This document shows positions 1 through 64,000 of a stretch of 64,000 bases of DNA, piece by piece (the first letter of the stretch is position 1; each line of letters begins with the position of its first letter). A program made the translations under genes and the position numbers. The notes under the pieces are model-generated. The model had not been told where the DNA came from, searched no databases, and was given only the letters and a program-made list of their open reading frames with translations. This DNA is from Iphione sp. A-MEVVRFRX5 (Eukaryota), in contig OZ320321.1 of the NCBI GenBank assembly GCA_976226885.1, positions 62,310,001-62,374,000 of the forward strand, read 5' to 3'.

Positions 1-497
1 TACCATTTTCTGGACGAGTTTGCCTGATATTTGCATTTTTTCAGGTCTTTTTGCATATTTTTGGGCTTATTCCCAGCCTGCATGGAGTGGTGGGGTCTGG
101 GTGTCCTGCTTGTTCAATGATTGGCCTGCACAGACAAGGTGGCAGATAGGGGAGGTCTGGGCACATGGGGATAATTTCTAAACTGTTTGGAGTGGTCCTT
201 CTGATGTCCACACAGAGAGTGGTGGGTCTGGAAGGTTCGCATGCACGGGGATAGCATTTAACAAGCGGTGCATTATACACAACATGATGCAATCTATATG
301 CAAATTATGACCTTGCTTTTAATGAAAGATATTTCAGTTATAGATGACACAAAGCACAGGTAAGTTTGTTATTCTGACCCTAATGACCACCATGACATAC
401 ATACGTTTAGGCGCCTTCGGTAGTTTTTACCGGGTAGAATCGCTATGCAGGCTCTCAGTCGTCCACAGAGAGGACATTGTTTGTGGAAGGGGCGATG

Positions 498-505
<8 letters not shown>

Positions 506-570
<65 letters not shown>
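506..570. repeat. (GA)n microsatellite followed by short (TA)n
   Basis: Uninterrupted AG/GA dinucleotide run of ~32 units, read directly from the sequence. Confidence 0.98.
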
Positions 571-574
<4 letters not shown>

Positions 575-3500
575 ATATATGTATATATATACAACATGGC
601 TGCCGACCTGTCTGTGAGGGGGCAGTGATCGGGAGATCAGCAGCACAGTCATGACGCCTGGAGTGTTTGTTCTCATCGCAAATATGTTTGCGGAAGGGCC
701 GCACGGGCGACACCTCCGCTAATCCGCCGGCGGAAATTAAAGCAAGAAGAATAAGCGACGGAATACATAAAGCACATATAACCCTCCCTCGTCGAAGTGC
801 GAGCAAACAAAAGCGCCGCAGTATGACTCTTATTAATGGGTATAAGGAGTGTAGTTTCCGGAGCCAGTGCAGATAGAGGCAGTGACCTGGAACGTCTGGG
901 GCTAAGGCTTTTAAGCATGCGACGCTTGCTCTTTGTTCATCTCCCCTATTCTTCATGACTACCAGCAAAATGTCTGAATTAAGCCCCACCCCCCTGCTCG
1001 AACGCCATATTTTAGAAAGTCAGAAATGTCTTCAGGAAATGATTACTTAAAAAGGGATAACCACAATGAACAAAAAAACAAGTCAGCCGAGGCTTACGTA
1101 GAACATCCGTTCATTATGAGTGAAGACTGAAAGGGGTGGAGGATTAATGCCAGTTTTCACCGTCCATGCGTTTTATGTGGTTGTATTTTCATAGACGCAG
1201 GCAACCGTTTTCATATTATTTGATTCACATGCAAGGTATAACGATACAAGTACAGGAGCAACCAGTCACTGTCAATGCTGCTCCATATCAAATAAAAACC
1301 TCCTCCCGATTGCCAAAAGTCAGTAAAATATAGGAACATCTTTATGATCATGAAATCCATAAGTTGCGCCGGATTCTTTATAGGTCAGTCTGTGATTGTT
1401 TTTTACACTGGCTTTTATCTACTATAGATATGTCTCCTTACAAACACATATATATGCTTGTACATGCAGTACATATGTATGTGCAGCACACTGATATCTA
1501 TACACACTTATATAGGCACACATAATGTAACATAAAGATGTACATGTACATAGATTAACCCATGACATATTTTGATATATATGCATACATCTACGTATTA
1601 ATGGCATGCAAGTATTAAGGATATATAGGTACATATGTTTTCTGCATATAATCTATATCAGCAACGTTCCCTATGTTTTGTATTTCTCAATATATCACGG
1701 CATCTATCAGTATTTTCATCCCTCCCTACGTCTCATGGCCAATTCCTTCCCTCCCTTCAATGGAGGGGGGGGGGAGTAAGGTCTCTCATCTGACTGGCTA
1801 CTTCACTGACATTTACACACTTGTTGATCTCAAAAATCAATAGATTATACCCTTTCGTAGGGAACGGCCTATTGATTTGGGGCCAAGTTTGTTTTTCCAT
1901 CGACTGACTGAGCCCGCCAGGCGTGTCCTTGACACAGCTGTTTGCCAACAAAGGTACTCCAGCGCAGTAGTGCATGAGTCGGCGCTGATGACGCAGGCAC
2001 ACAACATCGACGTTCACCCCCCCCCCCCCGCCCGCCCCTGAAACTCGAGAGAGAAATTACATTTAAATGATGTCCTTTAGTTTCATTACGGGACAGATGG
2101 AATACAAACTCGATTCTGTGAACAGTAAGGTTATTCATTAAACTGATGTATTACAGCTATTCAACAGGCGTATGAAGCGGTGGATTCTAAAGGCTATAGA
2201 ACGCAAATGGAATAGTCATGTGCATGTACATACGTTTTTTTTTAAATATCATTTTTGTGCTTAGTTGACCTGTTGCACTATTTTTACCTGCTTTTTAACA
2301 TTCTACGTGGACTACCGCAAATAAGTGTACGGGGCCCTTAGGAGAGGTTTCTGTGTTTTGCAGTCAGGTGTCACTATTCTTTCCAGTTTCTCCGGAACTA
2401 CAGAGGACATATCCAATTGTTATCATGACTAAAATTACCAGAATTCATTATCTCGTCAAGCACTAATTGCAAAACAGTCTGCCCTTATCCCTTGTGGGCG
2501 AACGAGGAGAGAAATTGTAACTGCAGAAATCGTAAGTGCCGACTCTCACCGGGCTCATATTTAACAACATTCTACAAAAGGGGGTCTTTTTCTTTTCTAC
2601 CTAACTATACAAATCAAATACCATACAGCATTAACACTTTTTATATAGTATGCATGCAGTAAGTTGCTACATCCACTATCAGACCGAATCGATTAGTCCT
2701 ACTATAAGTTTTGATAATCTCTCAGGATAGTCAGTGTTCAGTCAATCCGATGAGACCAAGGAAAAGGGCATCTTGTTCTTACTCTCTTTGTTGTATTTAT
2801 GAATGAAATTATACTGTAGCACGGGTTTATCATAACCAAAATGAGCCACATTTTTATAAGAATCTTTATCTACACTGGAAAGCATATACATATAGTATGT
2901 AAATCCATTATTCCCTCTGTAAAAACATAACATTCAAATGTCATGTAATTATAAGAAAAATTACACTTAGCATTAATCACTAGGATCGGCTATGAATACG
3001 TTTGATAGTAAGTTTGTATAACAGAAATATTTCTAATCTTATAAAAATAATGGCCCCGCCAATGTAAGTACCATTAAGATACACTTCAATCCACACCAGC
3101 GCACCTTCAATGCACGCCATTATTAACAGGGCCTGTACTTAAAACAACTGAATACCATTGTATCTCACAATTCGACTAAATACTAGAACTATCTTCAGAC
3201 CACGCAATAAACAAGCTATCCGATGGCATCACAGCATATGAAACTAAAGGTAGATTATCGAGAAATCCTCTGATGAACATGGAAAAAGACGGCCACAGCC
3301 CAGGAAAGGACAAAGGGAAGGCAGTACAAGACAGCAGAAGAATCGGGCAGCAATACCAAACACGATTCAATGGGACCCCCTCCTTAGGAGGAATACTGGA
3401 TGAAATGAGAAGAGTAGTAAATGATCAGTTCGAAGAAGATATCGCTTGATATCCAAACCACGTTTAAAGCAATGGCCCAGACAATCAAAGAGACAGTCTT

Positions 3501-6500
3501 GCTAAGGTCCTGTTTCCATGTGTGCAGATGGGTGCAGATGCGTTTCCATGCATTTTTTAGAGCATGCTGATTTCAATGTGGGATGCTTCATACATGTATG
3601 ATGGTGCAGGTGCGTATCCTTGCATATCATTTTGTATGTATTTTCTAACATGTCCGATAATGTCATGCACACCAGAATGCCCCCAGAGGCTCCTGGTTGT
3701 GTTCGTTGTATGAAAACTAGCAAATTCACCGCAGAAAACATTATTTTGTACATGTCTGTACATGTATGCACATGTTCCTGTCACACTCACCACTTTCCAT
3801 ACTATTTTCTATCAATTTCATTGGTTTTTGCAACTTTTCATTTTTCAAATTATTTTTTTCTTACTTTTCATACACCCCTATGCAGGACCCTGCAGGAAAA
3901 CAAAAACACAGGTTGGTGGCCATGGACTGGTCCCACAGGTAAATAAACTGGGCCTAATGGATGGTCATATCAACAAAAAAGAACCTCTGAAATAAGAAAT
4001 TGTTCACACTGAAAGTTGAAGTAGTATCAGTTCAAACTGAAAGCTGAAGTAGTATCAGAACTACACATCGCCTCAAAAATCTTGACTATATCCCTGGACA
4101 AGGACATTCTCAGAAACAATATGTATTTCGATTGTCTATTCAAATCACTGGGGGCTCAGCTGAAACGAGGAGACACCGACGATGCCTGCAGACCTGTCCG
4201 AAGAGACAAACAAGGTAAAAGACCTTCAAAGACTAAAAAGGAAGGATATATGGCTGGAGACAGCCAATGAAACACGCATGAGACAAGACCTAAAAGCAGT
4301 GGCTAAACACGTTACGCAACTGGCAGCTTTGAGAGGCGTAAAACGTAAGAGGGAACCGCGTTGAAACCGGTAAAAAAAATTGTGTCCACATGAGGGTCTA
4401 TATATTTTGCCACACAAATACAGCTTAGCTTCTGCTAGACAGCGAGAGCTAGAGAATATGACGGCGTTCCTTTGACAGGGGGCTGTTTTCTCTGACTTGA
4501 CTGATTGTGAATTCAACTGGGGTGATACACAATTCACAAATGCCAAACAAACATTATATTTGGGCAATGACACGAAAGCAAGTGTCATAGCATATCTAAG
4601 AGACATAAGCCTGTTGGTGAAGATCAGGCGACAGATATCACATACATGTACTACGAGGTGGGAACAAGCACGGAAATCTATTATAAAATACATACTTGTT
4701 CATAAGATCACAGAAAAATCAGCAGATAAAGGACGAGCTTATGTTATCTGGCCCTAAGATATTGATCGTCATTTCTGGGGAGGTTGGCTTGATTTCCATT
4801 CTCTACTAATGAAGCAAGGTATGGCCAGTGGTAAGACACATAAAGTGCAAGCTGTTGGAGGAGATTAGATCTGAATCAAAAACAACAAATCACCATCAAC
4901 AGTGTACATGTGGTATGCTACTCTTAGAAAAAGAAGATAATTATAGTATTGCCACAGGTTAAATAATGGAAAGAGCACTGATCGGTAGAACTAGAAATAT
5001 AAAGGAGCTTAATGAAATAATTAATATTACAGATGTGTTACTCATTACCAAGTCTAAGCCCCCATTACGACCATGGAATATACCGAGAGGATTTGTACAA
5101 GAACACAAGGAAAACGTCCACTATCATGCAAATGCAACAATGGAAATGTTTGAACAAATCGATGATACATCGCTCTGAAACATTCTGGTAGCGCCTGCAA
5201 ACAGTGTTCACGCATCTGTCTCCCAGGCAATTCTGGTAAGTATTAAAGAAAATAACGAAGGCAATACATATAACTAATGCCAACTTCCTAGTACCATACC
5301 CTTAATAACAGATGGGTGTTGCCCTGAAAACAATATTAGAACAATGAAAGTACAACATCCATAAAGGGTGTTACCCTGAATGAATTCTTCTAGCAGGACA
5401 CCAATATACCCGTAACGGGGTGTTACTACATGGAATGAGTTATTTAAGGAAAGCTATCTATTCCATCTACTAACCATTCTACACAGCCATAGAATGCCTG
5501 CAAAAGGCTAGGTTATTACTTCGAATATTTGCTCATTGTATCGTAACATGTCGTCGAGCTGACGAGTCGTCCAGCCCTGATATAGAGAGATGCTGTGTAA
5601 AGTAACCAATGCCAATACAGAAAAAAAATCTGGTTCACTCCATGTGCAGTAATTCTGCTGGGTCTAACTCTCTTCAAGTGTAGTGAGAGAAAACCTCGTG
5701 TTGTAACACTCACAATGTACTATATTATTTTGCAATCTCTTAATTGATCCAATCGTCTGACCAACTACTTTCAAACCATCTGACCAGGACATCATCGAAC
5801 GAGACGTTGGAACTCAAACACATCTGACCCTGACATCAGACTACAGGTCCAACACCACCCATCCGCTACAGTATGTGAGCACATCACCCTTGACTAACAA
5901 GGAAACTAGTATGTACTGACATAAGCATATTCGCTGTATATAACATTCCAGTGTAAATATATAGTTAAGAATTGTCATTTTATATTCCATTTCATAACGA
6001 TCTTGAAAGTGTTAATACGACGATGGCCTTTTGGAGAGTACAGTTTGGATTATAGTGAAATGATCGGGAAATTTTCTATGACGGCGGCATATTTCAGTGT
6101 AAACCAGCAGAATGATGGATGGCATGCCGTTTTATACCTGTTTGAGAAGTAATTTTAATTCAAATAGGAATATCTTTTCTCAGCTTTCAGCTGCCCCACT
6201 TTCGGTTCCTATCAAGATCATCTTATTGTATCAATTCATGTTTCTCACAGTAAAATCTGTTTTTATAAACCATTTACATTTACAAACAACATACACTACA
6301 TTGTACATCATTCCCGCTGGAATAAATAACCAGAAAATGAATCACTACAGTAAAATCAATCGTAGGGTCAAGAAAAGGCCGCCTAAGGCTGATAGCCCAT
6401 TAGAAAGTATTTTACACCGAAACCCTGAAAGACTAGATACTAGTATCACTCATACAGTCACCACTTTGCACAATAATCAACTTTTATATCATGATATATT

Positions 6501-6604
6501 TCCAGTTCAGATCTTCCTCCTTGAAGACTTCACGAATATTATGATTACTATAATTTTATTAAGTGCTTCAAGAGAGTAGGATTAAAATTGTCTTTGGTAA
6601 AAAA

Positions 6605-6862
6605 AGGTTATATTTAGGATAAATATATAACATCAGATAGTTCTAGAAGGTTACATTCAGGATAAATATATAACATCAGATAGTTCTAGAAGGTTACATT
6701 CAGGATAAATATATAACATCAGATAGTTATAGAAGGTTACATTCAGGATAAATATATAACATCAGATAGTTATAGAAGGTTACATTCAGGATAAATATAT
6801 AACATCAGATAGTTATAGAAGGTCACATTCAGGATAAATATATAACATCAGATAGTTCTAGA
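6605..6862. repeat. 43-bp minisatellite, 6 head-to-tail copies
   Basis: Unit AGGTTACATTCAGGATAAATATATAACATCAGATAGTT(C/A)TAGA repeated six times with few substitutions and no spacers. Confidence 0.95.
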
Positions 6863-9303
6863 GTCGCACACAGAATGGTATATTATTGGAAAAGGGTAGT
6901 TACCATATTTGCAATCTTAATTAAAAGGTCCGCGGTCTTTGACAGCTGAACCAGCTGAACTCAGGTTTTACTGTTCTTCGAGGAGTCTTTTCATGTGATT
7001 GTCCGAGAAATGTCTCAGAGGTCCTAGGCAAAAAAATCTGTATTTGGTAAGACGTCAGACCCAGACGTTTTAATTAGCAGACAAGAAACCTGAGTTGCCC
7101 TTTAACCCTTTTCTGACTGGGATAAGTGAAGTTTTGAGCACTGGGAATGGTTGTTTCCTATATCATGTTAAGCTGTATGATTTAATACTCTAGTTATTTT
7201 CTAATGTTGTATATTAAAAGGAAGGCCTTGAATTACATGTTCCTTTGAAAATATTTTTACATGATTTATTTGGTTACCATGGCAACCAGGCATCATTGAA
7301 AATAAGGTAGAAATTAGAGAATTTACATCAAATTTACCTTGATTTCCATTACTGGTAGGTAAACATTGAAAAATATTGCTCCTAATAGAAAATGTTCCAT
7401 TACAAAAGTGTTCAGGAAGTGATTTCAAGTGTTTTGATACCTAATTTGTCCATGTATGTGATTTGAAACACATTTTGTCATGACCTGTAAGTATACATGT
7501 TTTGTGCAAAACAGTGCATCACCATATGCATCAGCATCACTAATGCATCATGGGATATGTGACAAAGAGAAATAATCATAATTGGTCAAAGAATACTGGT
7601 GAAATATGACTGGTTACCAAATAAATTATGAATTTCATCACCACTTTTTGGACAAAAATTAAGAACAGGCAGCCTTTATCACATAAAAGTAATATAAAAT
7701 ATTCAAAATAATTATCTAATAATTATATGTAGTTTCACCTTAATAAATAAGATTATAGGATTATATGCTGTATGATTAGTATTATTCCCACCAATGATTC
7801 ATCAAGAACTTCCAGTAAGCTGAAGGAATAAGCACTCTTTTTGTTTCAGGAGAACAACTTGAGAAAATAACATTAATTTATCAGTTATTTAGTGTTTTAA
7901 GATATATTTGTATTAATATGTCTATGAACATATGCAAATATGCTAATTTTTCCATTTCTTATGGGTCATGTGACTGATTTTCCATGACAACCCACTATAT
8001 TTTCACAAAATTTCGAGGGAAAATGGATGGATGACAATATGATCTTGTATTGTGCCAAAAATAAAACAAATCCATCAAATATTAGTTACCTCACCCTTGG
8101 CTTGAGTATCATCGATCACCAGTGATCGATTTAACACTGGCGGTCAGGACTGGTCACTTGGTGGTTTTCTACCTTTGCCTCACCTACTTTTTTCATCCAT
8201 GTAACTGACTAAATGGAGAGAGACTGTGTTAAATGTAAAGTGTACACATAAAAGTCTAAAAGTGTGATCTAGCTATATACTAAAAGAGAGAGACTTTTGT
8301 CATAACTAGGCAAGCCACAAGATGCTTTATATCGGCGTGTGATTATTTTTCATTTGTTGTCAATGGGGGGGGGGCAGAATGATAAGGATATCATACAAAA
8401 TATTCAGACACCTACATCTTACAAATAGTCTGGGTTAATTAAGATCTTTCGAGAATGACAAGTGATTCTTCTGGATATAATGTTAATCCCATAAGAATGA
8501 TTGTCTGTCTATTAACCCTAAGGTGATGAAGGTTACTCTGGGGATTAAAATATAACCTCTCCTGAGGTCATCAAGAGATATTTGTCATTTAGCAGGAAAA
8601 ACATGGTCTCCTGATTTGCCACTTGCCGATTATAACAAATCAAGTGTGCATATACATGCACATTGAATTTTTCTATGTGATACCGAGTAGGGCGAACATT
8701 GAATGGGGTGTCTTGTAGCGAAGGTGTCTAGAGAGTATGAGATCCGTGATTAATACTTCCATCTCACAACCTAAGTATACGTGTTTTTCAATTCCACATA
8801 GAGGAGTCCAAGCAGACTACTGGAAAATCTAAATCGATTTAACTGAAACACAAGAATTTTATTTAACCACTAGCAGGCCGGCTGTTGAAACAAAATTCAC
8901 TTTATCTGCCTAAAAGAATCGGTGAATTCGGACACAGATCTTAAAGTTGTCGAAATGTTGATGACGGGACGGGAAAAGGTTAGATTAGTATAAAAAGTCA
9001 TACGTGTGCACACTTAGTGTGAGGAAATGAAAGCCCGATGCAGTTTATTTTATGGATAATAAGATTCTTCTATATATATTCCGGAGACAACAGTTATGCA
9101 ATCACTGGGGTTTATTGGCCAAAAGGCTTTTCAACTGGTTGTAGCAGAGTTCTTTTGTTTCCGCAGTATTAGCAGGTCTATAAGAGTGCAGTATCTTAAA
9201 TTGTATCAGAGCAAGTCATGTTACTGTTCCATCAAGGTGCCCCATTAGTGTGACGTGAGTAACGAATTAGGAATGAAGGAATCATTATTTCTGTCAATTA
9301 TCT

Positions 9304-9650
9304 TAGGCCAAAAAAATAGATGTGTTTCCGGTAACCCACCCCTACCTAGTAAAACCTCACCCTACCTAAAAAATTGTTGGCCCCAAGGAGTTCCAAAGGC
9401 TGAATTTTCTTAGATATGTGTTTTTTACGATGCATATTTGCAGTAAACTCAGTAGAAAAACAACAAAATCCATAGAAATTCAATAAAAAAATCTGTAAGA
9501 TTGGTAAACTGCAGATTGGTCAAAATTCTTCATATTATCTTTATTATTGAAAATGAGAGGAAGAAAGTGGGAAAAATTCTTTTAAAAAGTTACCCCCTCC
9601 CAACCTAGGTTTTTGCTTGGACGTTTCCAGAAACACACCTATTTGTTGGT
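9304..9650 (+). mobile_element. MITE family A, copy 1 (~340 bp, long TIRs)
   Basis: TIR GGCCAAAAAAATAG(G/A)TGTGTTTC(C/T)GG ... CCAGAAACACACCTATTT; the body is homologous to 41822-42136 (reverse) and 60187-60445. Confidence 0.8.
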
Positions 9651-9992
9651 GTTATATGACTTTCTCTAAGAATAACCTTGTCATATGATTTACCTGGTAC
9701 ATGTATATATAAGGCTGTACTTTTCCTGAATAAACATTTTCTCATGCACACTACAAGAGAGTTTCACCCAGCAGAGTTCTGCAGATGGCGTGAGCCAGAT
9801 ATTTTTGTGTGAAATTTATTTATCATACCGTCCACTGCCCATCAAGACCAGGTTTATGTTACATGGAAAAGGACAGACCATAGAAGGACCCATGGTAAGG
9901 GAATAAAAAAAGGTACGCCTTGATGAAAGGAAGAACATTCATCAATCTTTGTAGGGTACAACAATCAGGGAATAAACTGTCATAAAGCCATC

Positions 9993-10174
9993 TACAGTTG
10001 AATCTCTATTTGCGACCACATCGCTCTCTGACCATTCCTGCTATTACGACCAATACAGCTGGGCACAAAAGTTAGGTTTCTTTGGTTAATAATAATCTTT
10101 TTATGACCAAATTTGCCATTACGACCAGTTGAGCTTGGTCCGAAGGGGTGGTAGCAAATAAAAACTCCACTGTA
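9993..10174. mobile_element. Tc1/mariner (Tigger/pogo-like) MITE
   Basis: TA-CAGTTGAATCTCTATTTGCGACCAC ... GTGGTAGCAAATAAAAACTCCACTG-TA terminal inverted repeats with a TA duplication. Confidence 0.75.
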
Positions 10175-10560
10175 TATTGACCCCCGAGGATTTTAATCAT
10201 GCAGCAGTTTCCATTAAACAGGTATAGGTCAATAAATCTGAGACCTTTAAACTTGTTGATGTTAATTTAGTTATTTCAAAGTCTTTATCGTTGTGTAAAC
10301 CACTTAAGCTCGGCTAGGTATCTGGGGCCTTGCTGTGAATTTAGATGAATTGTAGCTCTTGGCCTATAAGCACAAACTGTTTTTACTTGTCGTGTCCAGC
10401 ATCGTGCCTGGGTAGCAGCCCTCTGCTCATATAAATGCCCGTGCAAGGAATTTCCATGGGTAACTGGCCCCTCGGTAGGCCCCACCGCTCCATAATTAAA
10501 ACTCTTCCTGGGCAATAAGTCACCTTGAGGGTGCCTTAAGGGGCAGCGATCTATGCCTCA

Positions 10561-10680
10561 TATGCGCCAATATGGCCCTTCACGACCCTTGATTATCGCT
10601 CACTCCGCCGGACGCCAATATCAGCGTCTTCCCCGGCTGCACGGGGGCCGCCTTTCGCGCGACTATAAAAGGTTCTCTAC
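10561..10680 (+). promoter_or_regulatory. Putative Pol II core promoter (2x CCAAT + TATA)
   Basis: GCGCCAATAT (CCAAT at 10567) and ACGCCAATAT (10615), a GC-rich spacer, then TATAAAAG at 10664-10671. Confidence 0.35.
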
Positions 10681-11153
10681 GCAAAGCTATCTCACATTTT
10701 TATTATGGCGGCCCGACGTCTCAACGAGTCAATGTCTATTTTTCAGCCCTACCAATGGCTCTGGAAAGTTAATTTCAATTGTTTTCCGATCCATGGAAGA
10801 GCTAATGGATGAGTTGGTTCGTTGGTCTTTCTAGCTTCCCTTTATTCCATTTTGCTGAGATCTTGCTTCTGCAAAAACGTACATGCCAGATTGAATGAAG
10901 TATAACTGGAGGTTAAGTGAATTTAAGTGCCAAGTGTTTGTACTTTCTCTTTCAAAGTAGTGTTGTATTGGTGGTTAATGGAGCCGAGCCAGTGACTCGC
11001 CACATACATAGTATATCCCCCCCCCAAAAAAATATATATATATATCCTGTGTGTGGTACATGCAATTGGAAGTGCTTGGTATGAATTACGAGTCGCAATT
11101 TGCTCCATGAGATTTGACACATTACTAGAAGGTAGTCAACAATTCGTATGTTA

Positions 11154-11303
11154 CAGGCCCATAGCCAGGACCCAGGGGGTTTACCCCAGAGTTGGAACAC
11201 CTGCTGACCATCTCTATGCACATGTATAGGTACTGATTTCTGTTAGGGGGCGGGGGGGGGGGGTTCAGACGATACCTCCGATACCACCGTGGATACGGTC
11301 CTG
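11154..11303. mobile_element. MITE family B, short copy
   Basis: Termini CAGGCCCATAGCCAGG ... GGATACGGTCCTG and subterminal GATACC..CGATACC motif are shared with 21671-22006. Confidence 0.55.
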
Positions 11304-11954
11304 CACTATTTGTCAGCATTGCGAATAACTTCTCTTGATGAAAAACAAAAAGCATATACAGAAAACGTTTCGCAGTATAGAGGATATTTGGCATTTGAAA
11401 TGAAAACATGATGGGCAGATGGATGATGATGGATGATCTTCACATTACTAACTCATATCATCACTTATTCACTCCATGACAACCTTATGGCACCACCTAG
11501 CATTCCTGAAAGGTATTATCTATTTCTTGAAAAGATAAGTCTGGACTTATACCTATCGCAGCTCGGAATACGGAATCCCCGTCTTCTACGCAAGTGACCC
11601 TTTAAAATGGCGATGCTTTAACATCATTCAGTAACATTACAAAACCCTCACGACGAGACAAGCTTTGCATTGGCCTGGTTTGTTATATCCTGTCAATGCA
11701 TATGCGGTTCTTGACGATTGTGGTCTTTATTGAGGTCTAGTCTCTCATATGACTTGGTTTCAACTAGGTTTGTACTCTCTGAACTTAAGAGACTGCTTGT
11801 GTGTACATGTACATGGATTATAATAGCCTATACCAATTGCTTTGTCTATTTGTTTTAACATTACATCAACGATGCAGCGGTTGACAAAATCCCCATACAC
11901 TTTAAAGACATCTTGGTATCCTTCTTTTTAGTTACCAGTGTGCTTCGCACGATT

Positions 11955-12123
11955 TCAGTTTCCCCGGATTTTCGGATGAAATTACCTCAGTTTCGACACT
12001 TTTTCAGACGAATTCACCTGAGTTTTCCGGATTTTCGGATGATTATGCCTGAGTTTTGATGACTTTTGGACGAATTCACCTGAGTTTTGATGGTATTTTG
12101 GTTGAAATTACCTGAGTTTTTGC
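11955..12123. repeat. Degenerate 31-32 bp minisatellite (~5-6 copies)
   Basis: CCT(G/C)AGTTT core recurs at 11985, 12017, 12048, 12079 and 12111. Confidence 0.8.
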
Positions 12124-13057
12124 TAAAATCTGATTATATTCACGAAAAGCGTAGCTTTGCGGCAAACTGGAAATAACAATCGTTCCCCCCAACCTTAAGT
12201 TTGCACGAAATCGAGGTAGGGGTACCAGGAGGAGTTCGGAATGTTACACAGAGTGTTGTCGAATAGAAATTTATTGACAAATATTAATGGAACCACATCA
12301 AAAAGATGCATTTATGATTTATTTAAGTTAATTCCATCTTGGGTTGATCTAAAATGGTCCAATCTCTCTCACTTTTAATGAGCAAAAATCGATTCGACAG
12401 GATTCCGCCATTTTGAATTGGCTTTTTCATGATGCATTTCCCAGCATACACTGAAGTCGAACTGGATTTTCTGGGACGATGCCTTTTTATATAAGGTAGG
12501 TAACAAAGGAACTTTATTTATTATTTGTTAAGACGCTTGGTTTGGCCTCAGAGCATAATTTCTCTTACTAGTATTATTCTTGAAAGCAGTATATATACAA
12601 GGAAACGTGAAAACATGGAGTTAGATATAGGGAGAGCAGTAACGTGATTAAACGTAATAAGACGACGTGTTTACTATAAAGTCTGGGCCATTGACCAGCG
12701 GAAATGCACAGACCTTTACAGAACTGTATCGCGCCAATATCATTCATTGACATTTAAATTTACGATATTATATGTACGCTTCGAATTCATGCAAACAATT
12801 GCGATTGTGACGTCTGATAATGGAATTTAATGCATAGTGCTCTTAATGATGATGCTCCTTCCTGCCATTTTTTTTCATCCTGAGCTGCAATTACAATACG
12901 AGCCTGGCTGTTGGCGGGAAAAACTGCAGACGACATTTCTGCCTGCCTGTGATGCGTCTGAGAGTGCACTTAAGCCGTGATCACGTACTTGCCAATGATC
13001 CGGAAAGATCATCTTGCCACAAGAACGGCAAACATGGAGGACGTGTGCCACTAGTCT

Positions 13058-13071
13058 CCACCAGGTGGCGC
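13058..13071 (+). promoter_or_regulatory. CTCF-like motif in a CpG-rich island
   Basis: CCACCAGGTGGCGC matches the bilaterian CTCF core consensus CCASYAGRKGGCRS. Confidence 0.5.
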
Positions 13072-16000
13072 ATCAGTCGATTTTCGCAGACGTTTAATTG
13101 ACTCGGCCCGAACGAAGATAAACAGTATTTGCGCGCGGCCGCCGCCGATAATCGCTATTCCATTAGGAACGATAAAGACATTGACATGTGTTTCGGGCGT
13201 CGCTGTCGACCGCAGGCATTCCGGTCGCGAGATACGCGATCCCGAAGTTACTTGTCGCTTCTCACGGCGGGCGCCAAGCAGCCATTGATCTGCGTCGACA
13301 ATGAGTTCGTGTTTGGTTTACGACATCTGCAAATCGTGATCAGTGTCGTGAAAATAAGGTGTGGAAAAAAACGCGGCTGGCCGGGAATAACTCCGGCACG
13401 GCACCCACTTGTTCTTCTTTCTAGGGCGCAATAGATAATATAGCGAACCGAAAGAGGATTCGCGACGGCTCATAGCACAGTCGGAAATCACGCTTCCCAA
13501 ACAAAAAGCAGCGAACACCGGAGTCGGACGTCGATCATATGCATTTGTGGGCGACACTGGAACGCCGCTGCCGACAGGCGTGAGATGACCAAGTCCATTT
13601 ACAAAACGTAATTACTTCTCTCTACAGTGTCAATAAAATCGGTTTTTGAAAATAAAAGACGTCGCATTGTCATTCACCGTAAAGAGCCGGCTGCAAGTGG
13701 GTGAGCATGTCTGTAGCGGAAGTAAGGGGGGGGGGGGTCGGAAACCATTCCCTTCAGGCAGGAGAACTTGTTAGTTTCTTAAGGGTGGCAGCCCGGCACG
13801 AGGAATCGATCGCATTTCACCCAATATCAACGGCGCTGTTCATTTTATGCGTTTATTTCGTATCGGAAGGACATGGAATAAGTACATGATAAGTGGTACT
13901 TGGCGCTTCGCCTCTTGTTCGCCTTGCGGAGGCAAAGCAGCTGTAGTCAGATTTCTGCCAGAGGCGGCGGGGGGGGGGGGTGCCTTGGCAGCCACAAAAG
14001 CCTCTGCCCTTTATCGTATGCATAAATTGCCTAGCGAATTAACACGCCGTAACTAGAAACACACCCCTGGCTACGATTTATCCACCCTCCCTGAATTTTA
14101 TCCCGGCATGTATCGTGTTACACCGAGTTCCAAAGAAAAGCCCTCCTTCCTTTTGACGCTCAGAGCACGTACCGAATCGAGAACGAAAGACTGCTAGCCG
14201 TACTTTTTCCTCCGGCTGGTTCCACAATGGGGCGGATGGGGGCGTAGTTAGGTGCCCCTGCAACAATACTTCCCTGCGATTTTACCAGCCATGAAGTGAT
14301 GCATATGCATGTCTTATATCGGCCCTGGCCAGTGCATGGCCGGCGGGAAGGATTGGTGCCTGCCCAAAGTCTTGATTCCTAACAATAACTGGTGCAGTGG
14401 GCAGAAGTTTCTAGTGTTTTGTTTTAATTATCATACCTTGAAGACCAAGCAAAAGCCCGACATGTAGGTGATATCCAAGCAATTTTCCGCAGGTAACAAT
14501 TTTAAGACTGCCGTGTCGGACTGTCTATTGTTTCCTTTAGGTAACCATAAGGGCAGTATAAAGATGCTTAGTTGTTGCCCAAAAGAACGACATATTTTAA
14601 TTTGAATTACTCCCACAGCAGGTTTTGAACGCTTTGATTGTCCAAGCACTCATGTAACTATTCTTGTTACCGAGAACATACAACCGCATCAACTGGGACA
14701 AATGCTGACGGAGTCGGTAAATCCAGAAAATGAGAGAGAGGAGCAAAAACCCCCTGAATATCGTTTGGTAGGTGTGCAGAACATGAGCGACTATATCTAC
14801 TGACCTAAACGCCCACGCATGTTCAACTCCATGTTCAAGAACGATGTACATTCTGTTCAAGATGTCTCCTGACAGAATAGATTAACAACGAACAGGACAC
14901 GAACACAAGAGAAGAGTTGGCTGGACGAGGGTAGATGACACCTTGACATTGACACACGTCCCAAATTAGTCTTTTTCCTTTCCGCCATCGAGACTCATGC
15001 AAGTAAAAATTGCCCTCATGCAAGAGTAGAAAAAACTAGAAGGTAGGGGATTAGAGAGAAGAAAAAGACCACCACAAGGTAGTCATTGACATTTCATGTT
15101 TCGTAGGCGGTGAAGATGGTGTTCTCAACCAGTGTGCATTTCTAATAACCTTGTTTGAGGAGATCTTAACACTCATCCCTGTTCAAACGAAAGTCATTTT
15201 TCCCATCGCGCGACCCATCCACGTAGGATTTCATTCATCTATATTCCAATATGGCAGGCGGGAAGCACCATCTGCAATAAACATGGCCAAACGATGCCAC
15301 AATGGATCCTTCCATACAATGTAAACTTTATCAATTCAGTTTGGATAGCTAGTATTGTAAACACCGTGTGCTTTTTAAGCAGCGAATGCGATTTGTTCCA
15401 AGTGTATGTACGCACACGGCAAGCAGACGACATCTGACGGCAATGATTTGCGTCGTGAATATAGGAGTGTTCTATGTTAATCTGGCGTGTCATGCGCGGT
15501 GTATCTGGCCTGTTTTCATCAACTGCTCAGTCGCAAGCTGGGGGCAGCCATGCAGGGTTGCCCACCGCTGCCCCACACGGCTAGTGTTTTTCTGGCTGAC
15601 ATGGCATCAGCCCCACCAAAGGATGAGGGTGTCAGTGTACAGCACTAGCCCCCCCCCCGCCCCCCTCCCGGTCCTTGTTTTCTTTGAGGATTTAGAATCT
15701 ATCCGCGCCGCTGTTTGGTGTAACCTGATCGGACAACGCGCCAAATAGAGGGCGCCATTGATGAGTCTAAGCCATTGTGAAAACGCTCTGCTTAAATGCT
15801 TAAACCTTGCAGGTGGCCTTCGTTGTAGAGACTATTCGAGCGTGGTCGGTGAAAGACCAACCACTAACCTGACCTTGGGAAGCTTACGGGAGTGGTTGTT
15901 TGGATATAGTTCCCCCCCCCCTCCATTCTTCATCTTTCATTCTTCTTGTTGGAATTCAATGAAAATAAAACGCGTAAATAGAAAATAGGGACAATTTTAA

Positions 16001-16706
16001 AAGAAGCAAAAGTAAAGTGACAGAGTAGCTAGATTATTGAGCGAAGTCATCACACCCATGCCATCTGCTGCCATTCTTCTCTCTACACTGGTCCTCTCAT
16101 CACTTAATGGTAAACGTATAGGCCCATACTATCAATGAGGTATGTCTTATTTGGACTGGGGCCGGTGCGGAGATATCCATTTGTTATCCTGATTCAACTG
16201 TGAAGACAAGTACCTGTTTGATGAAGGGGGGTATCAGCGGTGCAAATCCGTCGGTAAGACCACCGTTTTCTATCAACAGCGGCCAAACGCACAGGCCTTA
16301 TCGTTTACAATAAATATGTACGGCCACTTGAACGGACCGGTTCTGACCTTTCGCCCAGCGCCAACCTCTCAATACGATACCCCGTTAGCAGGTTCCTGGC
16401 TGTCACAGAGAGGAATGTTAGAAATTCCTTCTGATAGGTCGTCCTGCCATCTGATGCTGCTGAAGAGAATCGGTCCATGCTCCCCCCCCTACTGCTGGCA
16501 ATGACCTTGGGAGATTTTTTTCCCCAGCTACATGTATTTATATCGTTCGCTCCAGGATAACAAGAAATCAGCGTCGGTTCCATTGATGGTTTCTGCAGCA
16601 TATATGAAATCCATGATCATATGCCATAATTGTACATTATAGTGTGTATAAATTGTAAAGTGTGTATAATAAAGTCAGCTTTATTTTGTTAAAAAATGGT
16701 TAATGT

Positions 16707-16892
16707 GGAGTAGAGCCTTGCTCAGGAAACCAAGCTTGGGACCGACTGATTTTTGTTTTTCCTCAGAGGTGGTCTCCCCTATTAAAACCACTTGTCTTCC
16801 AAGATTACATTTTTTCGTTCTAGCTTAATTATGGTCTCTCCCCCATTGTGGTCTCTCCTGGGTAGAAGGTCTTAAACTGAGTCTCTACTGTA
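16707..16892. mobile_element. Degenerate Tigger-like MITE
   Basis: Right end GTCTCTACTG-TA, degenerate left end GGAGTAGAGCC, internal GTGGTCTC repeats. Confidence 0.45.
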
Positions 16893-19800
16893 CATCTATC
16901 AGTGTCGATCTCTTAATACAGTAGAGGTTGATGTTATGTATCACTCACTAAACCTGGACAGCATCGTCGATTATGAGACTGATAAGTTACCTATGCAGTG
17001 GTCTATGAGTGCGTTATTCACACGTGTGGACCGAACTCTCTTGCTTGCCGATAATTAGTTTTACGAGTGGCTTACGAGCCCCCCCCCACCCCTCCTTTCC
17101 TTGCCCTCCTCACTGGACCTCGTGGAGAAACAGCCGTCGGTTAGCGATCCGCACTCATTACAAAGGAAATAACGAAATTTAAAAAGCCGCCTCGTGCCCC
17201 GTTCCAGAGGCCATTTGTTATGCCAAGGGTTTCTCTCATTGGGATCATTAGCTCCTTACAATAGCGACCTCTTAAGACGGCGTGGATGTGTTTCCATTAA
17301 GATTCCGAGCTGGTTTTGGTAGGCGTCTGTTGAGGTGGAACATCAAAGGCTACCGCCCTTGAACATCCCATGGCTATCAAGTGAGACGAGTAGTCGTGGA
17401 GGGCTCACCTGCGCCCCTGGTGGTGGGGTCTCTAATTGATTGATCGAACAAAGGAGGTTTGGGGCATTACTGGGATAGTAGCGTGGACAGTTAGCACTAG
17501 TGTCAATACAAGCAAGCGTACGGGGCACAATGAGCGGATAAAGCCCCCCCCCCCCAAATAGATCATCACAGGTGAGAAATTAAGCAGTACGTTTTCCCCA
17601 TATTCACCTCCTGTAAGTTCAGAAAAGGAACAAAAATCAAAATGAACTCCAATGTGTCGTTTTCAGATTTCCGAATGATTTTGATGGGTGTTTCATTTTG
17701 AAGCGCACGAAAAATGACCTGAGGGCGTTAGTGCTAAGTAGAGCTAAAATTCGGGCCCCAGCCCGGGTCCCCCTTCACATGACTAGGCAAGGGTCAGGTA
17801 TTACCTTCCAGTCCCTAACCAGCCCCTGTAGCCCGCCTTGTTCATGTGTATAATGGACATTAAAGACGTTGACACTCGGAATTAGCCTACTCGTAAGTGC
17901 CTCCTTCCCATTCCCAAAAGGTCCTTTCCTTCCTACTTTGAATTCTCCATGCATTGATTTATATATATACTCCTTTCACCGGAATGTGACAAAAGCGTCT
18001 ATACCTGCGACTATTCTCAGACACCTTCACGGTCGGCCATTGAACGCTGGAGCCGTGGAATGTCGAACAACCATATGGTGGCCCAGATGGTCATCTTATC
18101 TTATTTATTATAGTCTCAGGGGAAATAAAGAGCTACTCATTCCAGACATGCCCTTCATAACAACTCGTCACCCTAGGCGCGCAAATCACATGCCTTTTCC
18201 AATACAGTTACAGGAATTGAGTAGTTGTTGAGCTCTAGATTCTCGTGGATCACTTAAAGTGGCTTAAATGAAAAAGAAAGAAACCCCCTCCTCCCCAGGG
18301 GATCATGATATACATTTGGCAATATTATGTGTACCTACTCCATGAGAGAAAAGAGTCAGTAAATCATAGTTTGGAATATTAAAGAGGACCCTTACGCAGT
18401 GAACATCATTTTTCAATTATATATATTCACACACTTAAGTATTACCCTTTCACCATTTATACTACACGTATTTTATCCATTATCAGCTTGCGATGGAGAG
18501 GCCTAATATAGAATAAAAATCGTTCAATCGGCGATGCCTGATTAACGAACAGAGGCCGAGGATCGGCGCAAGGGTAGCGTGAAGTATGATAGCGAAGGGC
18601 AAGGTGCTGCCTCCGCAAGGGCGCATACCATGCAGGGCCCGGGGCGCTTTATCTAAGGCTTTACCCATTAATGTACGCGGAGCTTCACGGACACGCCGCT
18701 AGGTGGGGCAGGGGCTCAGCCGTACATCCCGCCCGTAATCCTGTCGTGGGTGTCTTTTCAGTCGCGCTGGCCCCGAAGGCCGACAGGAGGCCACTTAATG
18801 GTCGCGGTAAGCCACCCGTTATTGCTCGGTCTTACCAGCAACGCCTCCTCCTCCTCCTCCGTCTAACTCCTTAGCCCAGGTTATAGCACTGCATTCTGGT
18901 GTCTAATGCATTGACTCTTTTATTGGAAGCTGACGAAGAGAAAAGGCCTTCTGAGGGCCTGACCGAAAGGAACTGGCTTGGAGGTGGAGGGGGGGGGTGA
19001 CTCAGCTGGACTCTGTCAACCTACAGCATTGCTGTATTGAGCAACACGGGGTTCTTGGGAAAGGGGTATAGTTGGTCTGGTCGTTCCTTTGACTGACGTT
19101 AATGTCGCTTTGATAGGAGTAGACTTGTGCACTATTGAATGACTGACGTGTCACTATATCCACCTGTAGTCCGGCTGAAAAGGGGGCGAGCTCTGGTAAG
19201 CCTTGACACCGCCCTCCACCCTCCGCCGTCAGGGGCGCTGCTGTCTTTATTGATGGTTATTTCGACACCACCATCACCGTAAACCCTTCGTTTCTTCATT
19301 ATTCCCCCCGCCCGTCGACGTAAAAAGGCCACTTTTAATTATGTTCAGTCAAATATGAGCCAACCCTGTCGTCATATTAACCCTTCGCTCCGTAAGGTGG
19401 ATATATCTCTGCTAATAAAACCCTCAATGAGCATCATGTTGGTGCGAAGATGAAAATGATAAAAAATCACACGCCGTGTAGGAGGAAAGGGTTTTAGGAC
19501 AATATGCTGGAGGCGGGGCAACCATGCAACTTAAATCTAAATCGCTTCTGTCCATTCAGGGCTTAACCAGGTTGTGCTGCCTTTCAGATGGAGCAAAGTG
19601 GCGCCCGAGGCACACAAATCACAACCAGCCACGCTTCGTAACCTGTCAGAGAAACAGCTCCAGCCCGGCTAGTCGTCCTCGCTGTGCTGTCTACCGCTTC
19701 CTTCTGAACACGCTGCATTTTATGTATACAACACCCGCAAAAAGGCGTATTATAGGGTTATTTTGTTGTTATATTTTTCTCCGAACCTTCCACTAACTTA

Positions 19801-21670
19801 GCCTTAAGACTTCCGTTCTCTACATGTATTTGTATACATGTACTATTTCATGTGATGTTTCTGTGATATTTCCCAGATATTCTTTTTAAGATTAAAAACC
19901 GAGTAAAAGCGACGGTGAATTGTTTCATTCAGGAGTGGATTTTAACAAGCGGATGTTCGAAATGTATACCAGGAAGCTGTGATTTCCAAAACTCCACTCT
20001 GGCTATACCAAATGCGATGTTTTCATTCTTAGGTCACGAATTTATGCAATCTCCGCCTTATGTAACAGTGTCTTGATTTTCAGCTCTAAGGGCCTGGAGG
20101 GAATTTAAGTGGCTTGGAATTCACAGTGCGATTCAAAGTAAATAAGAAGACGGAAATAAGTTAAAGGTCCAACAATCTACTGTGCCACACGCTCAGGGCA
20201 CGTAGTTATACCCATTGCTGCTTTATGCATAGGCTACCATAGGCCCGGAGGCAGGACTAGTGTCCCCTAGCGTTACTCTCTGTAACTAACAGCCTGCGCT
20301 GATTCGGGCGGCCATTACGTTGCCTACGGCCAACGACAACAAGTCAGCTACTCCAACTCTGCATTGCCAGTGCCAACCGGCTGACATTCCATGGAATTAT
20401 TGACGTTAAGTGGTGCTTTTATGCCCTGCGTTTTGTCCGTCGTCACAAAGTATTTGCCAAAGGAAACTACTTCCGCTGACGAGAATTTCATTCCACAATC
20501 CGTATTTACTTGCAGCTGAAATTTTTGTCCGCTTAATTTCGTTATGTATGTGTATTAAGGTATATATATGGTTGCGCATTTTGCTGTTCAATATTCAATT
20601 AGATCGGGGTTTCTCAAGAGGTAACTGGTTGAAAAGTGTTCTGGAACGATGTACTGGATTATGGAGAATTATGTGTGTAATGCCGAGGGGCTGTTGGCAC
20701 ACTGGGTCTCCTGGAACATGTGCTGGCAACCTCTAGTGGATAACGGGAGAACTGTTTTCAATTTAAAATCAGACGGCCCTGTCACCTAGAGGTACTACAG
20801 AAAAATAACCTACTCTCATGAAGTTTACTTGTCACTGCACACGTTGATAACAATTTCGTTGAAGTATCTGTATTACAAGTCGTAATTGGTCTTCTTCGAT
20901 GTAAAATGGGAGTATTTTATATGTAATATGTATAAAGATATGTATATAAACTTAAATATGCAATTTGATACAAAGCAAAAACAAATTATACTTTATTAGC
21001 AATATGGACAGGGGTGGGGGGGTTCAACTATTATGGTGAATCGTTATTGGCCCTTTAATTTACCATGAACTGCTATTTGCCTCTCAATTAAATGCCATTC
21101 AGTGAATACTGGTGAAGAGCTACCACAGAAGTAATTCTTGGTGAACTGTTATCTCTTGCTTTTTGAAGCATTACGGTTGCTTTGAATTCTTCATAAAACA
21201 TAATTAGGTAGACCCAGCACTCCCTCCCCCTGCCTCTATAGCTGTCAGATCTATTAACAAGACGTGCAAGACGACATTATAAATTATCCACTACGTCAGC
21301 AAGGAACTTGTTTGAGATCGGTATTTAAACATGCTATTATTTCTTAGACTTGGAAACATTTTTGATTTTCTTTACCACGTATTTTCATGTGAACAGGTAA
21401 TGTAGACCCTGTGGATTAGTTAGGCAGCTTGCCTGGTACAGAAATCTCACGTCATTTCCTTTAGGGAAATTGAATTCAATTTCTTTGTTATTGTCTTTAA
21501 ACGGATGCACCATTCACAACAATGAATGAATGTACAAAATGATGACAAATATCAATGAAGGATATGTGTCATGACGGTAAAAAAGCGAAGAACAATATTT
21601 GGCTATCATCTCTGTTAACCTTTTGCTGACATACCAAAAGTGTAGGCTATACACAAACACCTTGCCATCC

Positions 21671-22006
21671 CAGGCCCGTAGCCAGGAAGTCTTGTGGGGG
21701 GTATCTCAAATCGGAGAGGTTGAACTCTTAGCTAGAGAGGTGGAACGACTGGTTAGAGAGGTGGAACTCATAGTTAGAGAGGTTAGAGATCACTTACTCT
21801 TTAGTATATTTCACCTGCTGGCAAATCCATGTACAGCTGCATGCAAATGTGTTAATCATACTTTCACTACACTCAGAATCATTTCTATATTCCCTCCCTC
21901 CATTTCTCATGATACACCCTTGGCTATAGGCATAAAGAGGTGGAACTCCTGGCTTTTGTGGGGGTATCGGACGATACCCCCCGATACCCCCTTCGCTACT
22001 GGCCTG
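21671..22006. mobile_element. MITE family B, long copy with an internal 21-bp tandem repeat
   Basis: TIR CAGGCC(C/A)GTAGC; flanked on both sides by CATCC (21666-21670, 22007-22011); internal GTTAGAGAGGTGGAACT-type repeats at ~21713-21790. Confidence 0.65.
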
Positions 22007-24977
22007 CATCCTAGACGCTCAGCATCCAGAATTTTCTTCTTATCCTGATAAGTCTTCAAGGAATCTATGACCACTTTCCCATTATTTCATATGAATTTCC
22101 CCTGCCTAATGCAGGGGGGAGGGGGGGGGGTCATTGGGGGTCCCACCACCACAAGGCGACAAGAGGGCAGGGAAATAGAGAGGAGGATAAAGCCTGTCTC
22201 TTGTTCAAGGTTGTGGTGGGTGCTGATACCCATGGGGTAGGTCTTTGAGATGGCAGGTGGTGGGGCTGAGGTGCGGCCAGTGAGGGGCTCATAGGTGAGG
22301 GGCTCACTCAGTAGCTATTGTAAGGTGTAGCAAGGCTGATCAGATGTCTGGCCTAGACTCAAAGGATTGCTGGGTGAAATAACCAGCCTCAACACAGAAA
22401 ACTCTGGTTTACTCCACTTACTGTACTTCTGTTGGGTGTAACTCTCTCAACTCTGAGACAATTAATATTTGTAGTACAGTTAAATCTCATCAATATGGAC
22501 AACACAGGACCTGCAAGAAACTGTCCATAAGAGCGATGTGTGGATTAGGGTCGGTTTCCTTACCTGCATTGGTGTCTGTGTGCATTGTCATGCATTGCCA
22601 TGCATTGCCATGCGTTTTTTTACCAGCACACTGGTTTCAATGGAGGGTGTCCATTGTATGTGTGGCCTGTCCATGTGCGTTGCCATGCATTGCCTGTTTT
22701 CAGTTCTACACCCATAATTTAACGCAAATGGACTGTAAATGGACAGTAGTATACAGAAGATTGTCTTTGCATCAGGTGAACTAACATGAAACCATGTCAA
22801 AGACATGAAAAACCATCCTTTAACTAGTAAAATTCACTAGTTTTTGCCAGTATTCCTGTCAAATTTGTCCTTTAAATAGTGGAATTTCTTTTTCATCTAT
22901 ACTTTTTCTGCAGTGATAATACAACCTCAACACAACCTCAATAGACACCCCTGTCCATTAGGCTTAGTTAAGAGAAAATGCATGTAAAATGCATACTAAC
23001 GCACACAGAGGCATAACACAGAGTCACGGACACCAATGCAGCTAAGCAAACCGACCCTTACCACTAGTACGGATTTATAGTCTTTCTGTCTTTCATCTAT
23101 GCATACTGTGAGATATCCCAGCTAGAGATCTGTCTGGAACGAGAGGACATTCATACGATGGGCACATGTCATACTTCTTGTAGCAGTCTGAGAATCTCTT
23201 ATTTTCCTAAACCCTTTTTGAACAGTGCCGCATAACCTCCTCATAGGTCTCTACAATGAATGATCAAAAGGGAATCTCTCCTAGTGTTCGAAAGCCAATC
23301 CGTATAAAATTGAATGATCGCATGAGTGAAGACCCCCCAACGGAACAAATCATACCCGTCCTGGGGGGTCACTAATTGATGGTTCGAATATAGTTTATTC
23401 ATAACTGCTGCCCAGATTTCTCACGTAGGAATGCAATGAGACGCCCACGAGTCAGGCAAGATCGACCGGACGGCGGTCATAACACCATTCCCAACTGTTG
23501 GTTTTGTTTTCATCGATGAATATAGAATCCCGACAGGTTGACCCGCCCGTGTGTGTCTGTGTGACCTTCGAGTTGGGGGGTGTCTGTTTGGCAATATGGA
23601 GGTATTCTAGGGGCAGGAAGCGTACACGTCGGAGTCACGCGATCTCGCTATAGAAACCTGCCATCTCTGGAGGCTTTGCCGCGCTTTGCCAATAATGATC
23701 AACACTGCTGAAAAGGAGAGACAACGTCTCGCCTTCCTTCTCAGAATAGGAGAGGCTTGGGGGTGGGGGGATGGGTGGGAGAGGGGGAGGATATGCCACA
23801 CCATACCAAGCACGAGAACGGGAACAATATCTGCGGGGAGAATTCTAAATAAAGAAAAATAAAAAGCATGACCCCGACCTTGAAAGCCAATCATCGCTCC
23901 AACTAGCCCACTTGGATGGAGTTATTGTCATGGTCTTGGCAAACAGGAGGCAATCAATCGACAGCTCCGGCAGAGCTATTTCCAGCGTACCAATGAATGT
24001 TATATGTTGTGCAGTATCTAAAGACCTTGAGTGCATGAGCTATGAGGACTTTACTTCAGAAGAGCAGAAATTAGCAGTGTCAGGGAATTAATTGGTAGTT
24101 AAGCCATTGATATTTGCGATTGATATTTAAGTATAACTTGATTCTTCCACCAAATACTGAAGGAAGTAATAGTATCCTTAACAAAATACTTATTTCACAA
24201 GATGCACTCAAATCCGTTTTACACAGCAGCATTTAGCACAATAATACAGGAGTGCGGCATGGGAGATACTCTGGTGGTCCCTGTGGTACATTTGGTGAGG
24301 AATTGCACACACCAATGCAGGAGCCGAAACCCATCACTAGGTTTTAATCCCTATCAAAACTCAGGTAAAACGAAGGCTACATTGGAAAAGTGACAGAAAA
24401 CAAGCAGTAAACACACAGGTATTGATTTATTTATATATTGAATAAATTATCTATGGTATAATATACCATCATCTATTACCAACCACATTAATTTGGGAGC
24501 AAATTGGCTATTGTGACTGTTTGAGCTCAGAACCGAAATTCTCTCCATAATTAACCTATATGATTTATTATCGATTACCAACCAAATCAATTTGCGACCA
24601 AAACCAGCATATGACCACACTTCAAAGGGTTATTTTTGTTATATTTTACATGCAATTTCCGATCAGAGCACCAACAGCGACCACTCTGGTGTCTCTCACA
24701 CCTCTGTTAATGATTGAAAGAGTGGTAGGGAGAGGCCGACCTCTCTGAAGTACCCCAGAACTGGGTTAACAGGTGAATGAGAGGCCCGAACAGACCAGGG
24801 GCGACAATCACGAACCCCTCTGACGTACTTCACACCCTGGAGGAGCTGGTCATGGGAGACAAGGGGGGGGGGGTCAACGGTCACCGCTCTGAGGTATTTC
24901 AGATACTATAGACATGTAAGTAGAGAGAGAAGGAGAAGGGGATAATGTTTCCAGCCCAGACCCCTTACTCAATCGAT

Positions 24978-25051
24978 TTCCGACCATTCTTGCTATTCCG
25001 ACCATTTGAGCTTGGACCCGACCACTGGTCGGAAATAGATACTCCACTGTA
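24978..25051. mobile_element. Right-end fragment of the 9993-10174 MITE family
   Basis: GACCATTCTTGCTATTCCGACCATTTGAGCTTGG...ACTCCACTGTA aligns with the 3' half of 9993-10174. Confidence 0.6.
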
Positions 25052-25679
25052 TGGTGTGGTGGTGGTTAGACCATAAGGTGTGGTGGTGTGTATGTGTTAC
25101 TTTGTTTCTACTTTGCTGCCTATAGTAGTAGTAGTCTGTAGTAGTAGTAGTGACCACTGGCCTGCATGCAAACTGGAAGGCTGAGTGTGTTAGGCCTTCT
25201 TTGCCAGTCATAGCCCAACTCCCACACCAAGATCGCTGCAGTGCTTCTCCATGGCACACCATGGGAACTGGGTAGCCTATGCCCCCAGGCTAGACTGTAG
25301 TGGATCTAGAGGACCAGCATGTTGATAAATCAGTTGGTAGATATAAGGCACCTAGGTTAACAAGGTCGTGGGCCCCACATCCCACTTGTTGACTAAATAC
25401 TTCCTTGGTGGTGGTGAACTTCTGAGCTATGGAGGACATTGGCAGCTCCAGGGATGTCATTCAGCAGACCTTATCCTACCACAAGATGCCCAATGAAATG
25501 AGCCAAAATACCAAGTGCTCCATACAATGCTTTAAGGTTGTAGGATCATGTGTAGCTTGACTTTGGGTTTGCTCCCCAATCCTGGAAAAACAACACTGCA
25601 ATAGAAAAAGAAACCAGAGAAGTAAATCGTCCCTATCGCACAAGGCACAGTGATCCAAGCCAAACATGCTAGATAAATT

Positions 25680-26074
25680 TTCAGAATTATGGTATGGAAT
25701 GTAAGAATACTTACAAATGCATCGTCCACTGAATAATTATTGAAAATAATGAAGAAATACAAATTGGACATTGCTGCTTTCAGTGAAACACACTGGATAG
25801 GTATCAACAAGACTACCAAAGGTGGACACACAATTCTGTACTCAAGTTGTAAAGATCAAATACACAGACAAGTTGTTGCCCTATTTTTATCAGTTAGAGC
25901 AGCAAAATCATTCATAGAATGGAATCCCATCAATGAAAGAATAATGCTGGCAAGATTCATATCCAAGCATGTCAAGCTGATCATTGTTTCTTGTTATGCA
26001 CCAACTGAAGACGCCAACAAAGAAGATAAAGATAAATTTTACAATGTCATGCAAGAGGTTTGAAACACAATTCC
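25680..26074 (+). pseudogene. RTE-type LINE, 5' part of the AP-endonuclease domain (interrupted by the PLE)
   Basis: Translates to RIMVWNVRIL, KYKLDIAAFSETHW, EWNPINERIMLARF, IVSCYAPTEDANKEDKDKFYNVMQEV, typical APE-like LINE endonuclease motifs; the true 5' end lies further upstream and is not resolved. Confidence 0.9.
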
Positions 26075-26438
26075 CAAAAAATTTTCTTCCCTATCACTAT
26101 AAACCCTACAAGGATAGGTAAATAGAATAGGAGAAAATTTTGAACAAAATGTATATCGTACCACATCTCTGTCTATAGGTTAAAGATCTCCATATAAATG
26201 AATTACAAATATCATTACTCTTGAGGAAAATTGTGCCTGATGAGACAATAGTCGAAACCGTGTTATAGTGGATAAAATAAAGCCATCCAAAATAATATTC
26301 ATGCTTGCCATAGTGAGACCTGAACATTGCTAGGCAACCATGGGGCCCACTTGTATATATACCAAGGACTATCCAGTGCTGGCTCACCACAACTCGGTTG
26401 CACCCCTCTGACTGCAGAGCTTTGCCACGTCGTTAACA
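26075..26438 (+). repeat. PLE 5' pseudo-LTR
   Basis: Differs from 31004-31368 by 5 substitutions and a 1-nt indel in an A run (manual comparison). Confidence 0.95.
26229..26269 (+). ncRNA. Minimal type-I hammerhead ribozyme-like motif (5' pLTR)
   Basis: CTGATGA-GAC-AATA-GTC-GAAAC core with a 3-bp stem II; stem I possible between ATTGTG and TATAGT with G:U pairs; stem III and the cleavage triplet are imperfect. Confidence 0.6.
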
Positions 26439-27010
26439 TATTTGAATCTCTTAACGCTCTGTAGCCGCCGAGCCGCCGGGTAGCCAGCACACACAAAAGC
26501 ACCCTTTACCGGGCCCCAACCGTCAGCTTAGTCATAGACCTAAGCGACAGAATTCAAACGAATTACAACCACAACGGAAAAGCCAAAAAAGAAAAGATAC
26601 GGGATCACACACAAATACAGTGGATACCCGACACATAAAACAGAGAATAATATAACTACACGCAAATGCGAATTTCTCCGAAGAAATATAAAATAGTAAT
26701 AAAAAGGTTCAGATACGAGAGAGAAGCCGCGCAGCGATTACATAACAAAGAGCTACCAACAGTAACGCCGCATAGAAAGACTATTTATACCCCACGAACG
26801 TATGCACCGACAAGACCCACGCTAAATTGCCAGTTGGTGTCGCTGAACGACAAAAAACCACAGGCTAATGAAAACACCATTTTACTGTATAATCCGTCCC
26901 AACATAGAGAAAAGAAAGGTATATAGTTTCACTCACAAAATCGAGTCCAAACAAGTGTCAGTCCAGAACCGACCTACACTTCTAACACACAGAATCACCA
27001 TTTAGATACA

Positions 27011-28234
27011 ATGTCGAGCCAACGACGCCTAGCTGAAACGCTGACGGCATTATGCACAAATGAGGGCAACGAAGACGGGTCATTCAAGGAAGACCTTGAA
27101 AATCTCTCTATAGATGAAGAGAAGGGAGATATGGACTGTGAACAGGACGATATGGGATTCGATCTGAAGGGCCATACGATCAACAGAGAAAAGGAGGACC
27201 CTAAGAAAATCCTAACCAGAACACAAATGATCGAGGTAAGTAACGTCAAATTCTACCAAAAAGTAGATTGTTACAAAGAAAAGCATATAGAAAAAATTAA
27301 CGAAATTATGCTTGCCATATTTGAGTGCAAATTTGAAAAGAAACAAGTAATAATGAGCATCCCTGAAACCGCCAAAGACTTAATGAATAACAGCGGGATT
27401 ATTCCTACTAAACGGAAAAGGTCGATCGAAAATGAAAACTGTAATTCTTCCACAACCCAAAATCCCAAAAGACAGAAAACAGACACCCTTCTGACAAAAA
27501 AACTAATTGATAGTGAACCCCGATCAACACTAATCTCTAACCACAATTCTATCCCTGAACAGAATCAACCATGGCTGAAAAGGCTAAATCAACAGCAAGT
27601 CGAGACTTGGAACAACACCCAACGAAAAATAGCTCTAGAGACGAAGAGCAAAGCCAGACACGATTTTGTCAAACACAGTTTAAACCGCGGCTTTCAGATG
27701 AGGGCCTGTATCAATACGTCGCAGTTACCAGCCTACTGCAAGGAAGAGCAGGAACTCTTGATAAGAATGAGTGAACAGCGACAACGCTCCGGCAGAGTTG
27801 AAATGGAAATTTTGCTGACCTTTCTGAAAGAAAAAATGGAAAGAGCACGCGAAGAAGCATGTGAAGAGATTGCAAAAGTAGAATCATATTTGAACTCCAA
27901 AGATCTGGCCGACAGCAGGGAATACACCAGACAATGCCGACACAAAGTCGATAAAGATACAAGAGATGATCTAAAGCGCAGAGAGAGCAACATTCTGATG
28001 ACTTCCCTCACAACGAACGTAGTTGCCCCTGTAAGTCAAGCATATTTGCGCCCTTTTCGGGGCCAGGGCCTGAGAGGAACAAGCCAGACACAACGGGGAC
28101 CCTCCAGGCCCATTCAAACGAAACGCCCAGCAACAGACACGCTGAGAGAGACTCACCCACCAAAGAGATCATCTACATGGTCCCTAAGCGAGCAGGAGGC
28201 ATTGGTGGTCTCAGCAATGCGAAAAAACTGGTAA
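27011..28234 (+). CDS. PLE ORF1, 407 aa, charged/helical (coiled-coil-like), with a basic NLS-like KRKR and an Arg/Pro-rich tail
   Basis: Long open frame inside the element, upstream of and overlapping the RT ORF; no catalytic motif recognised. Confidence 0.8.
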   Translation: MSSQRRLAETLTALCTNEGNEDGSFKEDLENLSIDEEKGDMDCEQDDMGFDLKGHTINREKEDPKKILTRTQMIEVSNVKFYQKVDCYKEKHIEKINEIMLAIFECKFEKKQVIMSIPETAKDLMNNSGIIPTKRKRSIENENCNSSTTQNPKRQKTDTLLTKKLIDSEPRSTLISNHNSIPEQNQPWLKRLNQQQVETWNNTQRKIALETKSKARHDFVKHSLNRGFQMRACINTSQLPAYCKEEQELLIRMSEQRQRSGRVEMEILLTFLKEKMERAREEACEEIAKVESYLNSKDLADSREYTRQCRHKVDKDTRDDLKRRESNILMTSLTTNVVAPVSQAYLRPFRGQGLRGTSQTQRGPSRPIQTKRPATDTLRETHPPKRSSTWSLSEQEALVVSAMRKNW

Positions 28235-30987
28235 GTAGTACCAACACTAGCTATCTAACTCAGAATCGCTATTCAATCCTAAGCACATTAGACGTCGAAA
28301 TCAAAAACGAAAATGACCAAGCAACAACACTTGATAAAAATGCGGAAGATTTGCCGCATAAAGGACCAAAAAAATCACAAACGAAATCCCCAGACGACAA
28401 CCCTTTAACCAAAATTCAATGCGCTAGTAGATACAATGCTAATGATATTCGTTACTATTTCAGAAACATGGACCTTCAGAAGCCGCAGAAACACAGCGCG
28501 ACACATGAAGATATGGTGACCACAGCGCAGGAACGAAACCAAGAAAACAATCAGAGAAAAGAAGAAAAACAACCTATCGAAATCGATGAGAAAACTAACC
28601 CAGAAAATAAAGACACAACCAATACTAACACTGAACAAAGTTTTTGTCCAATAAAAAAATCGAATTCAAAAAAATGTATTGACTATGAATGCTTAGACAT
28701 AATAACGGATAATATCAAAAATACAAAGGTGATAGAGAAAGAGAAAGTAATAAACTTGTCAAAATATGAGTTAACTGGAGCAGAATGCTCAGCTCTAGAA
28801 AAGGGACTATCTTTCTGTCCAACGCCGGGAGAACTGGATATAGGTGAAAAGAAGGAAGATTTAGATCGCTTCCATAACAAGCTAAGGTTCAAAAACAATT
28901 TTAGAGATAAACCACGGAAAAATATCGAACCACACCTAAAAAACCTGAAAAAAATAAGCAAAACAGACAAACAGAGAAGAGGTCCAAATGGACCACCATT
29001 ATTGGAAACGATGATCACTCTAAACAACCTCGGCACTGAGCAAATAAATAGCCGCAACCCCACGGTCAAGAATATGGGTATAGAAGAAAAAACCGCCATC
29101 AAGACTCTCAGGTCAAATAGAAACATCATTATAAAAAAGGCAGACAAGGGTGGAGCAGTAGTAGTAATGGATAAAGACGAGTATAGGAAAGAAGGAGAAA
29201 AACAATTGAATAATAAAACATTTTATAGACCCTGCAAAGAAGACTGCACAATGGTCTACAAGAAAAAAATAGATACAGACATCCAGTCTCTGGTTAGGAG
29301 TGGAGAGATAGACCCCGAGACAGGTCGACTTTTAATAACCGAGAAACCTCGCACCCCACAACTATACCTACTACCAAAAATTCATAAAAATATATACCCT
29401 CCCCCTGGACGACCAGTCATCTCTGCCAATAACAGTGCTACAGAAAAATTATCAGCGTATGTCGACCAGTACCTTCAACCACTTGCCAAAGAACAACTTT
29501 CTTACATCAAAGACACTGGCGATTTTCTGAGGAAGATATCAAACGTCAAATCCACAAAAAAAGACATCCTAGTCACCCTTGATGTGACTTCACTGTATAC
29601 CAACATCCCAAATAAGGAGGGCCTGGAAGCAGCGAAAAAGAACCTTGACACACACAGGAACCCAACAAGTGGCCCATCAAATGAAACAATTGTCCACTTG
29701 CTAGAAACAGTGCTCACCCACAATAATTTCCAGTTTGACAATAAACACTATTTACAAATAGGAGGAACTGCAATGGGAACAAGACTAGCGCCATCATATG
29801 CAAACATCTTTATGGGCAACTTCGAAGATACACATGTGCATAACTATAAACTACAACCGAAACTGTATGTCAGATTCATCAACGACATATTCATGGTTTG
29901 GCAACACGGGGAAGAGAACCTACTAACCTTCATAGAACACCTACAAACAAGACACCCAAATATCAAATTTACTCTGAACCATTCGAAAGATTCAGTAGAG
30001 TTCTTGGATACAACCATCAGAATGGACAATGAAGGGACGCTTAGTTCAGACCTGTACGTAAAAACAACTGATGCCAACACCACCCTACATTACCAATCAG
30101 CACACCCACACACAATGAAGAAAAACATCCCTTACAGTCAGTTCCTGAGGATAAGAAGGATCTGTTGCAATGACAGAGACTTCTTGGAACAGAGCTACAA
30201 GAAAGCAAAATTACTGACCAAACGGGGATATCCCTACAATATTGTAAGCAGAGGCCTTCATGAAGCAGCAAAAAAATCAAGAAAAACACTGTTAGAACCT
30301 AAAAAGATCGAAAATATGACAGAAGAAACCAGTCAGAAAAATATCTTTGTAACGGGATACCACCCAGACAACCAAAAGGTAGAAAGTATTGTCCGTCGAA
30401 ATTGGGAAATACTCCAAAAATCTAAAAAAACAAGAGATCTAGCAAAAGATGGCCTATTAATAGCATATAGAAGACCCAAAAATCTAAGAGATATGCTAGT
30501 AAGAGCTAGGTTTGTAGATACCGAACCAACCAAAGGCAACAAAAAGAGTCTAAACGTTTGCACCAAACGAGGTTGCAGATACTGTCCGCTACTTAATAAA
30601 ACTGGACACATCAAATGTAAATACAACAACAGGGAATATAGCACCAAAACACATATAACATGCAACAGCAGCAACGTCAAATATGCCCTAAGTTGCAAAA
30701 ATTGCAATATCTCCTATGTGGGACAAACCAAAAGGAGAATAAAAGACCGTTTCAAGAATCATCTATACGATGTCATGAAGAAAAAGGATAAAAATCTGAT
30801 CACAGAACATTTCAACACACACTGTGGGAAAAGTGGATTCACAATCTCTGTCGTGGACTTCATACACCAGCCACCTGAGAGTAACTCCTCTGCTATTTTG
30901 AGGGATAAGCTAGAAATCAAATGGATCCACAGACTACACACCCTAACCCCACATGGCCTCAACATCCTAGATGGGGAGTACACCTAA
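28177..30987 (+). CDS. PLE reverse transcriptase plus C-terminal GIY-YIG endonuclease (936 aa from the first ATG)
   Basis: IIIKKADKGGAVVVMD, LYLLPKIHK..PPPGRPVIS, LVTLDVTSLYTNIP, GTAMGTRLAPSYANIFM, RFINDIF (YxDD position), FLDTTI, CTKRGCRYC linker, NVKY..C..C...YVGQT..RFKNH, E.KWI..L.T..P.GLN. Confidence 0.95.
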   Translation: MVPKRAGGIGGLSNAKKLVSSTNTSYLTQNRYSILSTLDVEIKNENDQATTLDKNAEDLPHKGPKKSQTKSPDDNPLTKIQCASRYNANDIRYYFRNMDLQKPQKHSATHEDMVTTAQERNQENNQRKEEKQPIEIDEKTNPENKDTTNTNTEQSFCPIKKSNSKKCIDYECLDIITDNIKNTKVIEKEKVINLSKYELTGAECSALEKGLSFCPTPGELDIGEKKEDLDRFHNKLRFKNNFRDKPRKNIEPHLKNLKKISKTDKQRRGPNGPPLLETMITLNNLGTEQINSRNPTVKNMGIEEKTAIKTLRSNRNIIIKKADKGGAVVVMDKDEYRKEGEKQLNNKTFYRPCKEDCTMVYKKKIDTDIQSLVRSGEIDPETGRLLITEKPRTPQLYLLPKIHKNIYPPPGRPVISANNSATEKLSAYVDQYLQPLAKEQLSYIKDTGDFLRKISNVKSTKKDILVTLDVTSLYTNIPNKEGLEAAKKNLDTHRNPTSGPSNETIVHLLETVLTHNNFQFDNKHYLQIGGTAMGTRLAPSYANIFMGNFEDTHVHNYKLQPKLYVRFINDIFMVWQHGEENLLTFIEHLQTRHPNIKFTLNHSKDSVEFLDTTIRMDNEGTLSSDLYVKTTDANTTLHYQSAHPHTMKKNIPYSQFLRIRRICCNDRDFLEQSYKKAKLLTKRGYPYNIVSRGLHEAAKKSRKTLLEPKKIENMTEETSQKNIFVTGYHPDNQKVESIVRRNWEILQKSKKTRDLAKDGLLIAYRRPKNLRDMLVRARFVDTEPTKGNKKSLNVCTKRGCRYCPLLNKTGHIKCKYNNREYSTKTHITCNSSNVKYALSCKNCNISYVGQTKRRIKDRFKNHLYDVMKKKDKNLITEHFNTHCGKSGFTISVVDFIHQPPESNSSAILRDKLEIKWIHRLHTLTPHGLNILDGEYT

Positions 30988-31003
30988 TAGACATTAGCCT
31001 CGT

Positions 31004-31368
31004 CAAAAAAATTTTCTTCCCTATCACTATAAACCCTACAAGGATAGGTAAATAGAATAGGAGAAAATTATGAACAAAATGTATATCGTACCACATCTCT
31101 GTCTATAGGTTAAAAAACTCCATATAAATGAATAACAAATATCATTACTCTTGAGGAAAATTGTGCCTGATGAGACAACAGTCGAAACCGTGTTATAGTG
31201 GATAAAATAAAGCCATCCAAAATAATATTCATGCTTGCCATAGTGAGACCTGAACATTGCTAGGCAACCATGGGGCCCACTTGTATATATACCAAGGACT
31301 ATCCAGTGCTGGCTCACCACAACTCGGTTGCACCCCTCTGACTGCAGAGCTTTGCCACGTCGTTAACA
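31004..31368 (+). repeat. PLE 3' pseudo-LTR
   Basis: Direct repeat of 26075-26438, beginning 17 nt after the ORF2 stop. Confidence 0.95.
31159..31199 (+). ncRNA. Minimal hammerhead ribozyme-like motif (3' pLTR)
   Basis: CTGATGA-GAC-AACA-GTC-GAAAC; the only difference from the 5' copy lies in the stem II loop. Confidence 0.6.
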
Positions 31369-33856
31369 CAATTCCAAAACAGGATACAGTCATTGTGGCA
31401 GGAAATATAAATGCCAAAGTGGGAATGGGTAGACATGCCCTTGGAAGCTGAAATGACAATGGAGCAAGATTTGTCCAGTTTTGTAGTATCAATGACCTAG
31501 TAATAGGAGGCTCTCTGTTCCAGCACAAAGATATCCATAAATAGACATCTTCAGATGGAAAGACAAGAAACCAAATATATCACATTGCCATCAACAAAAA
31601 TGGTGTGGTAGACTAAGAGATGTAAGAGTCCATAAATGATACTGCAAATGACCACAACTAATTATACCAAAACTGCAAATAAAACGTCATGCTACTAAGA
31701 AGAAATCAACAGTCAAACAAAGTTGGAAGACACTGTAATAAGGAATCAATTTCAAATACAGCTTCAAAACCAGTTTGAAGAACTAGAGAATGTGGAAGAA
31801 GATGACATCCCAACCATCTGGGACAACTTGGTCAGATTTATAAATGAGACTGCAGAAAGTGTGCTAGGAAGAAAAAAATCCAAAAAGGAAGAGTGAATAT
31901 CCCAAGAAACATGGCATCTGATTGATCAATGACAATCATTACAACAATGTATCCCAAATTCTACATCAGAATCCCAGAAACAAGAAAGAAAAAATTCAAT
32001 ACAGAAAAAAAGATAAAGAAGTCAAGGGAAGTGCAAGGAAGAATAAGAAGAAAAAGTATGAGAGAAAAGCCACACAGGCTGAAAAGGCAGCAAGGAAAGG
32101 CAACACCAAAGAACTGTATAAGATTACAAACAAGTCATGTGAATGAAAAGTACCTCAAGCAGTGCCAGTGAAAGATAGACAAGGAAAAGTGTTGACATTT
32201 GATGAAGAAAAGAGCAAACGATGCCTGGAGCATTTCTCAAAACTTCCAAATAGACCACCACCAGATCAAATACCAGATATCTCTACCTCACCTTATCCAC
32301 CACTTAATATTGATTGCAGTGAACCCAGAATAGATGAGATTCAAAAAGCCATTAAAGACGTAAAAGTTGAAAAATCTCCAGGCAAAGACATGATAACTGC
32401 AGAAATGATGAAACATGGTGGGGAAGAGCTTCACTAATACATCCAATTGCTATGTAGAAAATTTTGGCACAAAGAAGTCCCACAGATCGGAAAAGAGGTT
32501 TGATATGTAAACTACCTGAGAAAGGTAGTGTAGCAATTGGAGAGGGATTAAATTGCTGTCACTTGTTGGAAAAGTCTTTAACATTGTGAAGTTGAGAATG
32601 AGAAATACAGTAGATGGGAGACTAAGAGAAAACCAACCAGGCTTCAGAGGTGGAAGATCATGCAAAGACTCGATTTTTGTTTTAAGGTTGGTCATTAAAA
32701 AGATGTTGCAGTTCCAACAGTCAATGGTTATCAACTTCATTGAGTTTGAAAAGGCCTTTGACATGGTTGATTGAGAAACACTATAAACAATAATGAAACA
32801 TTACAGCATCCCAGATAAATACGTCAACCTCTTTAAGACCCTTATATTTGATCCGAATGCTGTGTACATCTTGATGATAGTGAAACAACATCATGGTTCC
32901 TAATAACAATGGGAGTATAGCAGGGCTGCATACTGTCTCCATTGCTGTTTGGACTTGTTATAATTGGGTCATGGAAGAATCCCTAAAACAAGAAAGTTGT
33001 GGAACATACTGGTACAGAAACAAGCAGCTTGAAGATCTTGATTTTGCAGATGATATTGCACTAATTTCACCAGAGAAGCAGGAACTGCAACACAAGACTG
33101 ACTTATCAGAAAATTATGCAAATAGTATTGGATTGAGAAGCAGTACCAAGAAGACCAAAGTACTTGAAATAAGGACCACAAGAAAGTAACAATACTATCA
33201 GACTACCAAGGAAAGACCTGGAAAAAGTACCAACATTTCAATACCTCGGTAGCTACAGAGCAGGTGATGGGTCCATTGAGGAGGAAGTAAATGTAAGGAT
33301 TGGAAAAGCTACCAGTTCATTCAGAAGGCTAAACAAAATATGGAATAATGGCAAAATCAAATCAAACACCAAAATGAAACTTTACAAATCAACTGTAAAT
33401 TCAGTTTTATTATACAGTGCAGAGACATGGCAGATAACTCAACATACAACACACAGACTAAATGTATTCAATAACAACTACATAAGAAAAATTTAGAACA
33501 TCAAATGGTTCTGTCATGTTTCATTGAAAGAGATCAAGGAATGCACACAATAAACAGATCCATCTGAAATACTGAAAAAAGAAGGTTAACATAGTCAGGA
33601 CGTATGATCAGGATGTAAAGAGACAGAATCAACAAACAGTGTATGGAGTGGTGACCTCAAGGTAAAAGTAGGAGAGGAAGACCCAAAATGTCTTGGAAGG
33701 AGAGATTGGTGAATGACTTTAGAATGACTTTAGAAATTAGAACATCATACAAAAAAGCAAAGAAAATGGCTCAGGACAGAAAGGGATGATTTTCTCCGGT
33801 AGCTGCCTCATGTGCTTCCTAGCATGAGAAGAATTTATGTAAGGTAAGGTAAGGTA
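31369..33856 (+). pseudogene. RTE-type LINE, remainder of the endonuclease plus RT, with many stops/frameshifts and a (TAAGG)n 3' tail
   Basis: NTIPKQDTVIVAGNINAKVG continues the EN domain; RT motifs KSPGKDMITAEM, ENQPGFRGGRSC, FIEFEKAFDMVD, GV*QGCILSPLLFGL, LDFADDIAL; ends GTAAGGTAAGGTAAGGTA at 33839-33856. Confidence 0.92.
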
Positions 33857-36668
33857 TGATAGTACTGACTGCATGGAATGGAAGTATAGTACAATTCTCT
33901 AACAGTGCACCATATCATACACTGTATATCTGCAATGCTTAACAACAATGATACTGTGCTGTGTATTGGACCTGTCGCTGGTGGTTGAGTAAATGGGTAC
34001 CACCAACACGTTTTATATTGTTTGTGATGTCATAATGTGAATCAATCAATCAAATTGCTTAAAATTGCGACAATTTTGTGACAAGTAAAAGTTAAATCCG
34101 CAGTACCCACTTCTTCAATGTTCAGCAATTGGTGCTAATATTAGTGTACCAATGCCTTACATTAGTGTACCAATGCCTTACATTAGACAACATAAAGGAA
34201 TGAAAAAGACAGTTTTAGAGATGTCAAACGCAAAAACGTCTCAGCAAAATGTATGAGAGTTAACGTAAGAGAAAGCTTAACAAGTCCGAACAGACCTTTG
34301 TTTGGTAGCCTTAGAAGTCTATCTATCTCCGTGAAAAAAGTGTTTATCAAGCATGTTGGATTCTTCCGATCGTAACCAAGAAAACACCTCGCTTTTTCTG
34401 CATAGTAGAAAAAACAAATTCATGCGTCAGGTAAGCTGTATCCTTGCAGCTCGGTGAGTGACTCGTAACAATATCTTGAGAGCAATAACTGTAACTTAAA
34501 TATTTAATGCAAGAAATACGTCGATAACTTTCAATTTGGGGACAAATTGATTTCTGTATTCATCAGGGTAATTATGCCAGTCCCTCGACATTACCGGGGC
34601 AAACCTCATGGAAGTATTCAACAACCTCAGGCTCGATTCCTTTCAGCGGCCGCATTCTGATATATGTGCGTAGTTTCCTAGAAAGTCCTGGCACTTCGAT
34701 GGCGCCGTTCTAACTTTAAGACACCCTGGAGAAGTTACATAATTTATGGTATAAATAAATCGCAAATACAGGCTCTCGTCCCTAACCAACGATGAGACCA
34801 TACTCCTGGGGGGGACCCCACAATATCAGAAGCACTGGATGGAATATGACTGCTAGAGTCGTATGTATGTATCGGTTGACGTACGATGCTTGCTTGGCAT
34901 CAGACAGCTTAGGGTATGATGCGGTGACTGATTACCCAAAAGACGTGTGCCTGCAAAACTCGCACGCAAGCAGTGACGTGGTGGCTTGTTTACCGGCCAC
35001 AGACCGAAAAGAAACCTCCGCTCATCAATCTTTCAATCCGCCCATTCTCCTCCAGCCGTGCACCTCCGGGGAAGACTATTTCTGACATGATGTCTTTAAA
35101 CATAAGACGTTCCCCCCGCCTAAACAGCCTCTCCTTCCGTCCTTCCATAGCTTATAATGTACGATGTCTTAAAGTACGTCTTACTAAACTATATGCCCTT
35201 GTAGCCGTATGCTTAGATAACTCACTCAGAACGGCGCACTGGGCGTGTTCGATTTCACGTGAATTGATAGTGATGGCGTTCTCGATCGAGAGACAAGCGA
35301 GTTTTACCATTACATGTGTACATGTAGCAGGTGTCTGTATCATCAGCGAAGGCCTAGCCTGGCAATGAGGTAACCTGGCACCGAAGCACCCTCGTTCTAT
35401 TCATAGTCATTGTCTTAGCAGTCACGAAAGCTACCGCTACCAGACCTTGCTGCAACACCGACCCTATTTGTTCCCACCGCTTAGAAGCTTTGAGGATGCC
35501 TCCATCATTGACGCCTCCGGCAAACAGGGTGTACCTATCTCAGTACAGTTTGTTTGTTGATGACATCATCTTCGTGAACTGAAGAGTTCTGCTCTATAGT
35601 ATGAGACGATTCTGATCATAATGAAGTACTAATACTATCATTGCTTATGCACCATACTAGCACAGGTATGAAAGTTTAAGATGTGATAATTATCACTATG
35701 TACTCTTTAAAAAACACACGCAACTGGTACGGACTTTCACAAACAACTTCTTTAGGCCCGCTTTCCTTACCTGTGTTGGTGTCTGCGAGGCTGTGAGAGA
35801 CCTCTGTGTGCATCACCATACAGGGTATCCTTCACGCAGCCTCACACATCCTCGTGGAGACGGGTGTCTTTTGACCCTCCACTGAAGCTGTGTAAGACTG
35901 ACCAATTTCATGATAAAAGCAGCAAAAATCGGTGAACTTGATGGGAAAATATATGACAATTGACGAATTTGAAGAGGAAAAGTGGTGAAAACTGATAAAA
36001 TTGATTGGAAAAGTAAGAAAACAATAAAGATGTGCAGAAATGTGCTTTTAGCTGCCTGCTACAAAGGATATATCCTCTATCCTACTGTGTATTCTTGCAT
36101 GAAATTAACAAGTAGTGTTCAATAATGAACAACACATGCTCAAACAAACCCACGGCACACATGCACACAGAAGACGCCCTCCATTGAAATCCCAATGCTC
36201 TTTTAAAAAAAAACACACATCAACGCACCCCCAACACACTCAGACACCAAATGCAAGTGAGGAAACCGGGCCTTAAACCACAAAGCCTCGACGTTATCAC
36301 TCCGCTTGTCACTGTGTTTCTCCAATCAAGCACCATCGCTGACGAGCATGCACGCAACTGCCGATGCTGCTGTCGCTGGCAGAGGGCCGGTGGCTTGTAT
36401 CTTGGAGCTGCTCGCGTCTGCATTGAGTGAGCAACTCGGCCCCCGCTGGCAGGTGGGCATGGCTGATGAGGTAAACATCGAGAAGGAGAAAGGGAGAGCC
36501 TAAGTGGTCGGCAAGACACACAGACGTTTGGCAGACGGAGTTCCTTAGGGGGAGGGGGAGAGCTTCCTTTAGAGAGGCCTTTTCAAGAACCCACAGTTCC
36601 TAAGGATAAAAACTCCAGTCTGATCATCAGTGACGAAGGAGGAGAAAGGGTGGTAGCCTTTGCTGCAT

Positions 36669-36676
36669 TATAAAAA
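36669..36676 (+). promoter_or_regulatory. TATA box upstream of the gag-like ORF
   Basis: TATAAAAA ~190 nt upstream of a GCCATG start. Confidence 0.5.
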
Positions 36677-36856
36677 GCTGCCCTGCCGGACGTTCTTCCA
36701 TACGGGTCTTCCATTTACACACAGCATATACGAGTGTCCGACTGTTGCCATCTCCCACTAACAGGATCCAAGCCACTCAGGCACTGGAAGTTGTCTACAG
36801 AACTGACTGGAGTGTATATATATCTACCTACCTACAGGAGGGTGCATATCGTCGCC

Positions 36857-37738
36857 ATGTCTATGATCATTACATATCCCAAACGGCCGAAGGGGCCCTC
36901 CATCACCTGCTTCGCCGACGTGAAGCGGATCGCGCCGCGTATGGGGCTCACCGACAGCACGATGCAGCTGCTGGTGGAGCGGGGCCTGGGCTCCGTCCAG
37001 GGCATGAGAGAGATGACCGAGGGCGATATCGAGGGGCTTCCCTTGTACACCGGTCAGCAGCTCGCCCTCTCCAAGGTCATCACCCACCTGAACGAGGTCC
37101 TCGCCGGCTACGAGATCAACGACGCCATCCGCGAAGAGAAGGAAGAGGGGGAGGAGGAGGGGGGCAGCGGGTCGCAGTCGAAGGACGGGGCGGAGAAGGA
37201 CGCGGGGAAAGGCGCCGACGATAAGGAAGGTGAGGGCGGGGCCGGGGTCGACCTGACTAAAGCCGGGATCCTGAATACGGACGGCTACCCGTCGGGGCAG
37301 GCGGTCGGGCCGCGCACCATGCCCCGGGCCCACGAGTTCCTCGTCGGGAAGACGTGCGGCCGGGAGCTGAGCATGGAGGAGTTCATCTACGGTAATCTGC
37401 TCATCCTCGAGTACATGATGGAGCAGGAGAGCGCGGAGGTCCGCGCTTACATGAAGCACGTCCGCTTCATGGTGCTCAAGCTGGTGCACGGCTACTCCCT
37501 CGAGCAGGTTGTCTATTACGACTACGCCCTACGCACCAAGATCGAGCGAGAGGGCGTCTACATGCCCCTGGAGGCCGACCAGGATCTCCTCGAGAAATAC
37601 GTCCGGTTACATAAAGAAGGGAAGGAGAACAAGACCAAGAAGACTAAGAAGGCAGGCACCGGTAAAGGTGCCAAGACGACTAAAGGTGGCAAGGGCAAGA
37701 AGAAGAGCAAAGACGAGGATGAGGTTATCGGTTTATAG
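36857..37738 (+). CDS. Intronless 293-aa protein: SAM-like N-terminus, acidic/Gly linker, DIRS/Ngaro gag-like helical core and Lys-rich tail (candidate domesticated gag)
   Basis: Open frame (ORF track 36734-37738) with strongly GC3-rich codons and a GTCGCCATG start. DIEGLPLYTGQQLAL resembles SAM helices. EEFIYGNLLILE..Y.KHVRF...YSLEQVVYYDYALR aligns by eye with the Ngaro gag relic at ~48790-49000. Confidence 0.7.
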   Translation: MSMIITYPKRPKGPSITCFADVKRIAPRMGLTDSTMQLLVERGLGSVQGMREMTEGDIEGLPLYTGQQLALSKVITHLNEVLAGYEINDAIREEKEEGEEEGGSGSQSKDGAEKDAGKGADDKEGEGGAGVDLTKAGILNTDGYPSGQAVGPRTMPRAHEFLVGKTCGRELSMEEFIYGNLLILEYMMEQESAEVRAYMKHVRFMVLKLVHGYSLEQVVYYDYALRTKIEREGVYMPLEADQDLLEKYVRLHKEGKENKTKKTKKAGTGKGAKTTKGGKGKKKSKDEDEVIGL

Positions 37739-40193
37739 GATTAATCTGCGAAAAAAAGCTGTTAGGAACTTCCATCGCAGAGGGCTAAGGACAAATTCCT
37801 AGTTTTTACATATAAATCGCTTAACCTTTGCCAAAACTGGATCAAATAACTTATATCTAGTATTAGAAAGCAAAGTATTTCTATTATTCTTATAGTTCTA
37901 GGCTAGGTATACTGCTGTTGACAAGACTTGCTTATCATTTGTATGAATTGAGGTTGCTATATTTCCGTCATTCTATACTATTTCAGTGAGTTAAGTCTAC
38001 ACTATGTCTACTTCAAAATATATGTTAAGTTATGATATGATTTAGCATTTAAGTGTAGTTTTGAAAGGTAGATCATGATATCGAATATTGTTTTCATGTT
38101 TAACTTGATATCTTGGACAGCAAATATTATAATTATGAGATTTTTTGATAGCTTAGTGTATTCAAGGAATTTCTATTTATCAGATTTAGCCTTTTAAGTT
38201 GTCCCGATACTTTGATATTAATAATTGCCCCATTACTTTGTTTGCAATGGTATGAATTGGCTTCACAATTTCTAAAAGTAATTTTACTGTTAAAAAGTTG
38301 CACATTACTTCGGTAATTTCAATGTTACAACATTGTTTATTACATTTGTCAGAATATGTAGTCGTGTATCATAGGAAATCAATTAGACGAGTTGAGAGAG
38401 AATGGACAAGGCTCTGTCGCGTAGAGTTGCATGGTTTGTGTGATGTTGACGCCATCCATGGCTTTCCTTCCCTGTGCTTTGTATGCTTACATTTTCCAAC
38501 CAAATATCTTCACGACACATACATGAGCTATAAAATTGATGCTATCAAGTAGTAGAATGTACATGGTAAACTGCTGTTGAAGCAAAAGAGAGGAACTGGT
38601 TCTCTTTTGTGTTGAACCGTATCCCGGATGCATGAGAATCAAAGCGTACGTCAATGAATTTGGTGTTGTAAACATTTCAGAGTGTAAAGGTTACTGAGGT
38701 ATTGACGTTTTCTGGATTAAACCGAAAACATGTGGTCGCCCGAGTGTGTTACAATAGCGGCTCCAGCGATGTAGCCATGGAAATACACAGATATTGTTCG
38801 GCCGGCAGTTGTTTACAACCTCGCTACTGAAGGCGTGACTACAGGGGTTCGTTCGTCCCATAGGAAAACATAAATATTTCATGTATTACCAGCTTGTTTG
38901 TCTCTAAAGACATAGAGGCCCTGAGGTAAAATGAATTTCTACAGGGATGTCAGAAATAGATATCAAGAGATGTGGCTACAACTGCTGAGTGATACGCATT
39001 ATAAATGCATGTTTATTGATTTTAGCTCGCTAGGATTTTCTTAGTTGTTTCGATGAATTTTATCTCCGACACATACACATGCGTATGTTTATACACAAAA
39101 ATACTACAACCATCCTTCTGTATGCCGTACCATTGCGGCAAAAGTGATAGACATATTAGATATCTTTTGTATCTTGTATTCTCCCCACCGTCAGTTAATA
39201 AAATACTAATTGCTCTTGTGAGTACCACCTCTCTCGCACGATCGTCACTTGTGTGTCTCGGCACTACAAAGGTAAGAGCTGATCTCATGAAAGACTGGAC
39301 CGCCATCAACCTCGCTCTATCAGAAAAAAAATTAATCCCAGACCTGTGAAGATCGGTTATAGAAGCGATTGTATTGAAATAACAATGTAACTCGTTAACA
39401 ATGTTGCAACCGACAAGCACACGAGGAAGATTTTAAAAACACCAGCAGGATGTTCCTTATTTATGAAGGGATGCGACAGCCTGGTTCACATATGATTGCC
39501 CTTAACAGCTGTCTCCTGGCTGACCCCGGGGGAAAAGTGGGGATAATGGTGTCACCGTGCTGTTGGCATAAAATGGTTAACGCTATTTCTCTAATATACA
39601 GTGCGGTTTTCGTGAGAAAGGTCGTTTTTCTGTATAGAAAATAATAATCAGCCTAGTACAATAAAAAACGACTAAAATCAAACGTTATACTCATGCAGCG
39701 ATCAACACCATAAACTCCATTTCTTATATACATATATACATGTATACATGCATGCATGTACGCATGTACGTATTGAGGTCCTTTGTATGCATGCATACTT
39801 GTGCACTGTACATGTATGTATGTATGTATAAATGTATGTATGTAGGTAGGTAGGTAGGTATCTATCTATGTATGCCTGCATATATGTATGTACAGAGGAA
39901 CCCGTCTGACCCGATATACATGTATATCTATAGCGAAGACGATGGTATCAAAACTCCCTATGATATGAACGGTCCGCCTGAGATGTTATTTTTCGTACTT
40001 GGACATAGCACAATATGGGTTCGGAATCTTCACTGTCCATCAGAAGTGTTGTCCTGATCACAGACAACGTGAACATAAAACTCAAAACTCTTTTATTGAA
40101 CACAACTGGAATATCGTCTATAAATTCTATTGAGACCCTTTGATATATAAGTAAATACTGTAGTGCTATAATAATACTCTATTTACCAGTGAA

Positions 40194-41603
40194 CTACTTT
40201 TGATTTAGCACGTCCCCTCCGAAGAAGATGCAGAGTACGAACTTGCCGGCAAAGTTAATCATGAAGGCGACTTCCGCCACGTCCCTGGCGGCGGCGCCGT
40301 CAATGTAGCGACACACGGGGACCTCGTCCATGAAATGCTGCCACAGCAACACCACCCACGTGATGATGTACGGCACGCAGAGCACACAGTAGGCCACCAA
40401 GATGGCCGCCACCATGACGGTGGCGTCCTTCTCGAAGAGCGCGCGCGCCACGATGGTCGAGCTGAGCCGTCGCGGGCGCAGCTTCCAGGCGGGCAGGTTG
40501 CGTAGGATCATCACCGCCAGCCCGACCAGAACGACGAAGGGCAGGGCGACGACCAGCACCACCGTCAGGATGGTCAGGCCCAGCGAGAGCACGGGCGACA
40601 TGGCGATGGGGATGCAGGAGCGGGCGATGCCGCCGCCGCCGCCCGGAGCGGCGGTGTCTGCCACAGCGAGGCTGTCCCAGACGAAGAGGACGTGCAGGTT
40701 GGTGAGCACGGCCGCCACGGCGCAGTAGCAGACGCCGTGTCGCGCCGCCTTCAGCGTCGGGTAGCGCGAGCGCTTGTAGGGCGTGGAGGCGAGTAGTAGG
40801 CGGTCGGCGCCCAGAGCGACGAGCAGCCAGGAGGAGAGGAAACGCAGCACGTAGGTGCAGTAGGTGAGGGCCTTGCAGGCGATGGCGTTGGAGTCGTACA
40901 GGGTCTCCACTCCCCCGACAGTGACGGCCCCGCTCCCTCCCGGAGAAGCGGAGGAGGTGGACGAGACGCTGCCAATCGCGGCGTAGAAGACGCTCATCCA
41001 CTTCCGGGGCACGTAGCTCAGGAGCGACAGCGTGTCGACGATGCCGACGACCAGGAGGTAGAGACTGAACGGGTAGCGCCGGAGACCCTTGGAGCGGAAG
41101 ACGATGACCGAGAGGCCGTTCAGCAAGAAGGCCACCACCAGGAGGAAGGCGATGCCGTAGAGGTAGGCCGACTGGCTGGCGCGCACGATGGCCGAGTCGC
41201 AGCTGCTCACGTTCCGCAGGAAGAAGTCCGTGCCGTTGATGCTGTTGTAATAGAAATCCGTTGGGTAGTCCCCTCCGTAGCCGCCACCGCTGACGACGCC
41301 GCCGCCGCCGCTGGCGCCCTCCGCGCGGCTGGCGTCGTCGTACCCGGCGCCCCGGTGCAGATCGGCCGCCGTCACTTGCGGCGCGGGGCCTTCGTGCGGA
41401 GGGAAGGCGACGACGTCGTCGTAGCTTTTCAGCACGTCGAGTAAGTCGATGGACTCCTCGTCGTCGGCAAACTCCATCTCGTCGATCGAGCCATACAGCG
41501 AAGGCGGAAGCTCCTGGTCCCTTGTCACTTCCGGTCGCAGGAGTCTACCTCGAGGCCGGAAGGGACGCCGCCGCCGTGTCCACCGGAAGACACCTTGCGC
41601 CAT
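40194..41603 (-). CDS. Intronless class A (rhodopsin-like) GPCR, probable peptide receptor, 469 aa
   Basis: Seven hydrophobic segments; LLNGL (TM1 N), VVGIVD (TM2 D), C at the top of TM3, ALGADRLL (DRY-like), LCVPY (TM6 P), INFAGKF (TM7); N-glycosylation sequons NGT and NVS; GC3-rich. Alternative strong-Kozak start at 41477 (MEFADD). Confidence 0.92.
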   Translation of the reverse strand: MAQGVFRWTRRRRPFRPRGRLLRPEVTRDQELPPSLYGSIDEMEFADDEESIDLLDVLKSYDDVVAFPPHEGPAPQVTAADLHRGAGYDDASRAEGASGGGGVVSGGGYGGDYPTDFYYNSINGTDFFLRNVSSCDSAIVRASQSAYLYGIAFLLVVAFLLNGLSVIVFRSKGLRRYPFSLYLLVVGIVDTLSLLSYVPRKWMSVFYAAIGSVSSTSSASPGGSGAVTVGGVETLYDSNAIACKALTYCTYVLRFLSSWLLVALGADRLLLASTPYKRSRYPTLKAARHGVCYCAVAAVLTNLHVLFVWDSLAVADTAAPGGGGGIARSCIPIAMSPVLSLGLTILTVVLVVALPFVVLVGLAVMILRNLPAWKLRPRRLSSTIVARALFEKDATVMVAAILVAYCVLCVPYIITWVVLLWQHFMDEVPVCRYIDGAAARDVAEVAFMINFAGKFVLCIFFGGDVLNQK

Positions 41604-41821
41604 CTGTGATGTTCTACTTACTTACGTCTTGAGGGATTTTTTGTAAAAGATGTGACTCTCCTACTGCGAACCTCATCATTTCCGCTCCGGGGACCACACG
41701 CCCTGCAGAATAGATCTCTTTTAGAAGTGTCAGTGATTGAGGGCTGGGACAACAATACTCTCATGAAGAAACTTATTTTGGAGACATGGGCTAAGGTGGT
41801 CTCTCCATGCATACATACTTG

Positions 41822-42136
41822 AGGCCAAAAAAATAGGAGTGTTTCTGGTGACGACCAGCCAAAAACCTAGGTGGGGAGGAGGGGTATCTTTTTCTTAAGA
41901 TTTTTTTCCAGAATCTTCCTCTGGTTTTCAATGATAATAGAGACAATCTCAAGAATTTTGACCAGTCTATATGAGCTTTACATTTTTTGGGGAATTTCCA
42001 TAGATTCTGTTGTTTTTCTACTGAATTTACAAAAAATATGTGCCGTGAAAACACATATCTAAGGAAATTCAGCCTTGGAAACTCTTTAGGGCCAAACTAG
42101 GTAGGGGTGGGTTACCAGAAACACACCTATTTTTTC
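41822..42136 (-). mobile_element. MITE family A, copy 2
   Basis: Reverse complement of 9304-9650 with the same TIRs. Confidence 0.8.
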
Positions 42137-42756
42137 AGGGGGGGGGGGGGGCTAACGTACACAGAATCATGACTGGGACAGCATGATGATTGAATTCACT
42201 GTTTTTCAATTAAGCCTACCCATATGAACATAATGTCTGGTCACAGACACATATTCGTGTGGCAGATCCATCATTGTCCAGCCTCCCTGCACACGGATCT
42301 GTGTCCATTGTGCATGAGGCAGTCATTTTCTCCCAATATCAGTTCTCAATAGTCCCCCTAGGGATCGTTTCATCTATTGTTTTAGCCACGGATACATGGG
42401 TAGGCCTTCACACTCCACATTCCATATCGTGCATGGACATTCAGCTGTCCCAAAAAGATGTTGGATCCATGGAAAGACAGCCTAACAGAAAATATAAATT
42501 TGATTTGAGCTGTCATGAATTATGGCAGCAGGTAAAAATGTCACTATTCGAGTATAAGACTGAGTGTAAACTTGATTTACATGTTCTTTTATATTACTTA
42601 AAGCACGGCTGCCATCTTTTTTTCTTCTTTCGGCCTATATGGCCAAGTGTGTGAATATATTGCATATTGTCACTGACAATAGCATTTGGACTAGGATTAG
42701 CATTTGGAGGTGTGACCAGGTAGTTGCACCTTCTCTGTGGGACAGTCAGTCGACAG

Positions 42757-43050
42757 GAAGGAGAGAGACACTAGACAGGGGAGGAGAGAGTGAGAGGAGA
42801 GAGAGGAAGGGAGAAAGAGAGAGGGAGAGACAAAAACGAGGGAGGAAGAACAAGGGAGGGAAATAGAGATGGAGGGATGGAGGGAGAGAGTGAGCGGGAG
42901 GGCAGGACAAAGACAGGGAGGGAGAGAAAGCAGTAGAGGACATAGGTCGAGGGAGGGAGAGAGAAGTGAGAATGAGGGAGGATGGGACAGAGGAGGGAGA
43001 GAGGGATGGAGAAAGGGAGAGAGGGAGGAGAGAGGGATGGAGACTGCAAA
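42757..43050. repeat. Purine-rich (GA/GGA) low-complexity tract
   Basis: Almost exclusively G/A on the + strand. Confidence 0.9.
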
Positions 43051-44106
43051 GAGACCCTTTCTTAAAAAATGCGGACATACAATGTTTGGAAAATAGACCC
43101 CTTTTTCGTGATTTTAAGAATGATAGTGCACACCTACTAGCTGCCAGTGGGCGGGGACTAGGGTTTTGAATGTCTACCCAGGGGTATTGGTAGCATTGGT
43201 AATGTAATATGGAAGCTTGGAATAAGTAATATATATGACTGGTGGTGCGTAAAACAAAGAGCCGTGCTTTAAGTGAGTTACATACCTCGTAGAGGGTGTA
43301 CTTGATATATTCCCACAGTTGGGATACACTCGGCTAAGTAGAGGGTGTACTTTATATATACATATGGACTGAGGCTGTTTCTTTGGGTCAAAATCATACA
43401 TACTTTAAATTCAAAACACCGTTTTCTCTTCATCTAACATTTCTCGGTAAAGCAAACTTATCAAGATCGCTGAGCTTTCCATGAAAAATAGTTTATACGC
43501 ACACGCACGAGAATGGGTACAATGTATATAAATCGGTCACTGTCAACGCTTCGTTTGACTCTTCGATATACTTTTTAAATTTCAAGGAAGAAGTCGTACA
43601 GAACGCCTTTCTTTTTACGAATATGATTTCTGAAAAATGCACGTCAGAAAACGTCGAGCGCGATACAGAGCCCTTCGCCTTCTATTTAAGTACCTTACGT
43701 CCGGTTTTTGTTACTCCCATACTGACAGTCTGTAGAGCAAACTTGGTGATAACTACCTAGGCTCTGGGATCTGAATAGGTCCTGTCAGGTGTTGTGATGA
43801 ATGCGTCTAGATACCTGACGGCCGTTTCATACTTGAACCAACATCACTTCAAGCATTAAAGCGGAAAAGAGCATAACGCAAGGTGTTCTATCCCTACCTG
43901 TTGGGGACGAAGCGGCTGCATATTCTTTAAGGTGAAAGGATTCAGTGATGGTTAACTCCTCCTCTGTCTCCAATTATACATTCATAAACCTGTTTTCGAG
44001 CTTGTCCTCAGACTTCTCATTTCCGTGTTGTTAGTCAGGTAGTGTTATCCAAATATCTGTCGTGTAGTGCTAGAGTAACCGGCAAAACTTGTCATCGCGG
44101 CGTCCG

Positions 44107-44120
44107 CCACCAGGTGGTGT
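44107..44120. promoter_or_regulatory. CTCF-like motif (near-palindromic)
   Basis: GCCACCAGGTGGTGTT. Confidence 0.45.
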
Positions 44121-44240
44121 TGCCAAATGTCACATGACCTGGGGCCATGCTTGGTATTTCCTGCTCTAGTGTCGCCGTCTCCGGTGCGGTCGATCGGTCA
44201 TCACATCTCACACTAGTGTATTTTTTTATGTCGTTCCAAA

Positions 44241-45036
44241 TACAGTGGAGAGCCTCTATTAGGGACACCCTCTGTTCTTACCCAAACTGTCCCTAATAGA
44301 GGCATGTCCCTACTAGAGACTTCATGGCCTAAGGCCACTCTGTACAAGTTTTCATATAGAATGGGGCCTAGGGACATGTTTTAGAAGCAGCTATAAGACC
44401 AAACAAGTAGGTATGGAAATAAATAGATATAAATTTAATACTATACACACATGATATATATACAAATACAAAGGAAATATATTGTAATAATAAATAATAA
44501 TTGTAGCATAAAATATTCCATTTCATCTTTTGAAAAAGCTATCTATGGTTGTTATGTGGGTGTTATGTCTGGCTATTGTCCTCCTGGAGGCCCTCCACCA
44601 CCCCCACCACTCAAAGACGTCCATTCCAAGTGGTCACTCTTATCTCGCACACCTGTGGCTATTGTCCTCCTGCATGTGTCCACCTCTCCTGCTGCTTTTT
44701 GCACTACAATCACCAATTTTCGCGCTACAATCGCCGATTTTCGCACTTCTGTCCTCAACCCCTAACCCAAGTACCCCTATTGAAGTGGTTGCACCTCTGT
44801 CTCACAGCTCTAAGATGTCCTCCTTACAGCACTTACCCCTTCCACCACATGATAACCCAATATTGGAAAGCCTCTGAGCTGTCCCCATGGAGGCACTCCA
44901 CCCCTATAGCCTGTCCCTATTGGAGACTCTCCCTTATACATGATTATATAGGGAATATTTTGGTTCTGAGCTGAACTGTCCCTATTAGAGGAGTGTCCCT
45001 ATTAGAGGCGTGTCCCTAAGGAGGCTCTCCACTGTA
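44241..45036. mobile_element. Tc1/mariner (Tigger-like) non-autonomous element, ~800 bp
   Basis: TA-CAGTGGAGAGCCTC ... GAGGCTCTCCACTG-TA TIRs, TA duplication, multiple subterminal TGTCCC(T/C)AnTnGAG repeats. Confidence 0.85.
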
Positions 45037-45630
45037 TCCTCAATGCATCATGCATCAAGAAAATAGAACAATAGTTTATCCTCTAGAGATATTAAAAGAT
45101 CTGGTCTCATATGTTAAACATTGTGAGAAAAGACTGCCTGTGCCCAGCCCCTCTACAACAGGAAGTAGAACTCACGTGAGCTTTGGTGCTCTGTGTTCGT
45201 GTCTGTGTCTGTGTGTATGAGTGTGTGTGTGTGTGACCGAGGAAGACAGAGACAGAGATAGATAGATAGACAGATAGATGGAGAATAAATTGTGTCCTCT
45301 GATGGAAAGCAGTACTCTCTTTTGAAATTATGCGTCTCCACCACTGTTATACAGCATCAGTTTTAAACTCATCAATACATGTACAGCAATACTTATAATA
45401 TACACGGCCAGTAAAGGCTTCCCTTGCGTGTGTTCCTACCCTGAAAGAATTCCATCACAGCGCACACTTTGACCATTTCATGCTATCATCTTTTAAAACA
45501 CGAGATACATTTTATCAGTATCCCATGACAATTGAGGAGTGGGAAAGGATGTAGGCGATCTGACTAACGTTCCTGATATCTATCTCCGTGCCTCGCCATT
45601 ACAATGTTACATCCTAGTGCCACGCGGTGA

Positions 45631-45708
45631 CAACCAGGGGGCGCCAACAGCACAGCGCAGGATAATGGAGACACATGTAGGTTATTATGTGGAGCCCGCC
45701 AGGTGGAG
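45631..45708 (+). promoter_or_regulatory. Two tandem CTCF-like motifs
   Basis: CAACCAGGGGGCGCC (from 45631) and CCGCCAGGTGGAG (from 45696). Confidence 0.35.
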
Positions 45709-48243
45709 ACGTTATCGTGCGTCCACAAAAATTGATGGCCACAGCCCGGAGTCGTGCACAATGTATCTCCAGAAAAGCACAGACGTCATATACAACAGCC
45801 ACAGTAATTAAAACACTATGCTGGGCACGTCGCTCAAGATGTGTAAAGATGTGTGTCTGTTCTTTTTAAGTACTTGCATGACATAACTGCAGAGTCATAT
45901 GCAGGAAGAAGACATGTTGAATAACATACAACAAAATGTGTATACTTGTAGTGTAAAGGTCGTAGAAAATTAAAAATGCATATGTAATCGGCGGATGTAG
46001 ATATGTACAGATGTTCCTCATTGAAACCATCGACAAATAGAAATCTCCACCACAGATGTGTAAAGATCGGAAGGTTAATCAGGAAACACAGCTAGAAGAA
46101 GGTCAGGAGGCGCCCGTAATACCACCAAAAATTCAGATGAACTCTCATGTCGAGAAACATCAGGCGTCGGTATATAAAACTAGTGTATGTGACTGGAAGT
46201 TCTTTAACCCCAGACGCCCCCCCCCCCCCCCACTACGCCCTGTATTAATAGTGCACCTTCAGTTTGGAGTGATGAGTACGTATAGGTAAACATGTGTCTC
46301 TACAGACCTTTTTCCTCGCGGTGGGAACCGGGGCGTCAAGGGCTTTGCTCACCGACCAGGAACGAGTCCCACGATGTCGCTTCCTCCGAACTGGTCAACC
46401 AGCCATGCGAGATACATGTATGTGCTGGATAATAACGCAACCTGGGAAGGGCGTAGCTTCGGGAATACCCAACACCGGGACGTCTACAAGAAAACTTGTA
46501 CAGACATGAGTACGTTGTTGCGCCTCAAATGAAGCGACGTTCTCGAAGTAGTTTCCCTTAGATCTCTATCACCAGAAGCTACTACTAAAAAACTGATAGT
46601 CATGCAAAGGAAGGTAGCTAGCTCTGCTTCTCAACCCTTTCATGTCTTGCCTACGTCCCACTTCTTGGTCGGCAACATTATTTTGCGTCAGTTCATGACT
46701 TCGGGCCACCAGCACCTACTTGTCAGTGTGCACCGTTCAGTTTTTTGTTCCCTTTCAACCATCTTCGATCTTTCCCACTACTCTCTGTCTCATATGAAAC
46801 TAATGTTTGCCTTTTTTGAGACCTTGGGCTACTTGGCATCATGTTGCCAATTCATACGTTTCAGTCTTTCTGTCCCCTTTGGCCATTACCTGTCTTTTCT
46901 ACGCCTCTTTTTTCCATCTACAGCATATTTGTTATTCCTGCAGCTCTTTTTTCTCCGCAACACGTTTTCAGTCATTTCGAGAATCCCCTGGCTCTTCTCG
47001 GTTCTTCTGTCTTTTCCACATCTCTTTTTTATGTGTAACATTGTGGGTTATTTTTTGACTACGGGCCAAGAAAAAGGGCCTACAGTATCCCTTTACTACG
47101 AGGATTTCCTAATTCTACTACTGTGAGAGTGGCCACGATACCGCGGCCACTCCACTCTAGTAAACTGTACTTTGTAAATTTTATACTTTGAGTGGTCATG
47201 GCACTACAAACAATTTTAGGCTAGAAGTTGCACCTATTGAACTCAGCTAAGGTTAGATGTGATTTTGGACCCTGGATTTTTTCTGATACATTGTCTACTT
47301 GTGAGTAGGGCCCTGGTAATCCAAGCACCTACTACTTTGTAACTAGCCCCACGAACTGATTGGTGTAGACCATCAACAAGAGCAACACTGTATCAATTGT
47401 ATTCCATATTCCAATACAATTGGTTACATCAAGTTGGTCATGTGGGGTTTATGCTTCTTATAAATGTGGGCCCTGTTTGACCAATACACCAGTCTGCACT
47501 TGTAGCTACCTTGTGGAATTTCTTTCTCTGGGGATGTTAGCTGAACAAACCCACTCAGAACTACTTAGGGATTAATACTTAGACTAATTCACTTGGGAGG
47601 GGACATCGGAATAACTAACTCAGGTTAGCTAAGAGCAATAACTGGATTCAAACAAGTGGGAATTGTCAACAAACTATATCGTACATATCGTGTACCATTT
47701 CTGTTTGGATTTCATATTTGTTCACCCTATTGCCAGCACTTCTCCCAAATAGTAGCCTATTCTTTATTTTGTTTATTATTGTTTTCGTATACTTGTAGAT
47801 AAGGGGATAAATATAATTGCTGAAGATGATGGCGTGGATGCATGAGTTAAGGCAATTTATTACATTAAATTAAATTAAGGTCATTACCTATATTATGTAT
47901 TTGTGGAAGAGTATGTGGAACTGCGAGAAGTACTTTGATTGGATATGTTTTTGCTCCTGATAATGTACATTGTATTGATGTTAGATTTAGTTGAACATAT
48001 TATATTGTTGCGAAGGAGCGGTGGAGGGTTGGGTTAGTGCATATTTGGTGGAGGGGCAGATGATCATGGAGGGGCGGAGAGAGTTGCATTTGTTATATAA
48101 AGGAGATTCGCTGAAGGGTTTGACTAGTTGTGGATTGTACGTTGTTGCTGTATGTTTCTTCAGAAATAAAACCACCTGTTTCAATTTATGTCGACTGGAA
48201 GTTTATTCTTTCACGATGGCTGAAGCTAACAATATCCTGTTTT

Positions 48244-51200
48244 AATTAGTATATTATATTAATATATATTTGTTGAATCTCCTAGCTACCCGCTATTGGA
48301 ACACACTGTAGCTATGTGATTACCATGATGCATATACATTCCTTCTCAACCGCCACACTTGCTATAAAACTTTTTGGCTTGTGAGATGTGTTTTGCTACG
48401 ATGGGCAAATACTGCAAGAAGTGTAGAAAGAACCATCCTCCACCAGTGGGCAAAAATTGCTCATTTCAAGCGGAGATGAGGGCTGAGGTGGAGGAAGTTT
48501 TTCAAGGAAGTCGGAAGAAAATGATGTAAGTACGCGCTTACAGAGACTGGAGAACTTGATTGAGACCCTGGTTGTGGGTGGAGACTTCAGGAAGAAAGGA
48601 GCAGGATAGTCAATCAACAAGCAGAGCGAGTCGGATTCCGACAAATCATCCGAGTTTGAAAGTGAAGATTCTTCAGATTGAGAATTCGATGAGGAGGTGA
48701 AGAAGCTGGACAAGCCAGCCAGGAAAAAGAGGAGTAACAGACTGAAAAAGTTTGACATTGTGCATTATACTGATGAGGAGAGAGTATCACAGGTTTTGAA
48801 CTTCTGACCGTAGGCTCTTTGGACCTTCTGAAGAAAATGTTGGAGAAGAAGAAAGACATGCATGTCCTCCTATATTGACCATCTCTTATTCCTGGCCACG
48901 AATGCTCCCACAAGAGTTTACAACATCAAATCTCTTGTGAACTATGATGCAGAGTTGAGGAGGAAAGCAGCTCGATGCAGTACAAGTGTGTTTTGCTAAC
49001 GGCACACGGAGGCAAATCATAAATACATGTGGATGGACGCCACAAGGGGTGTTGAGGAGCAGAATCTAGGGAAGAAATTGAAGAAAGGTGACCGTACATG
49101 CTTTAAGTACAATGCCTGGGAGTGTGTGGATCCTCGTTGCATCTGTCATCATAGGTTCTTGAATTGTTCAGCAAGTGGCCACTGCGCCTTTGAATGCTTC
49201 GCAACCAAACGCTCGGAGGGCGTCGAGGCGAAGAAGACAAAAGGTACGTCTAAACAGAATGGATGCCAGGAAACAACAGTGGACTCTTAAGAAACACAAA
49301 GACGATAAGGTATTTGTGATAGAGCTAGAGGATGGTTATATTTTATCCAGTGATTGAGAGTGTGTTTATGGTTGTGATGACACTGTTGTTGTGGAAAGCA
49401 CTGTTATAGACAGTGATGGTGTTGACAATGTCACTGTGGTCACAGGTGATGAGTAGGAGGATGTTATTTACTTTAGGAAACAGATCTTGGACTCCTGTTT
49501 ACATGAATTTGTGTGTGACGAGGAGCAAATTGATGACAATGTGGTGGTAAGAGTGCTCTCTGGCGGGAGGGTAACTCATTCCCTGTATCTGTTGACTGCA
49601 TTCGTGGTGATTGCATGGTATTGGTGACATTGTTTGTGACCTGAAACCTTTCTATTGGCGTTTTGGTTTCTGCTGTAGCCCTATTCCTGTGGAAGATGTC
49701 TTGCTTGTATGGTTTGGTCTTGAAGAGGGCTTCAAGTGGACAAAGATTGTAATGCCAACTATGATCATGACAATTATTTATCAATTTTAAGAGAATATTT
49801 CAGGCACCAGATGGACGAAAAAGACAACTCAGAGCTTAAGTCAGGGTTTATTAGCATATGTGATTTTAAGCCTGTCTGTGTGAATGCACTGGCTGGAGTC
49901 AAGACGAGTGACAGCTCATTACGTCTGATCACTGACTGCTCAATGCCGGAAGGATTGGCCATCAATAAATTTATGTCTACTACTCATAAGAAATTCAACT
50001 ACAATTCTGTTGAAAATGTTGCTGATGTCTTAAGAGGTTGGGAGTACATGGCAGTGATTGACATTAAAAATGCATACAGAAGTGTCTGTTTACCCTAAGC
50101 ACAGAGAATATCAAGGCTTCCCCTGTAGAATTAATGAAGAAAGGAAATTCGTTGTGAATAACATGCTATGCTTCGGTTTGAAGTGTGCAACTTTTTTGTT
50201 TTCACTGCTTTCAGATCGAAGATGTATTATCACTTGAATATGTAGATAAAAAGTCCCTGGAACAGTTGGCTTTTGCAGATTGTTCAACAGTAGTCAAGGG
50301 AGGGTGTACCTATTTTAGACATCTGTATAACTTTGTAAACTCATTTGATACCTAGAAGGAGAGGAAGGTTCTAGGTGAGGCGATTGTATGTGATCTCAAC
50401 GGGAGGATCTGTTTTGTTGATATTTTTTCTGCCTTTAGTTACTCAGTTGAACATGTTGAGCAGAAGCCACAATTTGATTGTTATCAGATACATATAAATG
50501 TGCTAGAGCTGCGGCCAATTGAATTAGCCTAAAACAATGGGGTGGGGCACTCAGAGACTCTACTCTGCACTTAATCAGAGATAATATATGTGCTCTGTAT
50601 ATATATGTTGCGCACAGGAAGAAGCAAGGATGTCACTTGTTTAAACTGGTTAAGCCAGTATCTATGATATTAATTTTGTAGTGGACTATATCCGCAGTGA
50701 GGATAATGTAATTGCAGATGCACTTTCATGTAGTTATGATTTGAACATGTGTAGAAGTTTACTAAATCTGCAGTGGGCGATTGGTTGTTGTTGCAATAAA
50801 AGAATGCATTCCCTTTACAGGGAGAATGAGGAAGTTGCAGGAGAGAGTGAGGCATTTGAACAATTCAGCAGTGGAAAACACCAGGAAAATGAGAGCAATA
50901 CGATGGAACCCTTACCTGAGTTACTGTAGGGCAGTAGGTTGTAGTGTTCTTCCTTGTAGTGTTATGCAATTATGCCTATACCTTGCCTTTCTTTCTGAGA
51001 GATTATGTTTTCCATCTATTAAGAACTATCTGTCAGCGTTTGTGTACAATTGCAGGGCTAGGGACTTAAGTGTTAAGTATGAAGGGAATTTCTTTGTAGA
51101 GGGGAAGATTCAAAGGTTGAAAGGTTCAAAGAGGGTTAGGAGTGTACCTGTCAAGAAAGCATGAGCATTGGATATATCCGATTTAATTAGACTGTACCCA

Positions 51201-52052
51201 TGTTTTAATATGAACTCTTTGCTTGATCTTATGTGTTGGCTAGCACGTTTAGCAGCTTCAGATGTTTTTTATGAAAGGAAATGTTTTTGTCCCCACAAGG
51301 TCTTAGGTGGTCAGATATCAAGTTTGTTAGTGAAGGCTTATTAGTGTGTGCCAGTAGGGATAAGACATTCGTGGAGGCTAGTGATAGAGTGCGTATTCCT
51401 TTTGCCTATGTGGATAGTAAAGGTTTTTGTTTAGTCTCGCTTTTAAAAGCATGGAAGATTTCATCGAGGGCATCAGAAGAAGACTGAATTTTTCTAACAG
51501 GAAACGTAGGGTTTTACATGTTTTAACTTACAACATGTTTAGAGACCAACTCAGAGGGGCCTTTGCGTCATGCCATCTCTGGGGTGTAACCTCTCACTCA
51601 TTCAGGAGGGAGGGAGCAAGTTTTTAGCTAGACAAGGTGTTTCCCTCCAAGAAATTAGTTTCAGAGGGACATGGAAATCCAACTGTGTACATGTATATGA
51701 ATAAAATAATTAGGATATTAATGAATTATTTACTTTTGATGCTGTTATATTTACAAGCCTGTGATTTGGGTTCGGAGGCTTCATATTGGAACTCCCACCT
51801 ACTTTCTTGTTAGTCATTCATAATATATATCCCATATAATTAGTATAATTATATTAGTATATATTTGTTGACACTCCTAGTTACCCACTGTGGGAATGCA
51901 CTGTAGCTATGTGATTACTATGACGCATATACATTCCTTTTCAACCGCCACACTCGCTACCAAAAAATCGTTGTTGTTGTTGATTGCTGCATTAAAAAGG
52001 CTTCATATTGGAACTCCCACCCGCTTGTTTGTTAGTCATTCATGATATATAT
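48244..52052 (+). mobile_element. Decayed Ngaro-type (DIRS order) tyrosine-recombinase retrotransposon with split direct repeats A1-ORFs-B1-A2-B2
   Basis: A1 48244-48364 / A2 51838-51959; B1 51776-51830 / B2 51998-52052. Gag relic (MGKYCKKCRKNHPPPVGKNC at 48401; C..YN...C....C..H...C...GH...C knuckle). RT relic (RLITDCSMP, DIKNAYRSV, LCFGLKCA), RNase H relic (NVIADALS), YR relic (HSFRREGASF, RGTWKS). Confidence 0.9.
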
Positions 52053-52126
52053 AAATGTATTGTGGCATTTTAAAGTATACATATGTTATATTTGACTTAT
52101 GATATGTGCCTATATCTTTGGTTACT

Positions 52127-52409
52127 CTGAAGATATTTACCAAACAAGAAATCAAAATTTTCTTGGAAACTTAAAAAAGGGTCGGTGGAGTTCCCTGAAA
52201 CACATATTAACATACTCAGTCTAACACTAATTACTCGCCCGTTACCCACCCTACCACATATCTATATAAGGAGCAGTCTGAAGATATTTGCAAAATAAGA
52301 AAACAAAATAATACTAGGAAACTTAAAAGAGGACTGGTGGAGTTCCCTGAAACACAGATTAGCATACTCGGTCTGACATTAACTACTCCCCTGTCACCCA
52401 CCCTACCAC
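52127..52409. repeat. Two diverged tandem copies of a ~151-bp unit
   Basis: CTGAAGATATTT...GGTGGAGTTCCCTGAAACAC...ACCCACCCTACCAC starts at 52127 and at 52278. Confidence 0.8.
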
Positions 52410-54524
52410 CCTTTCATATGTGGAGGGTAGGACTCTAACCTAAAGAGTGTAAGAATATATAACTACCAGTACAGTCCAAAGTCTGTGATCACACAAATCA
52501 TGACGTTGCTGTTCATTAGGAGACATGATAAGAAAAGTCGTGGGATAGCCATCCCATGTTTACATTCCCCTTAATCAGACGAAAACACCAACAAGTTATG
52601 ATGAATATTAATTTTACAATTATAAACAGTCATTCTTGCGAATGACATATCGAAAGTAACGGCTTTTTTAAGCGTCTGCTGGCATAGGTTGCAGTAAAAA
52701 TACAGCGTCTTGGTTGGTAAACCTACACTGACCTACATTGACCTTTACAAGAGCTACATCTCATGCCGCTGGCTGACATCCTTACAGTCAGCAGAGGCCC
52801 ATAAATCGTGATGTCTATGAAGTAATTATAACATGAGAGAAGTACCTTACACTCGGCCAATCCCCATACATAATGACGTCTATGCAGGAACTGTAGATGT
52901 AAGAAAAATACCGGCATATTATCTACTACCAATTAAAGCCTTTAATGCTTTTGGATACACATGTACATAATTATAATGACGGCAAAAGAGATTAAGTCGA
53001 CGGAAAATTCCCTCTAATTCATGTACATGTATACGTTTTAGCATCTTTATCTAGGAGTGCTCCCAAATTCAGGACTATCACGAACGTAGTACCAGAGGTC
53101 AATGGCAAACAGAAAAAGAGGTATACCTAAGTATTTCCATCATATTCCAACCTACACTGTTGGTTTTTCACTGCAATCAGCCTCTCACTTCAATTGTATT
53201 ATATCAGTGTTACTTATACCATCTGAACAATCCTACAACCCAGAATTGAGCAGCCATATCGGCGAAGCAGTCAACAATACTGCAAACAGAGACTGTAACT
53301 GTACTGTACCTGAACAATTTTTACTTTTGTCTTTCACTTCAAATTTTCCAATCTCGAACTACTGCTACCCTGTATTACTTCTATTTACTAGAAAATATCT
53401 TGTACATTTTTTCTTGAGAAGCAAATAAAACACGTTCAAATTTCAAACTTGAAACTCGTACATTACATGAAAGTATGTCCTATGGCCACTTGTGGGGCAG
53501 GAGTACATGGGTAGATTTCTGTTGCCCCACATCTCATTCTCTGATACTGCTTGTCACACTGGTGACAACAATATGTATTATGGTTGTTTCTATGCACACT
53601 GGCACCACGATAATTATTACACACTTGGCTTAATATTCACAGGTTCAGTGAAAATGATAATATAAATGATAAAACACATTAATCAGATGAACACTTCGGT
53701 GATTACCATACAATCAAAAATTCAATGTCTGTCATTCAGCGGATCACGCAAAGTACATCTACATAGATGTTTGAAGGAGACACCAAAACGATTTAATACA
53801 ATTAAACAGTCGGTGTCTGTCATTCAACAAATAACATCAGGTTCATCTACATAGAAGCCACCTCATGAGTATTGTTCGTCAGAGCTCATATATAAATCAA
53901 GTCACTTACAACTAAACAGTTCAATGCTAAAATGGCATGGTCGATACAAATCCTCCATGCCCAGAGTGTCGGAAGGCTGACACACAAATAACAGTCTTAA
54001 TCCACTTGATCTTTATTGAAGTGTGCCAGACCTCCATGCCTTGAAGGGGCCAGTGCCACGGAGTCTTCTTGAGTCTAACCTTGGGAGCTGTGTAATATTG
54101 AGCATGGATCAAAATATGCTTGGGCCAAAGAGATAATGCGATACACGGATGGTTGGCTGGTAGGACAGCCACATGACAGCCTCATCCTCCAGCCCTCTTG
54201 CCTTTTCTTTCAAATATTGGACCAAACATCTAGTATGAAAATGGCCTTATCTACGAATAAGGTCTCTCTTGGAGTAGATATTCTTTTAGATCTTGATTCC
54301 AGTGCATTGACTAAACGGAAACGGTTACTTTTTTCGACGTTTTAATATCTAAACGCCGAATCTTTTCCCTTACGTTCTGAAAGTGCCATCTCACTTTTCA
54401 GGCATAGTCTTAGACCAGATTCTGTCATAGATTGCCATGTTCTTAAAATTACTTGATTTTTATAGATGTTTATATGATCAGCAAGGCGATCTGCAGTCAG
54501 TTTAAGTTTGCAATCACTCCTGCT

Positions 54525-54853
54525 ATATTCCTTCTTAATCTCAGAACTGCTTATCTATAGTACGACTACTACGCAATCATAAAAACATATATCTCCACTT
54601 TATATAATACTTTAAACTACCCCTACAGCTACTCTCTTTCTATGTTCCTGTCATCCCCCCATGTCTGTTATATGTCATAATCAACTGGTTTTCTTCTTTT
54701 ATCCTGGATAAAGTGTTATTGGAAGTGATGTGTTGTTTTCAAGTCATCTGACAAAATGTGTCAACCACTTCATGAGGTTCCTCAGGGGGTTCAAACCCAT
54801 GTAGGTTAGTTCTGGCTGTGGAGAGTACTCCTATCCACTGGGCCACAAACACC
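54525..54853 (-). mobile_element. tRNA-headed SINE-like repeat, left arm of an inverted pair
   Basis: On the - strand, TGGCCCAGTGG (A-box-like) and GGTTTGAACCCC (B-box-like); inverted homology to 55284-55367 + 56845-57078. Confidence 0.55.
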
Positions 54854-55283
54854 TCGGTCTTTATAAGCAGTAATCATAGTACTCGTACCTTATCTACCAT
54901 ATAGTTAAGTTAGGTTTGAAGAAAACTTTACACAACATTGTATAAATGTTACATCACAATATTCAGGAAACATTAGAATGAAACATGCCTGGAAGAGGGT
55001 AGTTTGGTAAGTTTAGAAGAAAAATTCCTTAATGTATAAATGTTAAATCAAGCAACATCAGGATGAAACATCCTTTAAATGCTGTAGTTTGGTTAAAAAT
55101 ATTCCAAGAATGTAGCTTGGTTACATTGGAAAATGAGCATAAGCAGATTTTAACTGCATAAGCACTCAAAATAGCACAGCTGGTTAAGTGTTGGTTTGTG
55201 AACCAGAAAAAGTGAGATTAAATCCCACAGCAGGTACTGGAAGGTTTTGGAAAGGTTTCAGCAATGTTTTTTCCCTAGCATTT

Positions 55284-57078
55284 CAGTGGATAGGAGTGCT
55301 CACCACAGCCAGAACTAACCTGCATGGGTTTGAACCTCCTGAGGAACCTCACCAAGTGGTTGACATATGTTAGATCAACAACTCCCTTAAAAATCAATTC
55401 CATCATAAGAAGACGAATTCGGTCTCACCTGAGCCTTCCGTTTACCATATACCCGTCCCACCCTTTCTCACTCCAGGGACACCAACGGTCCCTTCAAAAA
55501 GACAGTCAGCAGATTCCCAACATTTTATGACGCAACTCAAAGCAATCTAGGCAGGTGTGACTAATCCCTCTCTTTCACAACCCATCCGAAAGGTAATTAC
55601 CAGACCAAAAGAGATCTCTACCTCGTTATAACTTAACTCGAAAGAGATCCAACAGGTGAAGAATATTTTCTCCTTTTTTATGGTCCAACTTCTGAGTGTC
55701 CAGCATACTCAGCAAATTCCTGTCTTTGTGACTCCAGTCCGAATTCCTCCCTTGAATGAGCTAGACCTGGACTTCAGCCTTTTCAAAGGGCCTGGACTCC
55801 TTTGTCATCACCCATCCAATCATCTTTCCTAGCCACTGATAGGCGTTATGGCCCTGAGTACAAACTTTATGAGAATTCTGGTACACTTTTAGCTTAAACT
55901 GACATTTATGGCCCTCATCAGTCTTCACCGAGAGATTGTGCAATTTCTAGGCCCCCCCATTTGTCTTTACCTGGAATCCCTTTGATCTTTTGGGCCTCAC
56001 CATGGGGTACTTACTTATGTGAGCCAATCAGAGCAGTTCTCTCCGTCAACCGTCCAATCGGATTAGCCCCTTTTCAGCCAATGGGAAGGGAGAACCTGGG
56101 ACCGGGGACATATATAAGGAGGCTGCACACCCTCCCTAGAGAGCCAGAGCAAGAGAAGGAGTTAGAGAGAGGTAGAAAACAATGGAAGACATTCTCAGAG
56201 GGTAAAAGATCCAGTCCCCAGCACTTTTGAGTGGCCGAGACCAGGCCAGAGCCCTGCTGGAGGAATCGCCTACCCTCCAGTCTATTCCTGGCAGCTGCCC
56301 AGTCGGGAGGACCCCCGACTAAGAAGGATTCCAGCTCTCCTGCCTGGGACTTGAATCCATGGGGTCTGGTCTGCCTCATAAGCCCCAAACCCACCACCTA
56401 ATGTAAGTTTATCATGCCACGAGTCTGCCATCTTAGTTCTACTGTCAGAGGGGAAATGAGTATCATCCCATTGATGTACTCAGAATAAAGCCCTCTAAAA
56501 ACTACACTCGGGTTCCTTGTTCTTCAATTTCACCTTCGCATCATTCTGTGGGGGAGACAAGTTTAACCCTCCTCAAAACCGAAATAAGCAACACAGGACA
56601 GGTGTATGAACACAAAGCTTTATTAATCCCTGTCGGAAGGAAGAAACATCAGATTGAAGATCAAAAGACCCAGAACTGGAGCCAGCTCTGGACTACGGAA
56701 GAAGAAGAGAATCCAGGGTTCGAGTAGAAAAACCCGAGGTAGGAGGTGCTTTAATCCACAATACCCACCCAATCGATCCCTGAGGAAAGTGACATCCTCC
56801 GTAAAAAAAAAGAGGCTCCCCCAAAAGGGGAGCGGAATGTCACACATATTTTGTCAGATGACTTGAAAACAACACATCACTTCCAATAACACATTACCCA
56901 GGATAAAAGAAGAAAACCAGGTGATTATGACATAAAATAGACATGGGGGGATGATAGGAACATAGAGAGAGAGTGGTTATAGGTGTGGTTTAAAGTATTA
57001 TATAAAGTGGAGATGTGTTTTTATGATTGCATAGTAGTCATACTATAGATAAGCAGTTCTGAGATTAAGAAGGAATAT
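55284..57078 (+). mobile_element. Right arm of the inverted SINE-like repeat, split by a solo LTR
   Basis: Removing 55368-56848 restores colinearity with the reverse complement of 54525-54840. Confidence 0.7.
55368..56844 (+). mobile_element. Solo LTR (1477 bp), Ty3/Gypsy-like
   Basis: TGT...ACA termini, 4-bp TSD CATA (55364-55367 / 56845-56848), internal TATATAAGG (~56110) and AATAAA (~56485). Confidence 0.8.
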
Positions 57079-59339
57079 CAAAATGTTGACACAACATTGA
57101 GGCACAGAGGGTATAACACAGGAAAGGTAAAAATATGAATATCGGAGCACAGACAATACATTTATAAGAAGTTGGACAACTATTTTTAAAGATTTATTTA
57201 TTACCACCAAGCCCAAGATAAAGAAGAAAATTGGGGAACTCAGTAGTTAATAAGAGCGGAGGTGAGACTATTGTGACACTGTCAGAAACAAGATTCTTAA
57301 TCATACAACTGATATGCATCTGAGAATAATGTCTCAAAATTCTAACTTTAAGTAAAACACTGCTGGTATGAGAAGTGGTGAGGCCAGTGTACATCCAGAA
57401 AGTGTGTAGTGGCACAGCTCTGGAGGGAAGACTGAGGCTCACCACAATTTGGTGACAACGGACATATTAATTTTGTTTGATGTTGGCCAGATTCGGTACT
57501 CTTTGAATTACTACCGAGTTTTTTTAAAGCTGTGAATAACCAGCTACTTATGCCTTCTTATATGTGTCCATGTAGTTGCTATGGTGAGGGCATTGAGGTC
57601 TCGCCATACAAAATACAACTATGTGGCTTTGACGCTTATTTCACAATGATAACACAGTTTCAACTTATGCCTCTTCAGGCCCTTCATTTCTGTTAGTTTG
57701 GGGGGAGAAATTTTGTGGAGGGATCACTTGGAAACAATTTTTGTTCATATATATAGAATAGTTTAAAAAGATTCTTCTCTGGTCCTGCAGATCTGAGAAA
57801 TTGTTTATGAACTGTAGCCTACACTACCGGGTAAAACCAAACAAAGTGTCAGCGATTTCCAGACATTTTGACTTTGTCCTTCTTTGTTTTGATCGAAACA
57901 TAGGGCCAGTGCCTCAGGCCTTTGATCTTGTAGTCCTAGTTTCTGTAGCTGTAGGTTTTTTTTATGGGGTGGGGCACTAACATTAATGCCCGATTTTGCT
58001 GACTATTTGGGGCTCAGCTAAAGTGCTGTGACCTGCAATGAGGCATCGTCCCTCACTGGATTGCAAAGGGATTAACCAACATGGACGAGATAGGTGCTGC
58101 ATCATGGTTCTATCAGGTTAACTTTAATTAAAAAATCAATCACATTTAGGCGCCATTTTAGTTCTCAAACGGTTTTGAAATGGTCTTGCTACAAACGAGT
58201 GAATTACAGATATAGATAAAATGACCGAACAGACTATTTAACATGATAGTGCAGGACAATCTCTGTCCTGGGCTATTTTCTGTTAATGGCAGCAACAGTT
58301 CACATATAACTTGATCTAATTGCTGATATTTAAAAGCATTCGCCTCAGAAACCGTTGCTTTTGAGACAGTCTTGCAAAGAAAGGTCCAAGCATGTATGTT
58401 CTCTAGTGAGAGGCTCAAAACTTGATCTCTGAAAGGGGGTACTCTTTTCTGGTTCATGTCGAACTCTTCAGCAACTAAGTGCATAACCAGTCGGGTCTGT
58501 GGTCGACCTTAAATGTCATCACCAAAGGGAACACACCGAAAAGATTAAATCAAAAGCATATGGATGGACAGTCTTACTTCATTAAACTAACCTCTCCTGC
58601 TAACTCTCGATGTACTTATGTCAACATTATCACGGATGACACAAGTCTCAAGTGTTTCCTCTCCCATCTCCTTCCTCCTCGCCTTAAAATTTCTCTACTA
58701 TCCACCCCAATGTCTATCCCCATTGAATAGAATATGAAGGCTTTGACAGACTGCTCGTTCATTGAAACGATCCAAGCAATGGGTACTTTAACAAGAGAAA
58801 CAATGTAACAGAAATGGCTTCGTGTTTATTATCTTGAATTATCCATACATAATTTACCAGATTGTATGCATATAAATAAAACTCATAGGAACTATCCCAC
58901 CTACGCTTACTCTGGGTTACTAAGAAATGCATATATGGGACAGTTTGGGAAAGAATTAAGGGTGTTCCTAGTGCAAACATCGTACAGTAATTACTGAAGA
59001 GCAGGATCACCGACCTGCCACAAGTGACATGGAAAGGCTCTCATCAGAATCGTATAGATAGCTCACAAGTATGAAATAGACAATAGACAATAAAAGGTTA
59101 AGTAGATCTCATCGTTGCCAACAGCAATGATAATTTAGTGAGGCTTATGGGAATTAATCCGAGATAAACACATATTGCCGCTGTCAGAATGAAATAATGC
59201 TGTAGATGATGATACTTTTCAGCTCGATGTATCCATAAACTGCCCATGTATCAGGTTGTAGTAAGGCACTGGCTCTAGGGTCGAATTGCTCTATTACCTG
59301 AAAAGGAATGAGAGGGGGGGCAGGGAAACATGGTTGCGT

Positions 59340-59720
59340 TGGAGAGGAGGGGAGACAGAGATAGACTTTGCGAGAGCTTGAGAAATGTAGAGGGAAAGTT
59401 TAGATAGAGAGAAAGAGTGCAAGATAGACGGGAAGGTGAATAGAAGGTTGCAAGGAGAGAGCTAGGGTGAGAACAAAAGATAAGAAGACACAGAAAAGAA
59501 AGACGAAGGAAAAGTAGGAGAGGAAGAGAAAGGAACAAGAAAGGGAAGTTTCAAAGGACAGAGAGAAGGAGAGGAACCGGAAGATGCAGAGAAAGGAAAG
59601 ATGAGACAGAAGGATGAGACAAGGACAATGATAGATAAGTGAGAAACAAGGACAATGTTGAGAAGTAGAAAGAGTGACAAAAGATGGGACAAAGTGCGAG
59701 GTAAGGAGACAGAAAGAAGC
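59340..59720. repeat. Purine-rich low-complexity tract
   Basis: G/A-dominated + strand. Confidence 0.85.
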
Positions 59721-60186
59721 TTTTTAAATATCAAAACTTTGACTGAAATAGGAAGGCGTGTCTTACTTTGTCCTAATCTAGGTGGCAGTGGTGTACGAAC
59801 ATGTCCATCTAGCTACTAACTACATGTACATACTTCATGCCTCGTTCCATCATGTACTGCTTCTTATTACCTTGTCCTGCTGTGCTCATTCCATCCTCCC
59901 CTAACCTCGTTCAGTGCCTGCTCCCTATCTCTCCCATGTACACTGCTTTTACTCCGCCAACTAGCCCTGCTCCATTTCACACGTCAGCCATATCCTCGTC
60001 CCATTTTAACCTGTGCCATCGCTGTCTACCCGTCGACCTGACGCCAACCGTATGTAAAGGTCGTAGCAAATTACACGGATCTCTGACGCAACTTCTGAGA
60101 AATCCCTGAATCTAGGTAATCATGCTGATTACATGTATAGCGCAGCAATGAATTTAACCTCAGTTTCTGATGCCCCCTCCCCCCCC

Positions 60187-60445
60187 AAAAAAATAGGTGT
60201 GTTTCTAGTTACCCACCCCTACCTAGTAAAACCTCACCCTACCTATAAAATTTTTGGCCCCAAGAGTTTCCAAGGCTGAATTTCCTTAGATACTTGTTTT
60301 TACAGCAAATGTTTTTTTGGTGAATTCAGTAGAAAAACAACAATATCCATAGAAATTCAGCAAAAACTGTAAAACTCATGTAAATTGGTCAACATTTTTC
60401 ATATTCTCTGTTATTTTTATGGAAAACAGAGGAAAAAAATGGGGA
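60187..60445 (+). mobile_element. MITE family A, copy 3 (3'-truncated)
   Basis: AAAAAAATAGGTGTGTTTCTAGTTACCCACCCCTACCTAGTAAAACCTCACCCTACC aligns with 9304-9650. Confidence 0.8.
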
Positions 60446-62690
60446 TACTTATACTTGATTTGAAACACTGTTTCTAGATAAAGAGTAAGCATGAGAAGAA
60501 AGAAATGCATTAGGACTACATATCATCATATCACATTAAAGATACAAAAAGGAAATAAGCTTCACCTTAAGTGTGATTCTTTATTTTCAATCTTGATACA
60601 TAATATCTATCAATATAAGTATACGATTTAACAACAAATTCCCTGGGCTTCTAAATCTCCTCGTGATCTGTAGGAAAGTCTCTAAAGTTGTCAGACTTTT
60701 TCGGAAGGTACATACTGACCTATTGCCACCCTTTGGTGTGCTCGAATGGTCTGATCGCTAAATTATGTCATTACGATGCAAAATGACGTTGGTTTCATTT
60801 TTCTGTGAATACCGGATGGGTGACCGGTGGGAGATTGGTGAAACTCGGCTATAAAATCATTAATAATGGTCCTAGAGAGTAATGCTATAACTCACCTCCT
60901 ACCATATTTATGTCCTTAGCTTTCTTATAAGTTGCGTTAAACTCTGACCACTAGAAAAGGTTGTTTGGGGTATACCTTGATTCACGAACCTAATGAAGAA
61001 GCGGAGTGTCAACACTGTCATAGATTGACCTATGGCTGTGTATAAGCTCTGTATCCATTACATCAAATGTTGTGGGCTCATTTTGCATCGTAATAACATA
61101 ATAAGGCGATCGATCCATTTCACACTTTGCAGTCAAACGATAGTAGGTGTGTTAGGATACGGTGTCCAGGTCCCAGCCCTTTCATTGAATCTTCTGCAAG
61201 GCTTCGTAGATGAAGAAGGTATTAACAAGACAGACTGATTCAGAAGAAACGGGGGGGGGGGGGTTGGTGGCAGATATCAAGTCCATTGAAGTCTTCTAGA
61301 ATAAAAGATGTCTGATAGATCTCTATGACGGCCATGGGTCTGGCAACCTCGGTGACGCGTAGACCTGCATGTGTATATGGGAAATTTCCAAATGGGTAGA
61401 TATACGTATCCAGTAGCTATATTTCATGATTACTTCTATTGGTTATTTCTATCGGTTATAAGTAGAACACTCACTCTACATTAAACAGCTAGTAAGGGAA
61501 GATAGGATACATGCCATACACAATATATCGACATCATCATATCTGGAGTCATCCCTTAAACTATGATATTATTGTCTCGGTTCAAAGCCTAAATGACGTT
61601 CTGCTAACCGCATTTTAAAATAACATGAAGCCTTCAGGACTAATATAGGAGCAATTACCTATTAAACGTTATTAAAATCAGCAGTCACAATTCATCATAT
61701 AAACACCTGCCTCAAGGAGGGCTCGCAAAAGATTAAAGAAAGCTCCAATGCGTTGACTTTGAAGCCTTGGTAATAAGACCACTTGAGGATGTGGAACACG
61801 AATATCGCGATAGAAAAATGGAACATTCGGAAGAAACCGTTTTTTAAAAAAGTATAAGAAGCAGTTTATAGAGAGAATAAGTCAAGGTTCATGTAAGCAG
61901 TGAAGAAAACTTATAGAAGTATAAGGATTTATGATACAAATTAGTTTCAAGCACCACAAGCGAAAAGGCTTTATAAACTAATCAATTTTTCCAACATTGT
62001 TAATGTTTCCGTACAAGTACAATGCACTGGACCATCACACATCACTTTATTTTTAACGGTATTGTCGCATCCGTGACTGTAGACTGGACAGATAACCTAC
62101 CTACATCCTAAATGCTACGCACACCTTTATCATAAACACTGAGTCCATTTTCCTGTGATGATTGCTTCATTATTATAGAATTTAGTCAAACACTGGCTCT
62201 AGCATAGGTTTTGTTTCCCCATTTAACTGTGGAAGATGTAAATGACATTTTATTGAAAAAATATTAATTTAATATCAAGAACTCTTTGGCCTGCTGGCAG
62301 ATATATACTGACAAGATATCATTCCAAACATACTGGTTATAGTCGCATTACATGTTTGTTACACTGTTAAGAAAGTTCCTAAATAGATATGGCCATAATA
62401 AATACGCCACGCTTTGGGTTTCGGACAGAGTTTGACTGGATATGACTTGAACTTTATAAAGTCGTGGCACACAAGTTACAGTGATGCTTATTGCGGCACA
62501 AGATATGTAATGTCTGTACGTATAGATAGGTCATGCCATTTCCTCGAGGCAAAGTTTTAAACCCTTTCTGCTAATGTCATCGCTCTCTGGAACAAGCCTT
62601 TTACCTGAATTCCTCTCACCTTGACATATTGGTGAGCAAAGGCGGTAGGTTAACAGGTGGACTGATCGTGTTTTGGTGTAAGAGATGACA

Positions 62691-62975
62691 TCAGAGCCCT
62701 GATTCATCCGACAGGCCCGCTGCCCCGGATGAGAGCCCGGATGTCACCAGTGGTTCAGTACTCCTGGAGGAGCTGGCCCCTGAACAGTCGTAATGTAGGT
62801 CAGCGTGCGCATGCGGCGTGAGGTAGTCCATGCTGGTTCCGGCCACAGGTCTCGATGCTGCGTTGAAAGATGTTTCTTCCATGGAGACTGTCATGGCCAT
62901 GTTATCTGAGACCAGGGGGTTCATGTTATCGGTGGGCTCCTTGGTAGTACTCCCGTACAGAGCGTTATCTGCAAC
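62691..62975 (-). CDS. Probable terminal coding exon (phase 0, 94 aa + stop) of an unidentified gene whose upstream exons lie further right
   Basis: Polypyrimidine/AG acceptor CTTTTTCTTCAG immediately before GTTGCAGAT; GC-richer than the flanks; open to TGA; AATAAA candidates at ~62250 and ~62048 on the - strand. Confidence 0.6.
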   Translation of the reverse strand, partial: VADNALYGSTTKEPTDNMNPLVSDNMAMTVSMEETSFNAASRPVAGTSMDYLTPHAHADLHYDCSGASSSRSTEPLVTSGLSSGAAGLSDESGL

Positions 62976-64000
62976 CTGAAGAAAAAGTAAGATTCGTGAC
63001 ACTAACACTAAATGCGTCACTCTCTGTCTGATGCAAAATATACTGAAACACAAATGCATTTTGCTCTACAGGTCATTAAATACTTCACCTGATATTGAGG
63101 TTAGTAGTTATACTCTCCAGCACTCTAGCACGAGCTTGTATGAGGAGGGGGAGGGGGCTACACATCATTGAATAGTTCACCTGATATTGAGGTTAATAGA
63201 GGTTTGTACTCTACGTAGTAACCCGGGTTTACAAACCTGGGAGAGACACAGCCTCGTCTTACCAAGTAGAGCATGTACTGCTTTAATGAATGGAGTTCTG
63301 TTTACCATCTGTTTAACACGGCATGAACTCGCTCGATGATTGAACTGATCATGACATTATTATATGTACCAATATCACGACTCAAAGGACATTTGTCGGT
63401 AAAAAGATGCTTTCTGAACAGTCCATATCCGAACACAAAGAGAAACAACCTAACTATATCCTTAGCATAATAAAAAAATACTTCGTTATCCGAACAGATT
63501 CATTAACCGAACACATTCAGAGGCAATGGCCAGCCGTTCGGTAAGCACGGGATGACTGATATTACCATAGTAACAGTAGGAAAGTTATGGGAGAAGGTAT
63601 GGCAAAGTAGGGGAAGACATGGTGACTGTGGGAAAGGCCTTCCCTTTTCCCTCCTTCTACCTTCCTTTCCCGTCTCCCTTTCACACTTGCACTACCATAA
63701 CAGGTTTGCCTACTTGTCTGTACGGTGATTACCATTTAGGATTTATTAGATCATCATCGCCACCACAACAACATAAGAACGAATAAGGGACGAATTTCTT
63801 TTTTCGGATACCACATGATGATGAAGTGTTTAACAATACACACAATTTAAAGATAAGATCCTTACCCTTTTGTAAGGTTTTTGATGTGTAAAATGCTAAC
63901 CGCGCCATGCTATAAATGATACTGGCAAAATGGATGCCATAGTTTCAAACTAGAACATCTTAAGCAGACGATGAGCTACCATAAGGGAAACTGAGTCTAG

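Follow-up and report, generated by a model that had tools for sequence, protein, structure and literature searches.

The stretch of DNA analysed here, 64,000 nt from the genome of Iphione sp. (the window in the following), contains an intronless reading frame whose product resembles the first ORF of certain retrotransposons. The question is whether this frame is part of a mobile element or a gene of the host and, if it is a host gene, from which element it came and what it might do. According to the original prediction, the gag gene of a tyrosine-recombinase (YR) retrotransposon had been captured as a host gene. Our analysis leads to the same view, based on profile homology, single copy number, synteny, purifying selection and missing TE hallmarks. 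We estimate a probability of about 80% that the gene derives from ORF1, the ORF in the position of a 'gag', of a Ngaro-like YR retrotransposon, including the mechanism that we propose below. The following features of the window are needed for the argument.

36670..36678, + strand: TATA-like box TATAAAAAG, a possible core promoter, read directly, 188 nt 5' of the ATG
36857..37738, + strand: coding sequence of the putatively domesticated ORF1, an intronless ORF of 293 aa plus TAG stop, conserved in orthologs
40194..41603, - strand: rhodopsin-type GPCR gene (Pfam 7tm_1), convergent with the ORF and its conserved syntenic neighbour
48862..51700, + strand: degenerate Ngaro copy of the knuckle type, located with the ORF1, RT and YR proteins from three intact copies as tblastn queries; does not belong to the gene

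The reading frame is open from position 36734, its first in-frame ATG lies at 36857 and it runs to the TAG that ends at 37738, in agreement with the stop-free, intronless ORF that had been described. Between the TATA-like box and the start of the ORF there is no upstream ATG. The TATA box is present as predicted; however, it is absent from all five orthologous and paralogous upstream regions that we compared, and we thus regard it as weak evidence. Similarly, the start codon had been credited with a good Kozak context, of which the G at -3 holds, whereas the T at +4 (GCCATGT) makes it adequate but short of ideal. The codon usage of the ORF (GC3 of 0.85) is indeed like that of the neighbouring GPCR gene (0.88) and unlike that of the transposable elements, where we found 0.40-0.46 for Penelope-like ORFs and 0.41-0.44 for ORF1 and RT of the resident Ngaro elements (0.41 for ORF1). 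The window as a whole is rich in transposable elements, with a Penelope-like element about 6 kb upstream of the gene.

The encoded protein can be divided as follows.

36890..37114, + strand: SAM-like five-helix domain, residues 12-86, AlphaFold2 pLDDT >90
37115..37303, + strand: acidic Gly/Glu-rich linker, residues 87-149, predicted to be disordered (pLDDT 42-59)
37304..37606, + strand: helical core common to Ngaro ORF1, residues 150-250, delimited by hhalign to ORF1 copies
37607..37735, + strand: Lys-rich basic tail, residues 251-293, predicted to be disordered, delimited by alignment with ORF1s

For the modelled N-terminal domain, the top 50 structural matches of VIA are mostly solved SAM domains, for example the BICC1 SAM domain among the best (Z 8.3, rmsd 1.7 over 62/63 residues), and Foldseek yields the same families. 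When its profile was compared to solved sequences, the SAM domains of RIBEYE (E 2.4e-7, 61 residues) and SASH3 (E 7e-4) were found. The curated Pfam SAM models match neither the window protein nor the 35 aligned family members; a single related protein, P0026, matches SAM_1 with an E-value of 0.0035, which is below the cut-off. As solved SAM domains match the profile but the Pfam SAM models do not, we call the domain SAM-like and consider it a divergent subfamily. The predicted SAM-like domain is thereby confirmed as a fold; its source, however, is the retroelement rather than the host, as described below.

The core, when modelled alone, folds with high confidence (pLDDT 92.7, pTM 0.85). In searches of PDB folds with Foldseek and with VIA wide, no solved fold matches it, and only sub-noise matches to helical bundles were obtained. 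The highest Z (6.4) belongs to an unrelated protein, and no capsid is among the best 50; weak matches of this kind in small helical bundles would be compatible with a remote kinship to capsids. Since the core has no known fold, we use the label 'gag' in a positional sense only. Among the ESM-Atlas clusters, the core resembles unnamed ones of molluscs, basidiomycetes and oomycetes (TM 0.72-0.74), of which the relevant cluster is mostly molluscan. In the alignments, the Lys-rich tail stops at the point where ORF1 proteins run on into CCCH and CCHC zinc fingers. This fits the earlier remark that a Lys-rich tail takes the place of the gag zinc knuckle, as a Lys-rich linker and, after it, CCCH/CCHC fingers occupy this position in intact ORF1s. 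Matches of the full protein to Med8 (E 0.049), SRP43 (E 0.33) and Perkinsozoa clusters were rejected as noise, and searches of Pfam, PDB sequences and the ESM-Atlas with the full protein were otherwise unusable.

To which elements is the protein related? In the source genome, at least 46 distant matches to about residues 172-270 were detected, and these are ORF1s from elements whose other ORFs match RVT_1 and Phage_integrase. These resident Ngaro elements bear split direct repeats of the type A1...B1-A2-B2 that are 97-100% identical. A comparison of the host family to 26 intact resident ORF1 copies with hhalign resulted in a score of 97.2% (E 3.3e-11, 96 columns), at a pairwise identity of about 24-33% between the host core and resident ORF1. 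The window gene and the resident ORF1s (L040, L045, L048) have the helical core and the subsequent Lys-rich stretch in common. However, where the window protein has its SAM-like domain, the resident proteins have a CX2CX3HX7C knuckle at the N-terminus along with a short coiled coil, and they continue into C-terminal CCCH and CCHC fingers, which are followed by an in-frame TGA and RT/RH-YR, all inside the split direct repeats. Furthermore, they are multicopy and AT3-rich, whereas the window gene is single copy and GC3-rich.

The Ngaro relic 11 kb downstream of the gene had served as comparator in the original prediction. The relic exists, with pieces of ORF1 (48862-49257), RT (49724-50900) and YR (50772-51700) in several frames, all frameshifted. 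When the protein was compared directly to the window by tblastn, its sole match was itself and the relic ORF1 was not significant pairwise. The alignment of the core to the relic that had been made by eye is thus not significant on its own, but its register is exactly that of the hhalign alignment with the 26 ORF1s. Neither the resident family nor the relic is the donor: their ORF1 has the N-terminal zinc knuckle and only the core in common with the window gene.

A better candidate for the donor was found with the profile of the host family, for which hmmsearch against 1.84 billion proteins gave only 29 matches, with E-values down to 2.5e-28. Most of these are 300-365 aa long and consist of a SAM-like domain, a linker, the helical core and CCCH/CCHC fingers. 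We refer to them as SAM-type ORF1s. Such ORF1s lie upstream of an RT (L058, L059) or are fused to it (P0012), and on a 4.8-kb contig (L060) RT and tyrosine recombinase are both located downstream; all SAM-type elements were drawn from short public metagenome contigs. Over 503 aa, the RT of these elements has 34% identity to that of the resident Ngaro elements. The N-domain of the host family matches that of the SAM-type ORF1s with 98.3% in hhalign (E 1.1e-14), and one of these proteins, P0005, is 41% identical to the window gene, including its core (E 7e-18), which is better than any resident ORF1. As metagenomic ORF1s with the same layout precede an RT and a tyrosine recombinase, we consider the donor to be a SAM-type Ngaro-like lineage and not the knuckle-type family to which the relic belongs. 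The profile comparisons indicate that the SAM-like domain and the core are both inherited from the retroelement, and that the SAM domain was already in the ORF1 of a Ngaro-like lineage. Structure modelling, which had been suggested as a check, thus identifies a SAM fold in the N-domain, and profile comparison ties the protein to Ngaro ORF1.

From these comparisons we reconstruct the origin as follows. The donor ORF1 encoded a SAM-like domain, a low-complexity linker, a helical core of about 100 residues, a Lys-rich stretch and CCCH and CCHC fingers. In the host copy, the parts through the Lys-rich stretch are retained, whereas the zinc fingers are gone, as are RT/RNase H, recombinase and split direct repeats. 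The captured gene duplicated once, resulting in the C19 and C4 copies, both of which have remained in fixed chromosomal neighbourhoods with purifying selection on their two folded domains. The present protein would then retain the assembly modules of the retroelement without its specific RNA-binding fingers. Its SAM domain may polymerise head to tail, like the SAM domain of RIBEYE, which is its closest relative among solved sequences; the helical core might add a second contact, and the basic tail could mediate nuclear import, non-specific binding to nucleic acids or chromatin, or both. The most likely cellular role is that of a self-assembling nuclear or RNP scaffold. As the next candidate, the protein might act as a dominant-negative partner that poisons the assembly of SAM-type Ngaro ORF1 into particles.

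This second role leaves the origin of the gene unchanged and would make it a restriction factor, where the finger-less ORF1 co-assembles with the ORF1 of incoming SAM-type Ngaro elements and blocks RNP formation. Fv1 and enJS56A1 are retroviral parallels for such a restriction. In favour of this idea, exactly the two protein-protein modules are kept and the RNA-binding fingers are gone. In addition, we found no SAM-type element in the source genome, where the N-domain profile matches only the three host genes and, besides these, a single short frame, and knuckle-type Ngaro elements are young and abundant there. The missing SAM-type elements may, however, simply reflect lineage history. In restriction factors, positive selection usually leads to fast evolution, whereas both domains of the window protein are strongly conserved. 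We observed a pN of 0.08-0.13 in the folded domains while pS is saturated, and the linker evolves nearly freely (pN 0.36-0.60). In a comparison of two haplotypes, 8 synonymous and 2 nonsynonymous codon changes were counted (neutral P of about 2e-4 by our own arithmetic). Selection was here judged from pN and the haplotype comparison, as a classical dN/dS is not quotable for most pairs because dS is saturated, even exceeding 0.75 through opposite GC3. On this basis, purifying selection is indicated for both folded domains, in line with the outcome expected for a host gene. Furthermore, the gene pair is older than a species split. We therefore regard restriction as rather unlikely. A stronger version, in which the gene is a long-lived dominant-negative 'decoy Gag' in two copies that explains the absence of SAM-type Ngaro elements, appears improbable.

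The polarity of the transfer might also be reversed, such that a host gene with SAM domain and core is ancestral and was captured by a Ngaro lineage as its ORF1. In our tree, the six host sequences are monophyletic (support 98/92), and they join at a poorly supported base of the SAM-type group: the branch that distinguishes nesting within the SAM-type ORF1s from a sister position has a support of 31/0. SAM domains of the same subtype are moreover known from proteins that have no core (P0026, P0027 and RIBEYE). Both observations would be compatible with a host origin. Owing to the low branch support, the direction of the SAM-domain transfer is concluded from parsimony, considering the loss of fingers, the intronless structure and the narrow distribution. 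SAM-type and knuckle-type ORF1s have both the core and the CCCH/CCHC fingers in common, and the same core fold is found in mollusc, fungal and oomycete clusters, which suggests that the core is old in the elements, whereas the host clade is narrow. A transfer from element to host would need one loss to give the intronless, finger-less host genes; the opposite direction would need the gain of homologous fingers. We thus consider a host-to-element transfer very unlikely and continue with an origin of the gene from the ORF1 of a SAM-type element.

Could the ORF still be part of a mobile element, for instance a recently inserted fragment or an ORF1 copy of the solo or non-autonomous kind? It is intronless and located in the TE-rich window, between the Penelope-like element and the Ngaro relic, as may be expected for such a copy. 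However, none of the hallmarks of an element surround it. RT, RNase H and tyrosine recombinase are absent near the ORF, with neither RT nor YR at less than 11 kb, as tblastn searches with the complete proteins of three Ngaro sets matched the window only at 48862-51700. Neither direct nor inverted repeats occur within 33000-41000, hence there are none of the Ngaro-type split repeats around the gene, and a zinc-finger profile has no match in 35000-42000, while its positive control scores 47 bits. The tblastn and repeat searches thus agree with what had been read from the sequence before. Instead of dispersed near-identical copies, the source genome contains one copy, one paralog of 53% identity and one distant two-exon relative (C1). 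With the N-domain as a single-sequence query of the genome only the two paralogs were detected; with the profile, the C1 gene and a single short frame were detected in addition.

The location of the gene is conserved as well. Orthologs are present in two other assemblies, where each is convergent with the ortholog of the same GPCR, so that the convergent pair has been kept in three genomes; in the protein collection, the orthologs bear neither names nor accessions. The GPCR ortholog lies downstream of the ORF ortholog at a distance of 4.3 kb in one assembly (L039, 48% identity) and of 12.5 and about 15 kb in the other (ctg38689 and ctg38901, 67% identity). Similarly, the paralog has a convergent CCDC85 neighbour in both genomes that carry it. 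DNA-level alignment between orthologs covers the CDS only, and the flanks are unalignable between species. The conservation begins at the ATG and stops within the C-terminal tail; the window protein and P0001 have identical C-terminal residues before the stop. That three genomes have kept the same neighbour gene, while the flanks can no longer be aligned, by itself refutes a mobile copy, and together with the single copy number, the missing terminal repeats, the purifying selection and the GC3 (0.85 compared to 0.41 in resident ORF1) it leaves almost no room for this explanation. Finally, a chance or compositional likeness between helical, Lys-rich proteins might be suspected from the low identity to resident ORF1 and the tblastn to the relic, but it is practically ruled out as two separate domains have strong profile-profile scores, the E-values of hmmsearch go down to 2.5e-28 in a library of 1.84 billion proteins, and the aligned part is the folded core and not the low-complexity tail.

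The prediction had further stated that no characterised gag domestication is known from the DIRS order. This does not hold, as LAP2alpha (TMPO) and ZNF451 (ZNF451-L2a) of mammals have been described to derive from a DIRS1-like ORF1 (Abascal et al. 2015, PMC4495291). Like the window gene, these are domesticated first 'gag' ORFs of a DIRS-order element with intronless coding sequence and purifying selection, and their product acts as a nuclear protein module in mammals. However, they are exons in pre-existing genes that are alternatively spliced, whereas the window gene is free-standing, and their donor was DIRS1-like with inverted repeats, whereas that of the window gene was probably Ngaro-like with split direct repeats. 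Xenopus DIRS-like ORF1s have also been reported to bear the LAP2alpha domain (PMC9210276). A kinship of the window gene family with LAP2alpha was rejected: none of the 35 family members (0/35) matches the LAP2alpha model (PF11560) at E<=1, and there is no match to LAP2alpha in PDB sequences or folds. Given the LAP2alpha/ZNF451 precedent, the novelty lies in the Ngaro superfamily and in the free-standing gene and not in the DIRS order.

To our knowledge, gag domestication is recurrent in animals and almost all cases described so far stem from LTR elements with capsid folds, while LAP2alpha/ZNF451 is the single published case from YR elements that we know of. Arc, PEG10, PNMA, SIRH/RTL and the SCAN domain are host genes derived from LTR-retrotransposon gag with Ty3/Metaviridae capsid folds. 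They resemble the window gene in being single-copy, conserved host genes after the loss of pol, with varying retention of the zinc knuckle. The window gene differs in that its core matches no capsid or other solved fold, a SAM domain takes the role of assembly module and the lineage is that of an invertebrate and not of a vertebrate. It would thus add a free-standing, duplicated and syntenically conserved invertebrate gene that originates from the Ngaro superfamily.

The comparison also affects the elements themselves, as the ORF1 of a whole Ngaro-like lineage is organised around a SAM domain; in a literature search we found no description of a SAM-domain Ngaro-like ORF1. This suggests that the capsid-less SAM-type elements assemble their RNP via SAM polymerisation. 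The A-domain of RIBEYE is not known outside vertebrates, and a single large exon codes for it. RIBEYE (CtBP2 isoform 2) is a vertebrate synaptic-ribbon protein, of which the SAM domain alone is comparable with the window protein; as in the N-domain, it has five helices with a long last helix, and it is the best match among solved sequences. The RIBEYE SAM domain forms head-to-tail helical filaments in vitro (PDB 9WBJ/9WBK; bioRxiv 10.64898/2026.04.28.721253). The SAM subtype of the retroelements and this filament-forming domain might share an origin, in which case a retroelement would have contributed to the synaptic ribbon, but we consider this improbable. The gene offers a tractable system for studying how assembly modules of retroelements are reused, and a family model for Ngaro ORF1, which otherwise lacks annotation, could be started from the defined, foldable core (pLDDT 93).

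The candidate host gene is flanked in the window by a host gene and by retroelements, and GC3 differs between these features:
27011–30987 (+), Penelope-like element with two ORFs of 407 and 936 aa that overlap at 28177–28234, GC3 0.40–0.46
36857–37738 (+), ORF of 293 aa, candidate host gene derived from a Ngaro-type ORF1, GC3 0.85
40194–41603, rhodopsin-type GPCR gene, convergent with the ORF, GC3 0.88
48862–51700 (+), degenerate Ngaro copy with ORF1, RT and YR pieces in several frames, 29–51% identity to intact copies

The reading frame is open from 36734, the first in-frame ATG lies at the listed start and a TAG ends the frame. Its GC3 is close to that of the GPCR and far from that of the transposon genes, including the resident Ngaro genes (0.41–0.44). 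When three full Ngaro protein sets were compared to the window, they matched only the frameshifted copy at 48862–51700, and no RT, RNase H or recombinase was found near the ORF; neither direct nor inverted repeats occur in 33000–41000. The original prediction of a stop-free ORF with host-like codons and without surrounding retroelement parts is thus confirmed. The TATA box that it named is present (TATAAAAAG, 188 nt upstream of the ATG with no ATG between), but it is missing from all five upstream regions of orthologs or paralogs that were compared, and we thus give the motif little weight. ORF2 of the Penelope-like element ends in a GIY-YIG domain, and a strong A-over-T skew extends across 26–34 kb of the window around this element.

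A search of the 1.18-Gb assembly, in which the window is C19:62310001–62374000, detected a single close paralog (C4:93506985–93507797, 53% identity, intact 277-aa frame). At least 46 distant matches, which cover residues from about 172 to 270 with 24–33% identity, each correspond to the opening ORF of a complete element built as ORF1, RT/RH and recombinase. The resident elements encode an ORF1 of 310–325 aa, an RT/RH ORF of 690–730 aa (Pfam RVT_1) and a recombinase ORF of 300–350 aa (Pfam Phage_integrase). Split direct repeats of the form A1...B1-A2-B2, which define Ngaro, were found in three resident copies with 97–100% identity (in locus L048, A at 1733–1886 and 5885–6038, B at 5844–5889 and 6061–6106). 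In four resident copies, one TGA parts ORF1 from the RT/RH ORF in the same frame (L040 1398–1400; L041 1327–1329; L042 1507–1509; L045 8948–8950, minus strand), and the triplets that follow are TGG, ACG, TGT and AGG, respectively.

The core had been aligned by eye with the relic 11 kb downstream. Comparing a profile of five host proteins to a profile of 26 resident ORF1s with hhalign returned the identical register, in which host residues 167–263 correspond to resident residues 159–255 (probability 97.2%, E 3.3e-11, 96 columns). In the alignment of the resident ORF1s (A3), the N-terminal part contains a CX2CX3HX7C knuckle, a short coiled coil, a Ser/Asp-rich linker and a basic patch; it is followed by the conserved helical core, a Lys-rich stretch, a CCCH finger and then a CCHC knuckle. 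The host protein ends within the Lys-rich stretch, before the position of the CCCH/CCHC fingers. A zinc-finger profile had no match in 35000–42000 (it scores 47 bits on a divergent relative on C1). The earlier placement of a Lys-rich tail where gag would have its zinc knuckle holds, and the fingers have been lost.

An AlphaFold2 model based on a 35-sequence alignment has two confident domains, an N-domain of five helices (residues 12–86) and a core of three long and two short helices (residues 150–250); the rest is modelled as disordered. Of the 50 top-ranking structural matches of the N-domain, the majority are solved SAM domains, and Foldseek concurs. The match to the BICC1 SAM has a Z of 8.3 and an rmsd of 1.7 over 62 of 63 residues, and others include EphA5, Hyphen, liprin, LEAFY and tankyrase. 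The RIBEYE A-domain is known only from vertebrates and lies in one large exon. Against solved sequences, the N-domain profile (A6) matched RIBEYE (CtBP2 isoform 2; PDB chain 9wbj_A) with E 2.4e-7 over 61 residues, followed by the SAM of SASH3 (E 7e-4); Pfam SAM models were not reached. The predicted domain is thus SAM-like by modelled fold and by profile. The RIBEYE A-domain and Ngaro ORF1 might share an origin; the comparison covered the SAM domain. The RIBEYE SAM forms double-helical head-to-tail filaments in vitro (bioRxiv 10.64898/2026.04.28.721253). The core, modelled alone with very high confidence (pLDDT 92.7, pTM 0.85), matched no solved fold above noise (best Z 6.4); the best 50 contain no capsid, and LAP2alpha is not matched either. 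We thus use 'gag' as a positional name only.

Retroelement proteins that share the N-domain were found outside this genome. Among 1.84 billion cluster representatives, an exhaustive search with the profile returned only 29 proteins (E<=0.001). Besides the orthologs, about fifteen of these, 300–365 aa in length, share the N-terminal domain, after which come a linker, the core and CCCH/CCHC fingers. Of these SAM-type ORF1s, P0006 and P0005 are each found on a 3-kb contig immediately 5' of an RVT_1 ORF, P0012 is fused to RT and P0010 comes first on a 4.8-kb contig of ORF1, RT and a Phage_integrase ORF. The RT adjoining P0006 has 34% identity to the resident Ngaro RT/RH over 503 aa (E 9e-96). The N-domains of host proteins and SAM-type ORF1s are homologous (hhalign 98.3%, E 1.1e-14), and a genome search with P0005 ranks the window gene at the top (41% identity, E 7e-18), followed by the C4 paralog and only then by the resident ORF1s. 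From these sequence comparisons, we conclude that N-domain and core of the host protein both go back to the ORF1 of a Ngaro-like lineage of the SAM type. The predicted origin from a retrotransposon gag with a SAM-like domain is thus upheld in its ORF1 homology and its two domains, but the family of the nearby relic is not the donor: resident elements and relic, which are of the knuckle type, are cousins that share the core only, and the SAM domain was already part of the donor ORF1. All SAM-type elements are known from short metagenome contigs. In four loci of this lineage (L058, L059, L060 and L057), ORF1 begins with a SAM-like domain, not a zinc knuckle, and is in one frame with the RT ORF. 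We found no SAM-type family in the source genome, as the N-domain profile matches only the C19, C4 and C1 genes and a 141-aa open frame on C22 (G000:C22:20498813–20498968, minus strand, E 2.9e-7).

In a tree of 104 core columns, the six host sequences form one clade (98/92) and the resident knuckle-type ORF1s a separate clade (100/100). Host clade and SAM-type ORF1s form one group without internal resolution (100/100 against the knuckle type). Among the host sequences, P0003 branches first, then P0004, then the pairs of window gene with P0001 and C4 paralog with P0002; therefore, the duplication is older than the split from the ERZ25767047 species. As the branch that decides between a host clade nested in the SAM-type ORF1s and a sister clade has a support of 31/0, the polarity from transposon to host rests on other arguments. 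Core and fingers are common to SAM-type and knuckle-type elements; the core fold recurs (TM 0.72–0.74) in unnamed Atlas clusters of molluscan (546 members), basidiomycete and oomycete origin, with the most similar cluster mostly molluscan; and the host genes are few, intronless and without fingers.

Three host orthologs came from a word search and the fourth from a profile search. P0001 (69–73% identity) has the same true start, MSMIITYP, as the window protein; P0002, from the same sample, is the ortholog of the C4 paralog (54%); P0003, from a second sample, is complete in the DNA but clipped at the N-terminus by the gene caller (45%); and P0004 is from the Logan sequencing-run assembly ERR14368248 (46%). 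The neighbourhood next to the GPCR, proposed earlier as a check, is kept: the GPCR is convergent and downstream at all four loci compared, at 2.5 kb in the window, 4.3 kb in L039 (48% identity to the window GPCR), 12.5 kb in ctg38689 and about 15 kb in ctg38901, the second haplotype (both 67%). The C4 paralog lies next to the only CCDC85 gene of the genome (C4:93494259–93494780, convergent, 12 kb downstream), in the same arrangement as at the P0002 locus.

Between species, the DNA alignment covers the coding sequence only. Synonymous sites are saturated (pS 0.6–0.9). For the window and P0001 genes, pN amounts to 0.08 (SAM domain) and 0.13 (core), with the linker nearly free. In the related species, 10 of 861 nt differ from one haplotype to the other, with eight synonymous and two nonsynonymous codon changes; with about 78% nonsynonymous sites, neutrality is unlikely (P about 2e-4 by our arithmetic). 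The coding sequence (98.8% identity) is thus more conserved than its surroundings (95.8% for the block spanning gene and flanks, 92–98% for other flanking blocks). The pN values and the haplotype comparison, used in answer to the suggested dN/dS check, indicate purifying selection. The window ORF and the P0001 gene (L037) have opposite third positions (GC3 0.85 and 0.49), which explains a pS of 0.90, above random expectation. As the GPCR is also rich in GC3, either conversion biased towards GC or strong codon bias may act on this region of the window genome.

Origin, architecture, conservation and finger loss are shown by the comparisons above, and the mode of action is proposed from them. The host protein retains the two modules through which an ORF1 would multimerise, but not the fingers, which would provide selectivity for RNA. 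The SAM domain would drive head-to-tail polymerisation with the core assisting, and the basic tail would serve nuclear import or non-specific binding of nucleic acid or chromatin. As both domains are conserved strongly and over the long term, our first choice for its role would be a scaffold. As a second choice, the protein might inhibit the assembly of SAM-type Ngaro elements in a dominant-negative manner. Host genes domesticated from the gag of LTR elements are familiar. The original prediction knew of no characterised case from the DIRS order; however, for the LAP2alpha domain found in TMPO and ZNF451, an origin from DIRS1-like ORF1 has been published (PMC4495291), and domestication of VIPER in trypanosomatids is among the work cited in PMC6681497. 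Our literature searches found no Ngaro-derived host gene, nothing that unites tyrosine-recombinase retrotransposons, gag and SAM domain, and no description of a SAM-bearing ORF1 from such elements.

A third, very divergent relative occurs as a single copy on C1 (G000:C1:20516183–20517838, minus strand). Its locus (L031) has exons at 8039–8854 and 7184–7549, an intron of roughly 0.5–0.65 kb inside the core and a GC3 of 0.75; SAM-like domain, core and CCCH/CCHC fingers are all kept, with no RT or YR downstream. It seems to be a second host gene of ORF1 origin, separate from the window gene. In the tree, P0013, its ortholog, falls in with the element ORF1s P0014 and P0020 (99/97) and not with the window gene, which suggests an independent domestication. 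The sole family member with a name is P0022 (XP_064646738.1, uncharacterized LOC135499728) of the nemertean Lineus longissimus, a distant relative. Together with P0018 (JGI), it has a long branch, a SAM-like domain and core without zinc fingers, and a long, charged and repetitive tail; the two may represent a further independent domestication in nemerteans.
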